This document shows, piece after piece, positions 1-64,000 of a stretch of 64,000 bases of DNA. The notes below the pieces were generated by a model, which worked only from the letters and a program-made list of their open reading frames with translations, was not told the DNA's origin and ran no database searches. The first letter of the stretch is position 1. Each line of letters begins with the position of its first letter. The DNA is taken from assembly GCA_034520505.1 (NCBI GenBank), contig JAXHNK010000003.1:22323-86322 (forward strand). Direction: 5' to 3'. The position numbers and the translations under genes were made by a program. The stretch is from Anaerolineales bacterium (GTDB lineage Bacteria; Chloroflexota; Anaerolineae; Anaerolineales; UBA11858).

Positions 1-1072
1 GGAACCTGTGGCAGAAATCAGCCTGGACTTTGTGGTCGCGGAAGGGCACGTCTTTCCCGTCCGTGATATCCGCCTCAACTTTTCAGCCCAGGGCCGGGTC
101 GAGGAGATTATGGTCCAGGAAGGTGAGCGGGTTGGTCAGGGGCAGATACTGATGCAGCTGGCCGACCGCGAGGGGGCAGAGGCTTCTCTGCGAACGGCCG
201 AGCTGGAGCTGATCCGCGCCCGGCAGGATTACGCTGATTTTCTGCGCACCTCAGACCTGGCCGCCGCCAAAGCCTGGGAGACTTATCTCAGCAGCCAGCT
301 GCGGCGGGCGGAGGCAGAACGGGCCTGGGAAGACCTGAACCTGGACCGCCTGGAAGAGGCTGTGGACGACGCCCGGATCGAGGTCCGGGAGCGTGAGGAA
401 GATCTGGAAGATGCCCGGGATGAGCTGGACAAGTATCAGGATGTCGACGAGGAAAACCAAGACCGGCAGGCGGCTGAAGATGAGGTGGAAGAAGCCCGGG
501 AAGAGCTGAATGAGGCCCGGCGCGATTTAGAAGAAGCGGTCCGGGAGATAGACAGCGTCCGCGCTGCCCTTGACGCTGCCCTGGCTGCTGAAGCCGAAGC
601 CCAGCGGGATTATGAACTGCTGCAGGATGAGGGTTTTGATCCGGACCAGCAGGCCGTCCTGGAAGCCCGGGTGGCGGCAGCCGAGGCCGGGGTGAAGGCG
701 GCCCGGGCCAGGCTGGAAAGCTATACGTTAACCGCGCCCTTCGCGGGGACGGTGACCGACATATTCCTGGAAGCGGGACAGTTCATCGGGCCGGATGCGC
801 CAGCCCTTCAACTGGCTGATCTGAGCGAATTCAGGATTGAAACCAGCGACCTGACTGAGCTGGAAGTGGTCAAGATCACCGAAGGTCAGGCGGTCGAAAT
901 CGCCCCCGACGCGCTGCCCGGAACCAGCCTGACAGGCCAAGTCGACCGGATCAGTCAATCTTTCCAGACCCAGGCCGGAGATATCATCTACACCGTGGTT
1001 ATCAGCCTGGATGAAACCGATCCGGATCTGCGCTGGGGGATGACGGTGGAGGTCACCTTCCCTACCGAGTGA
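1..1072 (+). CDS. HlyD-family periplasmic adaptor (membrane-fusion protein), 5'-partial at window edge
   Basis: The frame is open to base 1 (track ORF 8..1072). It has a barrel-sandwich-like motif GRVEEIMVQEGERVGQGQILMQL, a coiled-coil hairpin of about 200 aa rich in Glu/Ala/Arg, and then TAPFAGTVTDIFLEAGQFI, typical of efflux adaptors. Confidence 0.8.
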   Translation, partial: EPVAEISLDFVVAEGHVFPVRDIRLNFSAQGRVEEIMVQEGERVGQGQILMQLADREGAEASLRTAELELIRARQDYADFLRTSDLAAAKAWETYLSSQLRRAEAERAWEDLNLDRLEEAVDDARIEVREREEDLEDARDELDKYQDVDEENQDRQAAEDEVEEAREELNEARRDLEEAVREIDSVRAALDAALAAEAEAQRDYELLQDEGFDPDQQAVLEARVAAAEAGVKAARARLESYTLTAPFAGTVTDIFLEAGQFIGPDAPALQLADLSEFRIETSDLTELEVVKITEGQAVEIAPDALPGTSLTGQVDRISQSFQTQAGDIIYTVVISLDETDPDLRWGMTVEVTFPTE

Positions 1073-1267
1073 GCGCCCGGGGAAAATCTGCGGGACAGCT
1101 CAGGCCCTCCCCGGCGTTCCGCTCCGGGAGATAAATCGGGAAAACCTGAATCGGAATTCAGAACGGGAAGCGGGCAAACGCCCGTTCAGCAAACCCCGGC
1201 GGTTGTGAAGGCAGAGGTCACAGCTTCCGGGGTTTGAGGTCTGCCGTGGTGAGAGCTGGCTCGACGA

Positions 1268-1462
1268 TCAGCACTCTTTATAAACCACCAGCCTGACGTT
1301 CAGCTTCTGCTCCAGGGCCCGGACCTTCTCCAGCGCTTCTTCGGAGAGCTGGGCCATCTCCAGACCGGGCTCCATGGCGATCGCACAAACATCGAGCTCT
1401 TCCTCTAATTCCTCGATCAAACGCGCCTGATCCGCCGCCAGATGAGCAATTTTATAGGCCAT
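1268..1462 (-). CDS. small acidic hypothetical protein (64 aa), last cistron after moeA
   Basis: Minus-strand GAGGAGGAAAAAATG gives a strong SD at correct spacing. The protein is helical and Glu/Leu-rich and ends ...VVYKEC. No family recognised. Confidence 0.5.
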   Translation of the reverse strand: MAYKIAHLAADQARLIEELEEELDVCAIAMEPGLEMAQLSEEALEKVRALEQKLNVRLVVYKEC

Positions 1463-1539
1463 TTTTTCCTCCTCTTGATGAGCTGGTTTACTTTCATTCT
1501 ATCACCATCCCGGGTAATATCGTCCGGTGCTGAATATGC

Positions 1540-2745
1540 TCAGAATACTTGAGCCGGAACGATCGATCCTGCTTCTATGCTCACCACTCCTTCGGGAATC
1601 CTGACCACTGCATCGCTGTGAGCCATCATCTGCAGCCGGCTTTCATAATCAAGTGGGGTGAAGCTCATCCCCTCCATTCCCCCTTTATTTGACCCCAATT
1701 GCCCATGGATAAACTGGGTCCAAGCCCGCTGACCGCGGATGGTCTCGTTCAGAATTACCGGATAAATGGCCAAACCGGGATTGGCCCAGCCTGCCAGCTT
1801 CATAATTCCCGGCAAGGCCAGCTGGAGGAAAGCCATATGATTGGACGGCGGTCCTCCCGGAAGACAAAAAACTGGTTTTCTGCCCACCAATCCAAAACCC
1901 ACCGCTTTACCCGGCCCCATCCGCACCCGGTGATATGTTTTATCCCAACCCAGGTTTTCCAGCTCATCAACCACCAGATCTCGCTCCCCTTTCCAGGCTC
2001 CACCGCTGGTCAGCACAGCGTCATTTTCTTCCAGCGCTTTAACCAGATTGTCCCGCAATCTCTCTTCATCATCAGGAACTACTCTGGTGGAGACCTGAAA
2101 CCCAAATTTCCGGCACCAGGCTGCCAGAGTAACCAGATTGCTGGCAAATAATTTGCCTGCTTCCAAACGCTTTCCCGGAGCAATTACTTCATCTCCCGTG
2201 GCGATTAATCCAATCTTGGGGATGTGAATGACCGGAACCTCGGCAATGCCCGCAGAGGCCAAATAACCCACCAGAGTCGGCTGAAGGATTTCACCCCTGT
2301 TAAGCAGCTGCTGACCGGGTTTGACATCGGCTCCTTTAGGGAGCACGTTTCTCCCCGGTTTGGCCGTGTTCAGGGCGATGATTTGTTTTCCTTCTCGGCG
2401 AGTGAACTCCTCCGCCAGCACAGCCTGGGCACCTTCTGGAAGGGGAGCACCGCTGAGAATCCTCACCGCCTGTCCTTTCTGTACAACCCCCTCCCAATCC
2501 CCACCAGCCGAGATGCTGCCCACCAGATCAAGCCGGACTTCATGCCGGGGCGAAGCCCGGCTGACATCCTCGGAATGGACCGCAAACCCGTCCTTTAAGG
2601 AAACATCCAGCGACGGCGACCAGATGGCTGCGGTCAGTTCCTCTGCCGCTGCCCGGCCAACAGCTTCCATCACCGGTACATATTCTGCATCCAGCGCGGC
2701 GATCGAATCCAGGGTCAATCGGTAAGCCTCAGAAAAACCAATCAT
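1540..2745 (-). CDS. moeA: molybdopterin molybdotransferase MoeA
   Basis: 401 aa. MoeA-type N-domain (SLDVSLKDGFAV, RILSGAPLPEGA) and MoCF-biosynthesis domain (IGLIATGDE ... LTSGG). Overlaps mobB by 4 nt. Confidence 0.9.
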   Translation of the reverse strand: MIGFSEAYRLTLDSIAALDAEYVPVMEAVGRAAAEELTAAIWSPSLDVSLKDGFAVHSEDVSRASPRHEVRLDLVGSISAGGDWEGVVQKGQAVRILSGAPLPEGAQAVLAEEFTRREGKQIIALNTAKPGRNVLPKGADVKPGQQLLNRGEILQPTLVGYLASAGIAEVPVIHIPKIGLIATGDEVIAPGKRLEAGKLFASNLVTLAAWCRKFGFQVSTRVVPDDEERLRDNLVKALEENDAVLTSGGAWKGERDLVVDELENLGWDKTYHRVRMGPGKAVGFGLVGRKPVFCLPGGPPSNHMAFLQLALPGIMKLAGWANPGLAIYPVILNETIRGQRAWTQFIHGQLGSNKGGMEGMSFTPLDYESRLQMMAHSDAVVRIPEGVVSIEAGSIVPAQVF

Positions 2746-3251
2746 TTATTCTCCAGATAAGTACTCTCTACCAGATCTGCCAATGAGTCAACATCATTGA
2801 GGTCAAAGACAGGAACATCGACCTCCAGGTCCACATCCGCTGCAATCGCCAGACGCTGGTCTGGATCGCTGATCAGCGTCAGGCCGATTTCTTCCCGAAC
2901 CACCTCCAGGGATGGCTGATGAGCGCTCTTATAACCCTCAACCAGGATCAAATCCACCGCGGAAAACTCCTTCAGGATCTGATCAAAGGACATCTCTTCT
3001 GCCAATAAACGATAAGAAGCAATTTTATCCGGCGCAGCGATGATCACATGTTCGCTTCCCGCCCGGGCATGCCGCCAGCTGTCCTTCCCCGGTTTATCGA
3101 CATCAAAACCAGCGTGGGAATGATGCTTTAAGGTCCCGATCCTGTAGCCCCGGGCTTTCAGCTCCCCGATCATCTTCTCCATCAGGGTAGTTTTCCCTGC
3201 CTTTGATTTTCCAATGATAGTCACTACGGGTATCGCCATAACGCCTCCCAT
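2742..3251 (-). CDS. mobB: molybdopterin-guanine dinucleotide biosynthesis adaptor MobB
   Basis: 169 aa. Walker A GKSKAGKTT and MobB block GTLKHHSHAGFDVDKPGKDSWRH. Confidence 0.9.
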   Translation of the reverse strand: MGGVMAIPVVTIIGKSKAGKTTLMEKMIGELKARGYRIGTLKHHSHAGFDVDKPGKDSWRHARAGSEHVIIAAPDKIASYRLLAEEMSFDQILKEFSAVDLILVEGYKSAHQPSLEVVREEIGLTLISDPDQRLAIAADVDLEVDVPVFDLNDVDSLADLVESTYLENK

Positions 3252-3267
3252 TCTATTTAATCAGCCC

Positions 3268-3999
3268 TCAGGCTAAAATGACAAAGAACACAATCACAAC
3301 CAGCGCAGCGGGAAACACAACCCAGTCCCAGGTGCTGACCAACAGAGGCAGGGGACGGGTTTTTTCCGGTGAAAAAGCCCGCGATTCAGCGGCCAGCGCG
3401 ATTTCTTCTGCCCGGAGAAGCGCGTTGGAAATCGTGGTCAGCGCGAAGAGCCTGATCCCCCGCCACCACTTTCTTCTCAGACCGCCGCGCATCTTCAGGC
3501 AGCGCCAGGTCTGAGTACATGATCTTTTCAAGCAGGGCATGATATTCAAAGCCACTCCCATGGAAAAACCCAGCCCCTTTAATCCCAGGCGTTCCAAAAT
3601 TCCCGCCAGAGCAGCAATTTCGACATTGGCAGTGAGCCCTTCCAGGGCACCGATCACCACCAGAAAGCGGGAGGTGATCTGCAAAGCAGCCTGGACCCCG
3701 GTTGAGGAAAATCCCACTCCCAGGAAAGATAGATCCACGTCGCCTAAAAAGAAAACAGGGGGAACGGATAACAGGGCGAGGAGGATCAGGCGTCGTCCTG
3801 CCAACAGCCGGCGCCAGATTCCAGGATAAATCAAGAAGAGCACCAGCAGGCAAAATCCGGCTGCGTAAAGAATTAATTTTCCAGGAGTAAGCATCACCAT
3901 ACCCAGGGCCCAGGAAAAGATTCCGAGATGACCCACCGTCCCCAGGGAAAAACCTTTTCTATTCATGCTCATCCCCTCCTCCTCTAACTTCTGCTGCAT
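3268..3999 (-). CDS. ECF transporter transmembrane (T) component, CbiQ/EcfT-like
   Basis: 243 aa, multi-pass, with an Arg-rich cytoplasmic coupling region (LLRAEEIALAAESRAF). Last gene of an A-S-lipoprotein-T set. Confidence 0.7.
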   Translation of the reverse strand: MQQKLEEEGMSMNRKGFSLGTVGHLGIFSWALGMVMLTPGKLILYAAGFCLLVLFLIYPGIWRRLLAGRRLILLALLSVPPVFFLGDVDLSFLGVGFSSTGVQAALQITSRFLVVIGALEGLTANVEIAALAGILERLGLKGLGFSMGVALNIMPCLKRSCTQTWRCLKMRGGLRRKWWRGIRLFALTTISNALLRAEEIALAAESRAFSPEKTRPLPLLVSTWDWVVFPAALVVIVFFVILA

Positions 4000-4002
4000 C
4001 TT

Positions 4003-4446
4003 TTATCTCACCTGCAGTTCAGCAAGCAATCGAACGTTGAGTTTACCTTCTTCACCGGGAAGCACCATCCGGAAAGTGCCTTGATCACCATCCAGGGGAC
4101 CTTCTTCCCGGGCATAGGCTACCAGGACATCTTCTTGTTGGAAAATTTCCGGCGTGTAGGTCACGCTGTAACCATCCGCAGCTACAGCGGTCACCGTGGA
4201 GATTTCTCCTGATGCATAACCGCTTTCCTGAAGCAGTGCTATCAGAGGGACCCCGACATAAGTCTCACCTTCAAACTCTGACCGGGCTGCGCCCAGGGTC
4301 TGCATCTCCTCAACAGTATAAATGACTTCCCTCCCATCTCCAGTGATCAGCAGCTGATTGACTTCCTCTACCTGGGGGATACATCCGGAACAACCAATCA
4401 ACAACAGACCGAACAACAAAACATAAAAAGCTTTTCCTCTGATCAT
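4003..4446 (-). CDS. lipoprotein with short SUOX/YedY-like 'oxidoreductase molybdopterin-binding' type domain (tentative)
   Basis: 147 aa with lipobox LLIGC. The mature part shows the pattern GVPLIALLQESG...AADGYSV...DVLVAYA...GPLD...TFRMVLPGE, which I recall from small Mo-pterin-binding-fold proteins. Overlaps the S-component gene by 4 nt. Needs HMM confirmation. Confidence 0.55.
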   Translation of the reverse strand: MIRGKAFYVLLFGLLLIGCSGCIPQVEEVNQLLITGDGREVIYTVEEMQTLGAARSEFEGETYVGVPLIALLQESGYASGEISTVTAVAADGYSVTYTPEIFQQEDVLVAYAREEGPLDGDQGTFRMVLPGEEGKLNVRLLAELQVR

Positions 4447-5084
4447 CCGTCTTTTCTCCTCGAACTTGACTTTTCCTCAAACTCCACACCGCTCCTCCCC
4501 AGCCGTTGATAGAGCTGCCCTCCCAGCGTCCAACCTGTCCAACCGGCAAGAGCTCCGATCAGGAAATAAATAATCACCAACCCAGCCACAATCCACAACA
4601 CGGTATTTGTACCCAGTCCCAGCAGCCGGCTGCCGCTGCGCAGCAAATCCAGCCAGACATCCACAATCCCGCGCCCGAAAAGCAGCGGATTGGTGATAAA
4701 GGGCTGAACCAGCACCCACAGCACACCTGCTCCTCCGGCGAGGACCATGATACCCCGGTTGGGCCGGTCTTTAAGGGAGAGCACTGCCTCCGCCACTGCT
4801 GCTTCTGTGATAATGCCGACCATGGGTCCGATGACCACACCTCCCAGGGTGAATAATTTTAGCAGCGCAGCGATGACCCCGATGAAGAGCACTGAGCCTT
4901 TCTGCGGCACAAAGACCCGGCCGATCAAGGCAATGGTCAGCCCGATGGCAGCCAGGATCACCCCGCTGATCGGGATCCTGAGGGACTTCAAAACAGTACC
5001 CAGTGTCATTTCCGAAATCCCCCACAGGGTGCCAAAAACTGCCAGGGTCACCAGGTCTCTCGTGGAATAGTTCATAATAAACAC
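4443..5084 (-). CDS. ECF transporter substrate-capture (S) component, specificity unknown
   Basis: 213 aa, about 6 TM helices, Gly/Ala/Ile-rich, located between the ECF ATPase and T genes. No specific S family recognised. Confidence 0.6.
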   Translation of the reverse strand: MFIMNYSTRDLVTLAVFGTLWGISEMTLGTVLKSLRIPISGVILAAIGLTIALIGRVFVPQKGSVLFIGVIAALLKLFTLGGVVIGPMVGIITEAAVAEAVLSLKDRPNRGIMVLAGGAGVLWVLVQPFITNPLLFGRGIVDVWLDLLRSGSRLLGLGTNTVLWIVAGLVIIYFLIGALAGWTGWTLGGQLYQRLGRSGVEFEEKSSSRRKDG

Positions 5085-5099
5085 TCCTTCTTCAATTAC

Positions 5100-6536
5100 C
5101 TAGCTGACAGATCCCCTCATGGTAATCCTCCCCTCTTCCATCAGCAGCACTCGATCGGTATAATGATGGACCAGTTTGTAATCGTGAGATATCAGTAAAA
5201 TTGCTGTTCCCTGCTCGTTTAGCTGCCGGAGATAATTCATCAGCTGCTCCAGGTGACCCCAATCCTGACCCAATGTGGGTTCATCGAGGATCACCAGCCG
5301 GGGTTGAATCGCCACACAGGCAGCCAGCGCGGTGCGCAGCTGCTGTCCCAGGGAAAGGGTAATCGGTCGGCGGTCGACAAACAGCCGAAGATCAGTTTCC
5401 CTGAGCACTTTTTGGTGTCTTTCAGGGTCAAAACGACCGTAATTCCGGGAGGCGAATGCCACTTCTTCATCTACCGTATCAGCAAAAAGCTGTTCCCGGG
5501 GATCCTGAAATAAGAGGGCAACATCCAGACCGGGTCGGGGTTGTTTTTTGCCCTGGAAGTAAATTTTTCCTGATCGGGGTTTAACCAATCCGGCAGCGGT
5601 CAAAGCCAAAGTCGATTTCCCTGAACCATTATCACCCACCAGGGAGACAAACTCACCGGGATAGAGGGTAAGGTCAATATCCTTGATGATAATGTTTCTT
5701 CCATAACCAGCGCTGATTTTTTCCAGAGAGAGCAGGGGAAGACCAGGACGCTGCGCTGCCCTCCCATTGCCTTCGATCAGGCTGGCCCAGGAATTAAGCG
5801 GTTGATTTACGGGACGGCGCAGGCCGTATTGATCCCGGATGGCCGCATTTTCCAGCACCTCATCGGGGCTTCCCCAGGCTGCAAACCGGCCCTGATCCAT
5901 CACATACACCTGATCAAGATGAGGGAAAGCGCCTTGCAGTCGGTGTTCGACCATCAGGATAGTGACCCCATATTCCTCCTTCATCCTGGTCAGGGCATCG
6001 ATCACCTGATTCGTGCTGGAGACATCCAGAGAAGCAGTTGGCTCATCTAAGATCAGGATCCGGGGCTGCATGGCCAGCACGGCGGCAACTGCCACCAGCT
6101 GCTTCTGCCCGCCTGAAAGTTGATCCGGGCGTTTTTCTTGGAGGTGGGCTATACCAACCGTCTTCAGGGTCTCACTTACCAGGCGCTGGACTTCTGCTTC
6201 ATCTTTTCCCAGATTACGGAGGCCAAAAGCCACCTCTTCTCTAACGGTGAGATGGAACAGCTGGGAACTGGGATTTTGAAAAACCAGGCCCACCTTGCAA
6301 GCCAATTCATCCAGCGAGGCATCCTGGGTGTTCATCCCGTCCACCAGGATGCTGCCTTCCAGCTGACAGGATATGGCATGAGGGATCAAACCACTGAGCG
6401 CCTGGGCCAATGTGCTTTTTCCGCAGCCTGATGGTCCGGTAATCAAAACCCATTCTCCAGGGTTCACCTGCAGCGAAAGGTCTTTTATCACGCGCTCGTT
6501 TCCATAACTGATGGATAGATTCTCAACCCTGATCAT
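5100..6536 (-). CDS. ECF transporter ATPase, fused tandem ABC domains (EcfA-EcfA')
   Basis: 478 aa with two complete ABC cassettes: GPSGCGKST/LSGGQKQ/ILDEPT and GDNGSGKST/LSLGQQLR/ILDEPT. Confidence 0.9.
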   Translation of the reverse strand: MIRVENLSISYGNERVIKDLSLQVNPGEWVLITGPSGCGKSTLAQALSGLIPHAISCQLEGSILVDGMNTQDASLDELACKVGLVFQNPSSQLFHLTVREEVAFGLRNLGKDEAEVQRLVSETLKTVGIAHLQEKRPDQLSGGQKQLVAVAAVLAMQPRILILDEPTASLDVSSTNQVIDALTRMKEEYGVTILMVEHRLQGAFPHLDQVYVMDQGRFAAWGSPDEVLENAAIRDQYGLRRPVNQPLNSWASLIEGNGRAAQRPGLPLLSLEKISAGYGRNIIIKDIDLTLYPGEFVSLVGDNGSGKSTLALTAAGLVKPRSGKIYFQGKKQPRPGLDVALLFQDPREQLFADTVDEEVAFASRNYGRFDPERHQKVLRETDLRLFVDRRPITLSLGQQLRTALAACVAIQPRLVILDEPTLGQDWGHLEQLMNYLRQLNEQGTAILLISHDYKLVHHYTDRVLLMEEGRITMRGSVS

Positions 6537-6574
6537 ACTTTTGGTTGGACTCCTTTTCTTTCCTTCCTGATTTC

Positions 6575-6613
6575 AATGACAAAACGCCCACCAGGATACA
6601 TAACTGGCGAGCG
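6575..6613 (-). terminator. intrinsic terminator forming the expression platform of the upstream structured leader
   Basis: The minus strand reads CGCUCGCCAG-UUAUGUAUC-CUGGUGGGCG followed by UUUUGUCAUU. That is a 10-bp stem (2 G-U pairs), a 9-nt loop and a U-tract, 38 nt upstream of the ECF ATPase start. Confidence 0.6.
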
Positions 6614-6645
6614 TTTTACGCTGCTCGTTGTCTTTGTATCCTTTC

Positions 6646-6799
6646 CAATTCAATCCGCTCACCAGCAGATATCGGGAGGTCGGGACATTTCTGTTCCCTA
6701 CCCTCACTTTCCCCGTTATCCACCAGGGAAGGGTCGGCCCCTCAACCATAGCAGCAATCACCACGTTCTACCTTAGGTTGAAGGTCTCGGATTCGATTG
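6646..6799 (-). ncRNA. candidate Moco (molybdenum/tungsten cofactor) riboswitch aptamer
   Basis: A long closing helix pairs 6788-6799 with 6646-6657 (CAAUCGAAUCCG / CGGAUUGAAUUG). Next come CCGAG, then hairpin ACCUU-CAACCU-AAGGU followed by AGA, then AACGGGGAAAGUGAGGG, and later GACCUCCCGA. These resemble my memory of conserved Moco-motif blocks (CCGAG, hairpin, GGAUAG, GGAAAGG, CCUCC). The context is a mobB/moeA operon. Not verified with a covariance model. Confidence 0.5.
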
Positions 6800-7021
6800 T
6801 CAGCTCAGATCTTTAAGATCTCGTTTCACATCCTTCACTTCTTCCAGCACATCCAGCTCTGTTTTCAGCTCATCCGTAAGGCTGCTGAAGTAGGCTTTCA
6901 CCTCGCGGATCAATCTCCCACATTTCCGGGCCGTGATCGCAATCCGCTCCGGTCCGAGGACAAACACCGCCAGCAGCAGGATCAACATCAGTTCCGGACT
7001 GCCGATATCAAATATTTCCAT
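6800..7021 (-). CDS. tatA: twin-arginine translocase subunit TatA/E
   Basis: Start moved to the internal ATG preceded by GGAGG. MEIFDIGSPELMLILLLAVFVLGPERI gives a TM helix and Gly-Pro hinge, followed by an amphipathic helix and an acidic tail. Confidence 0.8.
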   Translation of the reverse strand: MEIFDIGSPELMLILLLAVFVLGPERIAITARKCGRLIREVKAYFSSLTDELKTELDVLEEVKDVKRDLKDLS

Positions 7022-7022
7022 C

Positions 7023-7340
7023 TTACTTCCTCCTCGCTGTCCTGGCCAGAATGATGCTGAAAACATATAAACCCAGTAAGGGCAGCATGACCAGCCCCAT
7101 GTTAACGGGATCCACCGTGGGGGTAATGGTCGCGGCCAGCACGGAAATCCTCACCAGGGCATAACGCCACCCAGCCAGCAGCTGCCCCGCAGTCACCACC
7201 CCCATTTTAGCCAACCCAAAAGCGATTAAAGGCATCTCAAAACTAAGGCCGATCCACAGCATCAGCTTGGTGACAAACTCAAAATAATTTTGCGGCCGCA
7301 CCTGGGTTGTAATCCCCGGAAAATTAGTTCTTAGATTCAA
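7023..7340 (-). pseudogene. tatC: tatC 3' fragment (C-terminal ~100 aa only)
   Basis: PGITTQVRPQNYFEFVTKLMLWIGLSFEMPLIAFGLAKMGVV...TPTVDPVNM matches the TatC TM4-TM6 region (E. coli GVQVSTDIASYLSFV...FGVSFEVPV..., recalled). The listed start is a TTG. The frame hits a stop 21 nt upstream at 7362-7364, exactly where GC content collapses. About 140 N-terminal residues are missing. Confidence 0.75.
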
Positions 7341-7640
7341 CTCATTAGTACAACAACAAGATCATTAAAATGATAAGCTGGAGTAGAACAGAGTGCCTTT
7401 CAAACGACCAGGTTTAAGGAGCACTCGTGAACACCTACAAACAGCTCGCTCTGTGTGCCTTTGGCAACCTAATTTCAACGATACCAGATATCTACCCTTT
7501 TGGAAAGTGATCAAAATTAAACGGAGATAGCCAAAATCATCAGGGGCAAAAATCTATTATTTGCTTAGAGCTAATATGGAACCGCAGCCAACGTGGATAT
7601 CATCCCAAACAACCTCATTGGAAAGCCATCAAGGGACACA

Positions 7641-7665
7641 GTTGGGATCGCAGAAGGATCCCAAC
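7641..7665 (-). terminator. perfect 9-bp hairpin downstream of the molybdoenzyme operon (possible terminator, no U-tract)
   Basis: GTTGGGATC-gcagaag-GATCCCAAC lies 175 nt past the stop of the 1071-aa gene. Neither strand has a T-run after it. Confidence 0.25.
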
Positions 7666-7838
7666 TCAAACGCGGGGCTGGATCGAGGAAAAGATTCGAC
7701 CAGACTGGAGCCCGGAATAAATCTCGATTGGGTTGAAGAAATCCATAAAAACCAATGGCCGAGAAAATGCTTGATTATCCTGGCACCTGAAATCGTGTTA
7801 TGCAAACTAAGTGATGGTACCCTTGAAACGAAGTTAGA

Positions 7839-10800
7839 TTAAACTTTAGTGAGATTCACTCTGGTATCATAGAACGAAACACTACCGCCGACAGGATCCA
7901 CCATACAAGTATTATTTCGTAATGATGAATCCGTCCACATTGCAGCATTTGCGTGCACGCCTTTGGCTCTTCTGGGATCACCTTCAATAGTTTCACCATC
8001 AATATCAAAATCATCTGCACCGGTTGCCCAATGACCAAACCCGAGCACAAAGGATATTACTCCAGGTCGCATAGTTTCGGTCGGAATTACTTTACCAATG
8101 ATGTCTTTGGTTTTTCCATTTTTAAAATCCCATCTACCTTCGGTATTTGTAGCGCTTGTAATTCTAACCAGATCATCTTTTTCTAATTTTAATCGTCGAG
8201 CATCTTTAGGATTAATCATTATTCCATTTTCGGGCATAATCGGCTGCAGCCAGTATGCCCCAATTGTTCGGGATTTTGTCTGCGTAATTGTACGGTTCGT
8301 TATCATACTAAATTCATATCCCTCCGAAAGTTCCTCGACTGTTTCCTGGGCGTAATTCATTATCGGAAGATACTTTGCATAACCATAATAGGGTTTTCCT
8401 GTTGCAGCATATTTTTTTGTCGCAGTTTTTTCTTGATATAGATTTAATAAAGCCCCGAAACGGTGAGCCAGTTTATCACCTTCAAAGGATTTATTGTGGT
8501 CCTCATACCTGCCTCCGCGGTTCAAAATAAAAACTACCTTTCGCCAGTTGTCTTCTCCGACAACTTGTTTCCATCTTTGTTCGTCAAAAACAGATTTATC
8601 AAGATGCCTTCTTGCCTGGGAAAAGACCTCAAGCTCGCGGTCATCTGCCTCAGGTACTGCTGATTCTGTGTGAGCGAGATTCGCAATTGCTCTTAGATAT
8701 AGATCATCCGGTTTCGTAATATCCAACCCTTCACCGAGTGCGTTCTTCCCGAATGCTTTCAATCCAAGCTTTTTATTCAAGGCCATAAACATGGATTCCA
8801 GGCTGCACGGAATCTCTTCACCATCAACTTTCACTTTTTCAGGAATGGGTGAAATTACAGGCTGCCGCACATTTTCAACTTTTGCCGCCATATTGGGATG
8901 AGAACCCTGAAATTCCCAGCGTTCTAAATATGACAGATCAGGGAAGATGTAATCGGCATACATTGAAGTGGAACCAATGATGATGTCACTTGTAAAGAAA
9001 AGAGGAAGTTTATCAACGTCGGCAAGCACATCAATATTTGTATGTCCCGCGGGTAACGCATAGGTTGGAGCTCCCATATAAAAGAATAAGGCTTTTACGG
9101 GATATGGATATGCCTCCCCGATACTTGGAATTATTTCTTCATAAATATCTGATGACAGCGGATACCAATTTCTTTTTGCCGGATAACCTTCGAAGATCGT
9201 AGTCTTTTCGTAATCAACACCATGACGAATTGAGCTGATCCCAAAACCAGAAATCTTTTCATCTTGTTTCTTTAAGTCAAAGACACCGCCTTTCGAACCG
9301 TCGTATTTATACGTGGTTGCTTTGGACATTCCACCCGCCCAATCATAATTGCCAATCAACATATTGAGCGACATCCAACTTAGAACATTATAAAAACCAT
9401 TCGTGTGCTGTGCAGGTCCGCGGTGAATATCGACTGCGGCTTGTTTGCCATAGCTTGTTAATTCTTTTGCAACTTCAGTTACATCTTTCTCTTTAACACC
9501 GGCAATTTCACACCATTCGGTAATCGAATGTTCTTCCGAAGATTCTTTAAGAATTTGCAGCCCGGATTTTACTTTTACTTTGTTACCTTCCTTATCGCTA
9601 AGTTCTGTATCAACTAAAAGGTCACCGTAAACCGGGTTCTTTTCATCATTAGGATCAACCCAGGTTGGTTTACCGTTTACCATAACAACCAGGAATTTCT
9701 CCTCATACTCCGAACCGTTAAATATTCTTTTTTCAGGAGATTTCAAACCAAAATCGGCAGCACGTATCAATTTGCCCGGTTCTCCATCTTTTATTTCCAC
9801 AAGATAAGGCGCTGTTGTCCAGCTCGTTTCATTTGCAGCTTGAGCGGCTGCTTTATTTGCATTGCGGAGAAACTTTTCATCGTAACGTTTATTGCTAATG
9901 ATCCATTGAATCATTGCGAGAGCAAGCGCTGCATCCGTACCGGGTTTTAAGGGAAGCCATTGATCTGCTTTGCTGGCAAGTTTTGAGAATCTTGGATCAG
10001 CAACTGCAATTTTTGTGTATCCGCTCGCAAGATTTTTTGTCAATCTAACTGTTCGGTTTGTAGGACCGTAATTAGCTTCAAATAAGTTAGCTCCAACAAA
10101 TAAAACATATTTGGCGTGTTCGAGACTCGCCTGCCAATAAAATTTGCTGCCTCCCTGAAATTTACCCCCTTGATATTGCTCGCTAATTGCCTTGCAGGTA
10201 AAGTAGAGTGACCCCTGACATACTGTAGTGTGCCCGTGAAGATTCGTTGTTCCGAAAGCAGATTGAAATCTTTTAAAGAAATCTTTCCTTCCGTTTTTCA
10301 ATCTTCCGTACGCCATTACAAATTGATTATTCTTCGGTCCTAAATCAGGATGTTCAGGATCAATTAGCTTATCGAGATCCCCTTTATGTTTTTCCTTGAA
10401 TCTTTCTACCAGTCGTTTTTTCTCGCTTCCGTCTTTTTCCTCCCAAATTTCGTCAATGTCTTTAGCCATTTCCCGGGAAACTTTTGAATCGCGCAAAGCC
10501 ATAATATCTTTAAGGCCTTCAACAACCCTGTTCTCTTCACCCGGAACATCGGCAAATAGTTTTCCACCTTCAACTATTTCTGATATGGCTTGCTCAAAGG
10601 GAATTGCAACCCACGTATTTTCACCACGCTTACCGGCACGTTTCAATACTTTCCTTATTCGATAAGGATCATAAGCGATTTGGACACCGGCTTGTCCTTT
10701 TGGACAGAGTCCGCCATCAATCCTCGCGGCTTCATCAAGATCAGTCTTCATTGGAAGGTGCGGCACCATTGTCCAGGGGTTGTAAGGGTTCCCATCAATC

Positions 10801-11054
10801 TTGGCAAGAATACCATCTTGATTTTTTGCTTTCATTCCACAGCCGGTATTACAATTAAGACATACAGAATAAATAAAATTTTCCGGTTTGTTCAAAGTAT
10901 ATTCAGCATCGGGTCGTTTGCTATTGATTATTCCCTGCTGCGTTTGAGCCGATATTTTTCCCTTACCGAAAACAGTTGCCAGAACACCGTTTCCAAGTAA
11001 AGCACCTTTAGCCAGAAATTCTCTGCGGGATGAATCCTTTTTGTTGTTTTTCAT
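7839..11054 (-). CDS. Tat-exported bis-MGD molybdopterin oxidoreductase catalytic subunit, Psr/Phs/Ttr family (TtrA-like by size and gene order)
   Basis: 1071 aa. Twin-arginine signal SRREFLAKGAL, N-terminal FeS motif CLNCNTGCG...CPKG, and a probable Mo-ligand Cys in HGHTTVCQGS. Overlaps the NrfD gene by 4 nt. Substrate cannot be read from the sequence. Confidence 0.85.
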   Translation of the reverse strand: MKNNKKDSSRREFLAKGALLGNGVLATVFGKGKISAQTQQGIINSKRPDAEYTLNKPENFIYSVCLNCNTGCGMKAKNQDGILAKIDGNPYNPWTMVPHLPMKTDLDEAARIDGGLCPKGQAGVQIAYDPYRIRKVLKRAGKRGENTWVAIPFEQAISEIVEGGKLFADVPGEENRVVEGLKDIMALRDSKVSREMAKDIDEIWEEKDGSEKKRLVERFKEKHKGDLDKLIDPEHPDLGPKNNQFVMAYGRLKNGRKDFFKRFQSAFGTTNLHGHTTVCQGSLYFTCKAISEQYQGGKFQGGSKFYWQASLEHAKYVLFVGANLFEANYGPTNRTVRLTKNLASGYTKIAVADPRFSKLASKADQWLPLKPGTDAALALAMIQWIISNKRYDEKFLRNANKAAAQAANETSWTTAPYLVEIKDGEPGKLIRAADFGLKSPEKRIFNGSEYEEKFLVVMVNGKPTWVDPNDEKNPVYGDLLVDTELSDKEGNKVKVKSGLQILKESSEEHSITEWCEIAGVKEKDVTEVAKELTSYGKQAAVDIHRGPAQHTNGFYNVLSWMSLNMLIGNYDWAGGMSKATTYKYDGSKGGVFDLKKQDEKISGFGISSIRHGVDYEKTTIFEGYPAKRNWYPLSSDIYEEIIPSIGEAYPYPVKALFFYMGAPTYALPAGHTNIDVLADVDKLPLFFTSDIIIGSTSMYADYIFPDLSYLERWEFQGSHPNMAAKVENVRQPVISPIPEKVKVDGEEIPCSLESMFMALNKKLGLKAFGKNALGEGLDITKPDDLYLRAIANLAHTESAVPEADDRELEVFSQARRHLDKSVFDEQRWKQVVGEDNWRKVVFILNRGGRYEDHNKSFEGDKLAHRFGALLNLYQEKTATKKYAATGKPYYGYAKYLPIMNYAQETVEELSEGYEFSMITNRTITQTKSRTIGAYWLQPIMPENGIMINPKDARRLKLEKDDLVRITSATNTEGRWDFKNGKTKDIIGKVIPTETMRPGVISFVLGFGHWATGADDFDIDGETIEGDPRRAKGVHANAAMWTDSSLRNNTCMVDPVGGSVSFYDTRVNLTKV

Positions 11055-12214
11055 AATGACGTCCCTAATTTCTTTTGTGTGAAATAAGATAGAAGTTTTA
11101 TTCCAAAATAAACCAACGCAACTCCAAAAGCTCCGATAAACAGCGCAACTAAATACTCGTTTAACGTTGCTGAATAATCAAATCGTAATCTCTCATGGTA
11201 AAAAGCATCTTGTAAACCTTTTAATTCAGCGACCGCCTGACCAGGAACAAGTACGTTTAATCTTGCAGAAACAAATGTAACCGCCACTATAAAGGCACCT
11301 GTTCCCACAGTTTGATAAGTTTTACCTTTCCACAATACATAAAGAGCTATTAATCCACCGCCCAGATGAACAAACCAGAAGACCCACCAGAATGGTCCGA
11401 AAAGAATTAATTCAACTGCCTCTCTTATATGTGAATTTGGCGACCAAAAGACTAAACTGTATTCGGCAAATTCTGCCAGGAAGTAAAAAAGAATGCCGCC
11501 AATAATAACATAACGAAGCATTTTAAATGGCTGCTGTGATAAGTCAAACTCTTTATAATGAAGAAAAGTATAGACCAGTAATAAAACTGCGCCGCCAGAA
11601 GTAATAGCTGATACTAAAAACAATATCGGCAGCAGTGGTGAACTCCAAAACGGTTTAGCATCAACAACACCAAAGAAAGCGCCACTCTGGCTCGGGAAAG
11701 CTATGGAAAACATAAATGCCAAACCCATTAATGGAAGCATCCAGCGAGATTTGTCATGTAAATCGGTCTGCTTTTCTTTCTTCAGTGAAAGCCAAAATAA
11801 TCCAGCTGCACAACCGATAAACAAAGAATACATCCAGGCGTTAAACGCCATCATCGAACCAAAGTTTGGTGCATACAAAATGCGGGCAAATCTGAAAGGC
11901 TGCCCCAAATCTAACCAGATGGAGAACAACCCGGTTATCACTGCTGCGACTGAAACAACAAGTATGACCCGGAAATTCTCCCTGAATCCAGTAAGATCAA
12001 AAACATAACCAAGCGTTCCAATTGCAAACACACCGCCCGAAATTCCAACAAAATGGAAGTAAAGTGCAACCCACAATCCCCAGGGGACGTAACTTCCGTA
12101 GCCAGCTAACTTTTCTCCTGTTGCAAATTTCAAAATCAAACCAGCTAATCCGATGATAAAAACAATCAACCAAATACGTGATACATATTTATAAGTTTTT
12201 GTCAGCATAATCAC
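11051..12214 (-). CDS. NrfD/PsrC-family integral membrane quinol-interacting subunit
   Basis: 387 aa, about 9-10 TM helices, located between the FeS and catalytic subunits. Confidence 0.85.
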   Translation of the reverse strand: MIMLTKTYKYVSRIWLIVFIIGLAGLILKFATGEKLAGYGSYVPWGLWVALYFHFVGISGGVFAIGTLGYVFDLTGFRENFRVILVVSVAAVITGLFSIWLDLGQPFRFARILYAPNFGSMMAFNAWMYSLFIGCAAGLFWLSLKKEKQTDLHDKSRWMLPLMGLAFMFSIAFPSQSGAFFGVVDAKPFWSSPLLPILFLVSAITSGGAVLLLVYTFLHYKEFDLSQQPFKMLRYVIIGGILFYFLAEFAEYSLVFWSPNSHIREAVELILFGPFWWVFWFVHLGGGLIALYVLWKGKTYQTVGTGAFIVAVTFVSARLNVLVPGQAVAELKGLQDAFYHERLRFDYSATLNEYLVALFIGAFGVALVYFGIKLLSYFTQKKLGTSL

Positions 12215-12215
12215 C

Positions 12216-13124
12216 TCACAACAAATAAATTACTGTTGGCTTTGTGCCTTTTTCTTCGAGCAGCTTAACCTGATTCGGTTGACGTGCCATTTCCGTAACG
12301 AGTGAGTCGGGATCATTTGCATCGCCAAAATAATTTGCTCTTCCAATGCAAGTTGTAACACACATAGGAAGCTCACCTTCATTCAAACGATGCAAGCAGA
12401 AATGACATTTACGCGCATTACCCATTGGTGAATTATGTCCTTCACGATTCCAGCTTTTCCCATATTCATTGTTAGGAAGAGTTTCATAGGGTTGTAATTC
12501 AGGAGTATCTTCAGTGTAATATTCGCCGAAGTCGCTCGTTCTGGCGCCGTAAGGGCAGGCCGTTAAACAATAGCGACAGCCGATACATTTATCGTAATCA
12601 ATTTGGGTAATTCCGTCCGGTCTTTTCCATGTTGCATTAACAGGACAAACCGAAACACAAGAAGGATTTTCGCACTGCATACAAGGACGCGGAAAATACC
12701 TGAGCTGAGTATTCGGATATTCTCCCATTTGCTCCTCAACCACAGGACGGTAGACGACTCCGGGGGGAAGTTTATTTTCGGCAATACAGGCAACCGTGCA
12801 AGCGTGGCATCCAACACATTTTCTTGTATCAATGACCATCTTCCATTTTCTTTCTTCAACCGGCTTTGCCAGCGCTTTTTTTAATTCTGCTTGCATTCTG
12901 ATGAGAACATCAGATTCTTCGCTTACCTGGACCGATTTAAATTCAGGAATATCCCGGATTGTATCCGCGCCCGTTGGTGTTTCAGGGGGGGGACTTAATC
13001 TTGCTGCTGTAACCGCTGCAACAGATACAGCAACACCTCCCCCAACAACTCCAGCGGTCTTCAAAAAATCTTTTCTGGTAATTTCCTCGCTGATTGATTT
13101 TTTTTGTTTTGTTTCGTCTGCCAT
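12216..13124 (-). CDS. 4x[4Fe-4S] ferredoxin-type electron-transfer subunit with its own Tat-like signal
   Basis: 302 aa. The N-terminus has [15 protein letters not shown] (an RK variant of the RR motif). Four Cys clusters are present: [41 protein letters not shown]...CVTTC. Confidence 0.9.
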
Positions 13125-13278
13125 TTTCTTATCTCCGTTAATGATAGATGCAACTTATAAACAACTTTGAAAGGATTAGTTAAGCGGGAAAACATCTCCC
13201 TGGCATCAGATCAAGATCACAGCAATACCGCCAAATTCAGCATATCGATTTGAACACCGCCATAACCTGTTTATTTCC

Positions 13279-14175
13279 CTATTCCCCTTCGATCCGCAGG
13301 GACTCCATGACCTCGTCCAGGATCAGCAAAGAAGGCTGGAAAGAATCCGCCGCTTCCCCGTCAAGCTGGATCTCCTTCTCCGCGGCATAATTCATGAAAT
13401 TATCATAGAAATCCTCGTCCATGGTAACGTCATCAGGTTCGGGGAGAGAAGGATGGGTGACGGGCAGGACGGCGCTGACATAGTATCTGCCGTCTGCGGT
13501 CAGGCCCTGGAAAGTGTAAAACAAATGCGGCCAGCCGATGGGGGACGCGGCCTGCCCGTACTGGGAGATGAACCGGACCCCGCTCCCGTTTTGAAACTGG
13601 AGATACTGCTCCTGGGCGCGGATGAACTGGGCGGCGTTGAAGAAATGGGCCACACCCACCTCGGGATCCGCCGGCCGGGAGTCCAGCACCCCCTGTAAAT
13701 GGTCGAGCCGCTGACCGACATCAGGGTTCACCGCCTCAAAAGCATCCACGGAATAAACATGGATCACCGGCTCGTGAAAGGTATCTCCCAGCGGATATCC
13801 CACAAAGGTGAAGCGGATATGATCCGGGGTGCTCCAGGGATTTTCCGGATCACCCTGCCCGGGGACCTGCTCGGCGTTGACCGAGAGGGCCGCAGAGGGC
13901 TCAAAGGAGAAGCTGATCCCCCGGTAGACGATGTCCGGCTCGGGGGGAGAAGCGGTGACCGTGGGATGGACGGTGAATGTGGGGGAAGGCGGCGGGAGTT
14001 CGGTGGGCTGCTCCTCACCCGCCGAACGGGCTGCCAGGGTGGCGGCGACGGAAGTGGCGATTTGATCGCCTGGCTGGGTGGTCGGCTGCCCGAGGTCCAG
14101 GGAAACAGCACAGGCCAGCGATAGGGCGGCCAGCAGGCTGACGGCGAACAGGATGGAACTTTTTTTGGTGTTCAT
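13279..14175 (-). CDS. exported hypothetical protein (signal peptide, Pro-rich linker)
   Basis: 298 aa. N-terminal MNTKKSSILFAVSLLAALSLACA, then a Pro/Thr-rich stretch. High GC like the host. No family recognised. Confidence 0.6.
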   Translation of the reverse strand: MNTKKSSILFAVSLLAALSLACAVSLDLGQPTTQPGDQIATSVAATLAARSAGEEQPTELPPPSPTFTVHPTVTASPPEPDIVYRGISFSFEPSAALSVNAEQVPGQGDPENPWSTPDHIRFTFVGYPLGDTFHEPVIHVYSVDAFEAVNPDVGQRLDHLQGVLDSRPADPEVGVAHFFNAAQFIRAQEQYLQFQNGSGVRFISQYGQAASPIGWPHLFYTFQGLTADGRYYVSAVLPVTHPSLPEPDDVTMDEDFYDNFMNYAAEKEIQLDGEAADSFQPSLLILDEVMESLRIEGE

Positions 14176-14223
14176 TCTCCTCCTCCATGGTTGGATATAC
14201 TCATTATATACTTATTTTGACCG

Positions 14224-14928
14224 TTAACCTGACAGCTGGAGGATCGTCTGGAGCACTTCAAGGAACAGCCTGCCGCTGTACAGGATCAAAAAGCCCCCGC
14301 TGAGGGCAAAAATCACCTTCTGGAATTTTCGCCCGAAAAATTGACCGCCCTGAAAGGACATCGTGGAAAGAAAAGTATCCCAGATCAGATCACACATCCA
14401 GTGTCCCACCGCGAAAGCCGCAAAAGCCCACCAGCCAAATTCGGACGAGCGCAGGATCAAAGCCGCGCCCACCGTCACCCACCAGATAAAGAAATAAGGA
14501 TTGCCCAGGCTGAGCACAGCCCCCGCTGCCACGGGTGAACGAGCGCTCCCCAGGGGATCTATCTTTTCCTGATTCAAACCCCGGAGCATGCCCACTCCCA
14601 TATACAGCAAAAAACATCCCCCTACCAGGCCGATTCCAACGGGGACCCAGGGCAGATCCATCAGTGCTCCAACCCCCAGATACACCCCGATCATCAGGGG
14701 GAATTCCACCAACCCGTGGCCGACCGCCACCCAGGCTCCAGCCCAGGGATCTTTGCTTCCATAGCCCACGGTCAGGGAAGTGATCGGGCCGGGGGCCATC
14801 ACCCCGGACAGAGAAACCAGCACCGCTTCTAAGAGAAATGTGATCAACCTGATGCAGCCTCCGGATGGGTCAGTGGACGTATTTAGAAATGATAGCACAT
14901 CCGGGAATTCCTTTTCCGCTAAAATCAC
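14224..14928 (-). CDS. LysE/RhtB-family amino-acid exporter-like membrane protein (start uncertain)
   Basis: Multi-pass membrane protein with the N-proximal APGPI motif typical of LysE translocators. The first ~30 aa of the listed ORF look like an over-extension. Confidence 0.6.
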   Translation of the reverse strand: MILAEKEFPDVLSFLNTSTDPSGGCIRLITFLLEAVLVSLSGVMAPGPITSLTVGYGSKDPWAGAWVAVGHGLVEFPLMIGVYLGVGALMDLPWVPVGIGLVGGCFLLYMGVGMLRGLNQEKIDPLGSARSPVAAGAVLSLGNPYFFIWWVTVGAALILRSSEFGWWAFAAFAVGHWMCDLIWDTFLSTMSFQGGQFFGRKFQKVIFALSGGFLILYSGRLFLEVLQTILQLSG

Positions 14929-14950
14929 CGGACAATCCGCAAGTTTACCC

Positions 14951-16141
14951 TCAGTCTTCTACCTTTACTAAAAGGACCAGCACAGCCAAAGCCAGCAGGT
15001 TTAAACCTACAGCCAGCGCGCTGTTCATGATCATCCCTCCCTGATAAAGCCGGGGGCCGAGGAACGAGCCCAGGGCATCGCCCGCCGAAACGGCGGCAGC
15101 GTGAAAAGCCATCAACGTCGCCCGGGCGCCGGGGCGCAGCTCGCTGACCAGGGAAAGGGCAGTCACCAGGGCAAATTCAAAGGCCAGGTAATAAACGAAC
15201 AGGCTGCTGACGGTTAACACCAATCTGCCCTCCAGTAAGGGAAAGGACAGGGCTGAGAGCAGATTGACGGTCAGCCCCAGTCCCAGGGCAAATTTTTTAC
15301 CCAGCCGATCTGTGAGCAAGCCCACCAGCACCAGTCCGGTAATGCCGGCAGCGCCAATTACCGAAGAAACATCCCCCAGCATCTGCTCGGTCATCTGGAA
15401 AACATGCTCAAACCAGGCGCCGTAAACGATCATGATCGCCCTGCTTCCGGTGATCATCAGGAAACTTACCCCGACAGCGGCCATGGAAGGACGGTGGCGG
15501 ATGGTTTTTTTCAACCCCGCCTTGAGATCCAGCTTTTGTCCAGTGGGGACGCTCGACGGCGGCAGGGCCCAATCGATCAAAATCAGGGAGAGCACCATCA
15601 CCCCTCCGACCCAGAGGAAAGGAGTCGACCAGCTGGACCGGGAAATCACCCGGCCGACCAGGGGTATACCAATTAGAAACGCGCCCGACCAGCCGAACTC
15701 GATCACGGCCATAGCCAGTGCCCGCCTCCGGTAGGGAACCCGGTCGCTGACATAGGCTTGAATGGAGGGGTCAAAAATCACAATCCCCATCCCGAAGAGC
15801 ATGCTGCCCACCAGAAAGGATAAAAAGGTGGGAAAAAACCCCACCAGCAGGGTCCCGGCCGCGATCAAGCCCAGCCCGGCCCGCAGGGCCCACTTCCGTC
15901 CCCGGGTGTCCCCCAGAGAGCCCAGCAGGGGGCTGAGCATACCCAGCGCGGAACGCACCGTGATGGCCAGGGCAGCGGTTTCCAGGGAGACATCCATGCC
16001 CCGGGCCAGGGCGGGAAGGAAGGGAAAAACCATCCGGTGGCCGGTGTAAATGACGGTGCGGGCAAAGCTAATCACCCCCAGCTGCAGCGGCATAGACCTC
16101 GTTTTTGGGGGCAGTGAGGGGTTTTGGGTAGATTCGGGCAT
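14951..16141 (-). CDS. MFS transporter
   Basis: About 12 TM helices with the loop motif GSLGDTRGRK between TM2 and TM3. Start chosen at the internal ATG (MPESTQ...); the listed ORF extends to 16201. Confidence 0.8.
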   Translation of the reverse strand: MPESTQNPSLPPKTRSMPLQLGVISFARTVIYTGHRMVFPFLPALARGMDVSLETAALAITVRSALGMLSPLLGSLGDTRGRKWALRAGLGLIAAGTLLVGFFPTFLSFLVGSMLFGMGIVIFDPSIQAYVSDRVPYRRRALAMAVIEFGWSGAFLIGIPLVGRVISRSSWSTPFLWVGGVMVLSLILIDWALPPSSVPTGQKLDLKAGLKKTIRHRPSMAAVGVSFLMITGSRAIMIVYGAWFEHVFQMTEQMLGDVSSVIGAAGITGLVLVGLLTDRLGKKFALGLGLTVNLLSALSFPLLEGRLVLTVSSLFVYYLAFEFALVTALSLVSELRPGARATLMAFHAAAVSAGDALGSFLGPRLYQGGMIMNSALAVGLNLLALAVLVLLVKVED

Positions 16142-16358
16142 GGACAGATTCCTGGATAAATATAGAAATAACAAGCATGTATTATAACGGAAAGAGGACA
16201 AAGGAACCGGTGGATCCTGCAGTCCGGGATCTGCCCCTGAACCTCCCCAACCGGCGGTAAAGACCAGGCCCTGACCCCATCAAAGAGCAGCGAATCCTGC
16301 CTGGAACTTGAAGCACCCCCCGGGAACCGATCGGGCCCGACACCGATCGGACCCGCAC

Positions 16359-16386
16359 TTGACAACCTCCCCCTTCCGGGTAAAAT
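16359..16386 (+). promoter_or_regulatory. sigma70-like promoter of the arsR-ATPase operon
   Basis: TTGACA (16359-16364), a 16-nt spacer, then TAAAAT (16381-16386). Confidence 0.45.
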
Positions 16387-16387
16387 A

Positions 16388-16409
16388 TGAACAATTGAAC
16401 ATATTTTCA
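16388..16409 (+). promoter_or_regulatory. candidate ArsR/SmtB operator
   Basis: TGAACAATTGAACATATTTTCA contains the imperfect palindrome TGAAC-ATAT-TTTCA. It resembles the TGAA-N6-TTCA cores of SmtB/CzrA-type operators (recalled) and lies immediately after the -10 element. Confidence 0.45.
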
Positions 16410-16425
16410 TCAATTGGAGGATAAG

Positions 16426-16725
16426 ATGAGCCGCTCCCCCCTTAAACCAGCTGTCGCCCACAGGATGGCCGATCTTTTCGCCGCGCTCAGCGACCCCAAC
16501 CGGGTGCGGATAATCGCCGCGCTGCTGGATAATGAGGTCAACGTGGGGGATTTGGCCCGGAAGGTAGAGATGAGCGAATCAGCGGTCTCCCATCAGCTGC
16601 GCACTTTGCGGCAAATGCACCTGGTCCGCCGGCGAAAAGTCGGCCGGGAAGCCTATTACACCCTGGATGACGATCATGTCGCCGACCTCTACCGCCGGAG
16701 CCTGGATCATATCCTTCATCATTAA
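16426..16725 (+). CDS. ArsR/SmtB-family metal-responsive transcriptional repressor
   Basis: HTH region LSDPNRVRIIAALLDNEVNVGDLARKVEMSESAVSHQLRTLRQ. Start set to the ATG 5 nt after GGAGG; the listed ORF starts at a TTG at 16414. Confidence 0.85.
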   Translation: MSRSPLKPAVAHRMADLFAALSDPNRVRIIAALLDNEVNVGDLARKVEMSESAVSHQLRTLRQMHLVRRRKVGREAYYTLDDDHVADLYRRSLDHILHH

Positions 16726-16761
16726 AACTTCCCCCAGCCTACAGAAAACTAAGGAAACAGC

Positions 16762-19152
16762 ATGCGAGAAAAAACGGTCTCCATTGAAATCCCCCTGATC
16801 ATGCCCGGACTGGAGCAGGAATGCGGCCGCTGTCTGGACCAGGTTCAGCATACTCTTCAGGAGCATAAAGGGGTGCTGTCCACTCACCTGGATCGAGAGC
16901 GTGAGCAGCCGATCCTGCACATTCACTACCTGCCCGATCTAATTTCCCTGGAAACTGTCCGCCGGATCACCCGGGAAACCGGCCTGGACCTGGTCAAACG
17001 CTACCGTCATGAAAGCATACCTCTCCAGGAGCTGGATAACGCCGATCAGGCGCCGGGGATCCGCCGGGCGCTGGAAAACCTGCCGGGGATGCTCCACGCC
17101 CGGGTAAATTACGCAGCCGGATTAGCCTTTGTCGCCTATGAAAAAAAGAAATTAAACCCGGAGAAGATCGCTTCTGCCCTGAGAAAGATGGGGGTGAGGC
17201 CGGTCAACTGGCCGGAAGCAGCCCCAGCTGAGAGCGCTGATAAACGAGCAGCCGCCTTTTTCCCCCGCTGGATCGAGGAGCGTTTTGAACTGGTCCTGGT
17301 GGGTGTAACTGGAATCCTCATCCTTCTGGGCTGGGGCGGAGATCAGTTCTGGGCTTTCCCCGATCCATTCCCCCAGATCCTGCTGATGCTGGCTTATCTG
17401 AGCGGGGGGATCAGCCTATTCCTGCGGGCAGTGCCCGGTTTATTCCAGGGGAACTTCGACACCGACGTTCTGATGCTGGCCGCCGCCGGAGGCGCAGCGG
17501 TTCTCGACAAATGGGCCGAGGGCGCTTTTCTGCTCTTTCTTTTCAACCTGGGCCATGCCGGGGAACATTATGCGTTGAACAAAGCCCGGACCGCGGTTAA
17601 CGCATTGGGAGAGCTGCTGCCCCAGACTGCCCGGGTACGGCGGGAAGGTGAAATCCTGGAGGTACCGGTGAAAACCGTAAACCCCGGTGAACGAGTGCTG
17701 GTCCGTCCCGGCGAACGGATTCCAGTGGACGGCAGGGTCCTCTCCGGGGAGAGCACGGTCGATCAAAGTCCCATCACCGGGGAAAGCGTCCCGGTGAGGA
17801 AAACGCCGGGGGGCGAAATTTTCGCCGGGTCTGTCAACCAGGATCAAAGCCTGGAAATCGAGGTCACCCGGGCCGCTGAGGATAACACGTTAGCCCGGGT
17901 GATGGATCTGGTGGCTGAAGCCCAGAGCCAGCAAAGCCCCACCCAGCGATTCACCGACCGGTTTACCTCCTGGTTTGTCCCCGCGGTGCTGATCCTGACC
18001 CTGCTGGTGATCACCGTCCCCCCCCTGATCGGCTGGTTGTCGTTCCAGGACAGTTTTTACCGGGCGATGCTGCTGCTGGTCGCGGCCTCTCCCTGTGCCC
18101 TTGCCCTGGGAACCCCGGCAGCAGTTCTGACCGGAATCGCCCAGGCCGCCCGCAACGGGGTGTTGATCAAAGGCGGGGTCCACCTGGAAAACCTGGGCAG
18201 GATCCAGGTCCTGGCCCTGGACAAAACCGGCACCCTGACCGAGGGCAAATTTCAGATTACCGATCTCATTCCCATCAACGGCACAACGCCGGAAGAGCTC
18301 CTACGGACAGCCGCGGCCGTAGAAACCGAATCCAGCCATCCCCTGGCCGCGGCGGTGGTTGACGAAGCCCGGGCCCGAAGCCTCACCCTACCGGCGGTGG
18401 GACTGCTGGAAAACTTTTCCGGCCGGGGGGTGGGCAGCGAAATAGGCGGCCAGCAGGTGTTGATCGGCACCCTCGATTTGCACCGGGAAAAAAGCGAGCA
18501 CAACCCCGGAAAGGATGTTATCAGGCTGGTGAAGCGCTTGGAAGAAGAAGGAAAAACCACCATGACCGTCCGCCGGGGAGAAAACTATCTGGGTGTGATC
18601 GCCCTGGCGGACATTTCCCGGGCGGGGGTCAAGGAAACGTTAACTTCCCTGCTGAACCTGGGGATCAAAAAAATTGTCATGCTGACTGGGGATAACCGCC
18701 GGGCTGCCGAGAAGACCGGGAAAGAACTGGCGGTCACTGATATCCGTTCCAACCTGCTCCCCGCCGACAAACTGACCGCGGTCAAGGAGCTGGAGCGGGA
18801 ATACGGGGAAATCGGCATGATCGGAGACGGGATCAACGATGCACCGGCCTTGGCCGCGGCCACCGTGGGAATTGCCATGGGCGGAGCCGGGACAGCGGCT
18901 GCTTTAGAAACCGCTGATATCGCCCTGATGGCTGATGACCTGAGCAAACTGCCCTTTGCCGTGGGGCTGAGCAGGGCCAGCCGGCGAGTAATCCAGCAAA
19001 ATTTAATCATCTCCCTGGGGGTGATCGCACTGCTGATCCTGAGTTCGGTCCTGGGCTGGTTTCCGCTGGGATGGGCCGTCGTTTTTCACGAGGGAAGCAG
19101 CATCGCCGTGGTGCTCAACGCGCTGCGTCTGCTGGGGTATAAGGAAAGATAA
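16762..19152 (+). CDS. heavy-metal translocating P1B-type ATPase (SPC / HEGSS signature, P1B-4-like)
   Basis: 796 aa with DKTGTLT, TGDN and GDGINDAP. The TM metal motif is ASPCAL and a late TM carries HEGSS. The N-terminus has one CxxC (ECGRC) and one degenerate HMA-like repeat. Confidence 0.9.
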   Translation: MREKTVSIEIPLIMPGLEQECGRCLDQVQHTLQEHKGVLSTHLDREREQPILHIHYLPDLISLETVRRITRETGLDLVKRYRHESIPLQELDNADQAPGIRRALENLPGMLHARVNYAAGLAFVAYEKKKLNPEKIASALRKMGVRPVNWPEAAPAESADKRAAAFFPRWIEERFELVLVGVTGILILLGWGGDQFWAFPDPFPQILLMLAYLSGGISLFLRAVPGLFQGNFDTDVLMLAAAGGAAVLDKWAEGAFLLFLFNLGHAGEHYALNKARTAVNALGELLPQTARVRREGEILEVPVKTVNPGERVLVRPGERIPVDGRVLSGESTVDQSPITGESVPVRKTPGGEIFAGSVNQDQSLEIEVTRAAEDNTLARVMDLVAEAQSQQSPTQRFTDRFTSWFVPAVLILTLLVITVPPLIGWLSFQDSFYRAMLLLVAASPCALALGTPAAVLTGIAQAARNGVLIKGGVHLENLGRIQVLALDKTGTLTEGKFQITDLIPINGTTPEELLRTAAAVETESSHPLAAAVVDEARARSLTLPAVGLLENFSGRGVGSEIGGQQVLIGTLDLHREKSEHNPGKDVIRLVKRLEEEGKTTMTVRRGENYLGVIALADISRAGVKETLTSLLNLGIKKIVMLTGDNRRAAEKTGKELAVTDIRSNLLPADKLTAVKELEREYGEIGMIGDGINDAPALAAATVGIAMGGAGTAAALETADIALMADDLSKLPFAVGLSRASRRVIQQNLIISLGVIALLILSSVLGWFPLGWAVVFHEGSSIAVVLNALRLLGYKER

Positions 19153-19408
19153 CCCGGATCCTGGGATTTGCAATCGGTGACCCCTTTGATCCCTCAGCGG
19201 CGGTGCTATTCTGAGAGGCATTTCTGCCTTGGCTGCGTTCAAGCCTGGGATTACAACCCGCAGATATATTTATTCTCAAACTGAACGGAGTGAGATATCC
19301 TTCTGAAGAAATTTTGATCCTTACCCTGCTGCAGTGGATATCTTTCCCTTCCCAGGTTATGATTAAATGATCTTCCCCAACCTGTACTGATCTTTTCAGG
19401 AGTTCTCG

Positions 19409-20146
19409 ATGTCTGATTCTGCCTTGATGTGGATCGAAATTATTTTCAACATCTCTTACCTGACAGTAATCTGGTGGCTGGTCATCACCATGTTACTCCA
19501 TAGATCTGCAGTCAAGGAGGCAGAGCAAAGAACCGCGAAGCTGTTCATCCTTGCCTTTGGTTTACTGGCTCTGGGAGACACCGGACATGTCGGCTTCCGG
19601 GTAGTGGCTTTCTTGAAGGGAGATCTCAGCACCCGGGTTGATTTTCTGGGCTTTTCGGGAAGCCTGGTCGGGTTGGGCGCCCTGGCTACCGCCTTCACGG
19701 TAACCCTTTTTTACATAGTGATGCTGGAAATCTGGAGGACCCACTTTGCTTCCCAACACGGACTTTTTTCTGCCCTACTGCTGTTTGCAGGGCTGGTTCG
19801 CCTGGGATTGATGACCCTGCCCTTCAACCAGTGGGACCGAGTGGTGCCGGTTCAGCCCTGGTCCACGATCCGGAATATCCCCCTGATGATCCTGGGTCTG
19901 GGAGCCGCTGCCCTGCTCCTGATCGACGGTATCAAAGCTCAAGACCGCACTTTTATCGCCATTTCCGCTTCCATCCTGTTCTCTTACGCCTGCTACATTC
20001 CCGTGATCCTCTGGGTACATCAGGTTCCTCTGCTGGGAATGCTGATGATTCCCAAAACACTGGCCTATCTGGTGGTCGGACTTCTAGCCTACCGGGAGCT
20101 TTATCCCCGGCCGCCGTTGGCCGGAGAAGCCCAGGAACTAAATTAG
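19409..20146 (+). CDS. multi-pass membrane protein, unknown function
   Basis: 245 aa, about 7 hydrophobic segments. No motif recognised. Confidence 0.55.
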   Translation: MSDSALMWIEIIFNISYLTVIWWLVITMLLHRSAVKEAEQRTAKLFILAFGLLALGDTGHVGFRVVAFLKGDLSTRVDFLGFSGSLVGLGALATAFTVTLFYIVMLEIWRTHFASQHGLFSALLLFAGLVRLGLMTLPFNQWDRVVPVQPWSTIRNIPLMILGLGAAALLLIDGIKAQDRTFIAISASILFSYACYIPVILWVHQVPLLGMLMIPKTLAYLVVGLLAYRELYPRPPLAGEAQELN

Positions 20147-20228
20147 GTAATCAGTGATCAGGTTATTTCTTTCCGATCGCACCGGAAACTGTAATATACA
20201 AAAACTCATAGAGAGGAACTCATCCGCT

Positions 20229-20600
20229 TCAGGACAGAACCAGGTCCTGGATGCGGTGGATGGCCCGGTTGGTTTCCCGGCGGTAGGATGTTTCCGGCGG
20301 CACCAGCACACCGAGGATAATATAATCCCGGCCCAGATCCACCGGCCGGCAAACCCAGTGCACCCGGTCATTCGCCCGGATCGTGACCTCGTCCACCGGG
20401 GCCATTTCCAGCTCACCCCTGATTTGCGTGCTGACCTGACCGAGCAAAGCAACCATCGCTGTGTCCACTTCCCCGTTGGGCAGTTGGGGAGCATTGGCAA
20501 TGGGCAGGCCCTCATCTGTTGCCAGCACCGAGCGTTCAAAACCCCCGCTCTGATTCATCTCTGCCAACACCTGCTGAAACTGATTGAGGAAATTTTTCAC
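20229..20600 (-). CDS. Roadblock/LC7 (MglB-like) domain protein
   Basis: Start set to the GTG preceded by AGGAGA, 13 nt after the GTPase stop. The Roadblock pattern is ...GGFERSVLATDEGLPIA...VALLGQV.... Confidence 0.7.
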   Translation of the reverse strand: MKNFLNQFQQVLAEMNQSGGFERSVLATDEGLPIANAPQLPNGEVDTAMVALLGQVSTQIRGELEMAPVDEVTIRANDRVHWVCRPVDLGRDYIILGVLVPPETSYRRETNRAIHRIQDLVLS

Positions 20601-20613
20601 TGAATTCTCCTGG

Positions 20614-21210
20614 TCACGATCGGTTTCCGATACGATCCTGAGCATGGTGCACGACATGATTGATAATTTTCTTCAACCCCTCGACCACACCCGTGCCCTC
20701 TGTAGCCACCGTTTCATAGGTGGGCACCCCTTTCATCCCTAACTTTTCTTTCATCACCAGCACCGGGACGATATCCGTTAAATCCCGCTTATTGCACTGG
20801 AGGATGATGGGCATATTCTGCGGTTGAAACCCCAGGGAGACCAAATCCTGTCCCAGGTCTTTAACCGCCCGGATGTTATCCCGCAAACGTTTCTGCTGGG
20901 AGTCAGCCACGAAGACAATTCCATCAACTCCCTTGAGCACCAGCTTGCGGGTGCTGCGGTAATAAATCTGACCGGGAACTGTATAGAGGTTAAAACGGGG
21001 TTTTAACCCCGCTACTTTTCCCATTTCAAACTGCATGAAATCGAAATAAAGGGTGCGGTCCTCCCGCGTCTTGAGAGTGACCATTTCACCCCGGCGTTCG
21101 GGGTTGATCCGGGTATGAATGTACTGTAAAGAGGTAGTCTTCCCACTGAGTGACGGCCCGTAGTAGACTATTTTCAGGTTAATTTCACGCAGCTTCCAGT
21201 TGATGAACAT
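20614..21210 (-). CDS. MglA-family Ras-like small GTPase
   Basis: 198 aa. P-loop GPSLSGKT, switch II TVPGQ (the MglA-type T-x-x-GQ in place of DxxGQ) and NKRD. Confidence 0.85.
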   Translation of the reverse strand: MFINWKLREINLKIVYYGPSLSGKTTSLQYIHTRINPERRGEMVTLKTREDRTLYFDFMQFEMGKVAGLKPRFNLYTVPGQIYYRSTRKLVLKGVDGIVFVADSQQKRLRDNIRAVKDLGQDLVSLGFQPQNMPIILQCNKRDLTDIVPVLVMKEKLGMKGVPTYETVATEGTGVVEGLKKIINHVVHHAQDRIGNRS

Positions 21211-21224
21211 ACCCTAGATTCCCA

Positions 21225-21713
21225 TCAGTCATCCAAAAAAGTGTTTTCCAACTCCTGGGTCAATCCGCGGGTAAAATCATCGGGGTTAATGGGACCGGGT
21301 TCGCCCATAATTTGCTCAAAATCTTCCGTAAGCGGTCTGAGCTGGTCCACTGCCCGCTTGGCAAACAATCGAACCAAGCCGATCGGGGTTTCCGACCTGA
21401 AGATCACAATCAAAATAAAACTACCGACAATGTTATGCAGATAGATGCTCTTGGATTCACCCTCATGAAAGAAGGAACCGTGCGGGTCGTCTTCGCCGAT
21501 CCTCCGGGCCAATTCGCCCATAGCCGCCACATCTCCCGCAGCCAGGGCCGCCACAGTGGCCGGTTCGCCCTTTTCCATGATACCCTGAGCAGAAATTAAC
21601 TGCCCGCTGATGTCCGCCAGGAGAATACACTCTGTGCGGGCTTTCTCCATCAGATGATCCAGAATATCATCAATTTTTTGTAATAACTGTTCAGGTAATT
21701 CTAATCCGGCCAT
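21225..21713 (-). CDS. Roadblock/LC7 (MglB-like) domain protein with C-terminal extension
   Basis: 162 aa. Pattern CILLADISGQLISAQG...AALAAGDVAAMGELARRIG.... Confidence 0.75.
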   Translation of the reverse strand: MAGLELPEQLLQKIDDILDHLMEKARTECILLADISGQLISAQGIMEKGEPATVAALAAGDVAAMGELARRIGEDDPHGSFFHEGESKSIYLHNIVGSFILIVIFRSETPIGLVRLFAKRAVDQLRPLTEDFEQIMGEPGPINPDDFTRGLTQELENTFLDD

Positions 21714-21786
21714 AACTAACTCCTCTCTGCTTCAAGAAAGCAGGTGGTTCGATCCCGGAAAAATTCCGGACAAACATCCGGTTAAA

Positions 21787-22590
21787 TCACCGCCGCAGAC
21801 GCTCAATCGCTGCTTTCAGGCTGGTCCGCATCCGTTCGATGGATTGAGCCAGTCGCTCCATATCCCCTCCCACACTGACATCAATGGGTACATCCAGGTC
21901 ACCGCGGCTGATGGCGTCCGAAGCTTCTACCAGATGGGAGATGGAGTAAATCATCCGGCCGGAGACCCGGAGGGCGACGATGACAGCCACCACGATAAAG
22001 ACACCGACCACCAAACTGAGCACGCTCAAGAAAGTGTACACTATAGACAGCCTGGCAGCCCGCTCCCGTTCCCGATCGGTTAATTCCCGCAAGCGGTTGA
22101 GCTGGGTCTCATCCAGTTCATCCATGGCGGGGAACAATGTGTTCCTGGCAAAAGTCCTGGCATCCCCGAGCTTAATTACAGCCGCAGTATTGTCATCTGG
22201 ATTTGCCTTATAGGCAGCGATCACATCATCCAGGATGGCGGAATAGGTCCGATGTGCGTCAGCGACCGCAGCAACCCCCTCCGGATTGGAATCTTCCAGC
22301 ACCCGGACCACTTCTTCCCAGCGCTGGTCATACTCCTGCCGGGATTCTTCAATCAAATTCAACTGTCCGCTGAATCCAGTGAGCACATACTGGCTGACAC
22401 CGATCCTTTCCTCCAGGACTGTACGTTCCAGGTTATTGGTGGCCAGCACCGCATCCTGAAGTTCAATCAAATCGGTCGTTATATCCAGGTTGGTCCGGAG
22501 GAAATTCACACTCACCAGCGAGGTGGCTACCAGCAAGACAACCACGAAGCCCATGGCGATGATGTATTTTCGTAAATTAGCGAGTTTCAT
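21787..22590 (-). CDS. membrane sensor: TM - helical extracytoplasmic domain - TM - HAMP, no output domain
   Basis: 267 aa with two TM segments. The C-terminal HAMP-like region is ISHLVEASDAISRGDLDVPIDVSVGGDMERLAQSIERMRTSL, and the protein ends 12 aa later. Confidence 0.7.
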   Translation of the reverse strand: MKLANLRKYIIAMGFVVVLLVATSLVSVNFLRTNLDITTDLIELQDAVLATNNLERTVLEERIGVSQYVLTGFSGQLNLIEESRQEYDQRWEEVVRVLEDSNPEGVAAVADAHRTYSAILDDVIAAYKANPDDNTAAVIKLGDARTFARNTLFPAMDELDETQLNRLRELTDRERERAARLSIVYTFLSVLSLVVGVFIVVAVIVALRVSGRMIYSISHLVEASDAISRGDLDVPIDVSVGGDMERLAQSIERMRTSLKAAIERLRR

Positions 22591-22652
22591 ATTTCAGTCT
22601 CCTCGTCAAATGCAGCGCCCAAAAGTTCACCAGTTTCATTTCTGTTCCCGAT

Positions 22653-23450
22653 CTAGGAAGCATTTAATTCATTCAACATTGTGCCCTGAAAACGGGTTCG
22701 CTGTTCTTCATTCTGGATTTCCAGGCTGATTCTTTCCACTAATTCAGCCGCTTTTCGCCGGGGAAAATTTTTCCGGGTTTCACCCAGCATGCTGATTTCA
22801 TCTTCAATGATCACCGGGGCCAAGGGTCCCATAATTTCAGTAAATTCTGACTGCAGCCGCTCAAAAAAACTTTCACCCATCAATTCCTGCTGGGCGACGT
22901 TGGTCCGGGCTTCTTCCTGCAGCAGCCCGGCCGTGACCAGGCTGTAAACCATCTTTGCAGTGTCAAATTCATCCATTTCCAGGATCTCAGCAATGTCCAG
23001 CACACTGCGTTTCCCATCCACCTGGGCCAGCACCTGCCACTCCCGGGGTTTCAGGCTGACGGTGCTGGTGGACCCTGAAGGAGAGAGAGAAAAAACCATA
23101 TCTGTGGTGGGAACCACCTTTTTGATATCCTCCCACTGCTCGGCCCGCCGACCGGCTTCCAGAAGCATCTGCTCGGTGGTCAGGCTGATAGATTCTTCGG
23201 GCGCGTCGGCTTCCGGGAAAAAACGCAAATCCCCTTCCACCCAGGCCATCAAACTGTAAACCGCTGCCTCCCCCATCTGGGAGCCGGTTACCGCATGAAC
23301 CAGATTGCCGTCCTGCAGATAGACTTCCCCAGTTTTTCCGTCGTGTTCCAATTCCAGCCGTCCCGAACGGCGGCTGGAACTGAGCACCTTTAATATATCC
23401 AGGAGCGGTAATTGAGACAAATTACCTTTCAATACTTCCGCCATGACCAT
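22653..23450 (-). CDS. PATAN (DUF4388) domain protein
   Basis: The N-terminus LKGNLSQLPLLDILKVLSSSRRSGRLELEHDGKTGEVYLQDGNLVHAV...GEAAVYSLMAW..GDLRF is the DUF4388 pattern. Confidence 0.75.
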   Translation of the reverse strand: MVMAEVLKGNLSQLPLLDILKVLSSSRRSGRLELEHDGKTGEVYLQDGNLVHAVTGSQMGEAAVYSLMAWVEGDLRFFPEADAPEESISLTTEQMLLEAGRRAEQWEDIKKVVPTTDMVFSLSPSGSTSTVSLKPREWQVLAQVDGKRSVLDIAEILEMDEFDTAKMVYSLVTAGLLQEEARTNVAQQELMGESFFERLQSEFTEIMGPLAPVIIEDEISMLGETRKNFPRRKAAELVERISLEIQNEEQRTRFQGTMLNELNAS

Positions 23451-23494
23451 TCTCCTTCCTGTGAAACTGTAATAATTATAATCTCAAATAGATT

Positions 23495-23935
23495 TCAAGG
23501 GATGAATAAATCCCCGTTCTCCGGCAGGTTAGTTTCCACAAAGATATCGGGGAGCTCCACATCCCGGCTGACAGCATGAGACTCCAGCTCCTTCTGGATC
23601 TTCCCGTCCTGTTCCCAGCGGCTGGAAACCACGTTCATCGTCATCCTGAGCAGCGAGATATCCAGCCCGGGGTCACAGATCACAATCAGAGCTGAATGTC
23701 CCAGATCCCTCACCACCAGCCGGGACCCCTGATAAATAAAATCTAATTCTTCAGCAGGATCTCCCCAGGTCTCCAGGCCCAGCAAAACCTGGATCACATG
23801 GAGGCTGATCAATCCCAACTCCTTGCCAGTCAGTTCCAGGGGAGGATCGACAGCGATCACTTCTCCGTGGTTGTCAGCCAGAAAACAGCCGTAGACGTTT
23901 TTTACCTGTTTGATCTGATGCAGCCCTGCTTGCAC
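23495..23935 (-). CDS. Roadblock/LC7-like protein (divergent)
   Basis: 146 aa. VYGCFLADNHGEVIA...SLHVIQVLLG...LVVRDLGHSALIVICD resembles the Roadblock alpha-beta-alpha pattern. Confidence 0.55.
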   Translation of the reverse strand: MQAGLHQIKQVKNVYGCFLADNHGEVIAVDPPLELTGKELGLISLHVIQVLLGLETWGDPAEELDFIYQGSRLVVRDLGHSALIVICDPGLDISLLRMTMNVVSSRWEQDGKIQKELESHAVSRDVELPDIFVETNLPENGDLFIP

Positions 23936-23955
23936 AATACCATCCTTACCTGTGA

Positions 23956-24966
23956 TTAAGTAAACATCCCCGGCAGGAGCCTGTCCAGCCGGAATTTTTT
24001 GATCAATTCTTGATTCTGATCGACGAGAGGATCAACCTGGCGTTTAACCAGGCCGTAAATATCCCGGTTGGGCAGCTCTTGATCCAGGGTATTGAGGGCG
24101 CCTTCCAACCCCTCTGCCAACCCCCGGCTGAACTCCTTATGGGGCTCACCCCGGTAATCAATCTCCCCATCCTGATAGAAGAACTTGGCTGCAAAGGGAT
24201 CTAAAAAGGGATATTCATCAGCGTTCTCAATCAAATTATCCTTCAAGATGTTCAAAAAATGGCCCTCATCCGTCAAGCGGTCGACCACCCTTTCAGCCGC
24301 CCCCAGGACCTGTCCCCAGAGTTCAAGCTGCTGGGGAAAATCAAAACTGGCCATAATCTCTTCGCTTTCTTCCATGGATTCTTCCAGGCCGGCCTGATAG
24401 ACGTTAAAAACCGCTCCCTGCAGGGAAGCTTGCTCAATAATGCGGGGCAGCATGTTCTTCCCGGTGATATCTTCTCCCCCGGCTGAAAACAGGCTGTTGA
24501 TCACTTTACCGGCCAGCAAAAAGATAAAACCTGTGGTTTGATCGCCCTCGAGGTGAACCTCGATATAACCGGTGTGATCATCACCCTGCAGTTTATTAAT
24601 TAATCCCTCCAGGGAGGTGAAATCCGTGCTCAAATTCCGGTAAACGATCTCACTGCGGGCGATGCTGGAAAGCATGGTCACCATCTCCCCATCCACCCGG
24701 TAAACGTTTATCGCCCCATCCTTCTCCAGGGATTTATCGATCACCCGTTGTACCGCTTCCTGGCCGGTGAAAGTGCTGCCGTCAATCTCTTCCACGGCGT
24801 TGACCACGTTCCCGTTGTCCATCAACAAAAGACCATCATACTCCCAGAAGACAACCTCAACACAGCCGGTGAAATCATTCTCCTCCAGGTTTTTCAGCAG
24901 TTCACTGACATCAGCAAATGAAGTGTTGAGATTTTTGTACACCGGATTATTTTTAGGGAATATCAT
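23956..24966 (-). CDS. protein with two tandem PATAN-like repeats
   Basis: There is an internal duplication: Y[KR]NL[NS]T.F...L...L....TG..EV...G....G.V.N...TG......GA.NVY is present twice (aa ~10-110 and ~110-200). Confidence 0.6.
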   Translation of the reverse strand: MIFPKNNPVYKNLNTSFADVSELLKNLEENDFTGCVEVVFWEYDGLLLMDNGNVVNAVEEIDGSTFTGQEAVQRVIDKSLEKDGAINVYRVDGEMVTMLSSIARSEIVYRNLSTDFTSLEGLINKLQGDDHTGYIEVHLEGDQTTGFIFLLAGKVINSLFSAGGEDITGKNMLPRIIEQASLQGAVFNVYQAGLEESMEESEEIMASFDFPQQLELWGQVLGAAERVVDRLTDEGHFLNILKDNLIENADEYPFLDPFAAKFFYQDGEIDYRGEPHKEFSRGLAEGLEGALNTLDQELPNRDIYGLVKRQVDPLVDQNQELIKKFRLDRLLPGMFT

Positions 24967-24968
24967 GG

Positions 24969-26057
24969 TTATCCTCCTCGATGATTTGACCGGTATCTTT
25001 TCATCGTGGTCTGAAAGGAATTCCAGACCGCATCCAGGGATGAACGGGTTGAGAGCTGACAGTGAATGATCTCTGAACCCCAGATGACGAGCAAAGTTAA
25101 TGAATTTTTCCCCTTCAGGACCAGCCGCTTCGGGTCTCCTCCATTGATGATCTCACCCAGGGAGATGGCCTGACGGACGAGAAATTTTGTCAGTTCCGGC
25201 TGCTGTTCGGGCAGGCTTTCCCGCTCCACCACCAACAGCTCTCCCTCCAGGGAGCAAATCATCACCCCTTCAACTCCAGAAATCCTGGTCAACGCTTTCG
25301 CTATCCGCTCATGTTCACTAACCTGAGGAACGTTTTTTTCCTCCGCAGGTTCTTCTTCCCAATCCGGATCCCAACCTTCACCGGTCTCGTCAATGCGGCG
25401 CATACCCTCCATCAGGAGTCCCGACCACCCGGTATTGATCGTCCTCACGGGAGAGGAAACGTCCATTTCCAGCTGGAACGTTCCACTTTCCCAGCTGAGC
25501 AGCTCGTACACCGCCTGATTGCCGCGGAGTTCGCCCACTTCTGAGTGAACTACTTCGCCGTGATTAAAATAGATCAAACCTTCTTTGCCCTGACCGCGTA
25601 TCCGTAAACGGGATTGATTGCGCTCCTCGCAGTTGATCTGAATAATGCTGGCCAGGCTCATCATCCTTAAATCCCCCTGCAGCCCGGATTCTTCCCTGCT
25701 GACAATTTTCTCCACGGTTTCCAGCAACGTCTGATTATCAAAAGGTTTTTCCAGATATTCCACAGCCCCCAACCGGAAAGCGCGAACGGCGGTTTCTTTC
25801 TCCCCAAAAGCAGTCATGATCACCACCTTCGCCCCGGGGTCATAGGCCAGGATTTCTTCCAGCACCTGCAGACCGTCGGTGTCCGGCAGCATCAAGTCTA
25901 CCAGGGCCAGATCAAAAGCATCCTGCCGGTAGCGTTCTACTGCCTGATTACCTCCCAGCACACTGACCACCTGATAACCGCTCTCCTCCAGAATCCGGGA
26001 CAGCACATAGGACAGACTGGTGTCATCTTCAACTAAAAGAATGGATCGCTCAGTCAC
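24969..26057 (-). CDS. response regulator: REC + PATAN (DUF4388) + Roadblock-like C-terminal domain
   Basis: REC motifs LLVEDD, LALVDLMLPDTDG and KPF. The middle region LQGDLRMMSLASIIQINCEERNQSRLRIRGQGKEGLIYFNHGEVVHS..GNQAVYELLSW is PATAN. The C-terminus ISGVEGVMICSLEGELLV... is Roadblock-like. Confidence 0.8.
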   Translation of the reverse strand: MTERSILLVEDDTSLSYVLSRILEESGYQVVSVLGGNQAVERYRQDAFDLALVDLMLPDTDGLQVLEEILAYDPGAKVVIMTAFGEKETAVRAFRLGAVEYLEKPFDNQTLLETVEKIVSREESGLQGDLRMMSLASIIQINCEERNQSRLRIRGQGKEGLIYFNHGEVVHSEVGELRGNQAVYELLSWESGTFQLEMDVSSPVRTINTGWSGLLMEGMRRIDETGEGWDPDWEEEPAEEKNVPQVSEHERIAKALTRISGVEGVMICSLEGELLVVERESLPEQQPELTKFLVRQAISLGEIINGGDPKRLVLKGKNSLTLLVIWGSEIIHCQLSTRSSLDAVWNSFQTTMKRYRSNHRGG

Positions 26058-26886
26058 TGCGGGGCACTCCCCTTCTCATCCCTGATCCGGTCAACAATTG
26101 GCCTCGATATCCCCTCAACTGACCCCGGTCCAAATGGAGATCAGCCGGGTGTTCGTCCTGTCCGCCAGGTTGAATTAAATGAACTCCAGCGGCGGTTAAA
26201 AAATATTCTATCATGGGCAGGGGTGAATCAACCTTTCCAGAAATTAAGGTAGAAACTACCTGACCGACCCCGGTTTTTAGGAGGCGGGAAGGGAACCGTT
26301 CCTGAAAATCAAACCCATCCCGGCCGGCTTTTTAGGCTGTTTTTATCCTGCCTGACAGATGGATGTTCACCCTGCTTCGATTATACCCCAGCAGAGATGG
26401 TCAACATGATCATTTTCCCCACTTAACAAAACTAATAAATCCGCCGAAAGCCCCGGCTGCGCGGGAGAGAGATTTCTGAACAGGTTTTCACCCGGACTGA
26501 AGCCCGGAATTTACATTTGGTGAGCGGGGCTGGTTCCGGAAAGGTTAACCGCCGGCTGCCTCCGGCAGCATCCCCCGGCGCGGGTGGAGGTGAATCCTGG
26601 CCCCGGGGTTAAACCCAGAAAGGTGGACGGGGATCCAGCCCACCCACCTTTCTCACGGAAGAAGAAAATTAATGAAGAAACGTCTTTCCTGACAGTTAAC
26701 AGTGTAGAAGATTTCCGGCTCTTTGAAAAGCTACCCGGGAACCCTTTCTTACCCTCCTCCAGGAGGGGTTAGGACCGTCCCGGCAAGGGATGCGGAGGCC
26801 CTTGATTTGAGATAAGATGGACTTAGTTTACCTGAACCCCTCACCCCCCTGCCCGGCTTGCAATCTCCATCAAGCTGACGTATAGT

Positions 26887-28473
26887 ATGTTTATGCTGAA
26901 GGCCTGGAAACATTTCACCGATCAATTCAATCGGCTGCGCTGGAAAATGACCGTCAGCTATTTCACCGTCACGGTGCTTGCCCTCCTGCTGGCAGAGTTG
27001 ATCGTAATTGCGGGTATCTCCGTCCGCATCGTCCATGACGCCCGGGTGACCAAGGAAGAAATTATCGCAGAATTAGCTTCTGATGAGTTTGCAGGGGTTG
27101 ACGAACGGCGGCTGGCAGAAAAACTGGGGATCAACCGGCTGAACATCTCGCTGGGCGGATACGTGAACATCGGCAGCAGTTTTCTTTCCCCTACTCCTCC
27201 CAATATTGCCGGTTTGAAAAACTTTATCAGCGAATTTTCGACGAACGTGGTCAATATCAAACCCATTGAGCTGGGTAACTTCATCATCAACGTCAGCAAC
27301 ACCAACATCCTGTCCATCTATTACCTCGATGCCCAGGGTCAAATTATCGGCACCATCCCCCCGGGACTGACGGAAAGTTTCCCCGGTGAAGAGACCTTTG
27401 ATCCCCGGGTCATCAAGGGTTTGAGCGAACCTTACGCAGCCGCCCTTTCCGGTTCCCGGGATTATCAGGAGCTGATCAAACGGATCGAAGACAATGTCCT
27501 GATCGGAGCTGTCCCCATCCCGGATCAGAACAACCCCGGGGAAACGGTGGGCGTGCTGGCTTTTGAGCATAAATCCCGCCTGACAGAAATCCTGCAGTGG
27601 GAGCAAATATCCCGCCAGATCGGAATGAGCCTGATTGTGATCACCGGCCTGGCCGGAATATTCGGAATCCTTTTTGGATTCCTGAACGCCCGGTTCATCA
27701 CCTCCCGTTTGGATCAGGTCCGCGAAGCCTCCCGTTCCTGGAGCCGGGGAGATTTTTCGGTGCTGATCGATGACCCCCAACAGGATGAGCTCGGCAGCCT
27801 GGGGAAAACGCTGAACAACATGGCCGTACGCATGGAAAACTTGCTCGAAGAACGGCAGGAGATTTCAGTGATGGAAGAACGCAACCGGCTGGCCCGGGAG
27901 CTTCACGACAGCGTAAAGCAGCAAACATTTGCCGCTTCCGCCCAGTTAGCTGCTGGACGATCCCGGCTGAAAGACCAGGATCAGCAGGCTGAAGCCAATA
28001 TCCAGGAAGCAGAAAGATTGATTGACAGCGTGCGCCGGGAGTTAACCGACCTAATTCACGAACTCAGGCCGGCCAACCTCAAGGGAAAAGGATTGACAAC
28101 CGCTGTCCGGGGGTATATACAAGAGCTGGAAGGACAGATGGATATCCCCATCAGCCTGCGGGTTCAGGGTGAACGGGCCATCCCCCTGGAGGTCGAACAG
28201 ACCCTGTTCCGGATCATCCAGGGAGCGATGGCCAACGTCGCCCGCCACAGCCAGGCCGCCAGGGCAGAAATCCGGATTGCGTACAGCGAGGACCGGGTAA
28301 AGATCAGGATCCAGGATGATGGAGTAGGGTTTAACGCCAAACAACAGAACTTTGGAATCGGTCTGAAATCCATTCAGGAACGGGTGGGTTTGATAGCTGG
28401 AGAACTGGATCTGCGCAGCCGACCCGGCCAGGGGACAACCATCGAGGTTAGCGTGCCGCTCAGAGAAGACTAA
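26887..28473 (+). CDS. sensor histidine kinase (TM, HAMP, HisKA_3, HATPase)
   Basis: H-box ERNRLARELHDSVKQQ with ATP-binding motifs DDGVGF and GIGLKSIQERV. Confidence 0.9.
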   Translation: MFMLKAWKHFTDQFNRLRWKMTVSYFTVTVLALLLAELIVIAGISVRIVHDARVTKEEIIAELASDEFAGVDERRLAEKLGINRLNISLGGYVNIGSSFLSPTPPNIAGLKNFISEFSTNVVNIKPIELGNFIINVSNTNILSIYYLDAQGQIIGTIPPGLTESFPGEETFDPRVIKGLSEPYAAALSGSRDYQELIKRIEDNVLIGAVPIPDQNNPGETVGVLAFEHKSRLTEILQWEQISRQIGMSLIVITGLAGIFGILFGFLNARFITSRLDQVREASRSWSRGDFSVLIDDPQQDELGSLGKTLNNMAVRMENLLEERQEISVMEERNRLARELHDSVKQQTFAASAQLAAGRSRLKDQDQQAEANIQEAERLIDSVRRELTDLIHELRPANLKGKGLTTAVRGYIQELEGQMDIPISLRVQGERAIPLEVEQTLFRIIQGAMANVARHSQAARAEIRIAYSEDRVKIRIQDDGVGFNAKQQNFGIGLKSIQERVGLIAGELDLRSRPGQGTTIEVSVPLRED

Positions 28474-28492
28474 GTCAACGGAGAAATATATC

Positions 28493-29152
28493 ATGACTGA
28501 CACAATCACCGTTTTACTTGTGGATGACCACGAAGTGGTGCGCAGCGGCGTGCGGGCTTTTTTGGACGCTCAACCGGACTTCAAGGTGATCGGGGAAGCG
28601 AAATCCGGAATTGAAGCAGTTGACCTGGTCCGCCAACACATACCCGATGTGGTCTTGATGGACCTGGTTATGGCCAAAATGGACGGGGTTGAAGCCACCC
28701 GTCAGGTGAAGAACCTCAGCCCCCGGACAAAGATAGTGGTCCTTACTTCCTATCACGAAGACGAACATATTTTCCCTGCCCTGCAGGCGGGAGCCATTTC
28801 CTATATCCTCAAAGACATCAAGATGGAAAAGTTAGCCGACGCCATCCGCAGGGCAGCCGAAGGAGAAGCCACCCTCGATCCTCAGGTGGCCTCGCGCGTG
28901 ATCCAGGAGCTGCACGGCGCTAAACAGGACAAACTCAACCCCTACACCGAACTCACCGACCGGGAGATGGAAGTGCTCAAGCTGATCGCCAGCGGAATGT
29001 CCAACAGCGATATCGCCGACAAACTGGTCATCAGTGTCAACACAGTCAAAGGTCATGTCAGCAACATCCTCACCAAGCTTCAGCTGGCTGACCGCACCCA
29101 GGCGGCAGTTTACGCCTGGGAGCAGGGCATCGTACGCAGGAAATCCAGCTGA
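28493..29152 (+). CDS. NarL/LuxR-family response regulator
   Basis: REC (LLVDDHEVVR, VVLMDLVMAKMDG) plus LuxR HTH (LTDREMEVLKLIASGMSNSDIADKLVISVNTVKGHV). Confidence 0.9.
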   Translation: MTDTITVLLVDDHEVVRSGVRAFLDAQPDFKVIGEAKSGIEAVDLVRQHIPDVVLMDLVMAKMDGVEATRQVKNLSPRTKIVVLTSYHEDEHIFPALQAGAISYILKDIKMEKLADAIRRAAEGEATLDPQVASRVIQELHGAKQDKLNPYTELTDREMEVLKLIASGMSNSDIADKLVISVNTVKGHVSNILTKLQLADRTQAAVYAWEQGIVRRKSS

Positions 29153-29191
29153 ACACAGAGCAGATATCAATGCATTAAGAACAGGAGCCAG

Positions 29192-29572
29192 ATGGATAAG
29201 AAAAAATATACCCAAACCCTGCAGGTGAAAAAAGTTTCCCGCTCGATTTTGATGATCCTTGCCGCTTTTTGGTTCGGTTTCAGCCTGTTTTCGGGCGCTG
29301 AATCTTTCGGGGGAGGTTGGAGAGGACTGCTGGCCAACAGCCCCAATGCCCTGCCCTGGTTGGCGCTCCTGATCTTCGTTTATTTTTCCTGGACGTACGA
29401 AATCATCAGCGGGGCGCTGATCACGGCTGAAGGGATTTTCACCCTCTTCTTCTTCGACGCTTTTAATTCTCTCTTTGTCCTGCTGACCATTTCCCTGCCT
29501 ATTCTGCTCCTGGGGTTCTCCCTGCTGGTGACCGGTTATCTGACCCGTAAACCGGATGATCCTCCGGCCTGA
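29192..29572 (+). CDS. small membrane protein, unknown function
   Basis: 126 aa, 4 hydrophobic segments. It follows the two-component pair. Confidence 0.5.
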   Translation: MDKKKYTQTLQVKKVSRSILMILAAFWFGFSLFSGAESFGGGWRGLLANSPNALPWLALLIFVYFSWTYEIISGALITAEGIFTLFFFDAFNSLFVLLTISLPILLLGFSLLVTGYLTRKPDDPPA

Positions 29573-29806
29573 CCTCTTTCCCGTCGGGTGATTTATTATT
29601 CCGCGCTGAGCAGCCAGCGCTCCCCCGGAAGGAGCTCACTGAAAAACAATCCCCCTTCCCGGGGAGAGGACCTGTGGATGATCAGCAGCCGCCGAATACG
29701 ACAGGACAGCTTCCTGATCCCGAAGCCATCCAGGTGGTCAAAGCACCCCATCCGGTTTATACTCAAACCGCAATGACCTCATCCAACGGGAGATCCTATT
29801 TTTTCA

Positions 29807-30533
29807 ATGGCTGACCCTGTCCTCATTCTAATTCTCTTCTTGATCATCTTCGGATCCACTTTTGTCCGCGCTGCCCTGGGTTTTGGCAACGCGCTGATCG
29901 CCATGCCGCTGTTGATCCTGCTGGTGGGCTCCAGAACAGCCAGTCCCTCTGGTGGCAGTTCTCGGGCTGGTCATTGCCGTGCTGATGCTGGTGGGATCCT
30001 GGCAGCAGGTAGATTTTCCAGCCGCCTGGCAGCTGATCCTTTCCACCCTGGTTGGAATTCCCCTCGGATTGTACTTCTTATCGACAGCCCCGGAACAAAC
30101 GATCCGGATAGTCCTGGGGATAGGGTTAATTTCCTTCGGGCTGTATAATTTACTGGGTCCAACTTTGCCCCGCCTCAGCCATCCCGCCTGGACAGCTTTG
30201 TTTGGTTTCCTGGGGGGTATTTTGGGGGGCGCCTACAACTCGAACGGACCCCCGATCGTCATTTACGGAGTCATGCGCGGCTGGCAGCCGGAGCGCTTCC
30301 GGGCGACGCTGCAGGGTTATTTCCTGGTCACCGGGGTGGCTGTTGCCGCCGGCCATGCCGCGGCCGGTTTATGGACCCGGGAAGTGCTCCGGTTGTTCGC
30401 CCTTTCGCTGCCGGCAGTTTTTCTGGCCGTGTACCTGGGCAGATGGACCGCTTCCAGGATAGCGAAGGAGCGTTTTCAACCTCTGCTCCATTTTTTTCTG
30501 ATCATTGCCGGGGGGCTGATGTTCCTCGGGTAA
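29807..30533 (+). pseudogene. TauE/SafE (DUF81) family anion exporter, reading frame broken near 29920-29952
   Basis: Frame 1 gives a plausible TM1-2 (…FGNALIAMPLLILLVG) and then nonsense. Frame 2 continues with …PVPLVAVLGLVIAV… through GGILGGAYNSNGPP to the end. A 1-nt indel would join them. Confidence 0.65.
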
Positions 30534-30579
30534 TTCAGTTTGAGCGGGGGAATATTTTTTATTCAGGAGGTTAGTTTTA

Positions 30580-31038
30580 ATGAAAGCATCCATCATCACC
30601 GGCGCGCTGGTCGCCCTATTCACCGGGATCGCCATCACTCTTCAATCCACCCTGGCCAGCCGGGCGGGGAGCATCATCGGGGATTTCCGGACAGGAATCC
30701 TGATCAACGCCATGGGCGGCCTGATTGCGGGAACGCTGATCTCCCTATCCTTTCTCTGGAAAGGCCCCCAGATGGGGAGTGTGCCCCGGATCGTGATCGC
30801 CATGACAGCGGTATCCGGCTTGCTGGGTGTATTCATCGTGACCGGGATCTCTTTTTCCCTTCAACGGGCAGGAGTGGCTGCGGGTTTGGCCAGCGTCATC
30901 CTGGGGCAGCTGGTGTTCTCCTTTCTCATTGATGCTTTTGGCATCGGTGGGGTTGAAGCCATTCCCCTTTCCTTTTCCCGGGTCCTGGGGATCCTGATCA
31001 CGGGGTTCGGGGTTTATTTACTGCTCCCCAAAGCATGA
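30580..31038 (+). CDS. DMT-superfamily small membrane protein (DUF606/YdcZ-like)
   Basis: 152 aa, 5 TM helices, Gly/Ile/Leu-rich, with a pattern like YdcZ-type half-transporters. Confidence 0.6.
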   Translation: MKASIITGALVALFTGIAITLQSTLASRAGSIIGDFRTGILINAMGGLIAGTLISLSFLWKGPQMGSVPRIVIAMTAVSGLLGVFIVTGISFSLQRAGVAAGLASVILGQLVFSFLIDAFGIGGVEAIPLSFSRVLGILITGFGVYLLLPKA

Positions 31039-31147
31039 GACTCAAAGGACGAGAAAGTTCAGCCTGACTTCCTGTTCCGGGATTCAGGTCGAGTTTATCC
31101 TGACTAAAAAATGGGCTCCCAAGCCCTCCCAGGAAGGAGAAAAACCG

Positions 31148-32110
31148 ATGGGCAGATTACGAGAATTAGGAAAAACCGGGATCAAAATCTCGCCGTTAGG
31201 ATTGGGGGTGATGCAGTTTGCCGGTGGAAAGGGGTTGTTTAAGTTTGCCTTCCCCTCCCTGCCGGAAGAGGAGAAAAGGGAAATCGTCCAGGCAGCGGCT
31301 GCGGGGGGGATCAACTGGTTCGACACCGCGGAAATGTACGGGCGGGGACTGTCCGAACGGGCGCTGGCAGCGGCCCTGGAAGACCTCGGGGTCGAGGATG
31401 ATCAGGTAATCATTGCCACCAAATGGATGCCCTTTCTGCGCACAGCGCGAAACATTCCCCGGACCATCGGCGAGCGGCTGGACAACCTGCATCCCTATAC
31501 AATTGACCTCTACCAGGTGCATAACCCGTGGTCTTTTTCATCTCCCGGGGCGGAGATGAAGGCCATGGCCAACCTGGTAGAAGCGGGCAAGATCCGCTCG
31601 GTGGGTGTGAGCAACTTTAACGCCGATCAGATGCGCCGGGCTCATTCGGCTTTACAGGACAGGGGTCTGGTGCTGGCTTCCAACCAGGTTCAGTACAGTT
31701 TACTTCACCGGGAAATTGAAACCAACGGTATTTTGGAAACCGCCCGGGAGCTGAGGGTGACCATCATCGCCTGGTCCCCGCTGGCCTCCGGGGTCCTGAC
31801 AGGTAAATTTCACAATAATCCCCGCCTGCTGGAAAACACCCCTTTCGGACGCCGCCGGATGCTGCAAAGCCAGATTGAAGAAAGCCAACCGGTAATCCAG
31901 GTGCTGGAGGAGATCGCCCGGGAGCATGATGCCGAACCTGCCCAGGCCGCTTTGAGCTGGTTGATTAACGCCCGGGGGGATTGCGTCGTCGGCATTCCCG
32001 GGGCTTCAAAAGTTGATCATGTGCAGGAAAGTGTGGGAGCGATGGACCTCGTTCTAACCAGCCGTGAAATGGAACGTCTGGATGAGGTTTCCCTCCGGTT
32101 CCGGAAATAA
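31148..32110 (+). CDS. aldo/keto reductase
   Basis: 320 aa with GLGVMQF, FDTAEMYG, ATKW and VGVSNF motifs. Confidence 0.9.
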   Translation: MGRLRELGKTGIKISPLGLGVMQFAGGKGLFKFAFPSLPEEEKREIVQAAAAGGINWFDTAEMYGRGLSERALAAALEDLGVEDDQVIIATKWMPFLRTARNIPRTIGERLDNLHPYTIDLYQVHNPWSFSSPGAEMKAMANLVEAGKIRSVGVSNFNADQMRRAHSALQDRGLVLASNQVQYSLLHREIETNGILETARELRVTIIAWSPLASGVLTGKFHNNPRLLENTPFGRRRMLQSQIEESQPVIQVLEEIAREHDAEPAQAALSWLINARGDCVVGIPGASKVDHVQESVGAMDLVLTSREMERLDEVSLRFRK

Positions 32111-32327
32111 AGCCGGTGCAATGAGGCGCGGTTTTACCCCGGGACCGCTTACAGTTCTGATAAGATCGAGCTTTCCGGGACCCGGCATATTGTTCTAAAG
32201 CTCCATGTTTGATATAGTTAGGGTATTCTTTTTTCACCCCTTTATCCCAGCAGGACAGGGGATTGCGGCGCAACAAACTTATCCTATCTTTTTAGAGGTG
32301 ATCAGCTCTTCATCTGGAGGCCATTTA

Positions 32328-33974
32328 ATGATGTTCAATTCAAAAAATCGCATTTTTCTGTTAACCCTCACCCTGGTCCTGTCGCTGACCCTGACCGGCT
32401 GCCTGGGTCTGCTGTTAGGCGAGGAAGAAATCCCACCCACCAAACCGCAGGAAGAGGAACTACAGCCCACCGAGCCTCCAGCGGAATCAGCGGAGGAGGA
32501 AACAACCCAACCCGAAGGGTTGGTGACCAACCTCCAGGATGTGAAATCCGCCGTGATCCAGATTGAAGCCCAGGGCACCTTTGTAGACCCGGATTTTGGA
32601 GAATATGTCGGAGCCGGCCGGGGCACCGGGTTCATCATTGACCCCTCCGGTCTGGCGGTAACCAACAACCATGTGGTAACCGGCGCTGCCCTGCTTAAGG
32701 TCTGGGTGGGTGGGGAGAGAGAAACCGCGTACAACGCCAAAATAATCGCCGTTTCCGAATGCTCTGATCTGGCCCTGATTGACCTGGAAGGAGACGGTTA
32801 TCCTTATCTGTCCTGGTATTCGGATCCTGTCCAGGTTGGACTGGAAGTGTACGCAGCCGGTTATCCGCTGGGTGATCCCGAGTACACGCTGACCAAGGGA
32901 ATCGTTTCCAAGGAAAACGCCAGTGGAGAAACCAGCTGGGCCTCTGTCAGCCAAGTCATTGAGCATGACGCCACCATAAACCCCGGCAATTCCGGCGGAC
33001 CCCTGGTCACAGCCGACGGGCAGGTGGTGGGGGTGAACTATGCCACCTACGCCGAAGCCAACCAGTATTTTGCGATCGGACGGGAAACCGCCCAGGATGT
33101 GCTGGCGAGACTGGAATCAGGCGCTGACTTCGACTCCCTGGGGATCAACGGATCAGCCGTGATCTCCGATGACGGAACCTTTTCAGGAATCTGGATCTAT
33201 TCTGTGAAATCAGGTTCTCCTGCCGGTGAGGCGGGATTGATCGGCGGAGACATGATCGCCAGCATGGAAAATCTCCCGCTCGCCGCGGACGGGACCATGT
33301 CCGATTACTGCGACATCATCCGCACCCAGGGTGCAGACAGCACCCTGGCCGTAGAAGTCTTCCGCTTTCCAGAGGGGGTGGAGCTGGAAGGCCAGATCAA
33401 CGGGAGTCCACTCTCCGTGGTCTCCGCCCCTGATTCCCCCACGGACCCGGCAGTTAATCAGCCCCCGACTTCCCAACCCTCCGGAGGCACCATCACGGTA
33501 TCAGATGATACCGGCGCGCTGGTCATCAATGTCCCCGCTTCCTGGAACGAACTGGACGGCAGATTATGGGAAGCTGATTGGGACGACCTTCATTTCGTGG
33601 CTGCTTCCCTCCAGGCTGCTCCGGATTTAGAAGCGTTTAAGAATTCCTACAGCGCCAGCGGAGTTGATTTTGCAGCATCCCGCGACTGGGGGGCAATTGG
33701 CGGGTACATCCAGCTGCTGGACGGAGTCGAACACTGGTTTACAGACAGCTGCATCAAGGAAGGGCGCTATGATTATGAAGACGAAGTTTACGAAGGAAGC
33801 TACGACCTCTGGGAATGCGCGGTCGATGAAGCCGTAGTGGTCTTAGCCGCCCGCCCCACCCACGATCCCACCGCCTTCCTTACCCTCGTTCAGGTCCAGA
33901 TCATCACGGATGACGATATCGACGCCCTGGAATCTATCCTGGCTTCCTTTGATGTGGTGGACAGCCTTCCCTGA
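32328..33974 (+). CDS. secreted trypsin-like serine protease (S1C/HtrA-like) with PDZ-like and C-terminal domains
   Basis: Start set to the ATG after GGAGG. Lipobox-like LTLTGC, catalytic triad context TNNHVV / DLALID / GNSGGPL, and PDZ-like SGSPAGEAGLIGGDMI. Confidence 0.85.
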   Translation: MMFNSKNRIFLLTLTLVLSLTLTGCLGLLLGEEEIPPTKPQEEELQPTEPPAESAEEETTQPEGLVTNLQDVKSAVIQIEAQGTFVDPDFGEYVGAGRGTGFIIDPSGLAVTNNHVVTGAALLKVWVGGERETAYNAKIIAVSECSDLALIDLEGDGYPYLSWYSDPVQVGLEVYAAGYPLGDPEYTLTKGIVSKENASGETSWASVSQVIEHDATINPGNSGGPLVTADGQVVGVNYATYAEANQYFAIGRETAQDVLARLESGADFDSLGINGSAVISDDGTFSGIWIYSVKSGSPAGEAGLIGGDMIASMENLPLAADGTMSDYCDIIRTQGADSTLAVEVFRFPEGVELEGQINGSPLSVVSAPDSPTDPAVNQPPTSQPSGGTITVSDDTGALVINVPASWNELDGRLWEADWDDLHFVAASLQAAPDLEAFKNSYSASGVDFAASRDWGAIGGYIQLLDGVEHWFTDSCIKEGRYDYEDEVYEGSYDLWECAVDEAVVVLAARPTHDPTAFLTLVQVQIITDDDIDALESILASFDVVDSLP

Positions 33975-33995
33975 TTTCCCCGGCCTTCTGCAGCC

Positions 33996-34041
33996 AAAAA
34001 AGCATCCGGCGGTCAGCCGCCGGATGCTTTTTGTTTTTTTT
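33996..34041. terminator. bidirectional intrinsic terminator between convergent genes
   Basis: AAAAAA-GCATCCGGCGG-tcag-CCGCCGGATGC-TTTTTGTTTTTTTTT, with a perfect 11-bp stem. Confidence 0.85.
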
Positions 34042-34055
34042 TGTGGTGCTGCAGA

Positions 34056-34748
34056 TCAGGCTCTCATGTAGAGATAGGACCGGCCCCGTTTGCCCACCTG
34101 TTCAATTTCCCCCACCCGCCGCAGGCAGTAAGCCATTTTTTGCGCCAAACTGCGGGAGCTTTCTAACGCTCCTGCCAGGTCCCGGGTGGTGAATTCCGGA
34201 GGTAAATCCTCCGGGAGCAGGTTTCCCAGGTCCCCGGGAGTGGAGAAGGAAAGGATCCTGACTACCTCAATCAACCGGCGTTCTACCCGCTCCCACCCGT
34301 TGTTCCACCACATTTTCCTGCCCGAAAACCGGCGGACCTCTTCTTCCTGGATCAAGGCGACTTCCAGGGTGAAATTCTCCTCAGCCAACAATTCAGGAAA
34401 ACTGACCAATTCAAAAAAGACTTCTTCCACCCGACCCCGCTTGGGTGATTTTCTCCTCCGGTCTTCCTCCCCTTCCTCTTTCGCCAATTTATACAGCCAT
34501 TTCTCGGCCGCGATGGGATAAACCAGGGTCAGGGGATAATTCGCAGTTAGTCGGTGCATTTTCTTTTTGATGTTGGAAAAGCTGCCGGTTTGGATCTCAA
34601 TCAAACCTTCCTCGCGGAAGATATCAACCACAAAACCATCCAGGGAGACTTCCACCCGATCGCCCGGACGGGCATACCAGTTTTTTAAACCGGCATGCAG
34701 GGGCTGTTCATTAAGCTCACCGATCCGGTGGGGAGAGTTTCCGGTCAT
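34056..34748 (-). CDS. hypothetical protein, possible PD-(D/E)xK nuclease-like N-domain plus wHTH-like C-terminus
   Basis: 230 aa. DGFVVDIFREEGLIEIQTG resembles a D...E-x-K/Q nuclease core. The C-terminus MAYCLRRVGEIEQVGKRGRSYLY is wHTH-like. Fold assignment is inference. Confidence 0.5.
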   Translation of the reverse strand: MTGNSPHRIGELNEQPLHAGLKNWYARPGDRVEVSLDGFVVDIFREEGLIEIQTGSFSNIKKKMHRLTANYPLTLVYPIAAEKWLYKLAKEEGEEDRRRKSPKRGRVEEVFFELVSFPELLAEENFTLEVALIQEEEVRRFSGRKMWWNNGWERVERRLIEVVRILSFSTPGDLGNLLPEDLPPEFTTRDLAGALESSRSLAQKMAYCLRRVGEIEQVGKRGRSYLYMRA

Positions 34749-34948
34749 CCCCGGCTCCTCACTAAGGCAATATCCATAATCATCTATTTTAACCGATCAG
34801 AGACATCAAACCGAGGAAGGATTAACAGCAATCGAGGGCTGTGACTCCACCAGCCCCCGACCATCTGGCTTTCAAACCAGGATTAATAAATCCGGGGATG
34901 ACTACATCCCCATCACAGACTCCCCAGGGAGCAGGTGCATCCATCCGC

Positions 34949-35764
34949 CTACTCTCTGTTTTCCTCAATCACCTGCTGGAAGGCGGCGAAAGGTTGAGCC
35001 CCGATCACCGGGGTGCCGTTGATCAGAAAGGTAGGCGTGCTCTGGACACCGATCTGCTGGGCCAGGCTGCGCTGAGCCTGCACCCTGCTGCTGTGTTTGC
35101 CGGATTCCAGGCAGGAGGCAAATTCGGTCGGGTCCAGATTGAGCTCATCCGCCAGGGAAGTTAAATTTTCCGCCGAAAAATCATTTACCCGGCCGGAAAA
35201 GAGCCCATCATGATAAGCCCAGAAGGCATCCTGGTCCGCTGCACACTCGCTGGCTTCGGCTGCCAGCAGGGAACCCTGACCGAGAATGGGGAAATGCCAG
35301 TACCCGAACCGGACCAGCCCTTGATCAATGTACTGCTGATCGATCTCCACCCCCGCATCCCGGGCAAAGGATCCACAGTAGCCGCATCGAAAATCACTGA
35401 ATTCAATGATAGTCACCGGCGCATCGGGGTCCCCTTTAAAATGGCGGGTTTCCCCCACCAGGGTTTCCATCACCAGCTGCCGCTGGGCTTGCTGGTCAGC
35501 CGAAAGGGTGGGGCGGGGTACCACCTCCGGATCTCCGGCTTGATTTTCCCCAGTGGTTTCTGAACCGGGGAGATATCCTTCTACCAGCGGACGCCCTAAA
35601 AATCCCCCCAGCAAACCAACGACCAGAGCGGCCGCACCAACTGCCGGGAACAGCCAGCCGGGGCGATTGCTCCCATTTTGAGCCCCCTCTTCCAAGGGTT
35701 CCCCCTCAGAGGCAGGGACCATTTCCTCAGCGTTCAGTGAATGATTTTCTCCATGCTCGGTCAT
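34949..35764 (-). CDS. membrane-anchored DsbA-family thiol:disulfide oxidoreductase
   Basis: One TM helix and the thioredoxin-fold active site FSDFRCGYCGSF. Confidence 0.85.
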   Translation of the reverse strand: MTEHGENHSLNAEEMVPASEGEPLEEGAQNGSNRPGWLFPAVGAAALVVGLLGGFLGRPLVEGYLPGSETTGENQAGDPEVVPRPTLSADQQAQRQLVMETLVGETRHFKGDPDAPVTIIEFSDFRCGYCGSFARDAGVEIDQQYIDQGLVRFGYWHFPILGQGSLLAAEASECAADQDAFWAYHDGLFSGRVNDFSAENLTSLADELNLDPTEFASCLESGKHSSRVQAQRSLAQQIGVQSTPTFLINGTPVIGAQPFAAFQQVIEENRE

Positions 35765-35823
35765 CTTAATTCCCTTCCTCCCTAGTTGAATCCTGCCTGA
35801 AAACCCGCAGCAATCGTCAAGGT

Positions 35824-36705
35824 TTAATAGAGTGAATCGGTCTCATCCTCACCGGGGTCCTCACCCGCATCCTCACCGGGGTCCTCACCCGCATCCTCGC
35901 CGGCCTCAACCTCGGTCCCGCCTTCACCACCGCCCCCCACGATCACTGTCCCCGACATGCCCTTTCCACCCGGACCGCCATGATAAACACAGTAGTAGGG
36001 AAAAGTCCCCTCTTCCTCAAATGTGAAAGCGAAGGTGTCGCCCTGCTCCATATTCCCGCTGTCGAACAAACCATCGTCAGCAGTCACGGTGTGGGAAATC
36101 GAACCCGTCTGGTTCCAGACTACGGTCGTTCCCGGCTGGATGACAATTTCCTCCGGACCAAATTTCGAATCCAGGACTTCAACCATTCTTTCCTCACCAC
36201 CACTGGCCTGGTCCCCCAAAACCTGGAAAGGCACAGTCACTACCTGGTCTGCTGCCTTTACAGGGGGATCCGCCTCCGGAAATTCATAGGTTCCTTCTTC
36301 CCCGGAATCCGTGTGCAGCATGGCAAATAGGGTCGCTGTCACCTGATCTTCTTCAACTTGAACCTCCACATCAAAATTGGTTCCGCTTTGCAAAGCTGCG
36401 TAACCGATCACCGGACCGGGGTTTCCTCCCTGATCAGCGTGAATGACTACCCAGCCGGGGCCAGAACTGACTGCCTCGGGGATGATCACTGCTCCAGAAG
36501 TGATTTTCTGATCCTGGACCTGAAGTGAGGGGGTGACTTCCTCCTCTTCAGCGTCTGCTTCCGGCGTTTCGGTTTCCACCTCCGGGGTCAGCGAAGGTTC
36601 AGCTTCGACCCTTTCCGGTGTGGGGGCTGCGGCCTGACAGGCGCTGACCAGCACGGCCAGAACAATCAGGGCTGCGATAAATAAATAGGGACGTTGGTTT
36701 TTCAT
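35824..36705 (-). CDS. lipoprotein with C-terminal plastocyanin/cupredoxin domain and acidic repeat tail
   Basis: Lipobox LVSAC. Type-1 Cu ligand context SISHTVT ... YYCVYHGGPGGKGMSG. The tail is GEDAGEDPGEDAGEDPGED. Confidence 0.8.
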   Translation of the reverse strand: MKNQRPYLFIAALIVLAVLVSACQAAAPTPERVEAEPSLTPEVETETPEADAEEEEVTPSLQVQDQKITSGAVIIPEAVSSGPGWVVIHADQGGNPGPVIGYAALQSGTNFDVEVQVEEDQVTATLFAMLHTDSGEEGTYEFPEADPPVKAADQVVTVPFQVLGDQASGGEERMVEVLDSKFGPEEIVIQPGTTVVWNQTGSISHTVTADDGLFDSGNMEQGDTFAFTFEEEGTFPYYCVYHGGPGGKGMSGTVIVGGGGEGGTEVEAGEDAGEDPGEDAGEDPGEDETDSLY

Positions 36706-36828
36706 GCTTAACTACCTCCTTGAGAAACGAATAACGGGCACCTCTAATTACCAATAAAAACTGCGGTTCACGGTTCCACAATGCCTGATTTACGCTAAAT
36801 CGCTGAATAAAACGATCTATAAAATTTT

Positions 36829-38001
36829 CTACGCCCCTCCGGCCTGATAGAGGTCGGGGTCCGTGGGGGTTTCTCCTGAAGGATCATAGACGTGAACCCA
36901 ATCCCCCTCTTCAGCCCATAAGAAAAGAAAATGGGCATCACCGGGGGATAGGTTAACACAACCCTTGGACTGCGGGGTGCCGAATTGATCATGCCAGTAG
37001 GCGCCGTGCAGCGCCCGGGATTGGTCAAAGTACATCGTCCAGGGGACATCTTCCAGGTAATAGTAATCCGAACGGTCCGCGGCAAATGACCCCCGCATGG
37101 TTTCCGCCTCGACCTTGGACTCGATCTGGAACGATCCCGGACGGGTCCAGAATCCAGGGACCCCGGTAGCCGTTAATGTGGCATAGATCAGCTGCTGATC
37201 CTCATAGACCGTAAGGATTTGCTGCTCGAGGTTGATTTTGATCCAGCGGCTGCCTTCCACCCCCCGGGGTCGGGAAGCGTCCGGCATCACCCAGGCCGCT
37301 TTCTGGGCGGGGATCCATTCCCGGGGACTAATTTGCAGCCATTGAACGCCTTCAAGTTCCCGGGTCTGATAGACCGGGATCATCTGGTAGCGGGAATATG
37401 TCTTTCCAGCGGCATCCGGGTTCCCCGCCCCGGGCTCCCGCTGACTTTCCACCGGGTAAAGCACCCAGCCGAACCCGTGATCCGGGGTCTGGTGAAATTC
37501 CCTCCCCTGAAAGGAAGAAAGGGAGTTCCAGGATTCAGCCTCTCCCCCCGGCATCCATAAATCAGCCGCGGTCAAATAATACCAGCGGCTGCCTTTTTTC
37601 ACCTGGTTGTAGGCGCTGACAAAATCAAATCCCGGAAGCAGGCGCCGGGGGGAATTTTTCCCCGCTGCCGCATCCTCCACCGACCAGTAGAGAGGGACCT
37701 TGGCATTCAGCACTCTCAGATAACGATAGGGAACCTCCGCCAGCGCCGGGTCCGGCTCCTGGGTGGGGAGAGAACCATCCGGCAGCGGCCAACATTCATC
37801 TTCCATCACCAGCTGAGCATAATAATATCCCAGGCAGGGGAATCCCTCCCCCACCGGTGATTGAAAACCGGGCAGATCGCTTCCGGAGGGATCCGCGGGG
37901 ACAGCTGCTGCCTGAAGGGGACGCGGTGAAGAAAGAAAACCTCCCAAACTCAGGACCAGGGCTATGAATAGTAAAAGTGTTTTTTTCAGTAATTTCAGCA
38001 T
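36829..38001 (-). CDS. L,D-transpeptidase (YkuD) family protein
   Basis: Signal peptide plus the catalytic block ALHGAYWHDQFGTPQSKGCVNLSPGDA. Confidence 0.8.
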   Translation of the reverse strand: MLKLLKKTLLLFIALVLSLGGFLSSPRPLQAAAVPADPSGSDLPGFQSPVGEGFPCLGYYYAQLVMEDECWPLPDGSLPTQEPDPALAEVPYRYLRVLNAKVPLYWSVEDAAAGKNSPRRLLPGFDFVSAYNQVKKGSRWYYLTAADLWMPGGEAESWNSLSSFQGREFHQTPDHGFGWVLYPVESQREPGAGNPDAAGKTYSRYQMIPVYQTRELEGVQWLQISPREWIPAQKAAWVMPDASRPRGVEGSRWIKINLEQQILTVYEDQQLIYATLTATGVPGFWTRPGSFQIESKVEAETMRGSFAADRSDYYYLEDVPWTMYFDQSRALHGAYWHDQFGTPQSKGCVNLSPGDAHFLFLWAEEGDWVHVYDPSGETPTDPDLYQAGGA

Positions 38002-38169
38002 AAAATGATCATCTCAGTACACTGGATTGACTAGCTGCCCTTGAGCAATTGACGGGGTAAGCGTCAGCCCTCCTGAACATACTACCCGGGGAAGATTAAT
38101 GCCACATAAATACCCGCACAAAAAAAGGATATCGTGTTTAATCGGACGTGATGAAATCAAAGCATCTTA

Positions 38170-38205
38170 CCCGATCGGAAGGTCGGACCCGATCGGAAGG
38201 TCGGA
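38170..38205. repeat. two perfect tandem 18-bp units, each containing the palindrome CCGATCGG
   Basis: CCCGATCGGAAGGTCGGA occurs twice (38170-38187 and 38188-38205), in the spacer between the GGDEF stop and the L,D-transpeptidase start. Confidence 0.9.
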
Positions 38206-38225
38206 CGCCTGCTATCAGCGTGGAG

Positions 38226-39611
38226 CTAGGATCCTACAACCGCTATTTCCAGGCGGTTTTTGCCTTTTTCCTTGGCCCTATATAAGGCCTGATCTGCGGT
38301 ATTGAGCAGGGCCTCAGGGCTGACAGCGGGATCCGGTTGGGCGGTCACCACCCCGACGCTGAGGGTTACCCCCATCTGGTGTTGATCCTTCCCGAAGGTA
38401 AACTCAAGTTCTTTGAGGATCAGCCGGCATTTTTCTGCGACCCGGATGGCGCCCTGTTGATCTGTTGCCGGTAAAACCGCCGCGAACTCATCACCCCCGA
38501 AACGGGCCAGCAGATCCCCCGGCCGCTGGAAGGCAGTGGATAGGGCCTGAGCCACGGTCTGCAGATACTGATCTCCCCTCAAATGCCCAAATTGATCATT
38601 AATCGCTTTGAAATTATCCACATCCATGATCAGCAAAGAAAGCGGTTCGTCGTTTCGCCGGGAACGCTTCCATTCGGTTTCCAGCATCTGATTGAAAAAC
38701 CGGCGGTTGGCGATCCCGGTGAGCTCATCGGTGATTGACACCTGATGAAGCCGCTCGCTCAATTCTTTATACTTTTTCCGGCTTTCTTTTAATTCCTTGA
38801 TAAGCTGATCGCGCTCCAGTTCGGTTTTTTTCCGCTTTTCAATTTCCCGCTGAGCCCTGGTGAGTTCTTCTTCCAGGGCAAAAAAATCACTGAGGATGGA
38901 CAGCACCGAGCGGTTGACAATCATGACATCCTCTTTCCTGCTCTGCCAGTGGAGATACCCGTAGAGGAAAGGCAGGGTAAAAAGGGAGAGGAGCAGGCGG
39001 CTGATCAGGGTCCCGCTCATGATGCTCAAATAATCCGGGGTGCCCGCAAAAGCGCCGGTCGCAAACAGCACCACATCCAGCAGCAGCACCCCCAGCAGGG
39101 TGAGATAGGTGCGCAGCCAGAGGTTGATCCTCAGGGCATATTTCCCCAAAAATTCCCAGGCGATGCCCAGGAAAATCAGGTCGATAAAAGTGGTGATCAC
39201 CGAAGCGGAATTGATCCGCAGGCTGGGCTCCGGGATCTGGATCAGGGAGGAATTAAACATGAGTTCTGTTTGTTGGTGCAGGACAGCCGCGATCAGGGGC
39301 ATCAGGATCGACACCCCCAGCACCGTAGAAATCGCCACCCGGGCATGATAGGGTCCATCAAAGACATAGACCACAAAAACGCTCAACAGCAGCGAGGTGT
39401 AAAAGACGGTGGAACCGACCACAAAAGTGATCCCGCCGACATCGACCGCCAGTCCGGCATCCGTGACCCAGGACATGATCGCCGTCACTCCCCCCAGTAA
39501 TGCATAAAAATGGGCGGGGCCAAACCGCTTGCGCAGGGAATGCGCCCCCAGCACCAGGAAATACATCCCCATGGCTTCTAAGATTAAAATCAAGGCAGCT
39601 TGGTTGATCAT
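38226..39611 (-). CDS. diguanylate cyclase (GGDEF) with N-terminal polytopic membrane sensor domain
   Basis: About 6-7 TM helices, a coiled coil, then the GGDEF domain (RFGGDEFA). Confidence 0.9.
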   Translation of the reverse strand: MINQAALILILEAMGMYFLVLGAHSLRKRFGPAHFYALLGGVTAIMSWVTDAGLAVDVGGITFVVGSTVFYTSLLLSVFVVYVFDGPYHARVAISTVLGVSILMPLIAAVLHQQTELMFNSSLIQIPEPSLRINSASVITTFIDLIFLGIAWEFLGKYALRINLWLRTYLTLLGVLLLDVVLFATGAFAGTPDYLSIMSGTLISRLLLSLFTLPFLYGYLHWQSRKEDVMIVNRSVLSILSDFFALEEELTRAQREIEKRKKTELERDQLIKELKESRKKYKELSERLHQVSITDELTGIANRRFFNQMLETEWKRSRRNDEPLSLLIMDVDNFKAINDQFGHLRGDQYLQTVAQALSTAFQRPGDLLARFGGDEFAAVLPATDQQGAIRVAEKCRLILKELEFTFGKDQHQMGVTLSVGVVTAQPDPAVSPEALLNTADQALYRAKEKGKNRLEIAVVGS

Positions 39612-39855
39612 GGCAGGGTCCTCAAATCGGCGATCTTGTTCGCCTTACAGGATGGATGGCTGTCCCAGCAATAGAAAGGATCTGCCGGCCTCAGGTAGTT
39701 TGGTCCCGGTTATTTTAGCACAAACCATACACTCCGGGGTGCTGGTCCTTCCTCCAGGGCAGAAGCGAAAAAGAGCCGGCATTGTTTTTCCGCCGGTTGT
39801 CCCTCCCGACATTTCATGATATAATTCTTTCGTATTTTTCGGAAAAGGAAAGGAA

Positions 39856-40566
39856 ATGACCGCATTAACCCCCCGGCAAATTGAATTCTTGGACCAATTC
39901 CTGATCAGCTACCAGCGGACGGGACGTCCCCTGCACTACACCGAGCTGGCGGATGAGCTCAACCTGGGGAAAGTGACCGTCTATGAAAAACTGCGCCTGT
40001 TAGAGGAGCACGGATATGTGAAATCCGAATACCATCTCCCGGAAGGCGATCGCGGTCCCGGACGGTCGACCGTTTATTTCCTACCCACGGAAAAAGCTCT
40101 GGGTTCTGAATACTCCCGGACCAGGGACAATGAAGAAACCGCAGCCTGGGAGGAAACCACCGCTGAGATCCTGCACCGGTTAGAAAACAATCAGGAAAAC
40201 AGCTACGAACCTTTCCTGGGCGAACTGCTCAACCGCCTTTCCCACCAGAAATCACCGCTGGTTTATCTGACCGAAGTGAGCACCGCTATTGTGCTGGCGC
40301 TGGACTCGGTGCGCGACCGGGCCGAGCAGATCAAACCTCTGGATCAGCTGGGTAAACTCGGGCTTCCCGGGGAGATTGACCTCAGCGCTCTGCCCGGAAT
40401 CGGCATTTCCCTGGCACTTCTGGAGCGGGTTAACGATCGGGCTTCCACCTATCTTGCCGAACAGAGCGGAAAGTTTCACACCACGCTGAAAACCATGGAC
40501 GAAGAAAAACAGCACCTGGTGAGCGAATTCACCCGCCGGGTGACCAAAATTGTTTATGATCAATAA
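39856..40566 (+). CDS. putative winged-helix DNA-binding protein, unknown C-terminal domain
   Basis: The N-terminus LTPRQIEFLDQFLISYQRTGRPLHYTELADELNLGKVTVYEKLRLLEEHGYV is wHTH-like. The remainder is not recognised. Confidence 0.55.
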   Translation: MTALTPRQIEFLDQFLISYQRTGRPLHYTELADELNLGKVTVYEKLRLLEEHGYVKSEYHLPEGDRGPGRSTVYFLPTEKALGSEYSRTRDNEETAAWEETTAEILHRLENNQENSYEPFLGELLNRLSHQKSPLVYLTEVSTAIVLALDSVRDRAEQIKPLDQLGKLGLPGEIDLSALPGIGISLALLERVNDRASTYLAEQSGKFHTTLKTMDEEKQHLVSEFTRRVTKIVYDQ

Positions 40567-40611
40567 GAGTTTTTTTAATGAATTTTTTCGTTTTTTTCAC
40601 AAGGAGGACTT

Positions 40612-41460
40612 ATGCCCCGTTTAGCTATTCTCACCGACAGCACGGCCTACTTATCCCCGGAAACGATCCAGCAGTATTCCATCCGGGTGCTCCCCCTGAA
40701 GATCCACTGCGAAGAACAGACTTACCGCGACGGCGTGGAGATCACCCCGGATGAATTCTACACCCGATTGACCAACGGCTGTCCCCTGCCCACCACGTCC
40801 CAGCCTGCCGCAGGGGAATTTCTGGCCGCTTTCCAGGAACTGAGGGAGGATTATGACGGCGTGCTGGTCCCCTTGATTTCTTCCGGGATCAGCGGGACGG
40901 TGGATTCAGCCCTTTCCGCCGCTGAAGAAGTCACCGACCTGGATGTGGAAATTGTTGACACCCGGATCACCTCCGCCGGTTTGGCCATGATCGTGATCGC
41001 GGCGGCCAGAGCCATTGAAGAAGGGGCTTCTCTGCAGGAAGCGGCTGATCTCGCCCGGCAGATTGCGGACCGGGTGAAAACCTTTTTTGTCGTCGACACC
41101 CTGGAATATTTGCACAAGGGGGGACGGATCGGAGGGGCTTCCCGCTACCTGGGCACCGCCCTGCGCATCAAACCGATCCTCACCTTTGACCGGGAGGGAA
41201 AAATTGACGCTCTGGAGAGGATCCGGACCCGGGGCAAAGCCCTCCAGCGTTTGCTGGAATTAGTCCAAGAACAGGCTGACGGCAAACCGATCCATGCCGG
41301 GGTGGTTCATGCCCAGGCGCCGGAAGAAGCTGAGAAACTCAGGGCCAGGCTGGGAGAGTGCGTGGACTGCCAGGACCTGGAAACGTATCAGTTAAGTCCG
41401 GTTATCGGCACCCATGTCGGTCCGGGCACGCTGGGTATTGCCATGTACTCAGAGGATTAA
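40612..41460 (+). CDS. DegV-family fatty-acid-binding protein
   Basis: 282 aa with IAILTDSTAYL, TSQPAAGEF and ISSGISGT motifs. Confidence 0.9.
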   Translation: MPRLAILTDSTAYLSPETIQQYSIRVLPLKIHCEEQTYRDGVEITPDEFYTRLTNGCPLPTTSQPAAGEFLAAFQELREDYDGVLVPLISSGISGTVDSALSAAEEVTDLDVEIVDTRITSAGLAMIVIAAARAIEEGASLQEAADLARQIADRVKTFFVVDTLEYLHKGGRIGGASRYLGTALRIKPILTFDREGKIDALERIRTRGKALQRLLELVQEQADGKPIHAGVVHAQAPEEAEKLRARLGECVDCQDLETYQLSPVIGTHVGPGTLGIAMYSED

Positions 41461-41463
41461 CCC

Positions 41464-41499
41464 AAAAAAACCCTGAAGGCTGGTCAGCCTTCAGGGTTA
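41464..41499. terminator. intrinsic terminator between convergent DegV and dehydrogenase genes
   Basis: AAAAAAA-CCCTGAAGGCT-ggtc-AGCCTTCAGGG-TTAA. The minus strand reads the stem followed by UUUUUUU. Confidence 0.75.
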
Positions 41500-41520
41500 A
41501 TCGTCGTCCGGGGGATTCTT

Positions 41521-42823
41521 TTATTTCTTTTCCAGCTGATAAATTCCGCCGCTGATATCCAGCAGATACACTTCACCCGCCGCGTCCTGACTGACTGCCG
41601 TTATCCGGTAATCAGTAGCGAAACAGCTGTTCATTCTGCCATTGGCCGTCGGGTCCTTGAAGCAAACCCCACACCGTCCCGGTGCAGTAATCCCCGTACA
41701 GATATACTCCCTGCCAGGCCGGCAAACTTCCCCGGTAAACAGCACCCCCGGAGATTGAACACCCCCGGGAATGGTCATATTCAGCCACCGGATCGATCAG
41801 ACGGGCGTCATCCGGAGGCGACCCTTCAAAGGGATGGGCGCCCTCCCGGTAGTTCCATCCGAAGTTAACGCCTCCAGAGGCAGCGGCCGGCAGATAATTG
41901 ACTTCTTCCCACTGGTTCTGACCTACATCCGCGATATACAGTTCGTCCGTCCGGGGGTCATGGGTGAAGCGCCAGGGGTTGCGCAGCCCGTACGCCCAGA
42001 TCTCATCACCAAAAGGATTGTCCTCCGGGATGGTGTAGGGCAGCTGATCAACCTGGATCCGCAGTAATTTTCCCAGCAGGGTGTCCAGGTTCTGGGCGTT
42101 GCCCTGGGGATCACCGCCCGAACCGCCGTCACCGGTGCCGATCCACAAATAACCCTCCGGCCCAAAAGAAACCTGCCCCCCGTTGTGATTTCCATAAGGC
42201 TGGGCAATGGTTAAAACCACTTCTTCGCTGCCGGCATCCGCCTGATCAGGATCCGCCGAGACCTGAAAGCGGGAGACCACTGTATCTCCCTGATTATCCG
42301 TGTAATTGATGAAAAAATAGCCGTTCTCCTCATAGCGGGGATGAAAAGCCAGGCCCAGCAGCCCCTGTTCATTTCCCGAATCCCCGACCTGATCCCGGAT
42401 ATCCAAAAAGGGATTGGGGATTAATTTTCCGTCCTCGATGATGCGGATCCGGCCCGGCTGTTCGAGGACAAAAAGCCACCCTGAGCCGTCCCCGGCTGAC
42501 ATCAGGCCAACCGGCCTGGTCAGACTCTCCGCCACCTGGGTCCAGCGGTAATCCCCGGGGTCCGGCAGTGAAGCAGCCGATTCTGGCTCCTGAGCGTCTT
42601 CAGCGGTGGGGAGCGCCTCGGCAGTGGGATGTGCGGTCGCCGGGGATGAGGTCACGGTCGCCGGGGGCGGGGCTGTCAGAGTCGCCGCGGAAGGTGTAAA
42701 ATCGACCGCGGCTGGTTCCGGGAGGTCAACACTTCCCCCGGCGCAGCCGGCCAGGAACAGGATTAAACCCAGGAACGCCGTTCGTCCCAGGCTGAAGCTA
42801 GAGATCGATTTCGCAGTTTTCAT
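41521..42823 (-). pseudogene. PQQ-dependent sugar (sorbosone/glucose) dehydrogenase lipoprotein, C-terminal frameshift
   Basis: Lipobox LFLAGC and GLLGLAFHPRYEENGYFFINYT. The main frame stops at 41612 (…NEQLFRY*). The expected family C-terminus ATDYRITAVSQDAAGEVYLLDISGGIYQLEKK continues in another frame to 41521. The junction is at the A3 run 41621-41623. Confidence 0.7.
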
Positions 42824-43155
42824 TTTTATCTTCTCCCCTGCATTTTTATTTTTTTGATGGGAAATTTCTGCCCCCGGGCGCTCTACCGATAAACCAGTGA
42901 CAGCGCACCATGAAAGGGTCCTGACGCCCGGGGACATTGAAACTGTTTTTTTCAGGGCGCACTGTTTGACGCTTCCGATTATAAAGAGCAAAGATAAATA
43001 TTAGATAAGAAAGCGGACGGGGGAAGCCCGGCTGAAGGGCGGAAACCAAAGTTTTTTATATAGTGTTAACCTTACTTATCTGCCCCCGTGGTAAAGTGTT
43101 CTTACATTTGATGGATATCAAGGCCCCAGATTCGGACCTTATGAGAGGTGTTCCT

Positions 43156-44262
43156 ATGAAAAGAATCGCTCTAGGATTGTTGATCCTCGCCGGGATTGCG
43201 GCAGGTTTATTCCTTTTTACCAGCTTCGGCGCCTCCGGCGATGAGGCCGTACCTGCCATCAATACCGGGAACACACCGTCAGGGAAAACAGCCCTGGCTA
43301 CCTTTGGCGGCGGCTGCTTCTGGTGTATGGAACCTCCTTTTGAGCAGCTGGACGGGGTGATCGATGTGGTTTCCGGTTACACCGGCGGCGATCTGGAAAA
43401 CCCCAGTTATGAGCAGGTCATCCAGGGAGACACCGGGCATTATGAGGCCGTCCAGGTCACCTATGACCCCGGGGTGATCAGCTACCAGGATTTGCTTTAT
43501 GTCTTCTGGCGCCAGATCGACCCCACGGATGACGGCGGGTCTTTCGTCGACCGGGGGTCTCAGTACCGGTCGGCCATTTTTTATCACGACACCGGTCAGA
43601 AGCGGGCCGCAGAGCGCTCCAGGAAGGAACTCGATCAATCCGGCCGTTATGACTCACCCATCGTGACTGAAATCTTGCCGGCGGAAACGTTTTATAAAGC
43701 GGAAGAATATCATCAGGATTATTTCCAGAAAAAAACCCTGCAGTACAAGGGCTACCGGGCAGGATCCGGCCGCGATCAGTATCTGGAGCGGGTGTGGGGG
43801 GATGAGACAGGCCTGCCCGAAAACGAATACCAGCGCCCTTCCGCGGAAGAACTCAAGCAAACCCTGACCGAGATGCAGTATTACGTCACCCAGCAGGACG
43901 GCACCGAACCGGCTTTCCAGAACGAATACTATGACAGCAAAGCGGAAGGTATCTACGTCGATGTGGTTTCCGGGGAGCCGCTGTTCAGCTCCACCGATAA
44001 ATTTACTTCGGGCACCGGCTGGCCGAGCTTCACCCGGCCGATCGAAGCTGATGTGCTGGTGGAGGTGGAGGACAACAGCTACGGAGTGACCAGGACAGAA
44101 GTACGCAGCGCTCTGGCTGATTCCCACCTCGGTCACGTCTTCAACGACGGCCCGGAACCGACCGGGCTGCGCTACTGCATCAACTCCGCCGCCCTGGATT
44201 TCGTCCCCCGGGAGGAGATGGATGCCCGCGGCTACGGAGCTTACTTATCCTTATTTCAATAA
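43156..44262 (+). CDS. msrAB: membrane-anchored bifunctional methionine sulfoxide reductase MsrA-MsrB
   Basis: N-terminal [21 protein letters not shown]. MsrA motif [12 protein letters not shown]. MsrB motifs GTGWPSF and RYCINS. Confidence 0.9.
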
Positions 44263-44471
44263 GAGGGTGTGGATTTATCGCTCGCCGCTTTTCAGGATAA
44301 ATGGTTTCAACTTGTCCTGGGGACCGATATCCAGGGCAGACACTAACCGCGGGCAATGATCCTCTTTGACCTCAGGTTGTTCAGGGGCAAGCCGGGAGGC
44401 TTTAGGGGGAGATCAAGGATGGCGGTCAGCCAGTGTGCTCGCAAGTATTGCAAAGAGGAAATAAGATTGAA

Positions 44472-44502
44472 TTAAAAAGCCAAGCGCACGCAGGCTTGCG
44501 GC
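44472..44502 (-). terminator. intrinsic terminator just outside the partial tRNA copy
   Basis: The minus strand reads GCCGCAAGCC-ugcgugc-GCUUGGC followed by UUUUUAAUU. It sits about 60 nt downstream of the duplicated tRNA 3' end, where the ancestral tRNA terminator would be expected. Confidence 0.5.
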
Positions 44503-44563
44503 AAAAAAAACAGAGAATGGGTAAAAACCATTCTCCCGAAAGCAATACGGCGTATTACGACAG

Positions 44564-44598
44564 TGGGCCCGGCAGGATTCGAACCTGCGACCTGGCGG
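44564..44598 (-). repeat. orphan copy of the 3' 35 nt of tRNA-Met (att-like direct repeat)
   Basis: Exact 35/35 match to 46515-46549. There is no acceptor 5' strand, D-arm or anticodon arm upstream, so it is not a functional tRNA. Confidence 0.85.
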
Positions 44599-44648
44599 AT
44601 CACGGCTTTATTCCTACTGGGCTATATATATATTTGAATAAGATCGGG

Positions 44649-45986
44649 CTAGCCCGCGTTCTTTTTCTCTTCGTTCAGCATCTCCAAAAATAATTCCACT
44701 GCCTTTGGATCAAAGTGCGTTCCAGAATTCAATTTGATATGTTCAATTATTTTCTCCTCTGGCCAACGTTTACGATAAGGACGATCAGAGCCGAGGGCGT
44801 CATAAACATCTATTACTGAAAAGAGACGCACTGCCAGTGGAATTTGCTCGCCTTTCAAACCGCGCGGATAACCACTCCCATCCCATTTTTCGTGATGACA
44901 ATAAGGGATATCAAGCGCTTTTTGAAGATAAGCAATTGGAAAAAGGAGTTTATAGGCATAAGTGGGGTGCTTACGCATGAGAACCCATTCATCTTCAGTC
45001 AGTTTGCCTGGCTTACGAAGAATGTGGTCGGGCACACCCAGTTTGCCAATGTCATGTAAAAGCGAGCCGTGCAACACGTGGGTCATCTCTTCTTTGGGAA
45101 TTCCTGCTTTACTTGCTAATTTCAGTGTCATTTCAGTCACGCGCAGGGTATGGCCTTCAGTTTCTTCGTCCCGCAAATCCATTGCATGTGACCAGCCTGC
45201 AATGGTGGTATCGTATGCCTCAAGCAGTTGTTCGTGAGAGAAGTTTAATTCTTCATAAAGGATGGCAAGTTCGGCCGCCCGTTTTTCTTTCTCTTCATTT
45301 TGAAGGGCCAGCTCTTTATAGGCAAGGGCCAACTCGGCCGCCCGTTTTTCTTTCTCTTCATTTTGAAGGGCAAGCTCTTTATAGGCAAGGACCAACTCAG
45401 CCGCCCGTTTTACTTCCTCTTCATTTTGAAGGGCAAGCTCTTTATAGGCAAAGACCAGCTCGGCCGCCCGTTTTTCTTTCTCTTCATTTAGAAGGGCAAG
45501 CTCTTTGTTGGCAAGGACCAGCTCGGCCGCCCGTTTTTCTTTCTCTTCATTTAGAAGGGCAAGTTCTTTGTTGGCAAGGACCAGCTCGGCCGCCCGTTTT
45601 TCTTTCTTTTCATTTTGAAGGGCAAGCTCTTTATTGGCAAGGACCAGCTCGGCCGCCCGTTTTTCTTTCTCTTCATTTTGAAAGGCCAACTCTTTATTGG
45701 CAAGGACCAGCTCGGCCGCCCGTTTTTCTTTCTCTTCATTTTGAAAGGCCAGCTCTTTATTGGCAAGGACCAGCTCGGCCGCCCGTTTTTCTTTCTCTTC
45801 ATTTTGAAGGGCCAGCTCTTTGTTGGCAAGGACCAGCTCGGCCGCCCGTTTTTCTTTCTCTTCATTTTGAAGGGCAAGCTCTTTATAGGCAAGGGCCAAC
45901 TCGGCCGCCCGTTTTTCTTTCTCTTCATTTTGATTGTGTAGCGGATTGTTACGCTTGGGCATCTTGGCGATTCCTCTCAACACCAA
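44649..45986 (-). CDS. HD-GYP phosphodiesterase-type protein with N-terminal array of 21-aa coiled-coil repeats
   Basis: The C-terminal HD-GYP domain has HDIGKLGVP and HHEKWDGSGYPRGL. The N-terminus is 11 tandem copies of NEEKEKRAAELVLANKELALQ. Confidence 0.85.
   Translation of the reverse strand: MVLRGIAKMPKRNNPLHNQNEEKEKRAAELALAYKELALQNEEKEKRAAELVLANKELALQNEEKEKRAAELVLANKELAFQNEEKEKRAAELVLANKELAFQNEEKEKRAAELVLANKELALQNEKKEKRAAELVLANKELALLNEEKEKRAAELVLANKELALLNEEKEKRAAELVFAYKELALQNEEEVKRAAELVLAYKELALQNEEKEKRAAELALAYKELALQNEEKEKRAAELAILYEELNFSHEQLLEAYDTTIAGWSHAMDLRDEETEGHTLRVTEMTLKLASKAGIPKEEMTHVLHGSLLHDIGKLGVPDHILRKPGKLTEDEWVLMRKHPTYAYKLLFPIAYLQKALDIPYCHHEKWDGSGYPRGLKGEQIPLAVRLFSVIDVYDALGSDRPYRKRWPEEKIIEHIKLNSGTHFDPKAVELFLEMLNEEKKNAG
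45237..45929 (-). repeat. 11 tandem in-frame 63-bp repeats
   Basis: Near-identical 63-nt units are visible directly in the DNA and as 21-aa units in the protein. The flanking units are more diverged than the central ones. Confidence 0.9.
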
Positions 45987-46074
45987 TTATCTACCGATGG
46001 AAATCTTTTACATGTCTTATTATATCTTGTATCGCACATAAAAAGTAAGTTATTTATTCCGCAGTCCAAAATCA

Positions 46075-46440
46075 TTGACACATTCCGCCATATCCCCCCC
46101 GAAGAACAACTTGAACACGAAAGTGGAAGGTTATGCGCAAAAATCCAGGTTAACTATCCGGGGGGATGGAATGGGGGTTATGGAATACCGGGATTCCACG
46201 TTTCACTCATTATACTTCTCTATTTGGCTAAACAGTCGAAAATATGATTTTTCCGATTTGAAAGCGGTGAGCCAAAATCTAAGTCACGCCAGCATCTCAA
46301 CGACTGACCAAATTTACTCTATCCTTTCCAATAATGATGTCAAAGAAAAGATCACGGGAATCAGCCAAGCAGATCCTAAACCTTCTCATTCCACGGAAGA
46401 AGAAAAACTAAAAAGGATCATGGAGATCCTCAACGAATAA
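46075..46440 (+). pseudogene. tyrosine recombinase (phage integrase) C-terminal relic
   Basis: ...FHSLYFSIWL...SQNLSHASISTTDQIYS resembles the H-x-x-R ... LGH-x-S-x-x-T-x-x-x-Y catalytic end of integrases, but the Arg is lost and the N-terminal two-thirds are absent. It sits next to the tRNA-Met 3' end. Confidence 0.5.
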
Positions 46441-46514
46441 CAAAAAAGGGGCTCGATTTAAATAAAAAAACGACCCGGTCTGGCACAAAATGGGTCATTT
46501 TCTAATCAAAAATA

Positions 46515-46587
46515 TGGGCCCGGCAGGATTCGAACCTGCGACCTGGCGGTTATGAGCCGCTCGCTCTGACCGCTGAGCTACGGGCCC
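46515..46587 (-). tRNA. tRNA-Met (anticodon CAT; elongator-type, or Ile2 if lysidine-modified)
   Basis: The manual cloverleaf is GGGCCCG/TA/GCTC-AGCGGTCA-GAGC/G/AGCGG-CTCATAA-CCGCC/AGGTC/GCAGG-TTCGAAT-CCTGC/CGGGCCC/A. 73 nt, no encoded CCA. Confidence 0.85.
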
Positions 46588-46625
46588 GGCGCTGATCCGG
46601 TAAAGACTCCCCCCGAAACAAAAAG

Positions 46626-46697
46626 AGCGGGTGACGGGATTCGAACCCGTGAATGTCAGCTTGGAAGGCTGATGCCTTACCACTTGGCCACACCCGC
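46626..46697 (-). tRNA. tRNA-Gly (anticodon TCC)
   Basis: The manual cloverleaf has acceptor GCGGGTG...CACCCGC with discriminator T, anticodon arm TCAGC-CTTCCAA-GCTGA and T-arm ACGGG-TTCGAAT-CCCGT. 72 nt. Confidence 0.85.
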
Positions 46698-46839
46698 TTG
46701 TAATATGTGCAAATTCCCCTTTATTTGTACCCAACTTTATGATATTGTGCGCTTAGAAATTGACTGAAGCTGATGCCCAATCTAAGCAGAGAGATTATAA
46801 CAAGGGGGGATATTCAAGTCAACCTTTTCACTGTCATAA

Positions 46840-47349
46840 ACCGCGAAAAAGAGAAAAACACATGATCGGGAAGTGATCACATCATCCACTGGCGCGCTGA
46901 TCCAGCATGATGCTTCTACGCATAAATGGTCCCCCTTTGCGAAAGAGAAGTGGACTTTGATCACTTCCATCGATGACTTCAGCCGCAAGCTGCTGTACGC
47001 TGATTTCGTTCCCAGAGAGACGACCTGGGCCCATATTCAGTCGACCCAGGCCTTGATCCAGCGCTATGGGCTTCCTCTGCGGTACTATGTGGATTCCTTG
47101 CGGGTCTTTCGTTTTGTTCAGGGCAGAGACAGTTTCTGGCGCAAACATGTGCTGGAAACGGATGATGTGGATACGCAGTGGCGCAGGATGATGCGCCTGC
47201 TGGGAGTTGATGTCAGCTATGCTCTTTCTCCACAAGCGAAGGGCAAGGTGGAGCGACCCTATCGCTGGCTGCAGGACCGCATCGTCCGCACTTGTGTTTA
47301 CGAAAAACTATCCCAGAGGGATGAAGTCCGCAGATTTCTAAATGAATAA
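46840..47349 (+). pseudogene. DDE (rve integrase-core) transposase fragment, ISNCY/IS1202-like
   Basis: The frame opens at 46840. LIQHDASTHKW...LITSIDDFSRKLLYADF...QAKGKVERPYRWLQDR gives the D, D, E catalytic context. The N-terminal HTH part and C-terminal end are missing. Confidence 0.7.
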
Positions 47350-47565
47350 TCACCAATTACAATCGACTAAACTTATAGTCTTGAATAATTTCTTGAACAC
47401 CTGTTGGGGCGTCAACGGTTTTCGCTAGTCCCTTGCGTAATTCCTTTACTACTCCCCTTAAAACAGGTTCCTCCTTCGGAACCGTGTAATGGACCACAAA
47501 ATTTTGACAAATTTAAAGTCCGATTAAAAGTTTAAGCTGCATTTATGAAAAAACACTGAAAATAA

Positions 47566-47886
47566 ACCACCAAGCAAAAAGCACAGATCGTCCTGGATCT
47601 GCTGAAAAAAGAAAATGTGTGGATCATAATTTCATCAGAGTATAATTAAAGAGCCCATGCCCATCAGCTCTATCGGTGGAAAAAGCAGGGAACGGTCCAA
47701 TTTCACGAAGCTTATGAAGATCGGCACAAAGATATCCGGCAGTTGGAACAGGACCACCCGAAGAAGCTGGATCAAACCTTGGCTGTCGCTTTTATGCTGG
47801 AACTGACATCGATCATCGCCATTCTGGTCTATATTTTCCTGACCTGGGTGCTGCTTGAATTGGTCATGATGCTCTTTAAGCGCTGA
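47566..47886 (+). pseudogene. IS3-type orfA (HTH transposase helper)-like relic with in-frame stop
   Basis: KAQIVLDLLKKENV..ISSEYN*RAHAHQLYRWKKQ resembles IS3 orfA (…KAQIVLE.LKGE…EYGI..NQLYRWKK…, recalled). There is a TAA at 47647-47649 in frame, and the tail is atypical. Confidence 0.4.
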
Positions 47887-47953
47887 TTCCCAAAGCATCC
47901 CCGTCGGGCTCGCCGGGGATGCTGCTCAAATCTTTAGCAGAGGAAATCGAACC

Positions 47954-48460
47954 ATGACGATTACCAATCTCTTCCAAATCATCCTGGCAATTGGACTGCT
48001 GTTCTTCGGTCGGAGAATTTACTGGGCCTTTGTCGGCGCGATCGGTTTTATCGCTGCCACGGAGTGGGCCCTGACGGCAATGCAAGGACAGCCGGAATGG
48101 CTGATCGTGATCATCGGCCTGGTCGTAGGATTGATCGGCGCTCTGCTGGCTGTTTTCCTCCGGGCCGCAGCCATCGGAATGGCGGGTATCCTGGGCGGAG
48201 CCTATATTTTCCTGGCTATCTACAGGATGTTCGAATTGACAGATCCTACGGTGCGACTGGTGATGTTGATCATCGGCGGAATCCTGGGGCTGCTGATCAT
48301 GCTCCTGATCTTTGATTGGGCCCTGATCGTGATTTCCGCTGCCAGCGGCGCCCTGCTGCTCTCCAACTTTATCCCCGCGGAAATGATTCCTGCCTGGATT
48401 GCCAGTTTGATTCTCTTTGTGATCGGGGCGGTGGTGCAGGGACGGGATCTGTCTGACTGA
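47954..48460 (+). CDS. multi-pass membrane protein (5 TM), unknown function
   Basis: 168 aa, Gly/Ile/Leu/Ala-rich helices. Possibly DUF4203-like, unverified. Confidence 0.6.
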   Translation: MTITNLFQIILAIGLLFFGRRIYWAFVGAIGFIAATEWALTAMQGQPEWLIVIIGLVVGLIGALLAVFLRAAAIGMAGILGGAYIFLAIYRMFELTDPTVRLVMLIIGGILGLLIMLLIFDWALIVISAASGALLLSNFIPAEMIPAWIASLILFVIGAVVQGRDLSD

Positions 48461-48575
48461 GAGCCAGTGGACTAGCCGGCATCTCCACTGCGCTCAAGAC
48501 AAACTCCTAACAGGCTGGACCTTTCCTCCACAGGGAAAGGCTGGATGGTAAATTTCGCTGTTCAAGGAGGTATCC

Positions 48576-49508
48576 ATGATAGAAGCTGCTGTAATGATCG
48601 AAGGCCAGGACGGCCTTACCTGGCCGCGCTGGAAAAGAATTGCCCGGACCGTCGAAGAGGCAGGCTTTGCCGGGCTTTACCGCTCCGATCACTATACCAA
48701 TCCTCAACCGCCCGACAAACCTTCCCTGGAATTATGGACTTCGCTGACCTGGCTGGCCGCTGAAACGGAGCGAATTGAGTTCGGACCGCTGGTTTCTCCG
48801 GTTTCCTTCCGCCATCCGAGTATGACTGCCCGGATGGCCGCTGCGGTGGATGATCTTTCCGGAGGAAGACTGATTTTGGGAGTTGGGGCCGGATGGATGG
48901 AAAGGGAACATGAAGTCTTCGGACGGGATCTCCTGGGGATTTCTGAACGCTTTGACCGCTTTGAAGAAGGGCTGGAAATCATTTCCCGACTGCTGGAAAA
49001 CGATCAGCCCTCCAGATTTGAAGGACAGTACTTTCAGCTCCGGGACGGCATCCTGCTTCCCCGCCCCAATCGGCCCGGCGGTCCTCCCCTGCTGATTGGC
49101 GGCAACGGACCCCAGCGAACCCTGCCCCTGACCGCCCGATTTGCGGACGAGTGGAACGCGGTGTTCATCCCCCTCGAAACCTATCGTAAAAGGGCCGCCC
49201 GACTGGACGACCTGCTCAAAGAAGAAGGGCGGGAATTTGGAGAAGTGAGACGTTCCCTGATGACCCGGGTGATATATGACCGCAATCCGGATCAAATTGC
49301 ATCTCAAGTTGAAAAAGAGTTTCAGGGGGAAAAAACCCCGGACGATCTCCGGAAGGACGGGTATCTCGTCGGGACAGGCGATCAAATAATCGACCAGCTC
49401 AAAGAGTGGGAATCTGCCGGAGTGCAGCGGGTGATGATGCAGTGGCTCGATCAGCGGAACCTTTTTAAACTGCGGGCTCTGGCTGACGACATCCTGGATA
49501 AAATTTAA
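48576..49508 (+). CDS. luciferase-like monooxygenase (LLM) class flavin/F420-dependent oxidoreductase
   Basis: 310 aa. SD AAGGAGG is present. LLM pattern FAGLYRSDHY...LGVGAGW...EH..FG. Confidence 0.8.
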   Translation: MIEAAVMIEGQDGLTWPRWKRIARTVEEAGFAGLYRSDHYTNPQPPDKPSLELWTSLTWLAAETERIEFGPLVSPVSFRHPSMTARMAAAVDDLSGGRLILGVGAGWMEREHEVFGRDLLGISERFDRFEEGLEIISRLLENDQPSRFEGQYFQLRDGILLPRPNRPGGPPLLIGGNGPQRTLPLTARFADEWNAVFIPLETYRKRAARLDDLLKEEGREFGEVRRSLMTRVIYDRNPDQIASQVEKEFQGEKTPDDLRKDGYLVGTGDQIIDQLKEWESAGVQRVMMQWLDQRNLFKLRALADDILDKI

Positions 49509-50114
49509 CCCACAAGCCAGCCCATCTGTTCAAACCCGGCTGGTGATTCCCCCTCTTGAAGGCGCGGACCCGTGGACTGCCTGTCCTGCCGTTCCACGGG
49601 TACAAAAAATGGGGTGTTGACAATCCAACAATCAGGGGCTGCACTGCAGGGCACATCACGTCCAAAGACAAATTGGGTGGAAGGGAAGAACTTGTGCTTG
49701 CCGTACCTGAAAGCAAGTTGAAAGTAGCCAGAGCAAGGAGGCGTTTACAAAAGTCAGAAAACAGAAATATTCAGAACCAGGTATTAGGAATGACCCTGGT
49801 GGGCTGCTGAAAAGCGTCTATCTCTCAAAGGCCTTTTTTCCATTTCGTGCTGAACCAGGACAATAACTTTTTCTTATCAACCATCACATTTGCGAGTCAA
49901 ACCTGGCGAAGACAGCACCAAAACATTTGACAACCAAATTCAGATAACATATACTTCAAAGAACAACCTCACCACAATGAACGAAAAAAATCAACGATGA
50001 TCGCACCCCGTTGACACATACGTCGAATCCATGGAAAAAACCCTATGCTTAACTGGTTTAGGGGTGGATATCCAGACAAAATCAAGTGCCGAGCCGCTTC
50101 TGAGGTCTTAAGGA

Positions 50115-50147
50115 AAGCCTGAGATCAGCTGTCGGGCTTTTTGTTTT
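50115..50147 (+). terminator. intrinsic-terminator-like hairpin inside the long leader of the liv-type operon
   Basis: AAGCCTGA-gatcagctg-TCGGGCTT overlaps TTTTTGTTTT, 120 nt upstream of the binding-protein start. Confidence 0.5.
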
Positions 50148-50268
50148 AACCTGGCCAAGAGAACCAGGAAAGGAGGTGAACTACCGGGATAAAGAAACCA
50201 AAGGTATCGATTCATGTATGCTGAATTACCAGAAGTTTATCTACTATTCAGCTTGAGGAGACCTACTT

Positions 50269-51447
50269 ATGAATACAAAAAAATTACTTCGCATGACCAT
50301 GCTCTTAATTGCGGTTGCTTTGGTAATCGGCGCATGCGGCCAAGCTGCCCAACCGACAATTAAGATTGGGATCAATGCGCCCCTCACCGGCGATATACCC
50401 AAAGTGGGAGAAGGCTCGAAATTTGCCGCTGAAATGTGGCTGGAAGAGATCGGTGGGGAGCTTGAAGTCGGGGGAGAGACGTATCCTGTAGAGTTGGTGA
50501 TTGGGGATAACGAATCCAAAGCGGAATCTGCCGCCTCCGTGAACCAGAAGCTCATCACCCAGGACGAGGTTTTAGCAATTGTTGGCCCGCAATCATCCAA
50601 GCAGGCTGTACCTGCGGGCGGCGTGGCTAATGACGGCCAGACTCCCATGGTCAGCCCCTGGTCAACAAACCCCAACACGACATTGAACCGCCCCTGGGTC
50701 TTCCGGACGCCTTTCCTGGACAGCTTCCAGGGTCCTGCAGTAGCCAAATTCGTCACCGAGGAATTCGGCTACACCAAAGCAGGCGTGCTGTATGACGTCG
50801 CCAGCGATTATCCCAAAGGATTGGCTGAATACTTCAAGTCAGGTTGGGAAGATATTCACGGTGAAGGCTCTGTGGTCTCTTTTGAAAGCTTCACCACGGG
50901 TGATACGGACTTCAGCGCGCAGTTGACGAAGATGATGGAGTCGGGGGCCGAGTTCATCTTCACACCTCAGTACTACAACGAGGTGGCCCTCATCGTGCAG
51001 CAGGCCCACGAACTGGGGTTCAATCAACCCATTGTGGGCAGTGACAGCTGGGGTTCTGCGGAGCTGTTGAATTTGTGCGGCGAGGACTGCTACGGCCTCT
51101 ACTACAGTTCACACTATCTGGCTGAAAATCCCACGGGTGCTGCCAAGGTATTCATCGATGGGTACGAAGAGAATTATGGCTACGTGCCGGATGATGTTGG
51201 TGCCCTTACGTGGGACACGATGCACATTGTGGAAAGAGCGATCAAGGAATGCGGTGAGATCACCGGCGATATCGAAACAGATCGCGAGTGCGTGCGAGAC
51301 GCTTTGGCGGGGATTAAGAACTTCGATGGTGTAACAGGAACGATGACGTTCACAGAAGAAGGCGACCCCATCAAATGCGCGTTGATCATCAAGATTGGGG
51401 AGGACGGGTCGAAGAGCGTCTACGAGCAGACGTGTCCTGAAGATTAA
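50269..51447 (+). CDS. ABC transporter substrate-binding lipoprotein, Leu/Ile/Val-binding (LivK-like) family
   Basis: Lipobox VIGAC. IKIGINAPLTGD and GPQSS motifs typical of type-I periplasmic binding proteins. Confidence 0.85.
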   Translation: MNTKKLLRMTMLLIAVALVIGACGQAAQPTIKIGINAPLTGDIPKVGEGSKFAAEMWLEEIGGELEVGGETYPVELVIGDNESKAESAASVNQKLITQDEVLAIVGPQSSKQAVPAGGVANDGQTPMVSPWSTNPNTTLNRPWVFRTPFLDSFQGPAVAKFVTEEFGYTKAGVLYDVASDYPKGLAEYFKSGWEDIHGEGSVVSFESFTTGDTDFSAQLTKMMESGAEFIFTPQYYNEVALIVQQAHELGFNQPIVGSDSWGSAELLNLCGEDCYGLYYSSHYLAENPTGAAKVFIDGYEENYGYVPDDVGALTWDTMHIVERAIKECGEITGDIETDRECVRDALAGIKNFDGVTGTMTFTEEGDPIKCALIIKIGEDGSKSVYEQTCPED

Positions 51448-51551
51448 CGATTTCAGCAGGCAGTTGGTAGCCAAAACACAATCCTTGAAACAGGAAGGGG
51501 GCAGGTGGGATGGAAAAAGAGCCTGCCCCCTAATCGAAGAGGAGGGTTTGT

Positions 51552-52487
51552 ATGGACGTAATTTTACAACAACTCATGAATGCCTTGCAATGGGGAAGCT
51601 TTTATGCCTTGATCGCTATTGGGTATTCCATGGTTTACGGCGTCTTGATGCTTTTCAATTTTGCGCATGGGGATATATTCATGGTCGGGGCATACATCGG
51701 TTTTTTCGTTTCCACAGCTCTGTTGGCCCTTAACCCAGGAAATTTTCTGGGGCTTTCCACAGGCATGGAGCTGGGCTTGGTGTTGGTTTTGACTCTGATC
51801 TTTACCATGCTCCTGAATTCTTTGGTGGGGATGGTGGTGGAACGCATCGGCTACCGGCCGCTCCGCGAAGCTCCTCGCGCATCAGCGGCTATCACAGGTT
51901 TGATGATCGGCATCATTCTGCAAACGGGCAACCTGGCCATTCTCGGTCCCCAACGGCTGTCTTTCCCGGAATTAATTCCTTCAAAGACATTCCACATCGC
52001 AGGGGCAAGTGTGACCAACAAAAAAATCCTCATCGTCATCGTTTCCCTTTTTCTGGCAGTGCTCGTCCACCAATTTGTACAACGCACGAAATGGGGCATG
52101 GCCATGCGGGCGATGGCTTACGACTATGTTGTCGTTCCCCTGATGGGGATTTCCAGCAATAAAATCGCCCTGATGACTTTTGCGATTGGTTCGGCTTTGG
52201 CCGCGGCCGCGGGGATCCTGTTTGGAATTGCCTACCCGGTTTTGGACCCTAATATGGGCATCCTCTTTGGCTGGAAAGCCTTTGTGGCGGCCATTCTGGG
52301 GGGGCGAGGTTCCATCATGGGCGCGGCGCTGGCCGGATTTCTATTAGGCTTCATAGAAATATTCGTAACTATGATTTTCCCTTCAACGATGCGGAATCTC
52401 ATCGCATTTGGCATCATTTTGATCATCCTGTCTTTCCGCCCTCATGGTTTCTTTGGCGAACCATTCAGCGCCCAACTGCGGCTCTGA
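51552..52487 (+). CDS. livH: branched-chain amino acid ABC transporter permease (LivH-like)
   Basis: 311 aa. N-terminus QQLMNALQWGSFYALIAIGYSMVYGVLMLFNFAHGD is typical LivH. Confidence 0.85.
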   Translation: MDVILQQLMNALQWGSFYALIAIGYSMVYGVLMLFNFAHGDIFMVGAYIGFFVSTALLALNPGNFLGLSTGMELGLVLVLTLIFTMLLNSLVGMVVERIGYRPLREAPRASAAITGLMIGIILQTGNLAILGPQRLSFPELIPSKTFHIAGASVTNKKILIVIVSLFLAVLVHQFVQRTKWGMAMRAMAYDYVVVPLMGISSNKIALMTFAIGSALAAAAGILFGIAYPVLDPNMGILFGWKAFVAAILGGRGSIMGAALAGFLLGFIEIFVTMIFPSTMRNLIAFGIILIILSFRPHGFFGEPFSAQLRL

Positions 52488-52529
52488 TCCCAAACGGCGG
52501 TCCATACTATATTCAACGAGGTGTAGGAA

Positions 52530-53867
52530 ATGCAAACCCCAAAAAGCATAAACTTCCTCGAATGGGGGGAACGAATAAAAAATTGGTGGGCTGCCCTTTG
52601 GGCACGCTACCAAGATGTCCCCCTGATTAGCTGGCTGGCAGCCCTCAGTGTTTCTGTGACCCTGGAGATATTGATCGGCGACCCCTTCTCCAGGATTATG
52701 GGACTGTCTAAACCACCTGCCCTGTTCGGTGTATCTCTGGTCCTCAACAAGCCAGCGTTATTTCCCGGAGCAATCTTTTATATGCTGCTCATCTATCTTA
52801 TCCCTACGGCTTTGGTAGCCTATTTCAGCAAAGGGATAGGGAACAAGATCGCAGGGGCATTGATGAAATCCCCGCTGATCATCACGGCGATCATCCATCT
52901 GGGTATGATCTATGGCGTCCTTCATCTCTGGACGGTAACCAGCGATTACCGCTTATTGATTGCCCGTTTAGTGATGATCGCGATCATCGTCACGCTGAGC
53001 TTGAACGTCGTCAACGGGTATATGGGAGAATTCTCTTGCTCCCATCCCGGATTTATGGCGTTGGGCGCTTACGGTGCCTCGGTATTTACCCTGGTATTTT
53101 TTGTCACCGAGAATCGGTTTGGTGAAGCGCTCATGCAGCCAGCACTTGGTCCCTTCTTATTTCCTGTCTCCCTAATCCTGGGGGGTCTGTTATCCTCGAT
53201 TGGAGCTCTCTTAGTGGCCATCCCTTCTTTCCGGACACGGGGGGATTATCTGGCGATCATCTCTCTGGCCTTCATGTTCATCGTCAAGAGCCTGTTTGAA
53301 AACCTGGAGGTCGTGGGAGGAGCCCGGGGCATCAGCAATCAACCCAACTACGCCAATTTGCCCACAGTTTTTGTGTGGACCATGCTTTCCATCTGGATCA
53401 TCAATAATTTTGTGAGTTCCACCATGGGCAAAGGGCTTAACGCTGTACGGGATGGCGAACTGGCAGCCAGCGCGATGACGGTGAATACCCAAAAGACCAA
53501 GATGATCGCCTTCTTATTTGCTGCCTTCTGGGCAGGGGTAGGCGGCGGGCTTTTCGCTCATGTCATCGGCTATATCAATCCGGGTACGTTTGATATTCGC
53601 AAGCTGGCAGAGGTGCTGGCTATGGTTTACTTTGGAGGATTGAACTCCGTCACCGGATCCGTTGTTGGTGCCGTGGGTTTCAGCCTGATTAATGAATCCT
53701 TGCGCCCCCTGGGCATTTACAAATGGATTATCATCCCGGTGATGTTAATTCTGATCATGATCTACCGTCCAACAGGGCTGATTGCTTTCCGCGAATTTAA
53801 TATCGAAGCTTTATTCCAGCCCAAGGACACACAAAAAGAAGGAGGGATCGACCATGCCGCTGCTTGA
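52530..53867 (+). CDS. livM: branched-chain amino acid ABC transporter permease (LivM-like) with N-terminal extension
   Basis: 445 aa. LSLNVVNGYMGEFSCSHPGFMALGAY matches the LivM core. Confidence 0.85.
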   Translation: MQTPKSINFLEWGERIKNWWAALWARYQDVPLISWLAALSVSVTLEILIGDPFSRIMGLSKPPALFGVSLVLNKPALFPGAIFYMLLIYLIPTALVAYFSKGIGNKIAGALMKSPLIITAIIHLGMIYGVLHLWTVTSDYRLLIARLVMIAIIVTLSLNVVNGYMGEFSCSHPGFMALGAYGASVFTLVFFVTENRFGEALMQPALGPFLFPVSLILGGLLSSIGALLVAIPSFRTRGDYLAIISLAFMFIVKSLFENLEVVGGARGISNQPNYANLPTVFVWTMLSIWIINNFVSSTMGKGLNAVRDGELAASAMTVNTQKTKMIAFLFAAFWAGVGGGLFAHVIGYINPGTFDIRKLAEVLAMVYFGGLNSVTGSVVGAVGFSLINESLRPLGIYKWIIIPVMLILIMIYRPTGLIAFREFNIEALFQPKDTQKEGGIDHAAA

Positions 53868-54624
53868 AGTTTCTCAGATGACACATTTTTTCGGGGGTTT
53901 GCGAGCGGTATATAATTACAACCTGGCTATCGAGCAGGGGCAAATACATGGTTTGATTGGGCCCAACGGTGCGGGGAAGACGACGGTTTTTAACCTGATC
54001 ACAGGGATCTATACACCCACAGAGGGGGATATTTTCCTTGATGGAAATTCCATTAAGGGCTTGGAGACAAACCGTATTGCCTCCCAAGGTTTGGGGCGGA
54101 CTTTCCAAAATTTGCGCTTATGGCGGCATATGACCGTCATCGAGCATGTCAAGTTAGCCCGGTATTCAAAATTGAAATACGGATTAGCCGGGGCATTTTT
54201 CAATACACCTAAGCGGGTCAGGGACGAGCAGGATACTGCTGCAATAGCCATGGAACTCCTGGAACTTATGGAGCTCGCAGAACAAGCGAACCAGCTGGTA
54301 ACCAACCTCCCTTACGGTGCTCAACGGCGCGTGGAGTTAGCCAGAGCTTTGGCAACCGAACCCAAAGTCCTGTTTTTGGACGAACCGACGGCAGGGATGA
54401 ATCCAGAAGAATTGAACGGGATGATGAAAATTATCCGGGAAGTGCACAGCGAACTTGGTTTGGCTATCTTCTTAATTGAACACCGCATGAAAGTCGTCAT
54501 GGACCTGTGTGAATATATCCAAACCCTTGATTTTGGCGAAGTCATTGCCGAAGGCACGCCGGAGGAGATCCGCAGCGATCCCAAGGTCATCGACGCCTAT
54601 CTCGGTAAGGAGGTTTCGGTCTGA
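53854..54624 (+). CDS. livG: branched-chain amino acid ABC transporter ATP-binding protein (LivG-like)
   Basis: Start set to the ATG after GAAGGAGGG. GPNGAGKTT and RTFQN motifs with the LivG-type insertion. Confidence 0.9.
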   Translation: MPLLEVSQMTHFFGGLRAVYNYNLAIEQGQIHGLIGPNGAGKTTVFNLITGIYTPTEGDIFLDGNSIKGLETNRIASQGLGRTFQNLRLWRHMTVIEHVKLARYSKLKYGLAGAFFNTPKRVRDEQDTAAIAMELLELMELAEQANQLVTNLPYGAQRRVELARALATEPKVLFLDEPTAGMNPEELNGMMKIIREVHSELGLAIFLIEHRMKVVMDLCEYIQTLDFGEVIAEGTPEEIRSDPKVIDAYLGKEVSV

Positions 54625-55337
54625 TGTTACTCACTGTGGAAAATTTATCTGTCTCCTACGGCAACATCCGCGCCCTGCATGGTATCAGCTTTGAGGTAGA
54701 TGAGGGAGAGATTGTTTGCATCATTGGGGCCAACGGTGCCGGCAAAAGCACCACATTACGGGCAATTTCCCGCCTGATCCCGCCCCACGACGGCTCACAA
54801 ATGGTCTATGATGGACAGGATCTCCTGCAGTTTACCCCTGATAAAGTTGTCACGGAATTGGGGATTTCCCATGTGCCTGAGGGACGGCGGTTGTTCGGAA
54901 ACCTCACTGTCCAAGAAAACCTGACTCTGGCTGCATTCGCACGGACCGATGATCGGGCAGTGAAACGGGATTATGAACGTATATTTTCCATTTTTCCTCG
55001 CCTCAAAGAACGCATGCACCAGAAATCAGGCACATTGAGTGGGGGCGAACAGCAAATGCTTGCCGTCGGCCGGGCATTGGTTAGCGCGCGCAGGGTCATG
55101 CTCTTGGATGAGCCATCCATGGGGTTGGCCCCGCTGTTGATGGCGGATGTATTTGAGGCTTTGCAGGAGATCAATGACGAAGGGACGACCATCCTCCTGG
55201 TCGAGCAAAATGCTCGATTGGCCCTGCAATTTGCCCAAAGAGGATATGTGCTGGAAAGCGGTAACCTGGTTCTTGAAGGGGACTCCCAGGAACTGTTAAA
55301 TGATCCGGAAGTAAAAAAAGCATACTTGGGAGGGTAG
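54624..55337 (+). CDS. livF: branched-chain amino acid ABC transporter ATP-binding protein (LivF-like)
   Basis: GANGAGKST, LSGGEQQML and LLDEPSMGLAP. Confidence 0.9.
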   Translation: MLLTVENLSVSYGNIRALHGISFEVDEGEIVCIIGANGAGKSTTLRAISRLIPPHDGSQMVYDGQDLLQFTPDKVVTELGISHVPEGRRLFGNLTVQENLTLAAFARTDDRAVKRDYERIFSIFPRLKERMHQKSGTLSGGEQQMLAVGRALVSARRVMLLDEPSMGLAPLLMADVFEALQEINDEGTTILLVEQNARLALQFAQRGYVLESGNLVLEGDSQELLNDPEVKKAYLGG

Positions 55338-55405
55338 AACTAAGGGGAGTGAAAAACCTGAGGATCCCGCGGTTTGATGCCCGGTGGACCGTTTCTTCTT
55401 ACCTT

Positions 55406-55439
55406 CAAACGAAGTCTTCCCAGGGGAAGACTTCGTTTG
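55406..55439 (+). terminator. perfect 15-bp hairpin after livF (terminator-like, no U-tract)
   Basis: CAAACGAAGTCTTCC-cagg-GGAAGACTTCGTTTG. Confidence 0.4.
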
Positions 55440-55557
55440 GCGGCTGCCCAGATATCGCGTAGCACTCGGCTGGCGTCTTTTTGACTTGTTTGGAAGTTTC
55501 CTTTTTTCATCCCAGACGTTGATTAAAGTAGAGTTACAGCCATGGGAGAATTAAATA

Positions 55558-57000
55558 ATGAACTCGTGTAGAGAACCCGTTCGCGTTAATCAAAATATCC
55601 TTGACATGGAATACGCAGTCAGGGGACCCATAGCCCGGCGAGCTGCAGAATTAGCGAAACAAGGTCATGAGATCATCCCCTGTCATATCGGGAACCCCCA
55701 GGCCCTGGGGCAAACGCCGATCACTTACCTGCGCCAGGTTTTGAGCCTGGTTGAGGATCCGTCAAAGATTGAACGAGAGCGGAAGATTAAGTCCTTGTTT
55801 GAAGAAACCCCCTTCAGCAATTTACGGGAGGATGATTTCATTGCAGAAGACATCCTCGATCTGAGCGAGGAAATTCTCGCCAAAAGTCAGCATGGGATGG
55901 GGGCATACACTGAAAGCAAAGGGTTTCAATTTATAAGAGAAGCTGTGGCAGAATTTATCAACCAGCGTGATGGCTTTGAGCCATCCAGCGGACTCGGCGC
56001 TGATCCCGAAAAGATATTTCTGACCAGCGGGGCCAGCCAAGGCGTTAAGTTCGTGGTCGACATCTTGATTGCGGATGAAAACGATGGAATCATGATCCCC
56101 GTTCCCCAGTACCCGCTCTATTCTGCATCGATCAAAAAAGTAGGTGGGGTGCAGGTAAATTATTATCCAGATGAAAAACAAGGGTGGACCTTTGATCGAT
56201 CCATTTTAGAGGATGCATTCATGAAAGCTCAAGCAGACGGGGTGAACGTGAAGGGGATCGTGGTCATCAATCCCGGAAATCCCACCGGCGCTGTTTTAGA
56301 CGAACACAGCATGAGAGATGTGATCCAATTCGCTTCAGAACATCACCTGATGATTATCGCTGACGAGGTCTACCAAGAAAATGTATATCAGGGCACTTTC
56401 CATTCCTTTGCTAAAGTATTGGGAACCGATCCAGTCCCCCTTGTCAGCCTGCACAGCGTATCCAAAGGTTTTTTGGGAGAATGCGGCCATCGAGGGGGAT
56501 ATCTAGAACTGCGGAATCCACCTGAGATTATTGGCTCCACGTTAGATTTTACGGAACTGCTCCACAAACAAGCTTCCGTCAGTTTATGTTCCAACACGCC
56601 CGGACAATTATTGACCTATCTGATGATAAGACCTCCCGCAGATAACAGTCAAACGCACCAAAAGTATATGGAGGAAAAGAAAAAGATATTAAACGACCTT
56701 CATGAGAAAGCGGTTATGATCAGGAAAGCGTTTCAGGAAATGGAAGGCGTGGAATGTTACGGGGAGACAGGAGCTTTGTATTTATTCCCGCGATTGAACG
56801 TTCTCCCTGAAGGGACGACGGATTACGATTATTGCCTGACCCTTCTCGAGGAAACTGGATTGTCCACGGTCAATGGTTCCGGTTTTGGGCAGAAAGAAGG
56901 TACAAACCATCTCAGGATCGCTTTTTTACCTCCCAAGGAATTATTAGAGCAGGTATTGCCCAAATGGATCAAGTTCCATAATCAATATGTAAGGAAATAA
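55558..57000 (+). CDS. PLP-dependent aminotransferase, alanine aminotransferase (ALT/GPT-type) subfamily
   Basis: 480 aa. The PLP-Lys block SLHSVSKGFLGECGHRGGY is characteristic of ALT-type class I aminotransferases. Confidence 0.8.
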   Translation: MNSCREPVRVNQNILDMEYAVRGPIARRAAELAKQGHEIIPCHIGNPQALGQTPITYLRQVLSLVEDPSKIERERKIKSLFEETPFSNLREDDFIAEDILDLSEEILAKSQHGMGAYTESKGFQFIREAVAEFINQRDGFEPSSGLGADPEKIFLTSGASQGVKFVVDILIADENDGIMIPVPQYPLYSASIKKVGGVQVNYYPDEKQGWTFDRSILEDAFMKAQADGVNVKGIVVINPGNPTGAVLDEHSMRDVIQFASEHHLMIIADEVYQENVYQGTFHSFAKVLGTDPVPLVSLHSVSKGFLGECGHRGGYLELRNPPEIIGSTLDFTELLHKQASVSLCSNTPGQLLTYLMIRPPADNSQTHQKYMEEKKKILNDLHEKAVMIRKAFQEMEGVECYGETGALYLFPRLNVLPEGTTDYDYCLTLLEETGLSTVNGSGFGQKEGTNHLRIAFLPPKELLEQVLPKWIKFHNQYVRK

Positions 57001-57275
57001 CTAAGAATAACGAAAAACCTATTAATGTGCTCCAGCCGGTCCTGACAGCCCTGCAGGGCATCCCTCAGCTTCTTGACAGCCAGAAACTGATCCCTGACCC
57101 GGATCAATTTCTGCGCAGTGATAGGGGGATAAAGAATCCCGCCCGAAAAGGTTTCTCCTTCTTTTACCCGGGTGACCGAGTGATCTGCCAATTCTGCTGC
57201 CTCCCTGACCAATCCGATTAATTCAGAATCTTCTGACGCGATCAGGGTCTTTAACGCTGGACCCATTTCATTCAC
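56982..57275 (-). CDS. hypothetical 97-aa protein (weak call)
   Basis: An SD-like GAGG lies 4 nt before the ATG. The ORF converges on and overlaps the aminotransferase 3' end by 19 nt. No family recognised. Confidence 0.3.
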   Translation of the reverse strand: MNEMGPALKTLIASEDSELIGLVREAAELADHSVTRVKEGETFSGGILYPPITAQKLIRVRDQFLAVKKLRDALQGCQDRLEHINRFFVILSYFLTY

Positions 57276-57454
57276 CTCGTAGACCTCCTATCTCCCGGAA
57301 AGGAATCTTTCCGGACGTAAATTTTGATTACAAATGAGGTGAAGGTCTTTTTTTCCGGGAAAACTAACAGGAAAGAAAACGCCGGGGGAAAAGAAATTTC
57401 TTTCCCTGGCGTAAAGATGAACACCAAAAAGAGCTCAGAATCTATTTCTGATTT

Positions 57455-58240
57455 TCAGGCCAAAATCCCTGACCGCTCCAAATAGATCAATCCTACCTGA
57501 AAAACGAGGAAGACAGCGACCAGCACCAAGCTCACCGGCCGGTACTTCACCGGCTTGATATACGTACGTTGCCGAGAAGCACCAAATCCGCGGCATTCCA
57601 GGGCTATTGCCGCCATTTCCGCTTTTCTCAAACCATTAACCAGGACCGTAAACATATACCTCTGCCAGAGTTTAAACCGATGAATCAATCCGGATTGAGC
57701 CGCCCGCCCGCGGATGGTGTGGGCTGATCTGACCGCCTCTACCTCCCGCTGGATCAGGGGGAGAAAACGAAGGGCCAAAAAAACAGCAAAAGCATACCGA
57801 TAGGGAACTCCGGCATTGGCCAGAGAAACCATTAAATCCCGGGTATCCGTGGTCCAGATCAGGACAAAACTGGCCAGGACCACTACAGAGAGGCGGAAAA
57901 AGAAAATGGGGCCTTCTTGAAGTCCACCGTCCGTGATGGTCAGGGGTCCAAGCCGGTAAACGGGTTGACCCGGATCAGCAAAGAAATGAAAAACCATCAG
58001 GATCAGTCCCAGGCCGAAGATCAACTTGGAGCTGCCCAGAAATGTAGCCAGCGGCACCCGCGAAACAACCAGGGCCATAAATAAGATCACCCCGAACATG
58101 ATGGCCCCTGTATAGGGCGTCCGGTAAAAAAACAAGCCTGCAGCGACCACAAAAACCCAGGCCAATTTCGTCAGCGGATAAATGCGGTGCATCAGGGAAT
58201 CTTTGGCTATGTAATTCAATCCATGTTCTTGTTCACTCAT
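57455..58240 (-). CDS. ECF transporter T component (EcfT/CbiQ family)
   Basis: 261 aa, 5-6 TM helices, Arg-rich coupling region (REVEAVRSAHTIRG). Last gene of the S-A-A'-T set. Confidence 0.8.
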   Translation of the reverse strand: MSEQEHGLNYIAKDSLMHRIYPLTKLAWVFVVAAGLFFYRTPYTGAIMFGVILFMALVVSRVPLATFLGSSKLIFGLGLILMVFHFFADPGQPVYRLGPLTITDGGLQEGPIFFFRLSVVVLASFVLIWTTDTRDLMVSLANAGVPYRYAFAVFLALRFLPLIQREVEAVRSAHTIRGRAAQSGLIHRFKLWQRYMFTVLVNGLRKAEMAAIALECRGFGASRQRTYIKPVKYRPVSLVLVAVFLVFQVGLIYLERSGILA

Positions 58241-58243
58241 AAT

Positions 58244-59275
58244 TTACTCACCTGATAATCGTAATTTCAGTAATCGTTCTAAATCCGCCGTTTTTCTGAC
58301 CCTGGTCTCCACCGGCGCCCCGTGGAATTCCATCTCCCGCAGCAGCTTGTGCAGGATCGTCCGGCGCAGATTTGCCTGGTGGAGAATCTTATCCCGGGTG
58401 AACAACCCTTCAGATAAGCCGTCAAAGAGCAGTTGTCCCCCACTCATCACCAGCACCCGCTCACCATATTCCTGAACCAACCGCATATCATGGGTGATCA
58501 TAACCACAGAAACTCCCTGATCCCGGATCTCTTCCATCAAGGACATCAGGGTAAACGTCATCTCCTTGTCCTGCCCGTAGGTAGGTTCATCAACCAGAAG
58601 AATCTGGGGATCACCAACCAGCATGGTAGCTACTCCCAACCTCCGTTTCAACCCCGCGCTGAGGGCGAACGGATGGGTATCTTTCTGTTCGAGCAGCCCC
58701 AGCTTGCCCAGCCATGTATCCGTTCTTCCCTCAATCTCCCGGGGATCAGACACACCCTGGGCCATCAAACTGTAACCTATCTCATCAGCGACACTGTCCG
58801 TCAAAAATTGGTGTTCCGGATTTTGAAACACTAGGGCGATTTGATTAGCCAGGGTCTGCACATCCCACCGGGAAGCCTCCTTCCCAAACAGGTTCAACCG
58901 GCCTCCAGTAGGCTTTTTCAGGCCGACGAGCAAATTAGCCAGGGTGCTCTTCCCGGCTCCGTTCCGCCCCAGGATCATCAACCATTCTCCCTGGTGGATA
59001 TCGAACGTGATCCCCCGCAAAGCTTCTACCCCGCCGGGATATTCAAACCTGAGGTTTTTTCCGGAAATAAGCACCTGTGGTGAACGATCTCCTCGGGGCT
59101 CTGCTTCTTTTTCGCTCACAGAATAACCCTTCTGGAGCAAGCCCTTCTCCTGGAAAAGATCGATCGTTTCTGACACCGTGATGGGAATTGGGTGTTTCTC
59201 TATTCCAGCTGCCTGCTGCAAACCCACACCGATCTCACTGGTTTCCGGCAGCCAGACACCCAGGGTGTCAATCAT
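58244..59275 (-). CDS. ECF transporter ATPase (EcfA') with ~70-aa N-terminal extension
   Basis: GRNGAGKST, LSAGLKRRL and LLVDEPT. Confidence 0.85.
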   Translation of the reverse strand: MIDTLGVWLPETSEIGVGLQQAAGIEKHPIPITVSETIDLFQEKGLLQKGYSVSEKEAEPRGDRSPQVLISGKNLRFEYPGGVEALRGITFDIHQGEWLMILGRNGAGKSTLANLLVGLKKPTGGRLNLFGKEASRWDVQTLANQIALVFQNPEHQFLTDSVADEIGYSLMAQGVSDPREIEGRTDTWLGKLGLLEQKDTHPFALSAGLKRRLGVATMLVGDPQILLVDEPTYGQDKEMTFTLMSLMEEIRDQGVSVVMITHDMRLVQEYGERVLVMSGGQLLFDGLSEGLFTRDKILHQANLRRTILHKLLREMEFHGAPVETRVRKTADLERLLKLRLSGE

Positions 59276-60009
59276 ATACCTGCCATCTCGGCGTAAAACT
59301 TCCCGGGGGAATCCGCTCCGTGAATGCTCCCTTGCTCCAGGACAATCAATTGATCAGCCTCAGCCAGAAATTCATCCAGCTCTCTGGTAACCAGCAAAAC
59401 AGTGATCCCCTCTTTGCGCAGGGTGAGCAGCAAATCGTGTACGTTTTCCGTCGCTCCCGGGTCCAGGTTGGATGTAGGTTCATCAAGGACAATCATCTCC
59501 GGCCTCATTGCCAGGACGGAAGCCAGCCCTAATTTCTGGACCTGTCCTCCGGAAAGGTTCCAGACCAGGTTGTTTCTGCGGTCCACCAGATCGGTCATTT
59601 CCAATAACTCTTCCACGGTGGATTTAATGCTTTCCACCTCCAGACACAGATTCTCCGGGCCAAAGGCGATCTCATCATCCACATAAAGCATGGCAAACAT
59701 GGTTTCAGGATCTTGAAACACCCTGCCCACCTGTTGGGAAAGGTTTTTGACCTCTAATTCCCGGGTATTCTTCCCCTGAACAAAGACATCCCCGTGCAGT
59801 TCGCCACCGAGCAGGTGGGGGATAACTCCGTTTAATAAACCACACAGAGTGGACTTTCCCGAACCGCTGGGCCCTACCAGCACATTAAGGGTTCCGGGTT
59901 GAATCTTCAAAGATACATCATGCAAGGTAGGCTGATCTTGATTCCAATGCGTATACGTGACGTTTTTTATTTCTGCGATGGGTTCGTTTGCTGCGTTGAT
60001 TTGATTCAT
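59272..60009 (-). CDS. ECF transporter ATPase (EcfA)
   Basis: GPSGSGKST, LSGGQVQKL and IVLDEPTS. Overlaps the next gene by 4 nt. Confidence 0.9.
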   Translation of the reverse strand: MNQINAANEPIAEIKNVTYTHWNQDQPTLHDVSLKIQPGTLNVLVGPSGSGKSTLCGLLNGVIPHLLGGELHGDVFVQGKNTRELEVKNLSQQVGRVFQDPETMFAMLYVDDEIAFGPENLCLEVESIKSTVEELLEMTDLVDRRNNLVWNLSGGQVQKLGLASVLAMRPEMIVLDEPTSNLDPGATENVHDLLLTLRKEGITVLLVTRELDEFLAEADQLIVLEQGSIHGADSPGKFYAEMAGI

Positions 60010-60077
60010 AAATTTATGAGCGTGGGATACAGAAACTGTACCCCACGCGTTTAATCCTTAGATTTTCGATCGTCAGG

Positions 60078-60719
60078 CTAAGCTGCTGACCGGACCAAGC
60101 CCGTACGGGCAATCGCCTGGGCCAAAAGATAACCTACCAATCCGCTGAGAATGATCCCGGAAAGCAAATTTATGGGAACGGCCATCCAGACATCGCTGGC
60201 ATAAGCAGGATCCCAGCCGAAGAAAATGGCTGTCCACACCGTGCCGAACTGAGAGGATGCAGCTCCAGCACAGAGCGCTGCCACCAGATCAAACTTGGCA
60301 TACATGGCGATCGCCATCACAACTTCGATGGCCAACCCCTGGCTGATTCCCCAGCCCAGGGTACCTACGCCGGAAGCATTGCCCAGCAGGATTTCCACCG
60401 CTGCTTCAATAATTCCTAGGGCCAGGGCCGCACCGGGTTTCCGGATCAGCCAAACAACCAGGACATAAGCCCACATGAAAGCACCCTGCAGAAGAGCCCC
60501 ACCCAGGGGTCCCAGGGAAGAGTTCGCCAGGTACCACAAGTTACCCACACCGGTATTAACCACGCCGGCTATAGCAGCTACGACGGCCAGGATGACTATA
60601 TCACGCGTGGAATAATCAAAATCGAACCGGCTACCCTCAAAAGTCTTCTTTCCTACGGTGCGGGCGATCAGTCCCGCGACAATCACGATCACGATATTCA
60701 CGATGAAATAGAAAGACAT
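60078..60719 (-). CDS. ECF transporter S component, YkoE-like (by recollection)
   Basis: Start set to the ATG 5 nt after GGAGG. About 6 TM helices. The block IRKPGAALALGIIEAAVEILLGNASG closely resembles the B. subtilis YkoE block as I remember it (IRKPGAALVSEIIAALVECLLGNPSG). Confidence 0.7.
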   Translation of the reverse strand: MSFYFIVNIVIVIVAGLIARTVGKKTFEGSRFDFDYSTRDIVILAVVAAIAGVVNTGVGNLWYLANSSLGPLGGALLQGAFMWAYVLVVWLIRKPGAALALGIIEAAVEILLGNASGVGTLGWGISQGLAIEVVMAIAMYAKFDLVAALCAGAASSQFGTVWTAIFFGWDPAYASDVWMAVPINLLSGIILSGLVGYLLAQAIARTGLVRSAA

Positions 60720-60761
60720 ACTTACCTCCATATAAATCTAGAAGAACACAGTATTCTCCCC

Positions 60762-62141
60762 TTACTTCAAACGGGTCAAGCCCATCTCTATCAGTTCCTT
60801 TTTCACCTCCTTATATAACCTGAACCACTCTTTACGGGGTTTCAGGGTTTCGAGATCATACGCCTGATCAAATCTGACCCCGGGATTGCCCGCGGGGTCC
60901 TCAAAAACGTGCTCATACCGTTCCACAAGTTTGACCGTGATTTCATTGGCTTCTTCCAGGGATAAACCCTGCCTGGCCACTGCTCGCCCCACCTCTCCCA
61001 TCAAACGGCATTCCAGTCCGGTAGCATTGGGTTTCAGGCCATCCGCAGACCCTACACCCTCCAAATGGCCTCCGCTGGCCGTGATCACAATGGCATTGGC
61101 CGCTGTTTCATAAAGGAGTTCCCGGGTCATGGCGCCGCTCTTGGGGTAAATATCCGAGACAATGATACAGGGCGCGTTGCGGGCGAACGCCTGCTGGACG
61201 ATGCTCTCCACCCACATCACGCTCCGGGTTGAAGTCGCTACATGCCGCATATGAATTGGATGAAGCAGTTGATAATCGCTGTGATTGGTTAAGTTCCCGA
61301 TGATGAAAGAGGCGACATTAACCACGGCAGATCCGGGAGCATCCCCACCCAACCCACCCACCAGGACACAGTACAGCGCCGCGTTGTGCATACCGTATTC
61401 CAGCGAATTCACCGCCCGGGCGATGTTCCGGTTATCAATTTTCAACTCATTCAGCATGGGAACCAGATGGGCGTCCGAGGGCCGCAAATAATCAGGATGG
61501 GCTACGGCCAGATCGCCCAACTCAGACACACTGCTCTGGGCCGCCAGCATGCCCATCCCCGGACGGCCGACCCTCTTCAAGATCTGCCGCAGGTAAAGGA
61601 GCTCCCTCCTGGTAGCTACAATTTCTATGGGGGACCCCGTCCGCACCTCGCGCCCATCCACCTCAGCCAGGCTGCCGCAGGTGATCAAATCTACGATCGG
61701 CTCCTGGGCCCAGCTCATCACACTCGGCAAAAAAAGGTGTTCCGGATGGGGTGCGCCGGGATTTCCAGCCCAGATGAGGGGCGGCCGCTCATCGCCAATT
61801 TCCCGGGCGAAAAGCGTCCGGGCATCCTTCCCGGTTCCCAGGACCAATTCCCGGGGCATAAGCTCCATACCCGCTTCCAATTCCTGCCGGTCAAACTCCA
61901 GGATGCGCTCCGTCGAACGAGAATAGCCCCCAATCTCAACCGCCAACTCCAGACCGGCTTCAAAAATCACATCAGCCAGTCCGGGATCTGCAGTTACGAT
62001 CTGATCGGGATCCCACTCCAATTTATATTTCTCGACCAATTTCTGGGTGGTCATGGCCACTTTTTCCAGATCCCAATCATCCTCAGCGATATAGGGACCT
62101 TGGTTAGCACGATCCAAAACATCAAAATAATCAATAATCAC
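60762..62141 (-). CDS. MtmB-family (monomethylamine methyltransferase-like) protein lacking pyrrolysine
   Basis: 459 aa. Blocks DDWDL, LGTGKDA, GRPGMGM, LNELKID and RLMGEVGR are colinear with methanogen MtmB (recalled). A Leu codon sits where MtmB has UAG/Pyl. No in-frame TAG. Confidence 0.75.
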   Translation of the reverse strand: MIIDYFDVLDRANQGPYIAEDDWDLEKVAMTTQKLVEKYKLEWDPDQIVTADPGLADVIFEAGLELAVEIGGYSRSTERILEFDRQELEAGMELMPRELVLGTGKDARTLFAREIGDERPPLIWAGNPGAPHPEHLFLPSVMSWAQEPIVDLITCGSLAEVDGREVRTGSPIEIVATRRELLYLRQILKRVGRPGMGMLAAQSSVSELGDLAVAHPDYLRPSDAHLVPMLNELKIDNRNIARAVNSLEYGMHNAALYCVLVGGLGGDAPGSAVVNVASFIIGNLTNHSDYQLLHPIHMRHVATSTRSVMWVESIVQQAFARNAPCIIVSDIYPKSGAMTRELLYETAANAIVITASGGHLEGVGSADGLKPNATGLECRLMGEVGRAVARQGLSLEEANEITVKLVERYEHVFEDPAGNPGVRFDQAYDLETLKPRKEWFRLYKEVKKELIEMGLTRLK

Positions 62142-62824
62142 TGGGCAGCTCCTTGATTACTCCGCAGATCCCGAATAAAACTTCTGGCCAGCTTAACAGC
62201 TCCCAGGGCATGATCCGCAGTTCCATCCGCACCGATATCCCGGGCAAAATCCTCGGATACAGAAGCACCGCCTACCATCACCCGGAAGCGGTCCCTTTCT
62301 CCCATGACCTCTAACAAATTCATCAGATCACGCATAAAAGGCATAGAGGTGGTCAAGAGAGCAGAGCAGGCAATGATCTCAGCATCCACCTCCTGGGCTT
62401 TTTTGACGATTTCTTTGATAGGGACATCTACGCCCAGATCATGGACCTCAAAACCCGAGGCGGACAGCATGGAAGAGACGATGTTTTTCCCTATATCATG
62501 GATATCTGATTTCACCGTAGCCAAAACCACAACCCCGGTATCATCCTGCTGAGCTTCACCGCTGGCATATTCTTCCTTTAATTGAGGCTCAATGACCTCC
62601 ATGGCCGCTTTCAAAGCCCGACCCGTCATCATCAACCGGGGTAAGAAATATTCTCCGGTCTCGAACTTGTCTCCCACAATCTCTGCGCCTTTCATCAATC
62701 CCCCTTGCAGGATGGAAAAAGCGCTGAGATCAGCTTTCAGGGCCCGGCGTGTGAACTCCACAGCCTGTTCTTCATCTCCGGCAACAATGGCTTTTTGCGT
62801 TTGCTGAATCAATTCTTCACTCAT
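62138..62824 (-). CDS. cobalamin-binding corrinoid protein (MtmC/MttC-like)
   Basis: 228 aa. N-terminal helical cap, then a B12-binding Rossmann domain with SDIHDIGKN (DxHxxG), SALLTT (SxL) and MVGGA (GG). Confidence 0.9.
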   Translation of the reverse strand: MSEELIQQTQKAIVAGDEEQAVEFTRRALKADLSAFSILQGGLMKGAEIVGDKFETGEYFLPRLMMTGRALKAAMEVIEPQLKEEYASGEAQQDDTGVVVLATVKSDIHDIGKNIVSSMLSASGFEVHDLGVDVPIKEIVKKAQEVDAEIIACSALLTTSMPFMRDLMNLLEVMGERDRFRVMVGGASVSEDFARDIGADGTADHALGAVKLARSFIRDLRSNQGAAQ

Positions 62825-63009
62825 AAATCGTCCTTTATAATGATTAATTTTTTCCCGGCTGTTTTGGCTAATTTAACCCGGCGCCGGTCCCGGGGATGAC
62901 ATCCGATTTCCCAGAGCGCTCCACCAACATGAAAACGCTAGCTGCACCACTAAACGTAAGCAGTGGAGAGAACATCCGTTTTAGTTTCTACCAATAAAAG
63001 AAAATGGGC

Positions 63010-63726
63010 TTAACGACCCGTCATCTTACGAAGGACATTAAAAGAAAAGTATTCAGGACGATAATATTCATCAGAATACATCAAGGGTTGTTCATCAGCA
63101 TTGAAGGCTGTTTCTTTAAAATAATGGACCGGGATGCCCTGCTCGCACTGCAAATAACGACTGAGTGCTGAGTCCACGACCACGGGCATGATTTCGGTCA
63201 GGTTATGATTCACCTTCTGATGACACCTTTTTTCCAGAAACGTATAAACCGGCCCATAGAGTTCTTCCTCATCGTAGGCGCTGCGGACAAGTTTCGCCGG
63301 AATGTAATCAACGCAGTAAATCACCGGCACATTATCAGCCAAAAAAACATTGGCCGTGCGCAGAACTTCCTCATCACCCAGGTTCAAGGCTGAACCGATG
63401 GCTTCTCCGGGAACGATTAACGATAGTTCTACATGGCGGACATCAGCTGAAAAACCCGAAGTCTCAATCATTTCTACAAAATCCCAAACTTCTTCCAACC
63501 GGGTCCCGATATTGAGGACGCGTTGATTGATAAAGGTTCCCGATCCGTGCTTCCGGAACAAAATCCCCTCCAATTCCAATTCGGCTAATGCCTGTCGGAT
63601 CGTGTTCCTGCTCACCCCCATCTGGCGGGCAAGGGCAGGCTCGGAGGGCAAGCGCCCTTCCGCAAAATCGCCTCCCTCTATCTGGTGTCTCAACTCAGAG
63701 ACAATCTTTTCTACCCTGGACATCAT
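63010..63726 (-). CDS. GntR-family transcriptional regulator, HutC/UTRA subfamily
   Basis: wHTH LPSEPALARQMGVSRNTIRQALAELELEGILFRKHGSGTFI followed by a UTRA-like effector domain. Confidence 0.9.
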   Translation of the reverse strand: MMSRVEKIVSELRHQIEGGDFAEGRLPSEPALARQMGVSRNTIRQALAELELEGILFRKHGSGTFINQRVLNIGTRLEEVWDFVEMIETSGFSADVRHVELSLIVPGEAIGSALNLGDEEVLRTANVFLADNVPVIYCVDYIPAKLVRSAYDEEELYGPVYTFLEKRCHQKVNHNLTEIMPVVVDSALSRYLQCEQGIPVHYFKETAFNADEQPLMYSDEYYRPEYFSFNVLRKMTGR

Positions 63727-64000
63727 TCCCCGCCTAGTTGTCTAACATCTTATAAAGTTGTCTTTCATCTTCTCTTTTTATATCAAAACCTGGGAATTTT
63801 TCAACAACGAAGGCCGAAAACAAGCCCAAATCCACCCTTTTAAGAAGAAAATCACCCCCGGGACATACGCCCTGTCGCCAGCGCTCCTTACCTCTTAAAC
63901 CGATGCTTGAATCTTAGATCGCTCACCAAGATCCAAACTTTATGATCCGGTTTAAGTGTCAAAATCAAACCAGGAATAAGCTCCTGGTCACAAAAGGGAA

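Follow-up and report, generated by a model that had tools for sequence, protein, structure and literature searches.

Methylamine and glycine-betaine methyltransferase genes are accompanied by permease genes whose products carry the methyl donor. In the methanogen methylamine systems and those with BCCT carriers next to pyrrolysine-free (non-Pyl) MttB proteins (for example, MtgB), these transporters are secondary carriers encoded in an operon with the MT1 methyltransferase and a corrinoid protein. ECF importers, in contrast, are ATP-driven and known for vitamins and trace nutrients; they are classically low-capacity micronutrient systems, for which bulk catabolism would be an unusual role. Among them, YkoEDC(F) of Bacillus subtilis is a group I thiamine/HMP importer (5EDL; PMC5037267), while ECF-CbrT of Lactobacillus delbrueckii, a cobalamin importer, belongs to group II and uses a shared module. 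On the enzyme side, the only characterized Pyl-free MtmB is MtqB of the archaeon Methanococcoides methylutens, which pairs with its own corrinoid protein MtqC and has tetramethylammonium and choline, both cationic quaternary amines, as substrates, with the methyl group delivered to coenzyme M; the main text of that report does not mention a transporter (PMC13044021). A 2026 survey covered 1,061 Pyl and non-Pyl MtmB-family sequences, among which the MtqB clade (tetramethylammonium/choline) is the only non-Pyl one with a known substrate. Related systems have been described in Ruegeria pomeroyi (MtgBCD, a modular methionine synthase/glycine betaine demethylase; PMC12478193) and in Phaeobacter (a split MetH with RamA and DUF1638; bioRxiv 10.1101/192971).

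Here, we analyzed a 64,000-nt stretch of an Anaerolineales (Chloroflexota) contig, hereafter the window, with its sequence traced to salt-pan and microbial-mat metagenomes. On its minus strand, a HutC-type GntR/UTRA regulator (63010..63726; Pfam GntR and UTRA) heads a cassette that continues with a corrinoid protein, a Pyl-free MtmB homolog, an ECF S component, an ECF ATPase and a T component. The regulator gene is also first in the cassette at L003–L006 and about ten related loci. The corrinoid protein (62138..62824), a predicted methyl carrier, contains B12-binding_2 and B12-binding domains (PF02607 and PF02310); its best NCBIfam matches are MtgC/pyl_corrinoid types, below their cut-offs. 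The MtmB homolog (MT1; 60762..62141) matched PF05369 over profile positions 1–450 of 450 (E = 1.4e-100). It also matched 1L2Q (E = 1.6e-70); the residue facing Pyl202 of 1L2Q in the alignment is Leu199, and the in-frame stop is absent. As in MtqB/MtqC, a Pyl-free MtmB homolog is paired with a corrinoid protein of its own cassette.

The original prediction had placed ECF importer genes directly downstream of the MtmB-like gene, and the ORFs and Pfam families agree with this description. The gap between MtmB and S, given there as 30 nt, is 42 nt long, since the shorter figure counts from an upstream ATG at 60731; S in fact starts from the ATG at 60719, which is preceded by GGAGG at a distance of 5 nt. 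The remaining distances, described as 3–70 nt or overlaps, were measured as 68 nt between S and the first ATPase ORF, a 4-nt overlap between A and A' and 3 nt between A' and T. A 13-bp stem-loop lies in the S–AA' spacer (60020..60048; RNA fold of −28.8 kcal/mol, z = −5.35 versus shuffles) without a T-run behind it, and structured spacers are also found at this position in about 19 related loci. A terminator search in the 42-nt MtmB–S gap found none. Given this and the short gap, co-transcription of MtmB and S in the window is plausible, which is less than the near certainty first assumed; the two genes are divergent in four related loci.

Two ATPases had been proposed from the two ORFs at 59272–60009 and 58244–59275, each with an ABC_tran domain. 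They instead represent one fused, YkoD-like AA' gene (58244..60009), which is a single ORF of 577–624 aa (median 585 aa) in 44 related loci. Comparison with the frames of the fused genes in L003, L004 and L007 located the break to one base missing from the minus-strand C-run at 59305–59309. Logan contigs of two metagenome runs (X1 and X3) contain an extra G behind 59304, which restores the AA' frame, so the gene is intact in independent contigs and reads as two ORFs here because of a 1-nt homopolymer indel. The best NCBIfam matches of AA', TIGR04520 and TIGR04521, scored 197 and 189 bits, whereas the equivalog cut-offs are 315 and 330. The T component (57455..58240) is of the CbiQ/YkoC type (PF02361, E = 3.7e-36, 125 bits versus a cut-off of 25) and reached only 85 bits against the NCBIfam equivalog TIGR02454 (cut-off 111.8); its gene is kept after AA' in 39 loci. 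S, AA' and T are thus contiguous on one strand, with the same set in 39–44 related loci, in agreement with the idea of a dedicated importer embedded in the methyltransferase cassette. The gene content supports a predicted YkoEDC-type importer of ECF group I, with three genes in place of the four ORFs, and S, fused double ATPase and T match YkoEDC in order and Pfam families.

The S component (60078..60719, 213 aa) belongs to the YkoE family, as HMM classification assigned it to PF09819 ('ABC_cobalt') with 90.1 bits versus a curated cut-off of 25.2. A phmmer search against all PDB chains returned B. subtilis YkoE (5EDL) as the sole match (E = 9.3e-16), with no other chain at E ≤ 10. The sequence block that had initially been singled out as YkoE-like aligns to IRKPGAALVSEIIAALVECLLGNPSG of 5EDL. 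The two proteins are 31% identical over 178 columns, and the family motif RKPGAAL...E..LLGN.SG, Gly47, Glu77 and Gln95 of YkoE are kept. In the AlphaFold2 model (pLDDT 82, pTM 0.82), the predicted six-helix S-component fold was closest to YkoE, with 5EDL at Foldseek rank 1 (E = 1.1e-8, TM 0.78/0.84, rmsd 1.7 Å) and the next matches, ThiT and RibU, at TM ≤ 0.46. The family names 'ABC_cobalt' and 'CbiQ' could suggest import of cobalt, or nickel, for corrinoid synthesis, but these names are historical, and we regard metal uptake as extremely improbable. CbiM and NikM have a metal-chelating start at His2. The N-terminus of our S component (MSFYF...) lacks it, the window ORFs include no CbiM/CbiN or NikM/NikN gene and, for the predicted model, CbiM appeared only at Foldseek rank 46 (TM 0.36). 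In addition, the solved PF09819 member, YkoE, binds thiamine (PMC5037267).

Family membership, the best match to 5EDL by both sequence and fold and the retained Glu77 and Gln95, which contact the pyrimidine, would also fit an ordinary YkoEDC importer for thiamine/HMP salvage whose position in a methyltransferase operon is meaningless. Phylogeny and pocket residues argue against this alternative. The MtmB-linked S components form one monophyletic clade (SH-aLRT 98) on a long stem, separate from the TPP-riboswitch-linked YkoE homologs, and many members carry an extra N-terminal helix, as does the window protein. We compared the thiamine contacts described for 5EDL (PMC5037267) in alignment columns of 11 TPP-linked homologs and 47 clade members. 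Of the five contacts, only the Glu and the Gln are kept: Trp49 (W in 10/11 TPP-linked proteins) is Phe in 47/47 clade members (Phe81 in the window), Tyr46 (Y in 6/11) is Gln in 47/47 (Gln78) and Asp131 (D in 8/11) is Thr/Ser in 47/47 (Thr163). Glu77 is Glu in the entire clade (47/47; Glu109) with S in 7/11 and E in 4/11 TPP-linked proteins, and Gln95 is invariant in both groups (11/11 and 47/47; Gln127). The 39 clade-specific invariant positions include five Trp, two Asp and several Gln/Asn, with none basic in the membrane part. As a hint of a heterocyclic ligand, an aromatic residue still occupies the stacking position, next to the retained Glu and Gln that contact the pyrimidine in YkoE.

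Riboswitch distribution also separates the two groups. No TPP riboswitch was detected at 57000–64000 even at E ≤ 5, or in eight related loci; among 14 ordinary YkoE loci from this phylum, 11 have one. The only TPP riboswitch of the genome precedes a thiamine pyrophosphokinase and a ThiBP-like ABC importer, indicating a separate riboswitch-controlled thiamine system. Unlike YkoEDC(F), the window importer also lacks YkoF, and its genes are embedded among those of a corrinoid methyltransferase cassette with a GntR/UTRA regulator. Together with the linkage to MtmB across two phyla described below, these data make ordinary thiamine/HMP salvage very unlikely. Judged from its sequence, the S component is a diverged relative of thiamine-binding YkoE with a remodeled predicted pocket. 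A YkoE-type protein had been considered unexpected for either proposed role; the family assignment holds, and the puzzle is resolved because these S proteins branch as a clade of their own, in which the pocket has changed and the TPP riboswitch is missing. As Glu77 and Gln95 are kept, a thiamine-related pyrimidine ligand may still fit.

A survey of co-occurrence in other genomes identified 46 loci with this S clade in Anaerolineae, other Chloroflexota and Spirochaetia (Spirochaetota). An MtmB homolog adjoins S-AA'-T in 43 of the 44 loci having upstream DNA (39 on the same strand, four divergent), a figure that tests whether S implies MtmB, because the loci were retrieved by S-clade patterns; the reverse direction, MtmB implying S, is covered by only three blind-sample Chloroflexota genomes and one of 301 Spirochaetota genomes. 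When 401 genomes of the phylum were sampled blind, two contained close MtmB homologs (58–66% identity); these two, and no others, also had close S homologs (57–64%), encoded next to MtmB. Pairwise identities showed S–MtmB co-variation as strong as that of S–T (Spearman 0.77 and 0.71). In one locus, L032, the S gene has an MttB/corrinoid pair and a kinase gene as neighbors instead of MtmB. The 46 loci were also surveyed for a corrinoid-protein gene, which lay no more than 9 kb away in only about 17 of them, and L007/L038 features MtmB-S-AA'-T without one nearby. The tie of the S clade is, hence, to the MtmB-like enzyme and not to the cofactor carrier. Next to more distant MtmB-like paralogs (28–37% identity) lie importers of other types, namely Bmp/PnrA ABC, NMT1/THI5-like binding proteins, LIV-type ABC, SSF symporters, SBP_5 ABC, SBP_1 ABC and one MFS transporter. 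As with the corrinoid methyltransferase permeases, a transporter is fixed to the MT1 gene (here in 43/44 loci), and its type varies with the MT1 paralog. The Bmp/PnrA and NMT1/THI5-like neighbors of other MtmB paralogs are a further hint of heterocycles.

These distributions bear on the first of two roles originally proposed, in which the importer would, like ECF-CbrT, supply cobalamin, cobinamide or a lower-ligand base for the adjacent corrinoid protein. The cassette requires a corrinoid, ECF-CbrT demonstrates that ECF systems can carry cobalamin, and the 73%-complete genome yielded no transporter controlled by a B12 riboswitch; its single cobalamin riboswitch precedes a TAT/ferredoxin-type protein. 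We nevertheless consider corrinoid supply unlikely. The S component matched YkoE alone among PDB chains, it has no detectable sequence relation to CbrT, and no cobalamin riboswitch (RF00174) was found in the window even at E ≤ 5 or in eight related loci; an assignment as a CbrT-type importer was rejected on these grounds. Moreover, the clade follows one MtmB subfamily rather than corrinoid-protein genes and is absent from the other corrinoid locus of the genome, an MttB/split methionine synthase cluster. The SSF, MFS, LIV or Bmp importers that occupy the same position beside other MtmB paralogs are not corrinoid carriers.

The data instead favor the second proposed role, import of the methylated substrate, for which both the 43/44 linkage of S to MtmB and the other importers beside MtmB paralogs speak. 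The ECF importer probably takes up, with high affinity, the methylated methyl donor of the adjacent Pyl-free MtmB-like enzyme. Linkage shows a functional tie to this enzyme and not which ligand is carried; the import of another pathway compound, such as a methyl acceptor, the GntR effector or the demethylated product for recapture, is therefore conceivable. We view this as quite unlikely, as the known acceptors (homocysteine and THF) are intracellular metabolites and the adjacent permease carries the methyl donor in characterized corrinoid methyltransferase clusters. With import of the methyl donor as the preferred reading, the GntR/UTRA regulator would respond to the compound, or to a derivative of it, by releasing the operon. 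The S component would capture the substrate outside the cell, and AA' and T would drive uptake by the usual ECF mechanism, as suggested by their families. By homology, the MtmB-like enzyme would then use the substrate to methylate the Co(I) corrinoid protein, whose gene lies two positions upstream of S.

Candidates for the subsequent steps are encoded on contig 2 of the same genome (L059), which carries genes for RamA, a corrinoid protein, homocysteine S-methyltransferase, MetF, a pterin-binding methyltransferase, DUF1638 and a non-Pyl MttB. An MttB-family MT1, a corrinoid protein, homocysteine and pterin-binding methyltransferases, RamA and DUF1638 are the parts that it shares with MtgBCD and the Phaeobacter system. 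The methyl-corrinoid may be discharged by these methyltransferases, with the stand-alone homocysteine S-methyltransferase yielding methionine and/or the pterin-binding enzyme yielding methyl-THF, while the RamA-type activase, whose gene is present, could keep the cobalt reduced. Leptolinea-type loci place a homocysteine methyltransferase and RamA inside the MtmB operon, again resembling MtgBCD and split MetH. The cassette differs from both in its donor-side enzyme, which is of the MtmB and not the MttB family, and in the added ECF importer.

Regarding the substrate class, we tentatively suggest an N-methylated cation, which might be a heterocycle resembling a pyrimidine or purine, although this guess may well be wrong; the quaternary amines used by MtqB are a precedent for cationic substrates. 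More doubtful is a methyl-harvesting module in which a high-affinity ECF importer, descended from the thiamine-pyrimidine binder YkoE, would scavenge trace cationic N-methylated heterocycles (candidates being methylated nucleobases from nucleic-acid turnover, or N-methyl-pyridinium or pyrimidine compounds) and pass methyl groups via the MtmB-like enzyme, the corrinoid protein and homocysteine methyltransferase to methionine or methyl-THF. Such an anabolic version would avoid the objection that ECF import has low capacity.

Sister S clades reside in operons that resemble pyrimidine/nucleobase catabolism, another heterocycle hint. One contains PucR, a CN-hydrolase, a dihydropyrimidinase-like amidohydrolase, an aminotransferase and a luciferase-like oxidoreductase; a second includes a xanthine/uracil permease, and a third encodes a queuosine-salvage protein. 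Together with the sister clade in a pyrimidine-catabolism-like operon, the window importer indicates that the YkoE scaffold has been reused several times.

ECF S components have nanomolar ligand affinity and often co-purify with their ligand; thiamine, for example, came along with YkoE. With an S component that is conserved and dedicated to one MtmB subfamily, the S-bound compound would therefore offer a direct handle on the substrate, and the cassette gives a practical route to the methyl donor of an orphan Pyl-free MtmB subfamily. Import of the methyl donor would widen the scope of ECF transport beyond vitamins and metals to methyl-donor supply for corrinoid-dependent methyl transfer. If the methyl-harvesting version is true, the importer would become the first example of an ECF system dedicated to a methyl donor, and its ligand would add a second substrate class to the one known for Pyl-free MtmB enzymes. 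The presence of the cassette in Anaerolineae and Spirochaetia, with the window sequence itself traced to salt-pan and microbial-mat metagenomes, points to an unrecognized route for scavenging methyl groups in anoxic communities.

The cassette consists of seven consecutive open reading frames (ORFs), all on the minus strand. These encode a GntR/UTRA regulator (63010-63726; Pfam GntR and UTRA), a corrinoid protein (62138-62824; B12-binding_2 and B12-binding), an MtmB homologue (60762-62141; PF05369 over the full length, E = 1.4e-100), the substrate (S) component of an ECF importer (60078-60719; PF09819, 90.1 bits), two ATPase ORFs (59272-60009 and 58244-59275; ABC_tran in each) and the transmembrane (T) component (57455-58240; CbiQ, PF02361). 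ORF calling and Pfam thus bore out the coordinates and gene calls of the original prediction, apart from the ATPase split corrected below, and, together with the conserved loci in other genomes, its placing of an ECF importer inside a methyltransferase cassette. In an alignment with M. barkeri MtmB, pyrrolysine (Pyl) 202 is replaced by Leu199 in the window’s homologue, and an in-frame stop is absent. No NCBIfam model was matched by this protein or by the S component. The start codon of S is at 60719, preceded at 5 nt by a GGAGG, and homologues share the same start residue.

Intergenic gaps measure 42 nt between the MtmB and S genes, 68 nt between S and the first ATPase ORF and 3 nt between the second ATPase ORF and T. 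A promoter and terminator scan of the window yielded matches at no more than shuffle frequency; the one promoter-like site in this region (60779-60750, 9/12 matches), which runs from the 3′ end of the MtmB gene into the spacer, was likewise uninformative relative to shuffles. The spacer behind S contains a 13-bp stem-loop (60020-60048; −28.8 kcal/mol, z = −5.35) without a T-run after the stem, and comparable structures occur in this spacer at about 19 related loci. By influencing transcript stability or processing, this hairpin may tune how much S is made relative to the ECF module. Convergent on the T gene lies an ALT-type aminotransferase gene (55558-57000), but this neighbor is not conserved among the closest relatives. 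The window’s sequence is also contained in contigs from salt-pan and microbial-mat metagenome runs.

Where two ATPases had been predicted, the two ABC domains stand but belong to one fused gene (AA′) split by a missing base. Relatives without exception encode one YkoD-like ATPase, 577-624 aa long, that carries both ABC domains. The window’s frame shifts inside the run TCCCCCGGG (C-run at 59305-59309, minus strand): homologues match frame 0 before the C-run and the frame one base back after it, the comparison past the C-run being ...PREVLRRDGRYMIDTLGVWLPE versus ...PRAILKEHGQFLIESLGVWLPE. In Logan contigs from a salt-pan run (X1) and a microbial-mat run (X3), one more G follows 59304, and the fused frame is intact; the X1 contig, at a depth of 29.6, spans the whole stretch as a single contig. 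A second run of the X1 salt-pan sample (X2) lacks the extra G and shows other single-base gaps, which suggests an assembly built on error-prone reads. Because the extra base in the X1 and X3 contigs restores the fused frame, we attribute the split to a homopolymer error or to a minor variant and not to the system itself.

Searched against all PDB chains, the S component matched only Bacillus subtilis YkoE (5EDL, E = 9.3e-16). An AlphaFold2 model built from 15 clade members (pLDDT 82, pTM 0.82) likewise retrieved 5EDL as the only significant Foldseek match (E = 1.1e-8, TM 0.78/0.84, r.m.s.d. 1.7 Å), so that both searches agree with the YkoE likeness initially noted from the sequence. The model includes an extra N-terminal helix (residues 2-21) that is kept in many members and missing from forms of 188-192 aa. 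Gene content and order equal those of ykoE-ykoD-ykoC, and the system belongs to Pfam PF09819 and the group I ECF class. Three other assignments were rejected: a metal importer, by the tests for that class; a CbrT-type corrinoid importer, given the absence of a cobalamin riboswitch and YkoE as the sole PDB match; and a thiamine-specific YkoE, given changed pocket residues and the absence of a TPP riboswitch.

In the S tree, MtmB-linked S components fall into a single clade on a long stem (SH-aLRT 98), apart from the phylum’s other YkoE homologues, 11 of 14 of which are preceded by a TPP riboswitch. The single TPP riboswitch in the organism’s own genome controls thiamine pyrophosphokinase and a ThiBP-like ABC importer. 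YkoE contacts thiamine through stacking on Trp49, through Glu77 and Gln95 at the pyrimidine ring and through Tyr46 and Asp131 at the thiazole ring (PMC5037267). On the basis of a sequence alignment with 5EDL and the contacts listed in that study, we found Trp49 replaced by Phe, Tyr46 by Gln and Asp131 by Thr or Ser in all 47 MtmB-linked sequences, whereas TPP-linked homologues have Trp (10/11), Tyr (6/11) and Asp (8/11) at these positions. Glu77 and Gln95 are kept throughout the clade (47/47 each), compared to Ser (7/11) or Glu (4/11) and Gln (11/11) in the TPP-linked set. A further 39 invariant positions are private to the clade, including Trp83, Trp123, Trp162, Trp169, Trp178, Asp170, Asp176 and Gln157; none of the 39 is a basic residue in the membrane part. 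From these residue patterns, we infer a pocket that retains its half-site for a pyrimidine-like ring, has the other half-site rebuilt and would suit a cationic or neutral rather than an anionic ligand.

The proposed check of whether the MtmB-importer association recurs in other genomes gave a clear answer. Three S homologues, 89, 70 and 64% identical, each lie in an MtmB-S-AA′-T locus. A pattern scan with one genome per species yielded 46 loci from Anaerolineae, other Chloroflexota and Spirochaetia, whose neighboring genes were read by tblastn and ORF clustering. An MtmB homologue directly adjoins S in 43 of the 44 loci with upstream DNA, co-oriented in 39 and divergent in four (Leptolinea type), and AA′ and T follow S throughout. 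The exception, locus L032, belongs to the S clade but has no adjoining MtmB gene; its contig stops right after S, and upstream lie a Ser/Thr kinase gene with PD40 repeats and then, on the other strand, genes for a corrinoid protein and an MttB-family protein. Blind sampling of 401 genomes from the phylum placed close S (57-64%) and close MtmB (58-66%) homologues in the same two genomes, where they are adjacent; 61 others contained only YkoE-like proteins of ~30% identity, with an MtmB homologue absent from all but one. Pairwise identities of S correlated with those of MtmB (Spearman 0.77) and T (0.71), the pairs being non-independent. Spirochaetota sequences (cassettes L020, L024, L026-L028, L030, L037, L038, L041 and L045) form one group nested within Chloroflexota in the S tree (support 100), a topology that indicates transfer of the whole MtmB-S-AA′-T unit between phyla. 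One MAG (GCA_964539105.1) contains two complete GntR-corrinoid protein-MtmB-S-AA′-T cassettes on different contigs (L008 and L009), with S components 89% and 87% identical to that of the window, reflecting either duplication or strain mixing.

Two roles had been proposed for the importer: uptake of a corrinoid for the adjacent corrinoid protein, or uptake of the methylated substrate of the MtmB-like enzyme. Of the 46 loci, only ~17 have a corrinoid-protein gene within 9 kb, ~15 a RamA-type activase gene and 10 a GntR gene; it is the MtmB-like enzyme, and not the carrier of the cofactor, that invariably accompanies the importer. The other corrinoid locus in the own genome has no such importer. 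Distant MtmB-like paralogues (28-37% identity) were found in Chloroflexota and, in a sample of 301 Spirochaetota genomes, in another 18 genomes; some Spirochaetota genomes matched the MtmB query as many as five times. Their corrinoid/MtmB pairs are adjoined by other uptake systems, comprising Bmp/PnrA-type ABC systems, NMT1/THI5-like binding proteins, LIV-type ABC systems, SBP_5 and SBP_1 ABC systems, an MFS carrier and a recurrent SSF symporter accompanied by a class I/II aminotransferase. The last arrangement, with symporter, corrinoid protein, MtmB-like paralogue and aminotransferase, was seen at the Spirochaetota loci L091, L093, L094, L095, L098, L099 and L102. A change of importer class with the substrate-specific methyltransferase (MT1) paralogue is expected of substrate permeases, not of corrinoid carriers. 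No cobalamin riboswitch was detected in the window, even at E ≤ 5, or in 146 kb of related loci. The only one detected in the own genome (MAG, 73% complete; locus L088, contig 5, 91834-91962) precedes a gene for a 509-aa TAT-signal/4Fe-4S protein, possibly reductive-dehalogenase-like, and not a transporter or B12 biosynthesis gene, an observation of little weight at this completeness. Corrinoid import thus found no positive support. Because MtmB is the invariant partner, the importer class varies by paralogue and a cobalamin riboswitch is absent, we favor substrate import and consider that the system probably serves the MtmB-like methyltransferase in this role.

Hints on the substrate came from several sources. 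Sister clades of S sit in operons resembling N-heterocycle catabolism. One such operon, present in three independent metagenome loci, encodes PucR, a CN-hydrolase, a 460-aa amidohydrolase, a class III aminotransferase, a luciferase-like oxidoreductase, S-AA′-T, an SDR and BKACE; it looks like pyrimidine or hydantoin-type catabolism with its own ECF importer and without a TPP riboswitch. Sister-clade S components from L109, L110, L111, L070 and L108 are 61-89% identical to each other and ~33% identical to that of the window. PucR, CN-hydrolase and xanthine/uracil permease genes lie near S at L070, and genes for a queuosine-salvage protein and an amidohydrolase at L065, another sister-clade locus. 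Some of the other MtmB paralogues adjoin Bmp/PnrA (purine-nucleoside type) and NMT1/THI5-like binding proteins, and the sole characterized Pyl-free MtmB, MtqB, acts on permanently cationic N-methyl compounds (PMC13044021). Across the 46 loci, no conserved product-handling enzymes were found beyond GntR, RamA and the corrinoid protein, which fits a system that removes just the methyl group, an ordinary metabolite being left over. Combining sister operons, paralogue neighbors, the MtqB precedent and the lack of a product-processing enzyme, we tentatively suggest a cationic N-methylated heterocycle as a candidate substrate.

The window’s cassette lacks MT2 and activase genes. On contig 2 of the own genome, a modular methyl-transfer locus (L059, 558000-576000) encodes an MTHFR-like protein, a Pyl-free MttB, RamA, a second corrinoid protein, a stand-alone homocysteine S-methyltransferase, MetV/MetF, a pterin-binding methyltransferase and DUF1638. 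It is of the same type as the modular (split) methionine synthase of Ruegeria/Phaeobacter (PMC12478193; bioRxiv 10.1101/192971). In the Leptolinea type, the MtmB operon, divergent from S-AA′-T, includes genes for a homocysteine methyltransferase, RamA, an IF-2B/MtnA-like protein and a CobW protein. At the loci of this type (L040, L042, L043, L048 and L068), the CobW protein is a CobW-type GTPase, the same operon encodes an unannotated 232-aa protein, and S-AA′-T is followed by a histone-deacetylase-family and then a histidine-phosphatase-family gene. The cassette may serve a low-flux anabolic use, with methionine made from a scavenged methyl donor, and such use would account for a high-affinity ECF system instead of a bulk carrier.

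Full-text searches indicated that the link between MtmB and an ECF importer is undescribed in the searchable literature, and the words ‘transporter’, ‘ECF’ and ‘permease’ do not occur in the main text of the MtqB paper (PMC13044021). The importer-methyltransferase association is confirmed with one correction, the fused and apparently frameshifted ATPase. Its main value is as a direct way to identify what an orphan enzyme family, the Pyl-free MtmB-like methyltransferases, uses as substrate.

What the first reader, a model, noticed from the sequence alone, without database searches (positions are those of the whole stretch)
60762..62824. Pyrrolysine-free MtmB-type methyltransferase paired with a corrinoid protein in a non-methanogen context
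**Colinearity with MtmB.**
- The 459-aa ORF appears near-colinear with methanogen monomethylamine methyltransferase MtmB, which is 458 aa as I recall.
- Shared blocks are DDWDL (aa 21-25), LGTGKDA, GRPGMG, LNELKID and RLMGEVGR.

**The pyrrolysine position.**
- In MtmB the active-site block reads GRPGMGV-[Pyl]-GPE, with the UAG-encoded pyrrolysine at about residue 202.
- Here the same block reads GRPGMGM-L-AAQ, with a sense Leu codon at aa 199.
- There is no in-frame TAG anywhere in the gene.

**Partner protein.** The gene overlaps by 4 nt a 228-aa B12-binding protein with an intact DxHxxG/SxL/GG signature. This is the standard MT1 + corrinoid pairing.

**Why it is open.**
- Non-Pyl relatives of the trimethylamine enzyme MttB are established quaternary-amine demethylases.
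- To my knowledge, no equivalent substrate has been assigned to non-Pyl MtmB relatives.
- No MT2 (corrinoid:THF/CoM methyltransferase) or RamA-type activase is visible. The window ends about 270 bp beyond the regulator gene.
Basis: partly seen in the sequence, partly recalled or inferred. Interest (0 to 1): 0.85.

Follow-up and report, generated by a model that had tools for sequence, protein, structure and literature searches.

The report
Pyrrolysine-free MtmB methyltransferase with dedicated importer
An Anaerolineae bacterium carries a vitamin-B12-dependent methyl-removing enzyme related to the methanogens' methylamine enzyme but without its special amino acid pyrrolysine, in one operon with its B12 carrier protein and its own importer; gene neighbours in relatives suggest, without proving it, that it takes methyl groups from methylated adenine-like bases.

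Summary
The 459-aa ORF (60762-62141, minus strand) is a full-length MtmB-family protein: Pfam E=1e-100, and the predicted fold matches M. barkeri MtmB at TM 0.95. A sense Leu199 sits exactly where MtmB has Pyl202, and there is no in-frame TAG. The gene overlaps by 4 nt an intact corrinoid protein.

Together with the upstream GntR/UTRA regulator this makes one module.

The protein belongs to a tight clade, mostly Anaerolineae, found in 78 species genomes at 58-89% identity. Leu occupies the Pyl position in 62 of 65 members.

The claim that no non-Pyl MtmB has a substrate is out of date. MtqB (tetramethylammonium/choline) was reported in 2026. The window protein is only 28-30% identical to the Methanococcoides clade I take to be MtqB and has a different pocket, so this clade remains unassigned.

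No MT2 or activase lies in the 64 kb. Relatives carry RACo, a homocysteine S-methyltransferase and an MtaA-like gene downstream.

Context gives a new, testable lead that the substrate is a methylated adenine-like base. Supporting features in this clade and sister clades are adenine and 5'-deoxyadenosine deaminases, xanthine dehydrogenase, Bmp and NCS1 transporters, and retained pyrimidine-contact residues in the S component.

The parts
63010..63726 (-). GntR-family regulator with UTRA effector domain (HutC subfamily type), 238 aa, directly upstream on the same strand
   Evidence: PF00392 E=1.3e-17 and PF07702 E=9e-23. A GntR homologue lies within 8 kb in 7 of 43 related loci, mainly the closest relatives L004-L006, L008, L009, L011.
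62825..63009 (-). 185-nt intergenic region upstream of the corrinoid gene; presumed promoter/operator, no riboswitch
   Evidence: No Rfam match at E<=1 other than one chance snoRNA hit elsewhere. No inverted repeat of 10 nt or more. Promoter-like sites are no more frequent than in shuffles.
62138..62824 (-). Corrinoid (B12-binding) protein, 228 aa; methyl carrier between MT1 and MT2
   Evidence: PF02607 plus PF02310. DxHxxG-x41-SxL-x28-GG intact. Closest NCBIfam models are MtgC, the Pyl-system corrinoid family and MtbC, all below their cut-offs. A homologue lies within 200 nt upstream of the MtmB-like gene in 55 of 73 related loci.
60762..62141 (-). Non-pyrrolysine MtmB-family methyltransferase (MT1), 459 aa; Leu199 at the Pyl202 position
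60078..60731 (-). ECF transporter S (substrate-capture) component of the YkoE family, 217 aa (213 aa as called on the sibling contig)
   Evidence: PF09819 E=1.6e-25. Its only PDB relative is thiamine-bound B. subtilis YkoE (5EDL), E=9.6e-16. YkoE's pyrimidine contacts W49/E77/Q95 correspond to F85/E113/Q131. The thiazole contacts Y46/D131 correspond to Q82/T167. All are conserved in 46 orthologues, position 167 as T or S (residue roles from PMC5037267).
58244..60009 (-). ECF ATPase pair (YkoD-like double ATPase), read here as two ORFs: 59272-60009 (245 aa) and 58244-59275 (343 aa)
   Evidence: Two ABC_tran domains, with best NCBIfam matches to ECF ATPases. A 99.84%-identical sibling contig (L001) has one extra A near window 59308 and encodes a single 588-aa fused protein.
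57455..58240 (-). ECF T (transmembrane coupling) component, CbiQ family, 261 aa; last gene of the string
   Evidence: PF02361 E=3.7e-36. Present within 4 kb downstream in 45 of 58 related loci. The next gene, an aminotransferase at 55558-57000, is on the opposite strand and convergent.

Best explanation
**Proposed function.** The seven ORFs at 57455-63726 (minus strand) form one import-and-demethylate module.
1. A dedicated group I ECF transporter (YkoE-like S component, double ATPase, T component) imports a methylated small molecule.
2. The MtmB-family enzyme binds that molecule in the TIM-barrel pocket that pyrrolysine fills in methanogens, and presents its methyl group to Co(I) of the corrinoid protein encoded just upstream.
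3. The resulting methyl-Co(III) protein is unloaded by a second methyltransferase encoded elsewhere in this genome. In relatives the candidates are a stand-alone homocysteine S-methyltransferase domain protein, an MtaA-like protein or a methyl-THF:corrinoid-type enzyme.
4. A RACo-type ATP-dependent activase rescues oxidised Co(II).
5. The GntR/UTRA protein probably senses the substrate or the product.

**Proposed substrate.** I think the most likely substrate class is an N-methylated aminopurine or aminopyrimidine. A methyladenine is the leading candidate (N6-, 1-, 3- or 7-methyl; position unresolved). In that case the substrate's own protonated heterocycle would do the activating job that the pyrrolysine-methylamine adduct does in MtmB.

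**Shown versus inferred.**
- Shown: family, fold, Leu at the Pyl site, intact corrinoid motif, operon layout, conservation, and gene neighbourhoods in relatives.
- Inferred: that the ECF system carries the substrate, the identity of MT2, and the substrate itself.

**Confidence by tier.**
- Corrinoid MT1 + carrier module: about 0.9.
- ECF transporter is the substrate importer: about 0.6.
- Methylated adenine-like base as substrate: about 0.35.
For: **Family, fold and Pyl-to-Leu.**

**One conserved clade.**
- It is found in 78 species genomes, nearly all Anaerolineae, with a few Desulfobacterales and one Syntrophothermus.
- The whole clade collapses into one 50%-identity cluster. The nearest other full-length clusters are at 44% and 41%.
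- The Pyl position is Leu in 62 of 65 members.
- The positions aligned to MtmB E205/E229/E259/Q333/Y335 read Q/L/L/D/Y in 61-63 of 65 members.

**Operon partners in relatives.**
- Corrinoid protein: 55 of 73 loci.
- S component: 48 of 66 loci.
- T component: 45 of 58 loci.
- RACo: 17 of 43 loci.
- PF13769 protein: 17 of 43 loci.
- Homocysteine S-methyltransferase: 15 of 43 loci.
- MtaA-like protein: 12 of 43 loci.

**The transporter is swapped, not added.** Among 46 loci with enough flank, 34 have the ECF system and 4 have a Bmp/PnrA-type ABC system. None has both.

**Adenine link.**
- In-clade locus L082 reads GntR-corrinoid-MtmB-like-adenine deaminase (TIGR01178, 614 bits, cut-off 472)-two xanthine-dehydrogenase sets.
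- L084 holds a Bmp ABC system, a 5'-deoxyadenosine-deaminase-type amidohydrolase (538 bits, cut-off 522), a second amidohydrolase, a GcvT-like protein, a corrinoid protein, three MtmB paralogues and xanthine dehydrogenase.
- L065 has an adenine-deaminase homologue directly upstream of its MtmB-like gene.
- The sister clade at 44% identity has adenine deaminase (657 bits) in the same string.
- The sister clade at 38% has an overlapping 5'-deoxyadenosine-deaminase-type gene (535 bits).
- The sister clade at 41% has an NCS1 permease, whose best model is the hydroxymethylpyrimidine transporter CytX, directly upstream of its corrinoid gene. Its B12 importer is a separate Btu-like operon behind a cobalamin riboswitch.

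**S component.** It keeps YkoE's pyrimidine-ring contacts but not its thiazole contacts.

**No thiamine regulation.** No TPP, purine or cobalamin riboswitch precedes any of the 27 MtmB-like loci scanned or the window operon.
Against: - The window itself has no deaminase, xanthine dehydrogenase, MT2 or activase, so the substrate inference rests wholly on relatives.
- Purine-type neighbours occur in only about 8 of 78 in-clade loci. In Pelolinea submarina the pair sits among sugar genes.
- One sister clade lies next to CODH/ACS genes with no nucleobase gene.
- YkoE's pyrimidine contacts are the most conserved residues of the whole YkoE family (PMC5037267), so keeping them may be a family trait rather than a ligand signal.
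- Bmp-family binding proteins are not restricted to nucleosides. The one tested only weakly matched a putative B6-binding model.
- No corrinoid-dependent demethylation of a nucleobase turned up in the papers I searched.
- The roles I assign to MtmB E205/E229/E259/Q333 come from my memory of Hao et al. 2002. I could not verify them.
- I had no access to model coordinates, so I did no docking or pocket geometry.
Confidence: 0.4

Rival explanations
1. It is a quaternary-amine methyltransferase like MtqB. The imported substrate would be choline, tetramethylammonium or another small quaternary ammonium compound, demethylated without pyrrolysine because the leaving group is already a neutral amine.
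For: - The only characterised non-Pyl MtmB homologue, MtqB, uses tetramethylammonium and choline (PMC13044021).
- All characterised non-Pyl MttB relatives use quaternary amines, as reviewed in PMC9768040.
- The corrinoid protein's best NCBIfam model is the glycine-betaine-specific MtgC, although below its cut-off.
- The conserved Asp330 and aromatic Tyr332 could hold a cation.
Against: - Identity to the Methanococcoides/Methanohalobium clade, which I take to be MtqB, is only 28-30%. That is no closer than to Pyl-MtmB at 33%.
- The pocket signature differs at every compared position: LMGPG/E/G/Y/W against MLAAQ/L/L/D/Y.
- Betaine and choline importers are normally BCCT or OpuA-type. Here the partners are YkoE-type ECF, Bmp-type ABC or NCS1 transporters.
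- Adenine-type deaminases and xanthine dehydrogenase have no role in quaternary-amine use.
Confidence: 0.2
2. It is a pyrrolysine-independent monomethylamine methyltransferase. A neighbouring or distant deaminase would hydrolyse N6-methyladenine or N6-methyladenosine to hypoxanthine or inosine plus methylamine, and the MtmB-like enzyme would then harvest the methyl group of that methylamine.
For: - Members of the binuclear adenine-deaminase family (Bh0637, Bsu06560) release methylamine from N6-methyladenine or N6-methyladenosine (PMC8643624).
- E. coli Add deaminates N6-methyladenosine (PMC13296781).
- Such deaminase families sit next to MtmB-like genes in five independent contexts.
- MtqB shows a small methylamine activity without Pyl.
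Against: - Most loci, including the window, have no deaminase next to the pair.
- The acidic positions of the MtmB site (E205/E229/E259) are replaced by Q/L/L, a poor fit for a small cation.
- Replacing the long Pyl side chain with Leu should enlarge the pocket. This is inference.
- Methylamine needs no ECF importer.
- Neutral or protonated methylamine is a poor methyl donor without the Pyl adduct. This rests on established knowledge of the Pyl mechanism, summarised in PMC9842639.
Confidence: 0.1
3. The ECF transporter is an ordinary thiamine/HMP importer that only happens to be co-transcribed. The MtmB-like enzyme would act on some unrelated methylated compound, and the neighbourhood says nothing about its substrate.
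For: - The S component's only solved relative is the thiamine-binding YkoE, and it keeps the pyrimidine contacts.
- Eighteen of 73 loci lack an adjacent corrinoid gene, yet several of these keep the ECF genes.
Against: - The adjacency holds in about three quarters of loci across 78 species, with only a 30-nt gap in the window.
- No TPP riboswitch precedes the genes in the window or in 14 ECF-type loci.
- The thiazole contacts Y46 and D131 are replaced in all 46 orthologues.
- Where the ECF genes are absent, another importer type takes the same place.
Confidence: 0.15

Closest known systems
MtmB, monomethylamine:corrinoid methyltransferase of Methanosarcina barkeri (PDB 1L2Q/1NTH; Pfam PF05369)
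   Same: - Same length (459 against 458 aa).
- Colinear alignment at 33% identity.
- Same TIM-barrel fold (TM 0.95, rmsd 1.4 A).
- Same GRPGMG strand carrying the key position.
- Same pairing with a DxHxxG corrinoid protein.
   Different: - Leu199 (CTG) replaces the UAG-encoded Pyl202.
- The residues aligned to E205/E229/E259/Q333 are Q/L/L/D.
- The host is a bacterium with ordinary TAG stops.
- There is no MtbA/CoM pathway context.
- It is coupled to an ECF importer.
MtqB, the tetramethylammonium/choline methyltransferase of Methanococcoides methylutens Q3c (PMC13044021): the only non-Pyl MtmB homologue with a demonstrated activity
   Same: - Non-Pyl member of the MtmB family.
- Adjacent cognate corrinoid protein.
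- Same three-component logic.
- Its authors propose that the substrate occupies the place of the Pyl adduct.
   Different: - Only 28-30% identity to the M. methylutens/Methanohalobium/Methanolobus clade (P0443, P0351 and others) that I take to be MtqB. I could not match the paper's locus tag to a sequence.
- Met rather than Leu at the Pyl position, followed by GP.
- E229 is kept, and G/Y/W replace L/D/Y.
- Archaeal CoM pathway, with no ECF transporter reported.
Non-Pyl MttB-superfamily quaternary-amine methyltransferases (MtgB, MtpB, MtcB, MtyB)
   Same: Precedent that a Pyl enzyme family has many Pyl-free members. These act on other methylated amines through a cognate corrinoid protein, an MT2 and an activase.
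   Different: A different family. Structure search gives MttB/MtgB TM about 0.5 and 10-12% identity.
YkoEDC, the group I ECF thiamine transporter of Bacillus subtilis (YkoE, PDB 5EDL; PMC5037267)
   Same: - S component of the same Pfam family (PF09819), E=1e-15.
- Dedicated double ATPase and T component in the same operon.
- Pyrimidine-contact residues kept as aromatic/Glu/Gln.
   Different: - Thiazole-contact residues are replaced (Y46 to Q, D131 to T/S).
- No TPP riboswitch.
- Co-transcribed with a corrinoid methyltransferase pair under a GntR regulator.
N6-methyladenine / N6-methyladenosine deaminases (Bh0637, Bsu06560; E. coli Add)
   Same: These are the known bacterial routes for returning N6-methylated adenines to metabolism. 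The same enzyme families occur next to MtmB-like genes in relatives.
   Different: They are hydrolytic and discard the methyl group as methylamine. The system proposed here would capture the methyl group on a corrinoid. Not encoded in the window.

Membership tests
MtmB family (Pfam PF05369) | Full-length match to the family HMM above the curated cut-off | tested here: met
   337.7 bits against a cut-off of 25; residues 3-455 on profile 1-450/450.
MtmB family (Pfam PF05369) | MtmB TIM-barrel fold | tested here: met
   AF2 model with pLDDT 95.9. Match to 1L2Q: TM 0.95, rmsd 1.4 A, 456 columns.
Pyl-dependent monomethylamine methyltransferase (MtmB proper) | In-frame UAG decoded as pyrrolysine at the position of Pyl202 | tested here: not met
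   CTG (Leu199) at that position and no in-frame TAG. TAG is used as a stop in 10 of 52 ORFs, and there is no tRNA-CUA in the window.
Pyl-dependent monomethylamine methyltransferase (MtmB proper) | Monomethylamine:corrinoid methyl transfer activity | not testable with these tools
   Needs an enzyme assay.
MtqB (tetramethylammonium/choline methyltransferase) | Orthology with the Methanococcoides methylutens enzyme. Members of the archaeal clade share 55-90% identity with each other. | tested here: not met
   28-30% identity to P0443, P0440, P0351, P0455 and P0475, and 25% to the other Methanococcoides paralogue P0480. Caveat: P0443 is assigned as MtqB from organism name and clade make-up, not from an accession match.
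MtqB (tetramethylammonium/choline methyltransferase) | Shared residues at the positions around the Pyl site | tested here: not met
   LMGPG/E/G/Y/W in the archaeal clade against MLAAQ/L/L/D/Y here.
Methyltransferase-cognate corrinoid protein (MtxC type) | B12-binding_2 cap plus Rossmann B12-binding domain with DxHxxG-x41-SxL-x26-28-GG | tested here: met
   PF02607 and PF02310. D107/H109/G112, S154/L156 and G185-G186 with spacings of 41 and 28.
Complete three-component corrinoid methyltransferase system (MT1, corrinoid protein, MT2, activase) | MT2 (methylcorrinoid:acceptor methyltransferase) encoded with the pair | tested here: not met
   No homologue of the homocysteine S-methyltransferase, MtaA-like or methyl-THF:corrinoid genes of relatives anywhere in the 64 kb (tblastn). 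In relatives: 15 of 43, 12 of 43, and two loci respectively.
Complete three-component corrinoid methyltransferase system (MT1, corrinoid protein, MT2, activase) | Reductive activase (RamA or RACo type) | tested here: not met
   None in the window. RACo/AcsV-like genes lie next to the pair in 17 of 43 related loci. The rest of this genome could not be read.
Group I ECF transporter of YkoEDC type | YkoE-family S component with its own ATPases and T component in one operon | tested here: met
   PF09819, 5EDL E=9.6e-16, two ABC_tran domains (fused in sibling contig L001) and a CbiQ T component.
Group I ECF transporter of YkoEDC type | Thiamine specificity: thiazole contacts Y46/D131 and TPP-riboswitch control | tested here: not met
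   Q82 and T167 stand in their place in all 46 orthologues (T or S at 167). No TPP riboswitch in the window or in 14 related ECF-type loci.

The most novel reading that the evidence does not exclude
This clade is the first oxygen-independent, corrinoid-dependent demethylase for methylated nucleobases. The leading candidates are methyladenines released from DNA and RNA turnover.

In this reading the base's own protonated ring replaces pyrrolysine as the activating group. A vitamin-type ECF importer scavenges the base. The methyl group is passed to homocysteine or folate rather than being lost as methylamine or formaldehyde.

This would give abundant anaerobic Chloroflexota a previously unrecognised route that salvages both the purine and the methyl group.
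Probability: 0.3. Interest if true: 0.85.

Novelty: new variant of a known kind. Interest (0 to 1): 0.66.

Why it matters
- **An unassigned family.** Non-Pyl MtmB homologues form a very large family: 929 clusters at 50% identity match this protein at E<=1e-3. Only one member has a demonstrated substrate.
- **An abundant host group.** This clade is found in 78 species genomes, nearly all of them Anaerolineae. From general knowledge, these are among the most abundant bacteria of anoxic sediments and digesters. Annotation pipelines label the protein 'monomethylamine:corrinoid methyltransferase', a function the missing pyrrolysine and remodelled pocket make unlikely. Metagenomic surveys that count 'mtmB' may therefore over-call methylamine use.
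- **A concrete experiment.** The comparative context turns an open question into a short substrate panel centred on methylated adenines, with a cultured carrier available (Pelolinea submarina).
- **If the nucleobase lead holds.** It would add a new substrate class to corrinoid methyltransferases. It would also explain how pyrrolysine-type chemistry can be done with a substrate-borne heterocycle, and it would reveal an anaerobic fate for epigenetic and RNA-modification bases.

Tried and rejected
**Searches within the window.**
- tblastn for MT2, RACo and PF13769 homologues of relatives found nothing.
- tblastn for adenine or adenosine deaminases, Bmp, NCS1, GcvT-like and xanthine dehydrogenase found nothing.
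- Pfam scans of 30 further window ORFs between 8 and 51447 showed no methyl-transfer or purine genes.

**Regulatory signals.**
- No riboswitch in 57000-64000 at E<=1.
- No riboswitch upstream of MtmB-like operons in 27 related or sister loci.
- The sigma-70 promoter and terminator scan gave no more sites than shuffles.
- No inverted repeats in the two intergenic regions.

**Reading beyond the window.** The database records a 91-kb contig for this protein, but only 6.6-kb and 2.1-kb sibling contigs could be fetched.

**Finding the MtqB sequence.**
- The paper and its supplement give no sequence.
- Two cluster look-ups by name failed.
- A search seeded with the non-Pyl cluster nearest to Pyl-MtmB led to Methanomassiliicoccales instead.
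- A second search seeded with the Methanohalobium homologue found the Methanococcoides methylutens clade. The link to the paper's locus tag remains unverified.

**Verifying the MtmB Pyl-site residues from the literature.** Not found.

**Ideas considered and rejected.**
- The ECF transporter imports B12 or cobalt. It is of YkoE type, not CbrT or CbiMN type. In a sister clade B12 import is a separate Btu-like operon behind a cobalamin riboswitch.
- The gene is a decaying relic. Full-length conservation across more than 120 clusters and a near-invariant pocket argue against this.
- The papers on arsenic demethylation, chloromethane (Cdm) and mlp clusters describe this family. They do not.

**Weak hint only.** An anoxic caffeine-amended sediment enriched an Anaerolineae population 8.7-fold, but its authors attribute demethylation to Methanosarcina.


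Full report
**1. The observation**

The ORF at 60762-62141 (minus strand) is exactly as described.
- It encodes 459 aa from a GTG start 7 nt after an AAGGAG site, and ends at TAA with no internal stop of any kind.
- The five quoted blocks are at residues 21, 101, 192, 230 and 379.
- The residue after GRPGMGM is Leu199, codon CTG.

The family and fold assignments are secure.
- Pfam's MtmB model matches from end to end (E=1.4e-100).
- The only solved relatives are the M. barkeri MtmB structures (E=1.6e-70). The alignment has no gap for 150 residues around the site and puts Leu199 on the 'X' that stands for Pyl202.
- An AlphaFold2 model built on 60 homologues (pLDDT 95.9) has Leu199 in a barrel strand. 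It superposes on 1L2Q with TM 0.95 and rmsd 1.4 A. This matches the published description of Pyl202 as anchored on a strand inside the barrel (PMC9842639).

The upstream 228-aa protein is a canonical corrinoid protein with DxHxxG-x41-SxL-x28-GG. It overlaps the MT1 gene by 4 nt.

Nothing suggests UAG read-through in this organism. TAG ends 10 of 52 long ORFs, and the window has only tRNA-Met and tRNA-Gly.

**2.

The same strand continues, 30 nt after the MT1 stop, with a complete dedicated ECF transporter.
- The S component is of the YkoE family (60078-60731).
- Two ATPase ORFs follow (59272-60009 and 58244-59275).
- A CbiQ-type T component closes the string (57455-58240).

A sibling contig 99.84% identical to the window has one more A near 59308 and encodes the ATPases as one 588-aa fusion. 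The split in the window is therefore a one-base deletion or an assembly error.

With the GntR/UTRA gene upstream (63010-63726), the unit is regulator, corrinoid protein, MT1, S, A-A, T. The next gene is convergent.

**3. Who has it**

- More than 120 database clusters share 70-89% identity. Where named, they come from Anaerolineae/Chloroflexota metagenome genomes and from the cultured Pelolinea submarina.
- A scan of one genome per species found 78 loci at 58-86% identity. Nearly all are Anaerolineae, with a few Desulfobacterales and one Syntrophothermus bin.
- In a library clustered at 50% identity the whole clade is one cluster. The next full-length clusters are at 44%, 41% and 39% or less.
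- 929 clusters match at E<=1e-3, so the MtmB superfamily is very diverse.
- Across its representatives the GRPG strand is kept, while the Pyl position holds almost any residue.
- Within this clade the position is Leu in 62 of 65 sequences.
- The positions aligned to MtmB E205, E229, E259, Q333 and Y335 are Q, L, L, D and Y in 61-63 of 65 sequences. I recall those MtmB residues as lining the Pyl site (Hao et al. 2002) but could not confirm this from the papers available.

The pattern is a conserved, more hydrophobic pocket with one new acidic residue.

**4. Is the function already known?**

Partly, for the family.
- A 2026 paper shows that MtqB of Methanococcoides methylutens Q3c is a non-Pyl MtmB homologue that methylates cob(I)alamin with choline and tetramethylammonium. 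It calls this the first function for any non-Pyl MtmB.
- Its tree leaves the remaining non-Pyl clades as 'unknown function', and it does not mention Chloroflexota (PMC13044021).
- The paper gives no sequence. Through two searches I found the non-Pyl MtmB clade of M. methylutens, Methanococcoides sp., Methanohalobium, Methanohalophilus and Methanolobus, plus one Firmicutes bin.
- The window protein is 27-30% identical to these, against 33% to Pyl-MtmB. It differs at every pocket position compared: Met-Gly-Pro against Leu-Ala-Ala at and after the Pyl position, E229 kept there and Leu here, and G/Y/W against L/D/Y. A second Methanococcoides paralogue is at 25%.

Whichever of these is MtqB, the window protein is not its orthologue.

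**5. Gene neighbourhoods**

Counts come from tblastn on the 78 loci, using only loci with enough flanking DNA.

| Neighbour | Position relative to the MtmB-like gene | Loci |
|---|---|---|
| Corrinoid protein | within 200 nt upstream | 55 of 73 |
| S component | within 300 nt downstream | 48 of 66 |
| T component | within 4 kb downstream | 45 of 58 |
| RACo-type activase | within 8 kb, same strand | 17 of 43 |
| Small PF13769 protein | within 8 kb, same strand | 17 of 43 |
| Stand-alone homocysteine S-methyltransferase domain protein | within 8 kb, same strand | 15 of 43 |
| MtaA/CmuA-like protein | within 8 kb, same strand | 12 of 43 |
| GntR | within 8 kb | 7 of 43 |

- Two loci carry a methyl-THF:corrinoid methyltransferase instead.
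- The commonest long form is: corrinoid protein, MT1, S, AA, T, PF13769, RACo, homocysteine methyltransferase, MtaA-like, all on one strand.

Relatives thus show the full set of parts of a working corrinoid methyl-transfer system. They also show that the methyl acceptor may be homocysteine (giving methionine), another thiol or folate. The window has none of these extra genes in 64 kb. They must lie elsewhere in the genome, which I could not read.

**6. A lead on the substrate**

Among 46 loci with long flanks, 34 have the ECF system, 4 have a Bmp/PnrA-type ABC transporter, and none has both. This swapping is what one expects if either transporter brings in the substrate.

The loci without ECF genes are rich in purine genes.
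- L082 (77% identity to the window protein) reads GntR, corrinoid protein, MT1, adenine deaminase (TIGR01178, 614 bits, cut-off 472), then two sets of xanthine-dehydrogenase subunits.
- L084 reads:
  - an MtmB paralogue, a Bmp ABC transporter and two amidohydrolases, one of which passes the 5'-deoxyadenosine deaminase model (538 bits, cut-off 522);
  - then a GcvT-like folate enzyme, a corrinoid protein, MT1, another paralogue and xanthine dehydrogenase.
- L065 has an adenine-deaminase homologue directly upstream.

Three of the four sister clades I could inspect point the same way.
- The 44% clade has adenine deaminase (657 bits), corrinoid protein, MtaA-like protein and MT1 in one string.
- The 38% clade P0131/P0297 has GntR/UTRA, MT1 and an overlapping 5'-deoxyadenosine-deaminase-type gene (535 bits). 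That gene is 73% identical to the one in L084.
- The 41% clade is from gut Clostridia and occurs on over a thousand contig blocks. It has an NCS1 nucleobase-type permease directly before the corrinoid gene, and the permease's best model is the hydroxymethylpyrimidine transporter CytX.
  - RACo and URO-D genes lie nearby.
  - Its B12 importer is a separate Btu-like operon behind a cobalamin riboswitch.
- The fourth sister clade lies next to CODH/ACS genes and shows no nucleobase gene.

The S component gives a further clue.
- Its only solved relative is thiamine-bound YkoE.
- In that structure W49, E77 and Q95 hold the aminopyrimidine ring, and Y46 and D131 hold the thiazole (PMC5037267).
- All 46 S-component orthologues here have F, E and Q at the first three positions, but Q and T/S at the last two.
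- No TPP riboswitch precedes any of these operons.

Taken together, five independent deaminase adjacencies, two nucleobase-type transporter families, xanthine dehydrogenase and the retained aminopyrimidine contacts point to an adenine-like ring as the body of the substrate.

**7. Mechanism proposed**

The ECF system imports a methylated aminopurine or aminopyrimidine. MT1 binds it where the Pyl side chain would lie. Asp330 and Gln202 hold or protonate the ring so that the N-methyl group becomes a good electrophile for Co(I). The demethylated base is released to salvage or, where the genes are present, to deamination and oxidation. The methyl-corrinoid protein is then unloaded by an MT2.

The chemistry is plausible by analogy. 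In MtmB the methyl donor is a methylammonium group attached to a ring carbon of pyrrolysine. In N6-methyladenine a methylamino group sits on a ring carbon of an amidine. In 1-, 3- or 7-methyladenine the methyl sits on a ring nitrogen that is cationic, like the quaternary amines used by all characterised Pyl-free relatives.

This step is inference; nothing here tests it. The known bacterial routes for N6-methylated adenines are hydrolytic deaminases that release methylamine (PMC8643624 and PMC13296781). That also raises the rival reading that the MtmB-like enzyme works on that methylamine. I rate the rival lower for three reasons:
- most loci, including this one, lack a deaminase;
- the pocket has lost the acidic positions;
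- methylamine needs no ECF importer.

**8. Weak points**

- Purine-type neighbours are a minority, about 8 of 78 in-clade loci.
- Pelolinea has the pair among sugar genes.
- YkoE's pyrimidine contacts are conserved across its whole family, so they may be a family trait.
- Bmp proteins are not strictly nucleoside-specific.
- I had no coordinates for pocket geometry.
- The assignment of P0443 as MtqB is by organism and clade, not by accession.

**9. Verdict**

Its claim of complete novelty is weakened by MtqB. However, this clade is distinct, widespread, mis-annotated as a methylamine enzyme, tied to an unusual importer, and now has a specific substrate hypothesis. I file it as a new variant of a known kind of system.

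Noticed in passing
window 59300-59315 (near 59308): A one-base deletion relative to a 99.84%-identical sibling contig (L001) splits a 588-aa fused double ECF ATPase into two ORFs of 245 and 343 aa with an ATGA stop/start overlap. This may be a strain difference or an assembly error.
   Followed up: yes
window 7839-13124 (minus strand): A low-GC island (about 41% against about 55% around it) encodes a molybdopterin oxidoreductase (1071 aa), an NrfD-type membrane subunit and a 4Fe-4S subunit. This is a Psr/Nrf-like complex that looks horizontally acquired. A MoeA gene lies at 1540-2745.
   Followed up: partly
window 38226-39611 (minus strand): A diguanylate cyclase (GGDEF) with an N-terminal 'vitamin uptake-like sensor' (VUPS) membrane domain, which resembles ECF S components.
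   Followed up: no
L084 (=L019) 1-16455: One Chloroflexota cluster holds three MtmB-like paralogues that are only 30-40% identical to each other. With them are a Bmp ABC transporter, two amidohydrolases, a GcvT-like protein, a corrinoid protein and xanthine dehydrogenase. It may be a multi-step demethylation pathway.
   Followed up: partly
L013, L026, L046 (gene next to the MtmB-like gene): A Rieske/VanA_C-type oxygenase, the family of aerobic O- and N-demethylases, lies beside the MtmB-like gene. In L026 and L046 it sits where the corrinoid gene usually is.
   Followed up: no
L085 3011-3210 (minus strand): A cobalamin riboswitch (80.7 bits) lies upstream of a BtuF/FecCD-type ABC importer, a few genes from the sister-clade MtmB-like operon.
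   Followed up: partly
related loci, gene after the ECF T component (e.g. L074 13478-13780): A roughly 95-aa PF13769 ('Virulence_fact') protein always precedes the RACo activase and the homocysteine S-methyltransferase gene (17 of 43 loci). Its role in corrinoid systems is unknown.
   Followed up: no
L043 12979-13085 (minus strand): A DUF3800-III RNA motif (95 bits) a few kb from the MtmB-like operon of a Chloroflexota genome.
   Followed up: no
P0480 (Methanococcoides sp. LMO-2) and P0251/P0333 clade (Methanomassiliicoccales): Methanogens carry at least two further Pyl-free MtmB-like lineages besides the presumed MtqB clade. One has Lys or Ile at the Pyl position followed by GP.
   Followed up: no
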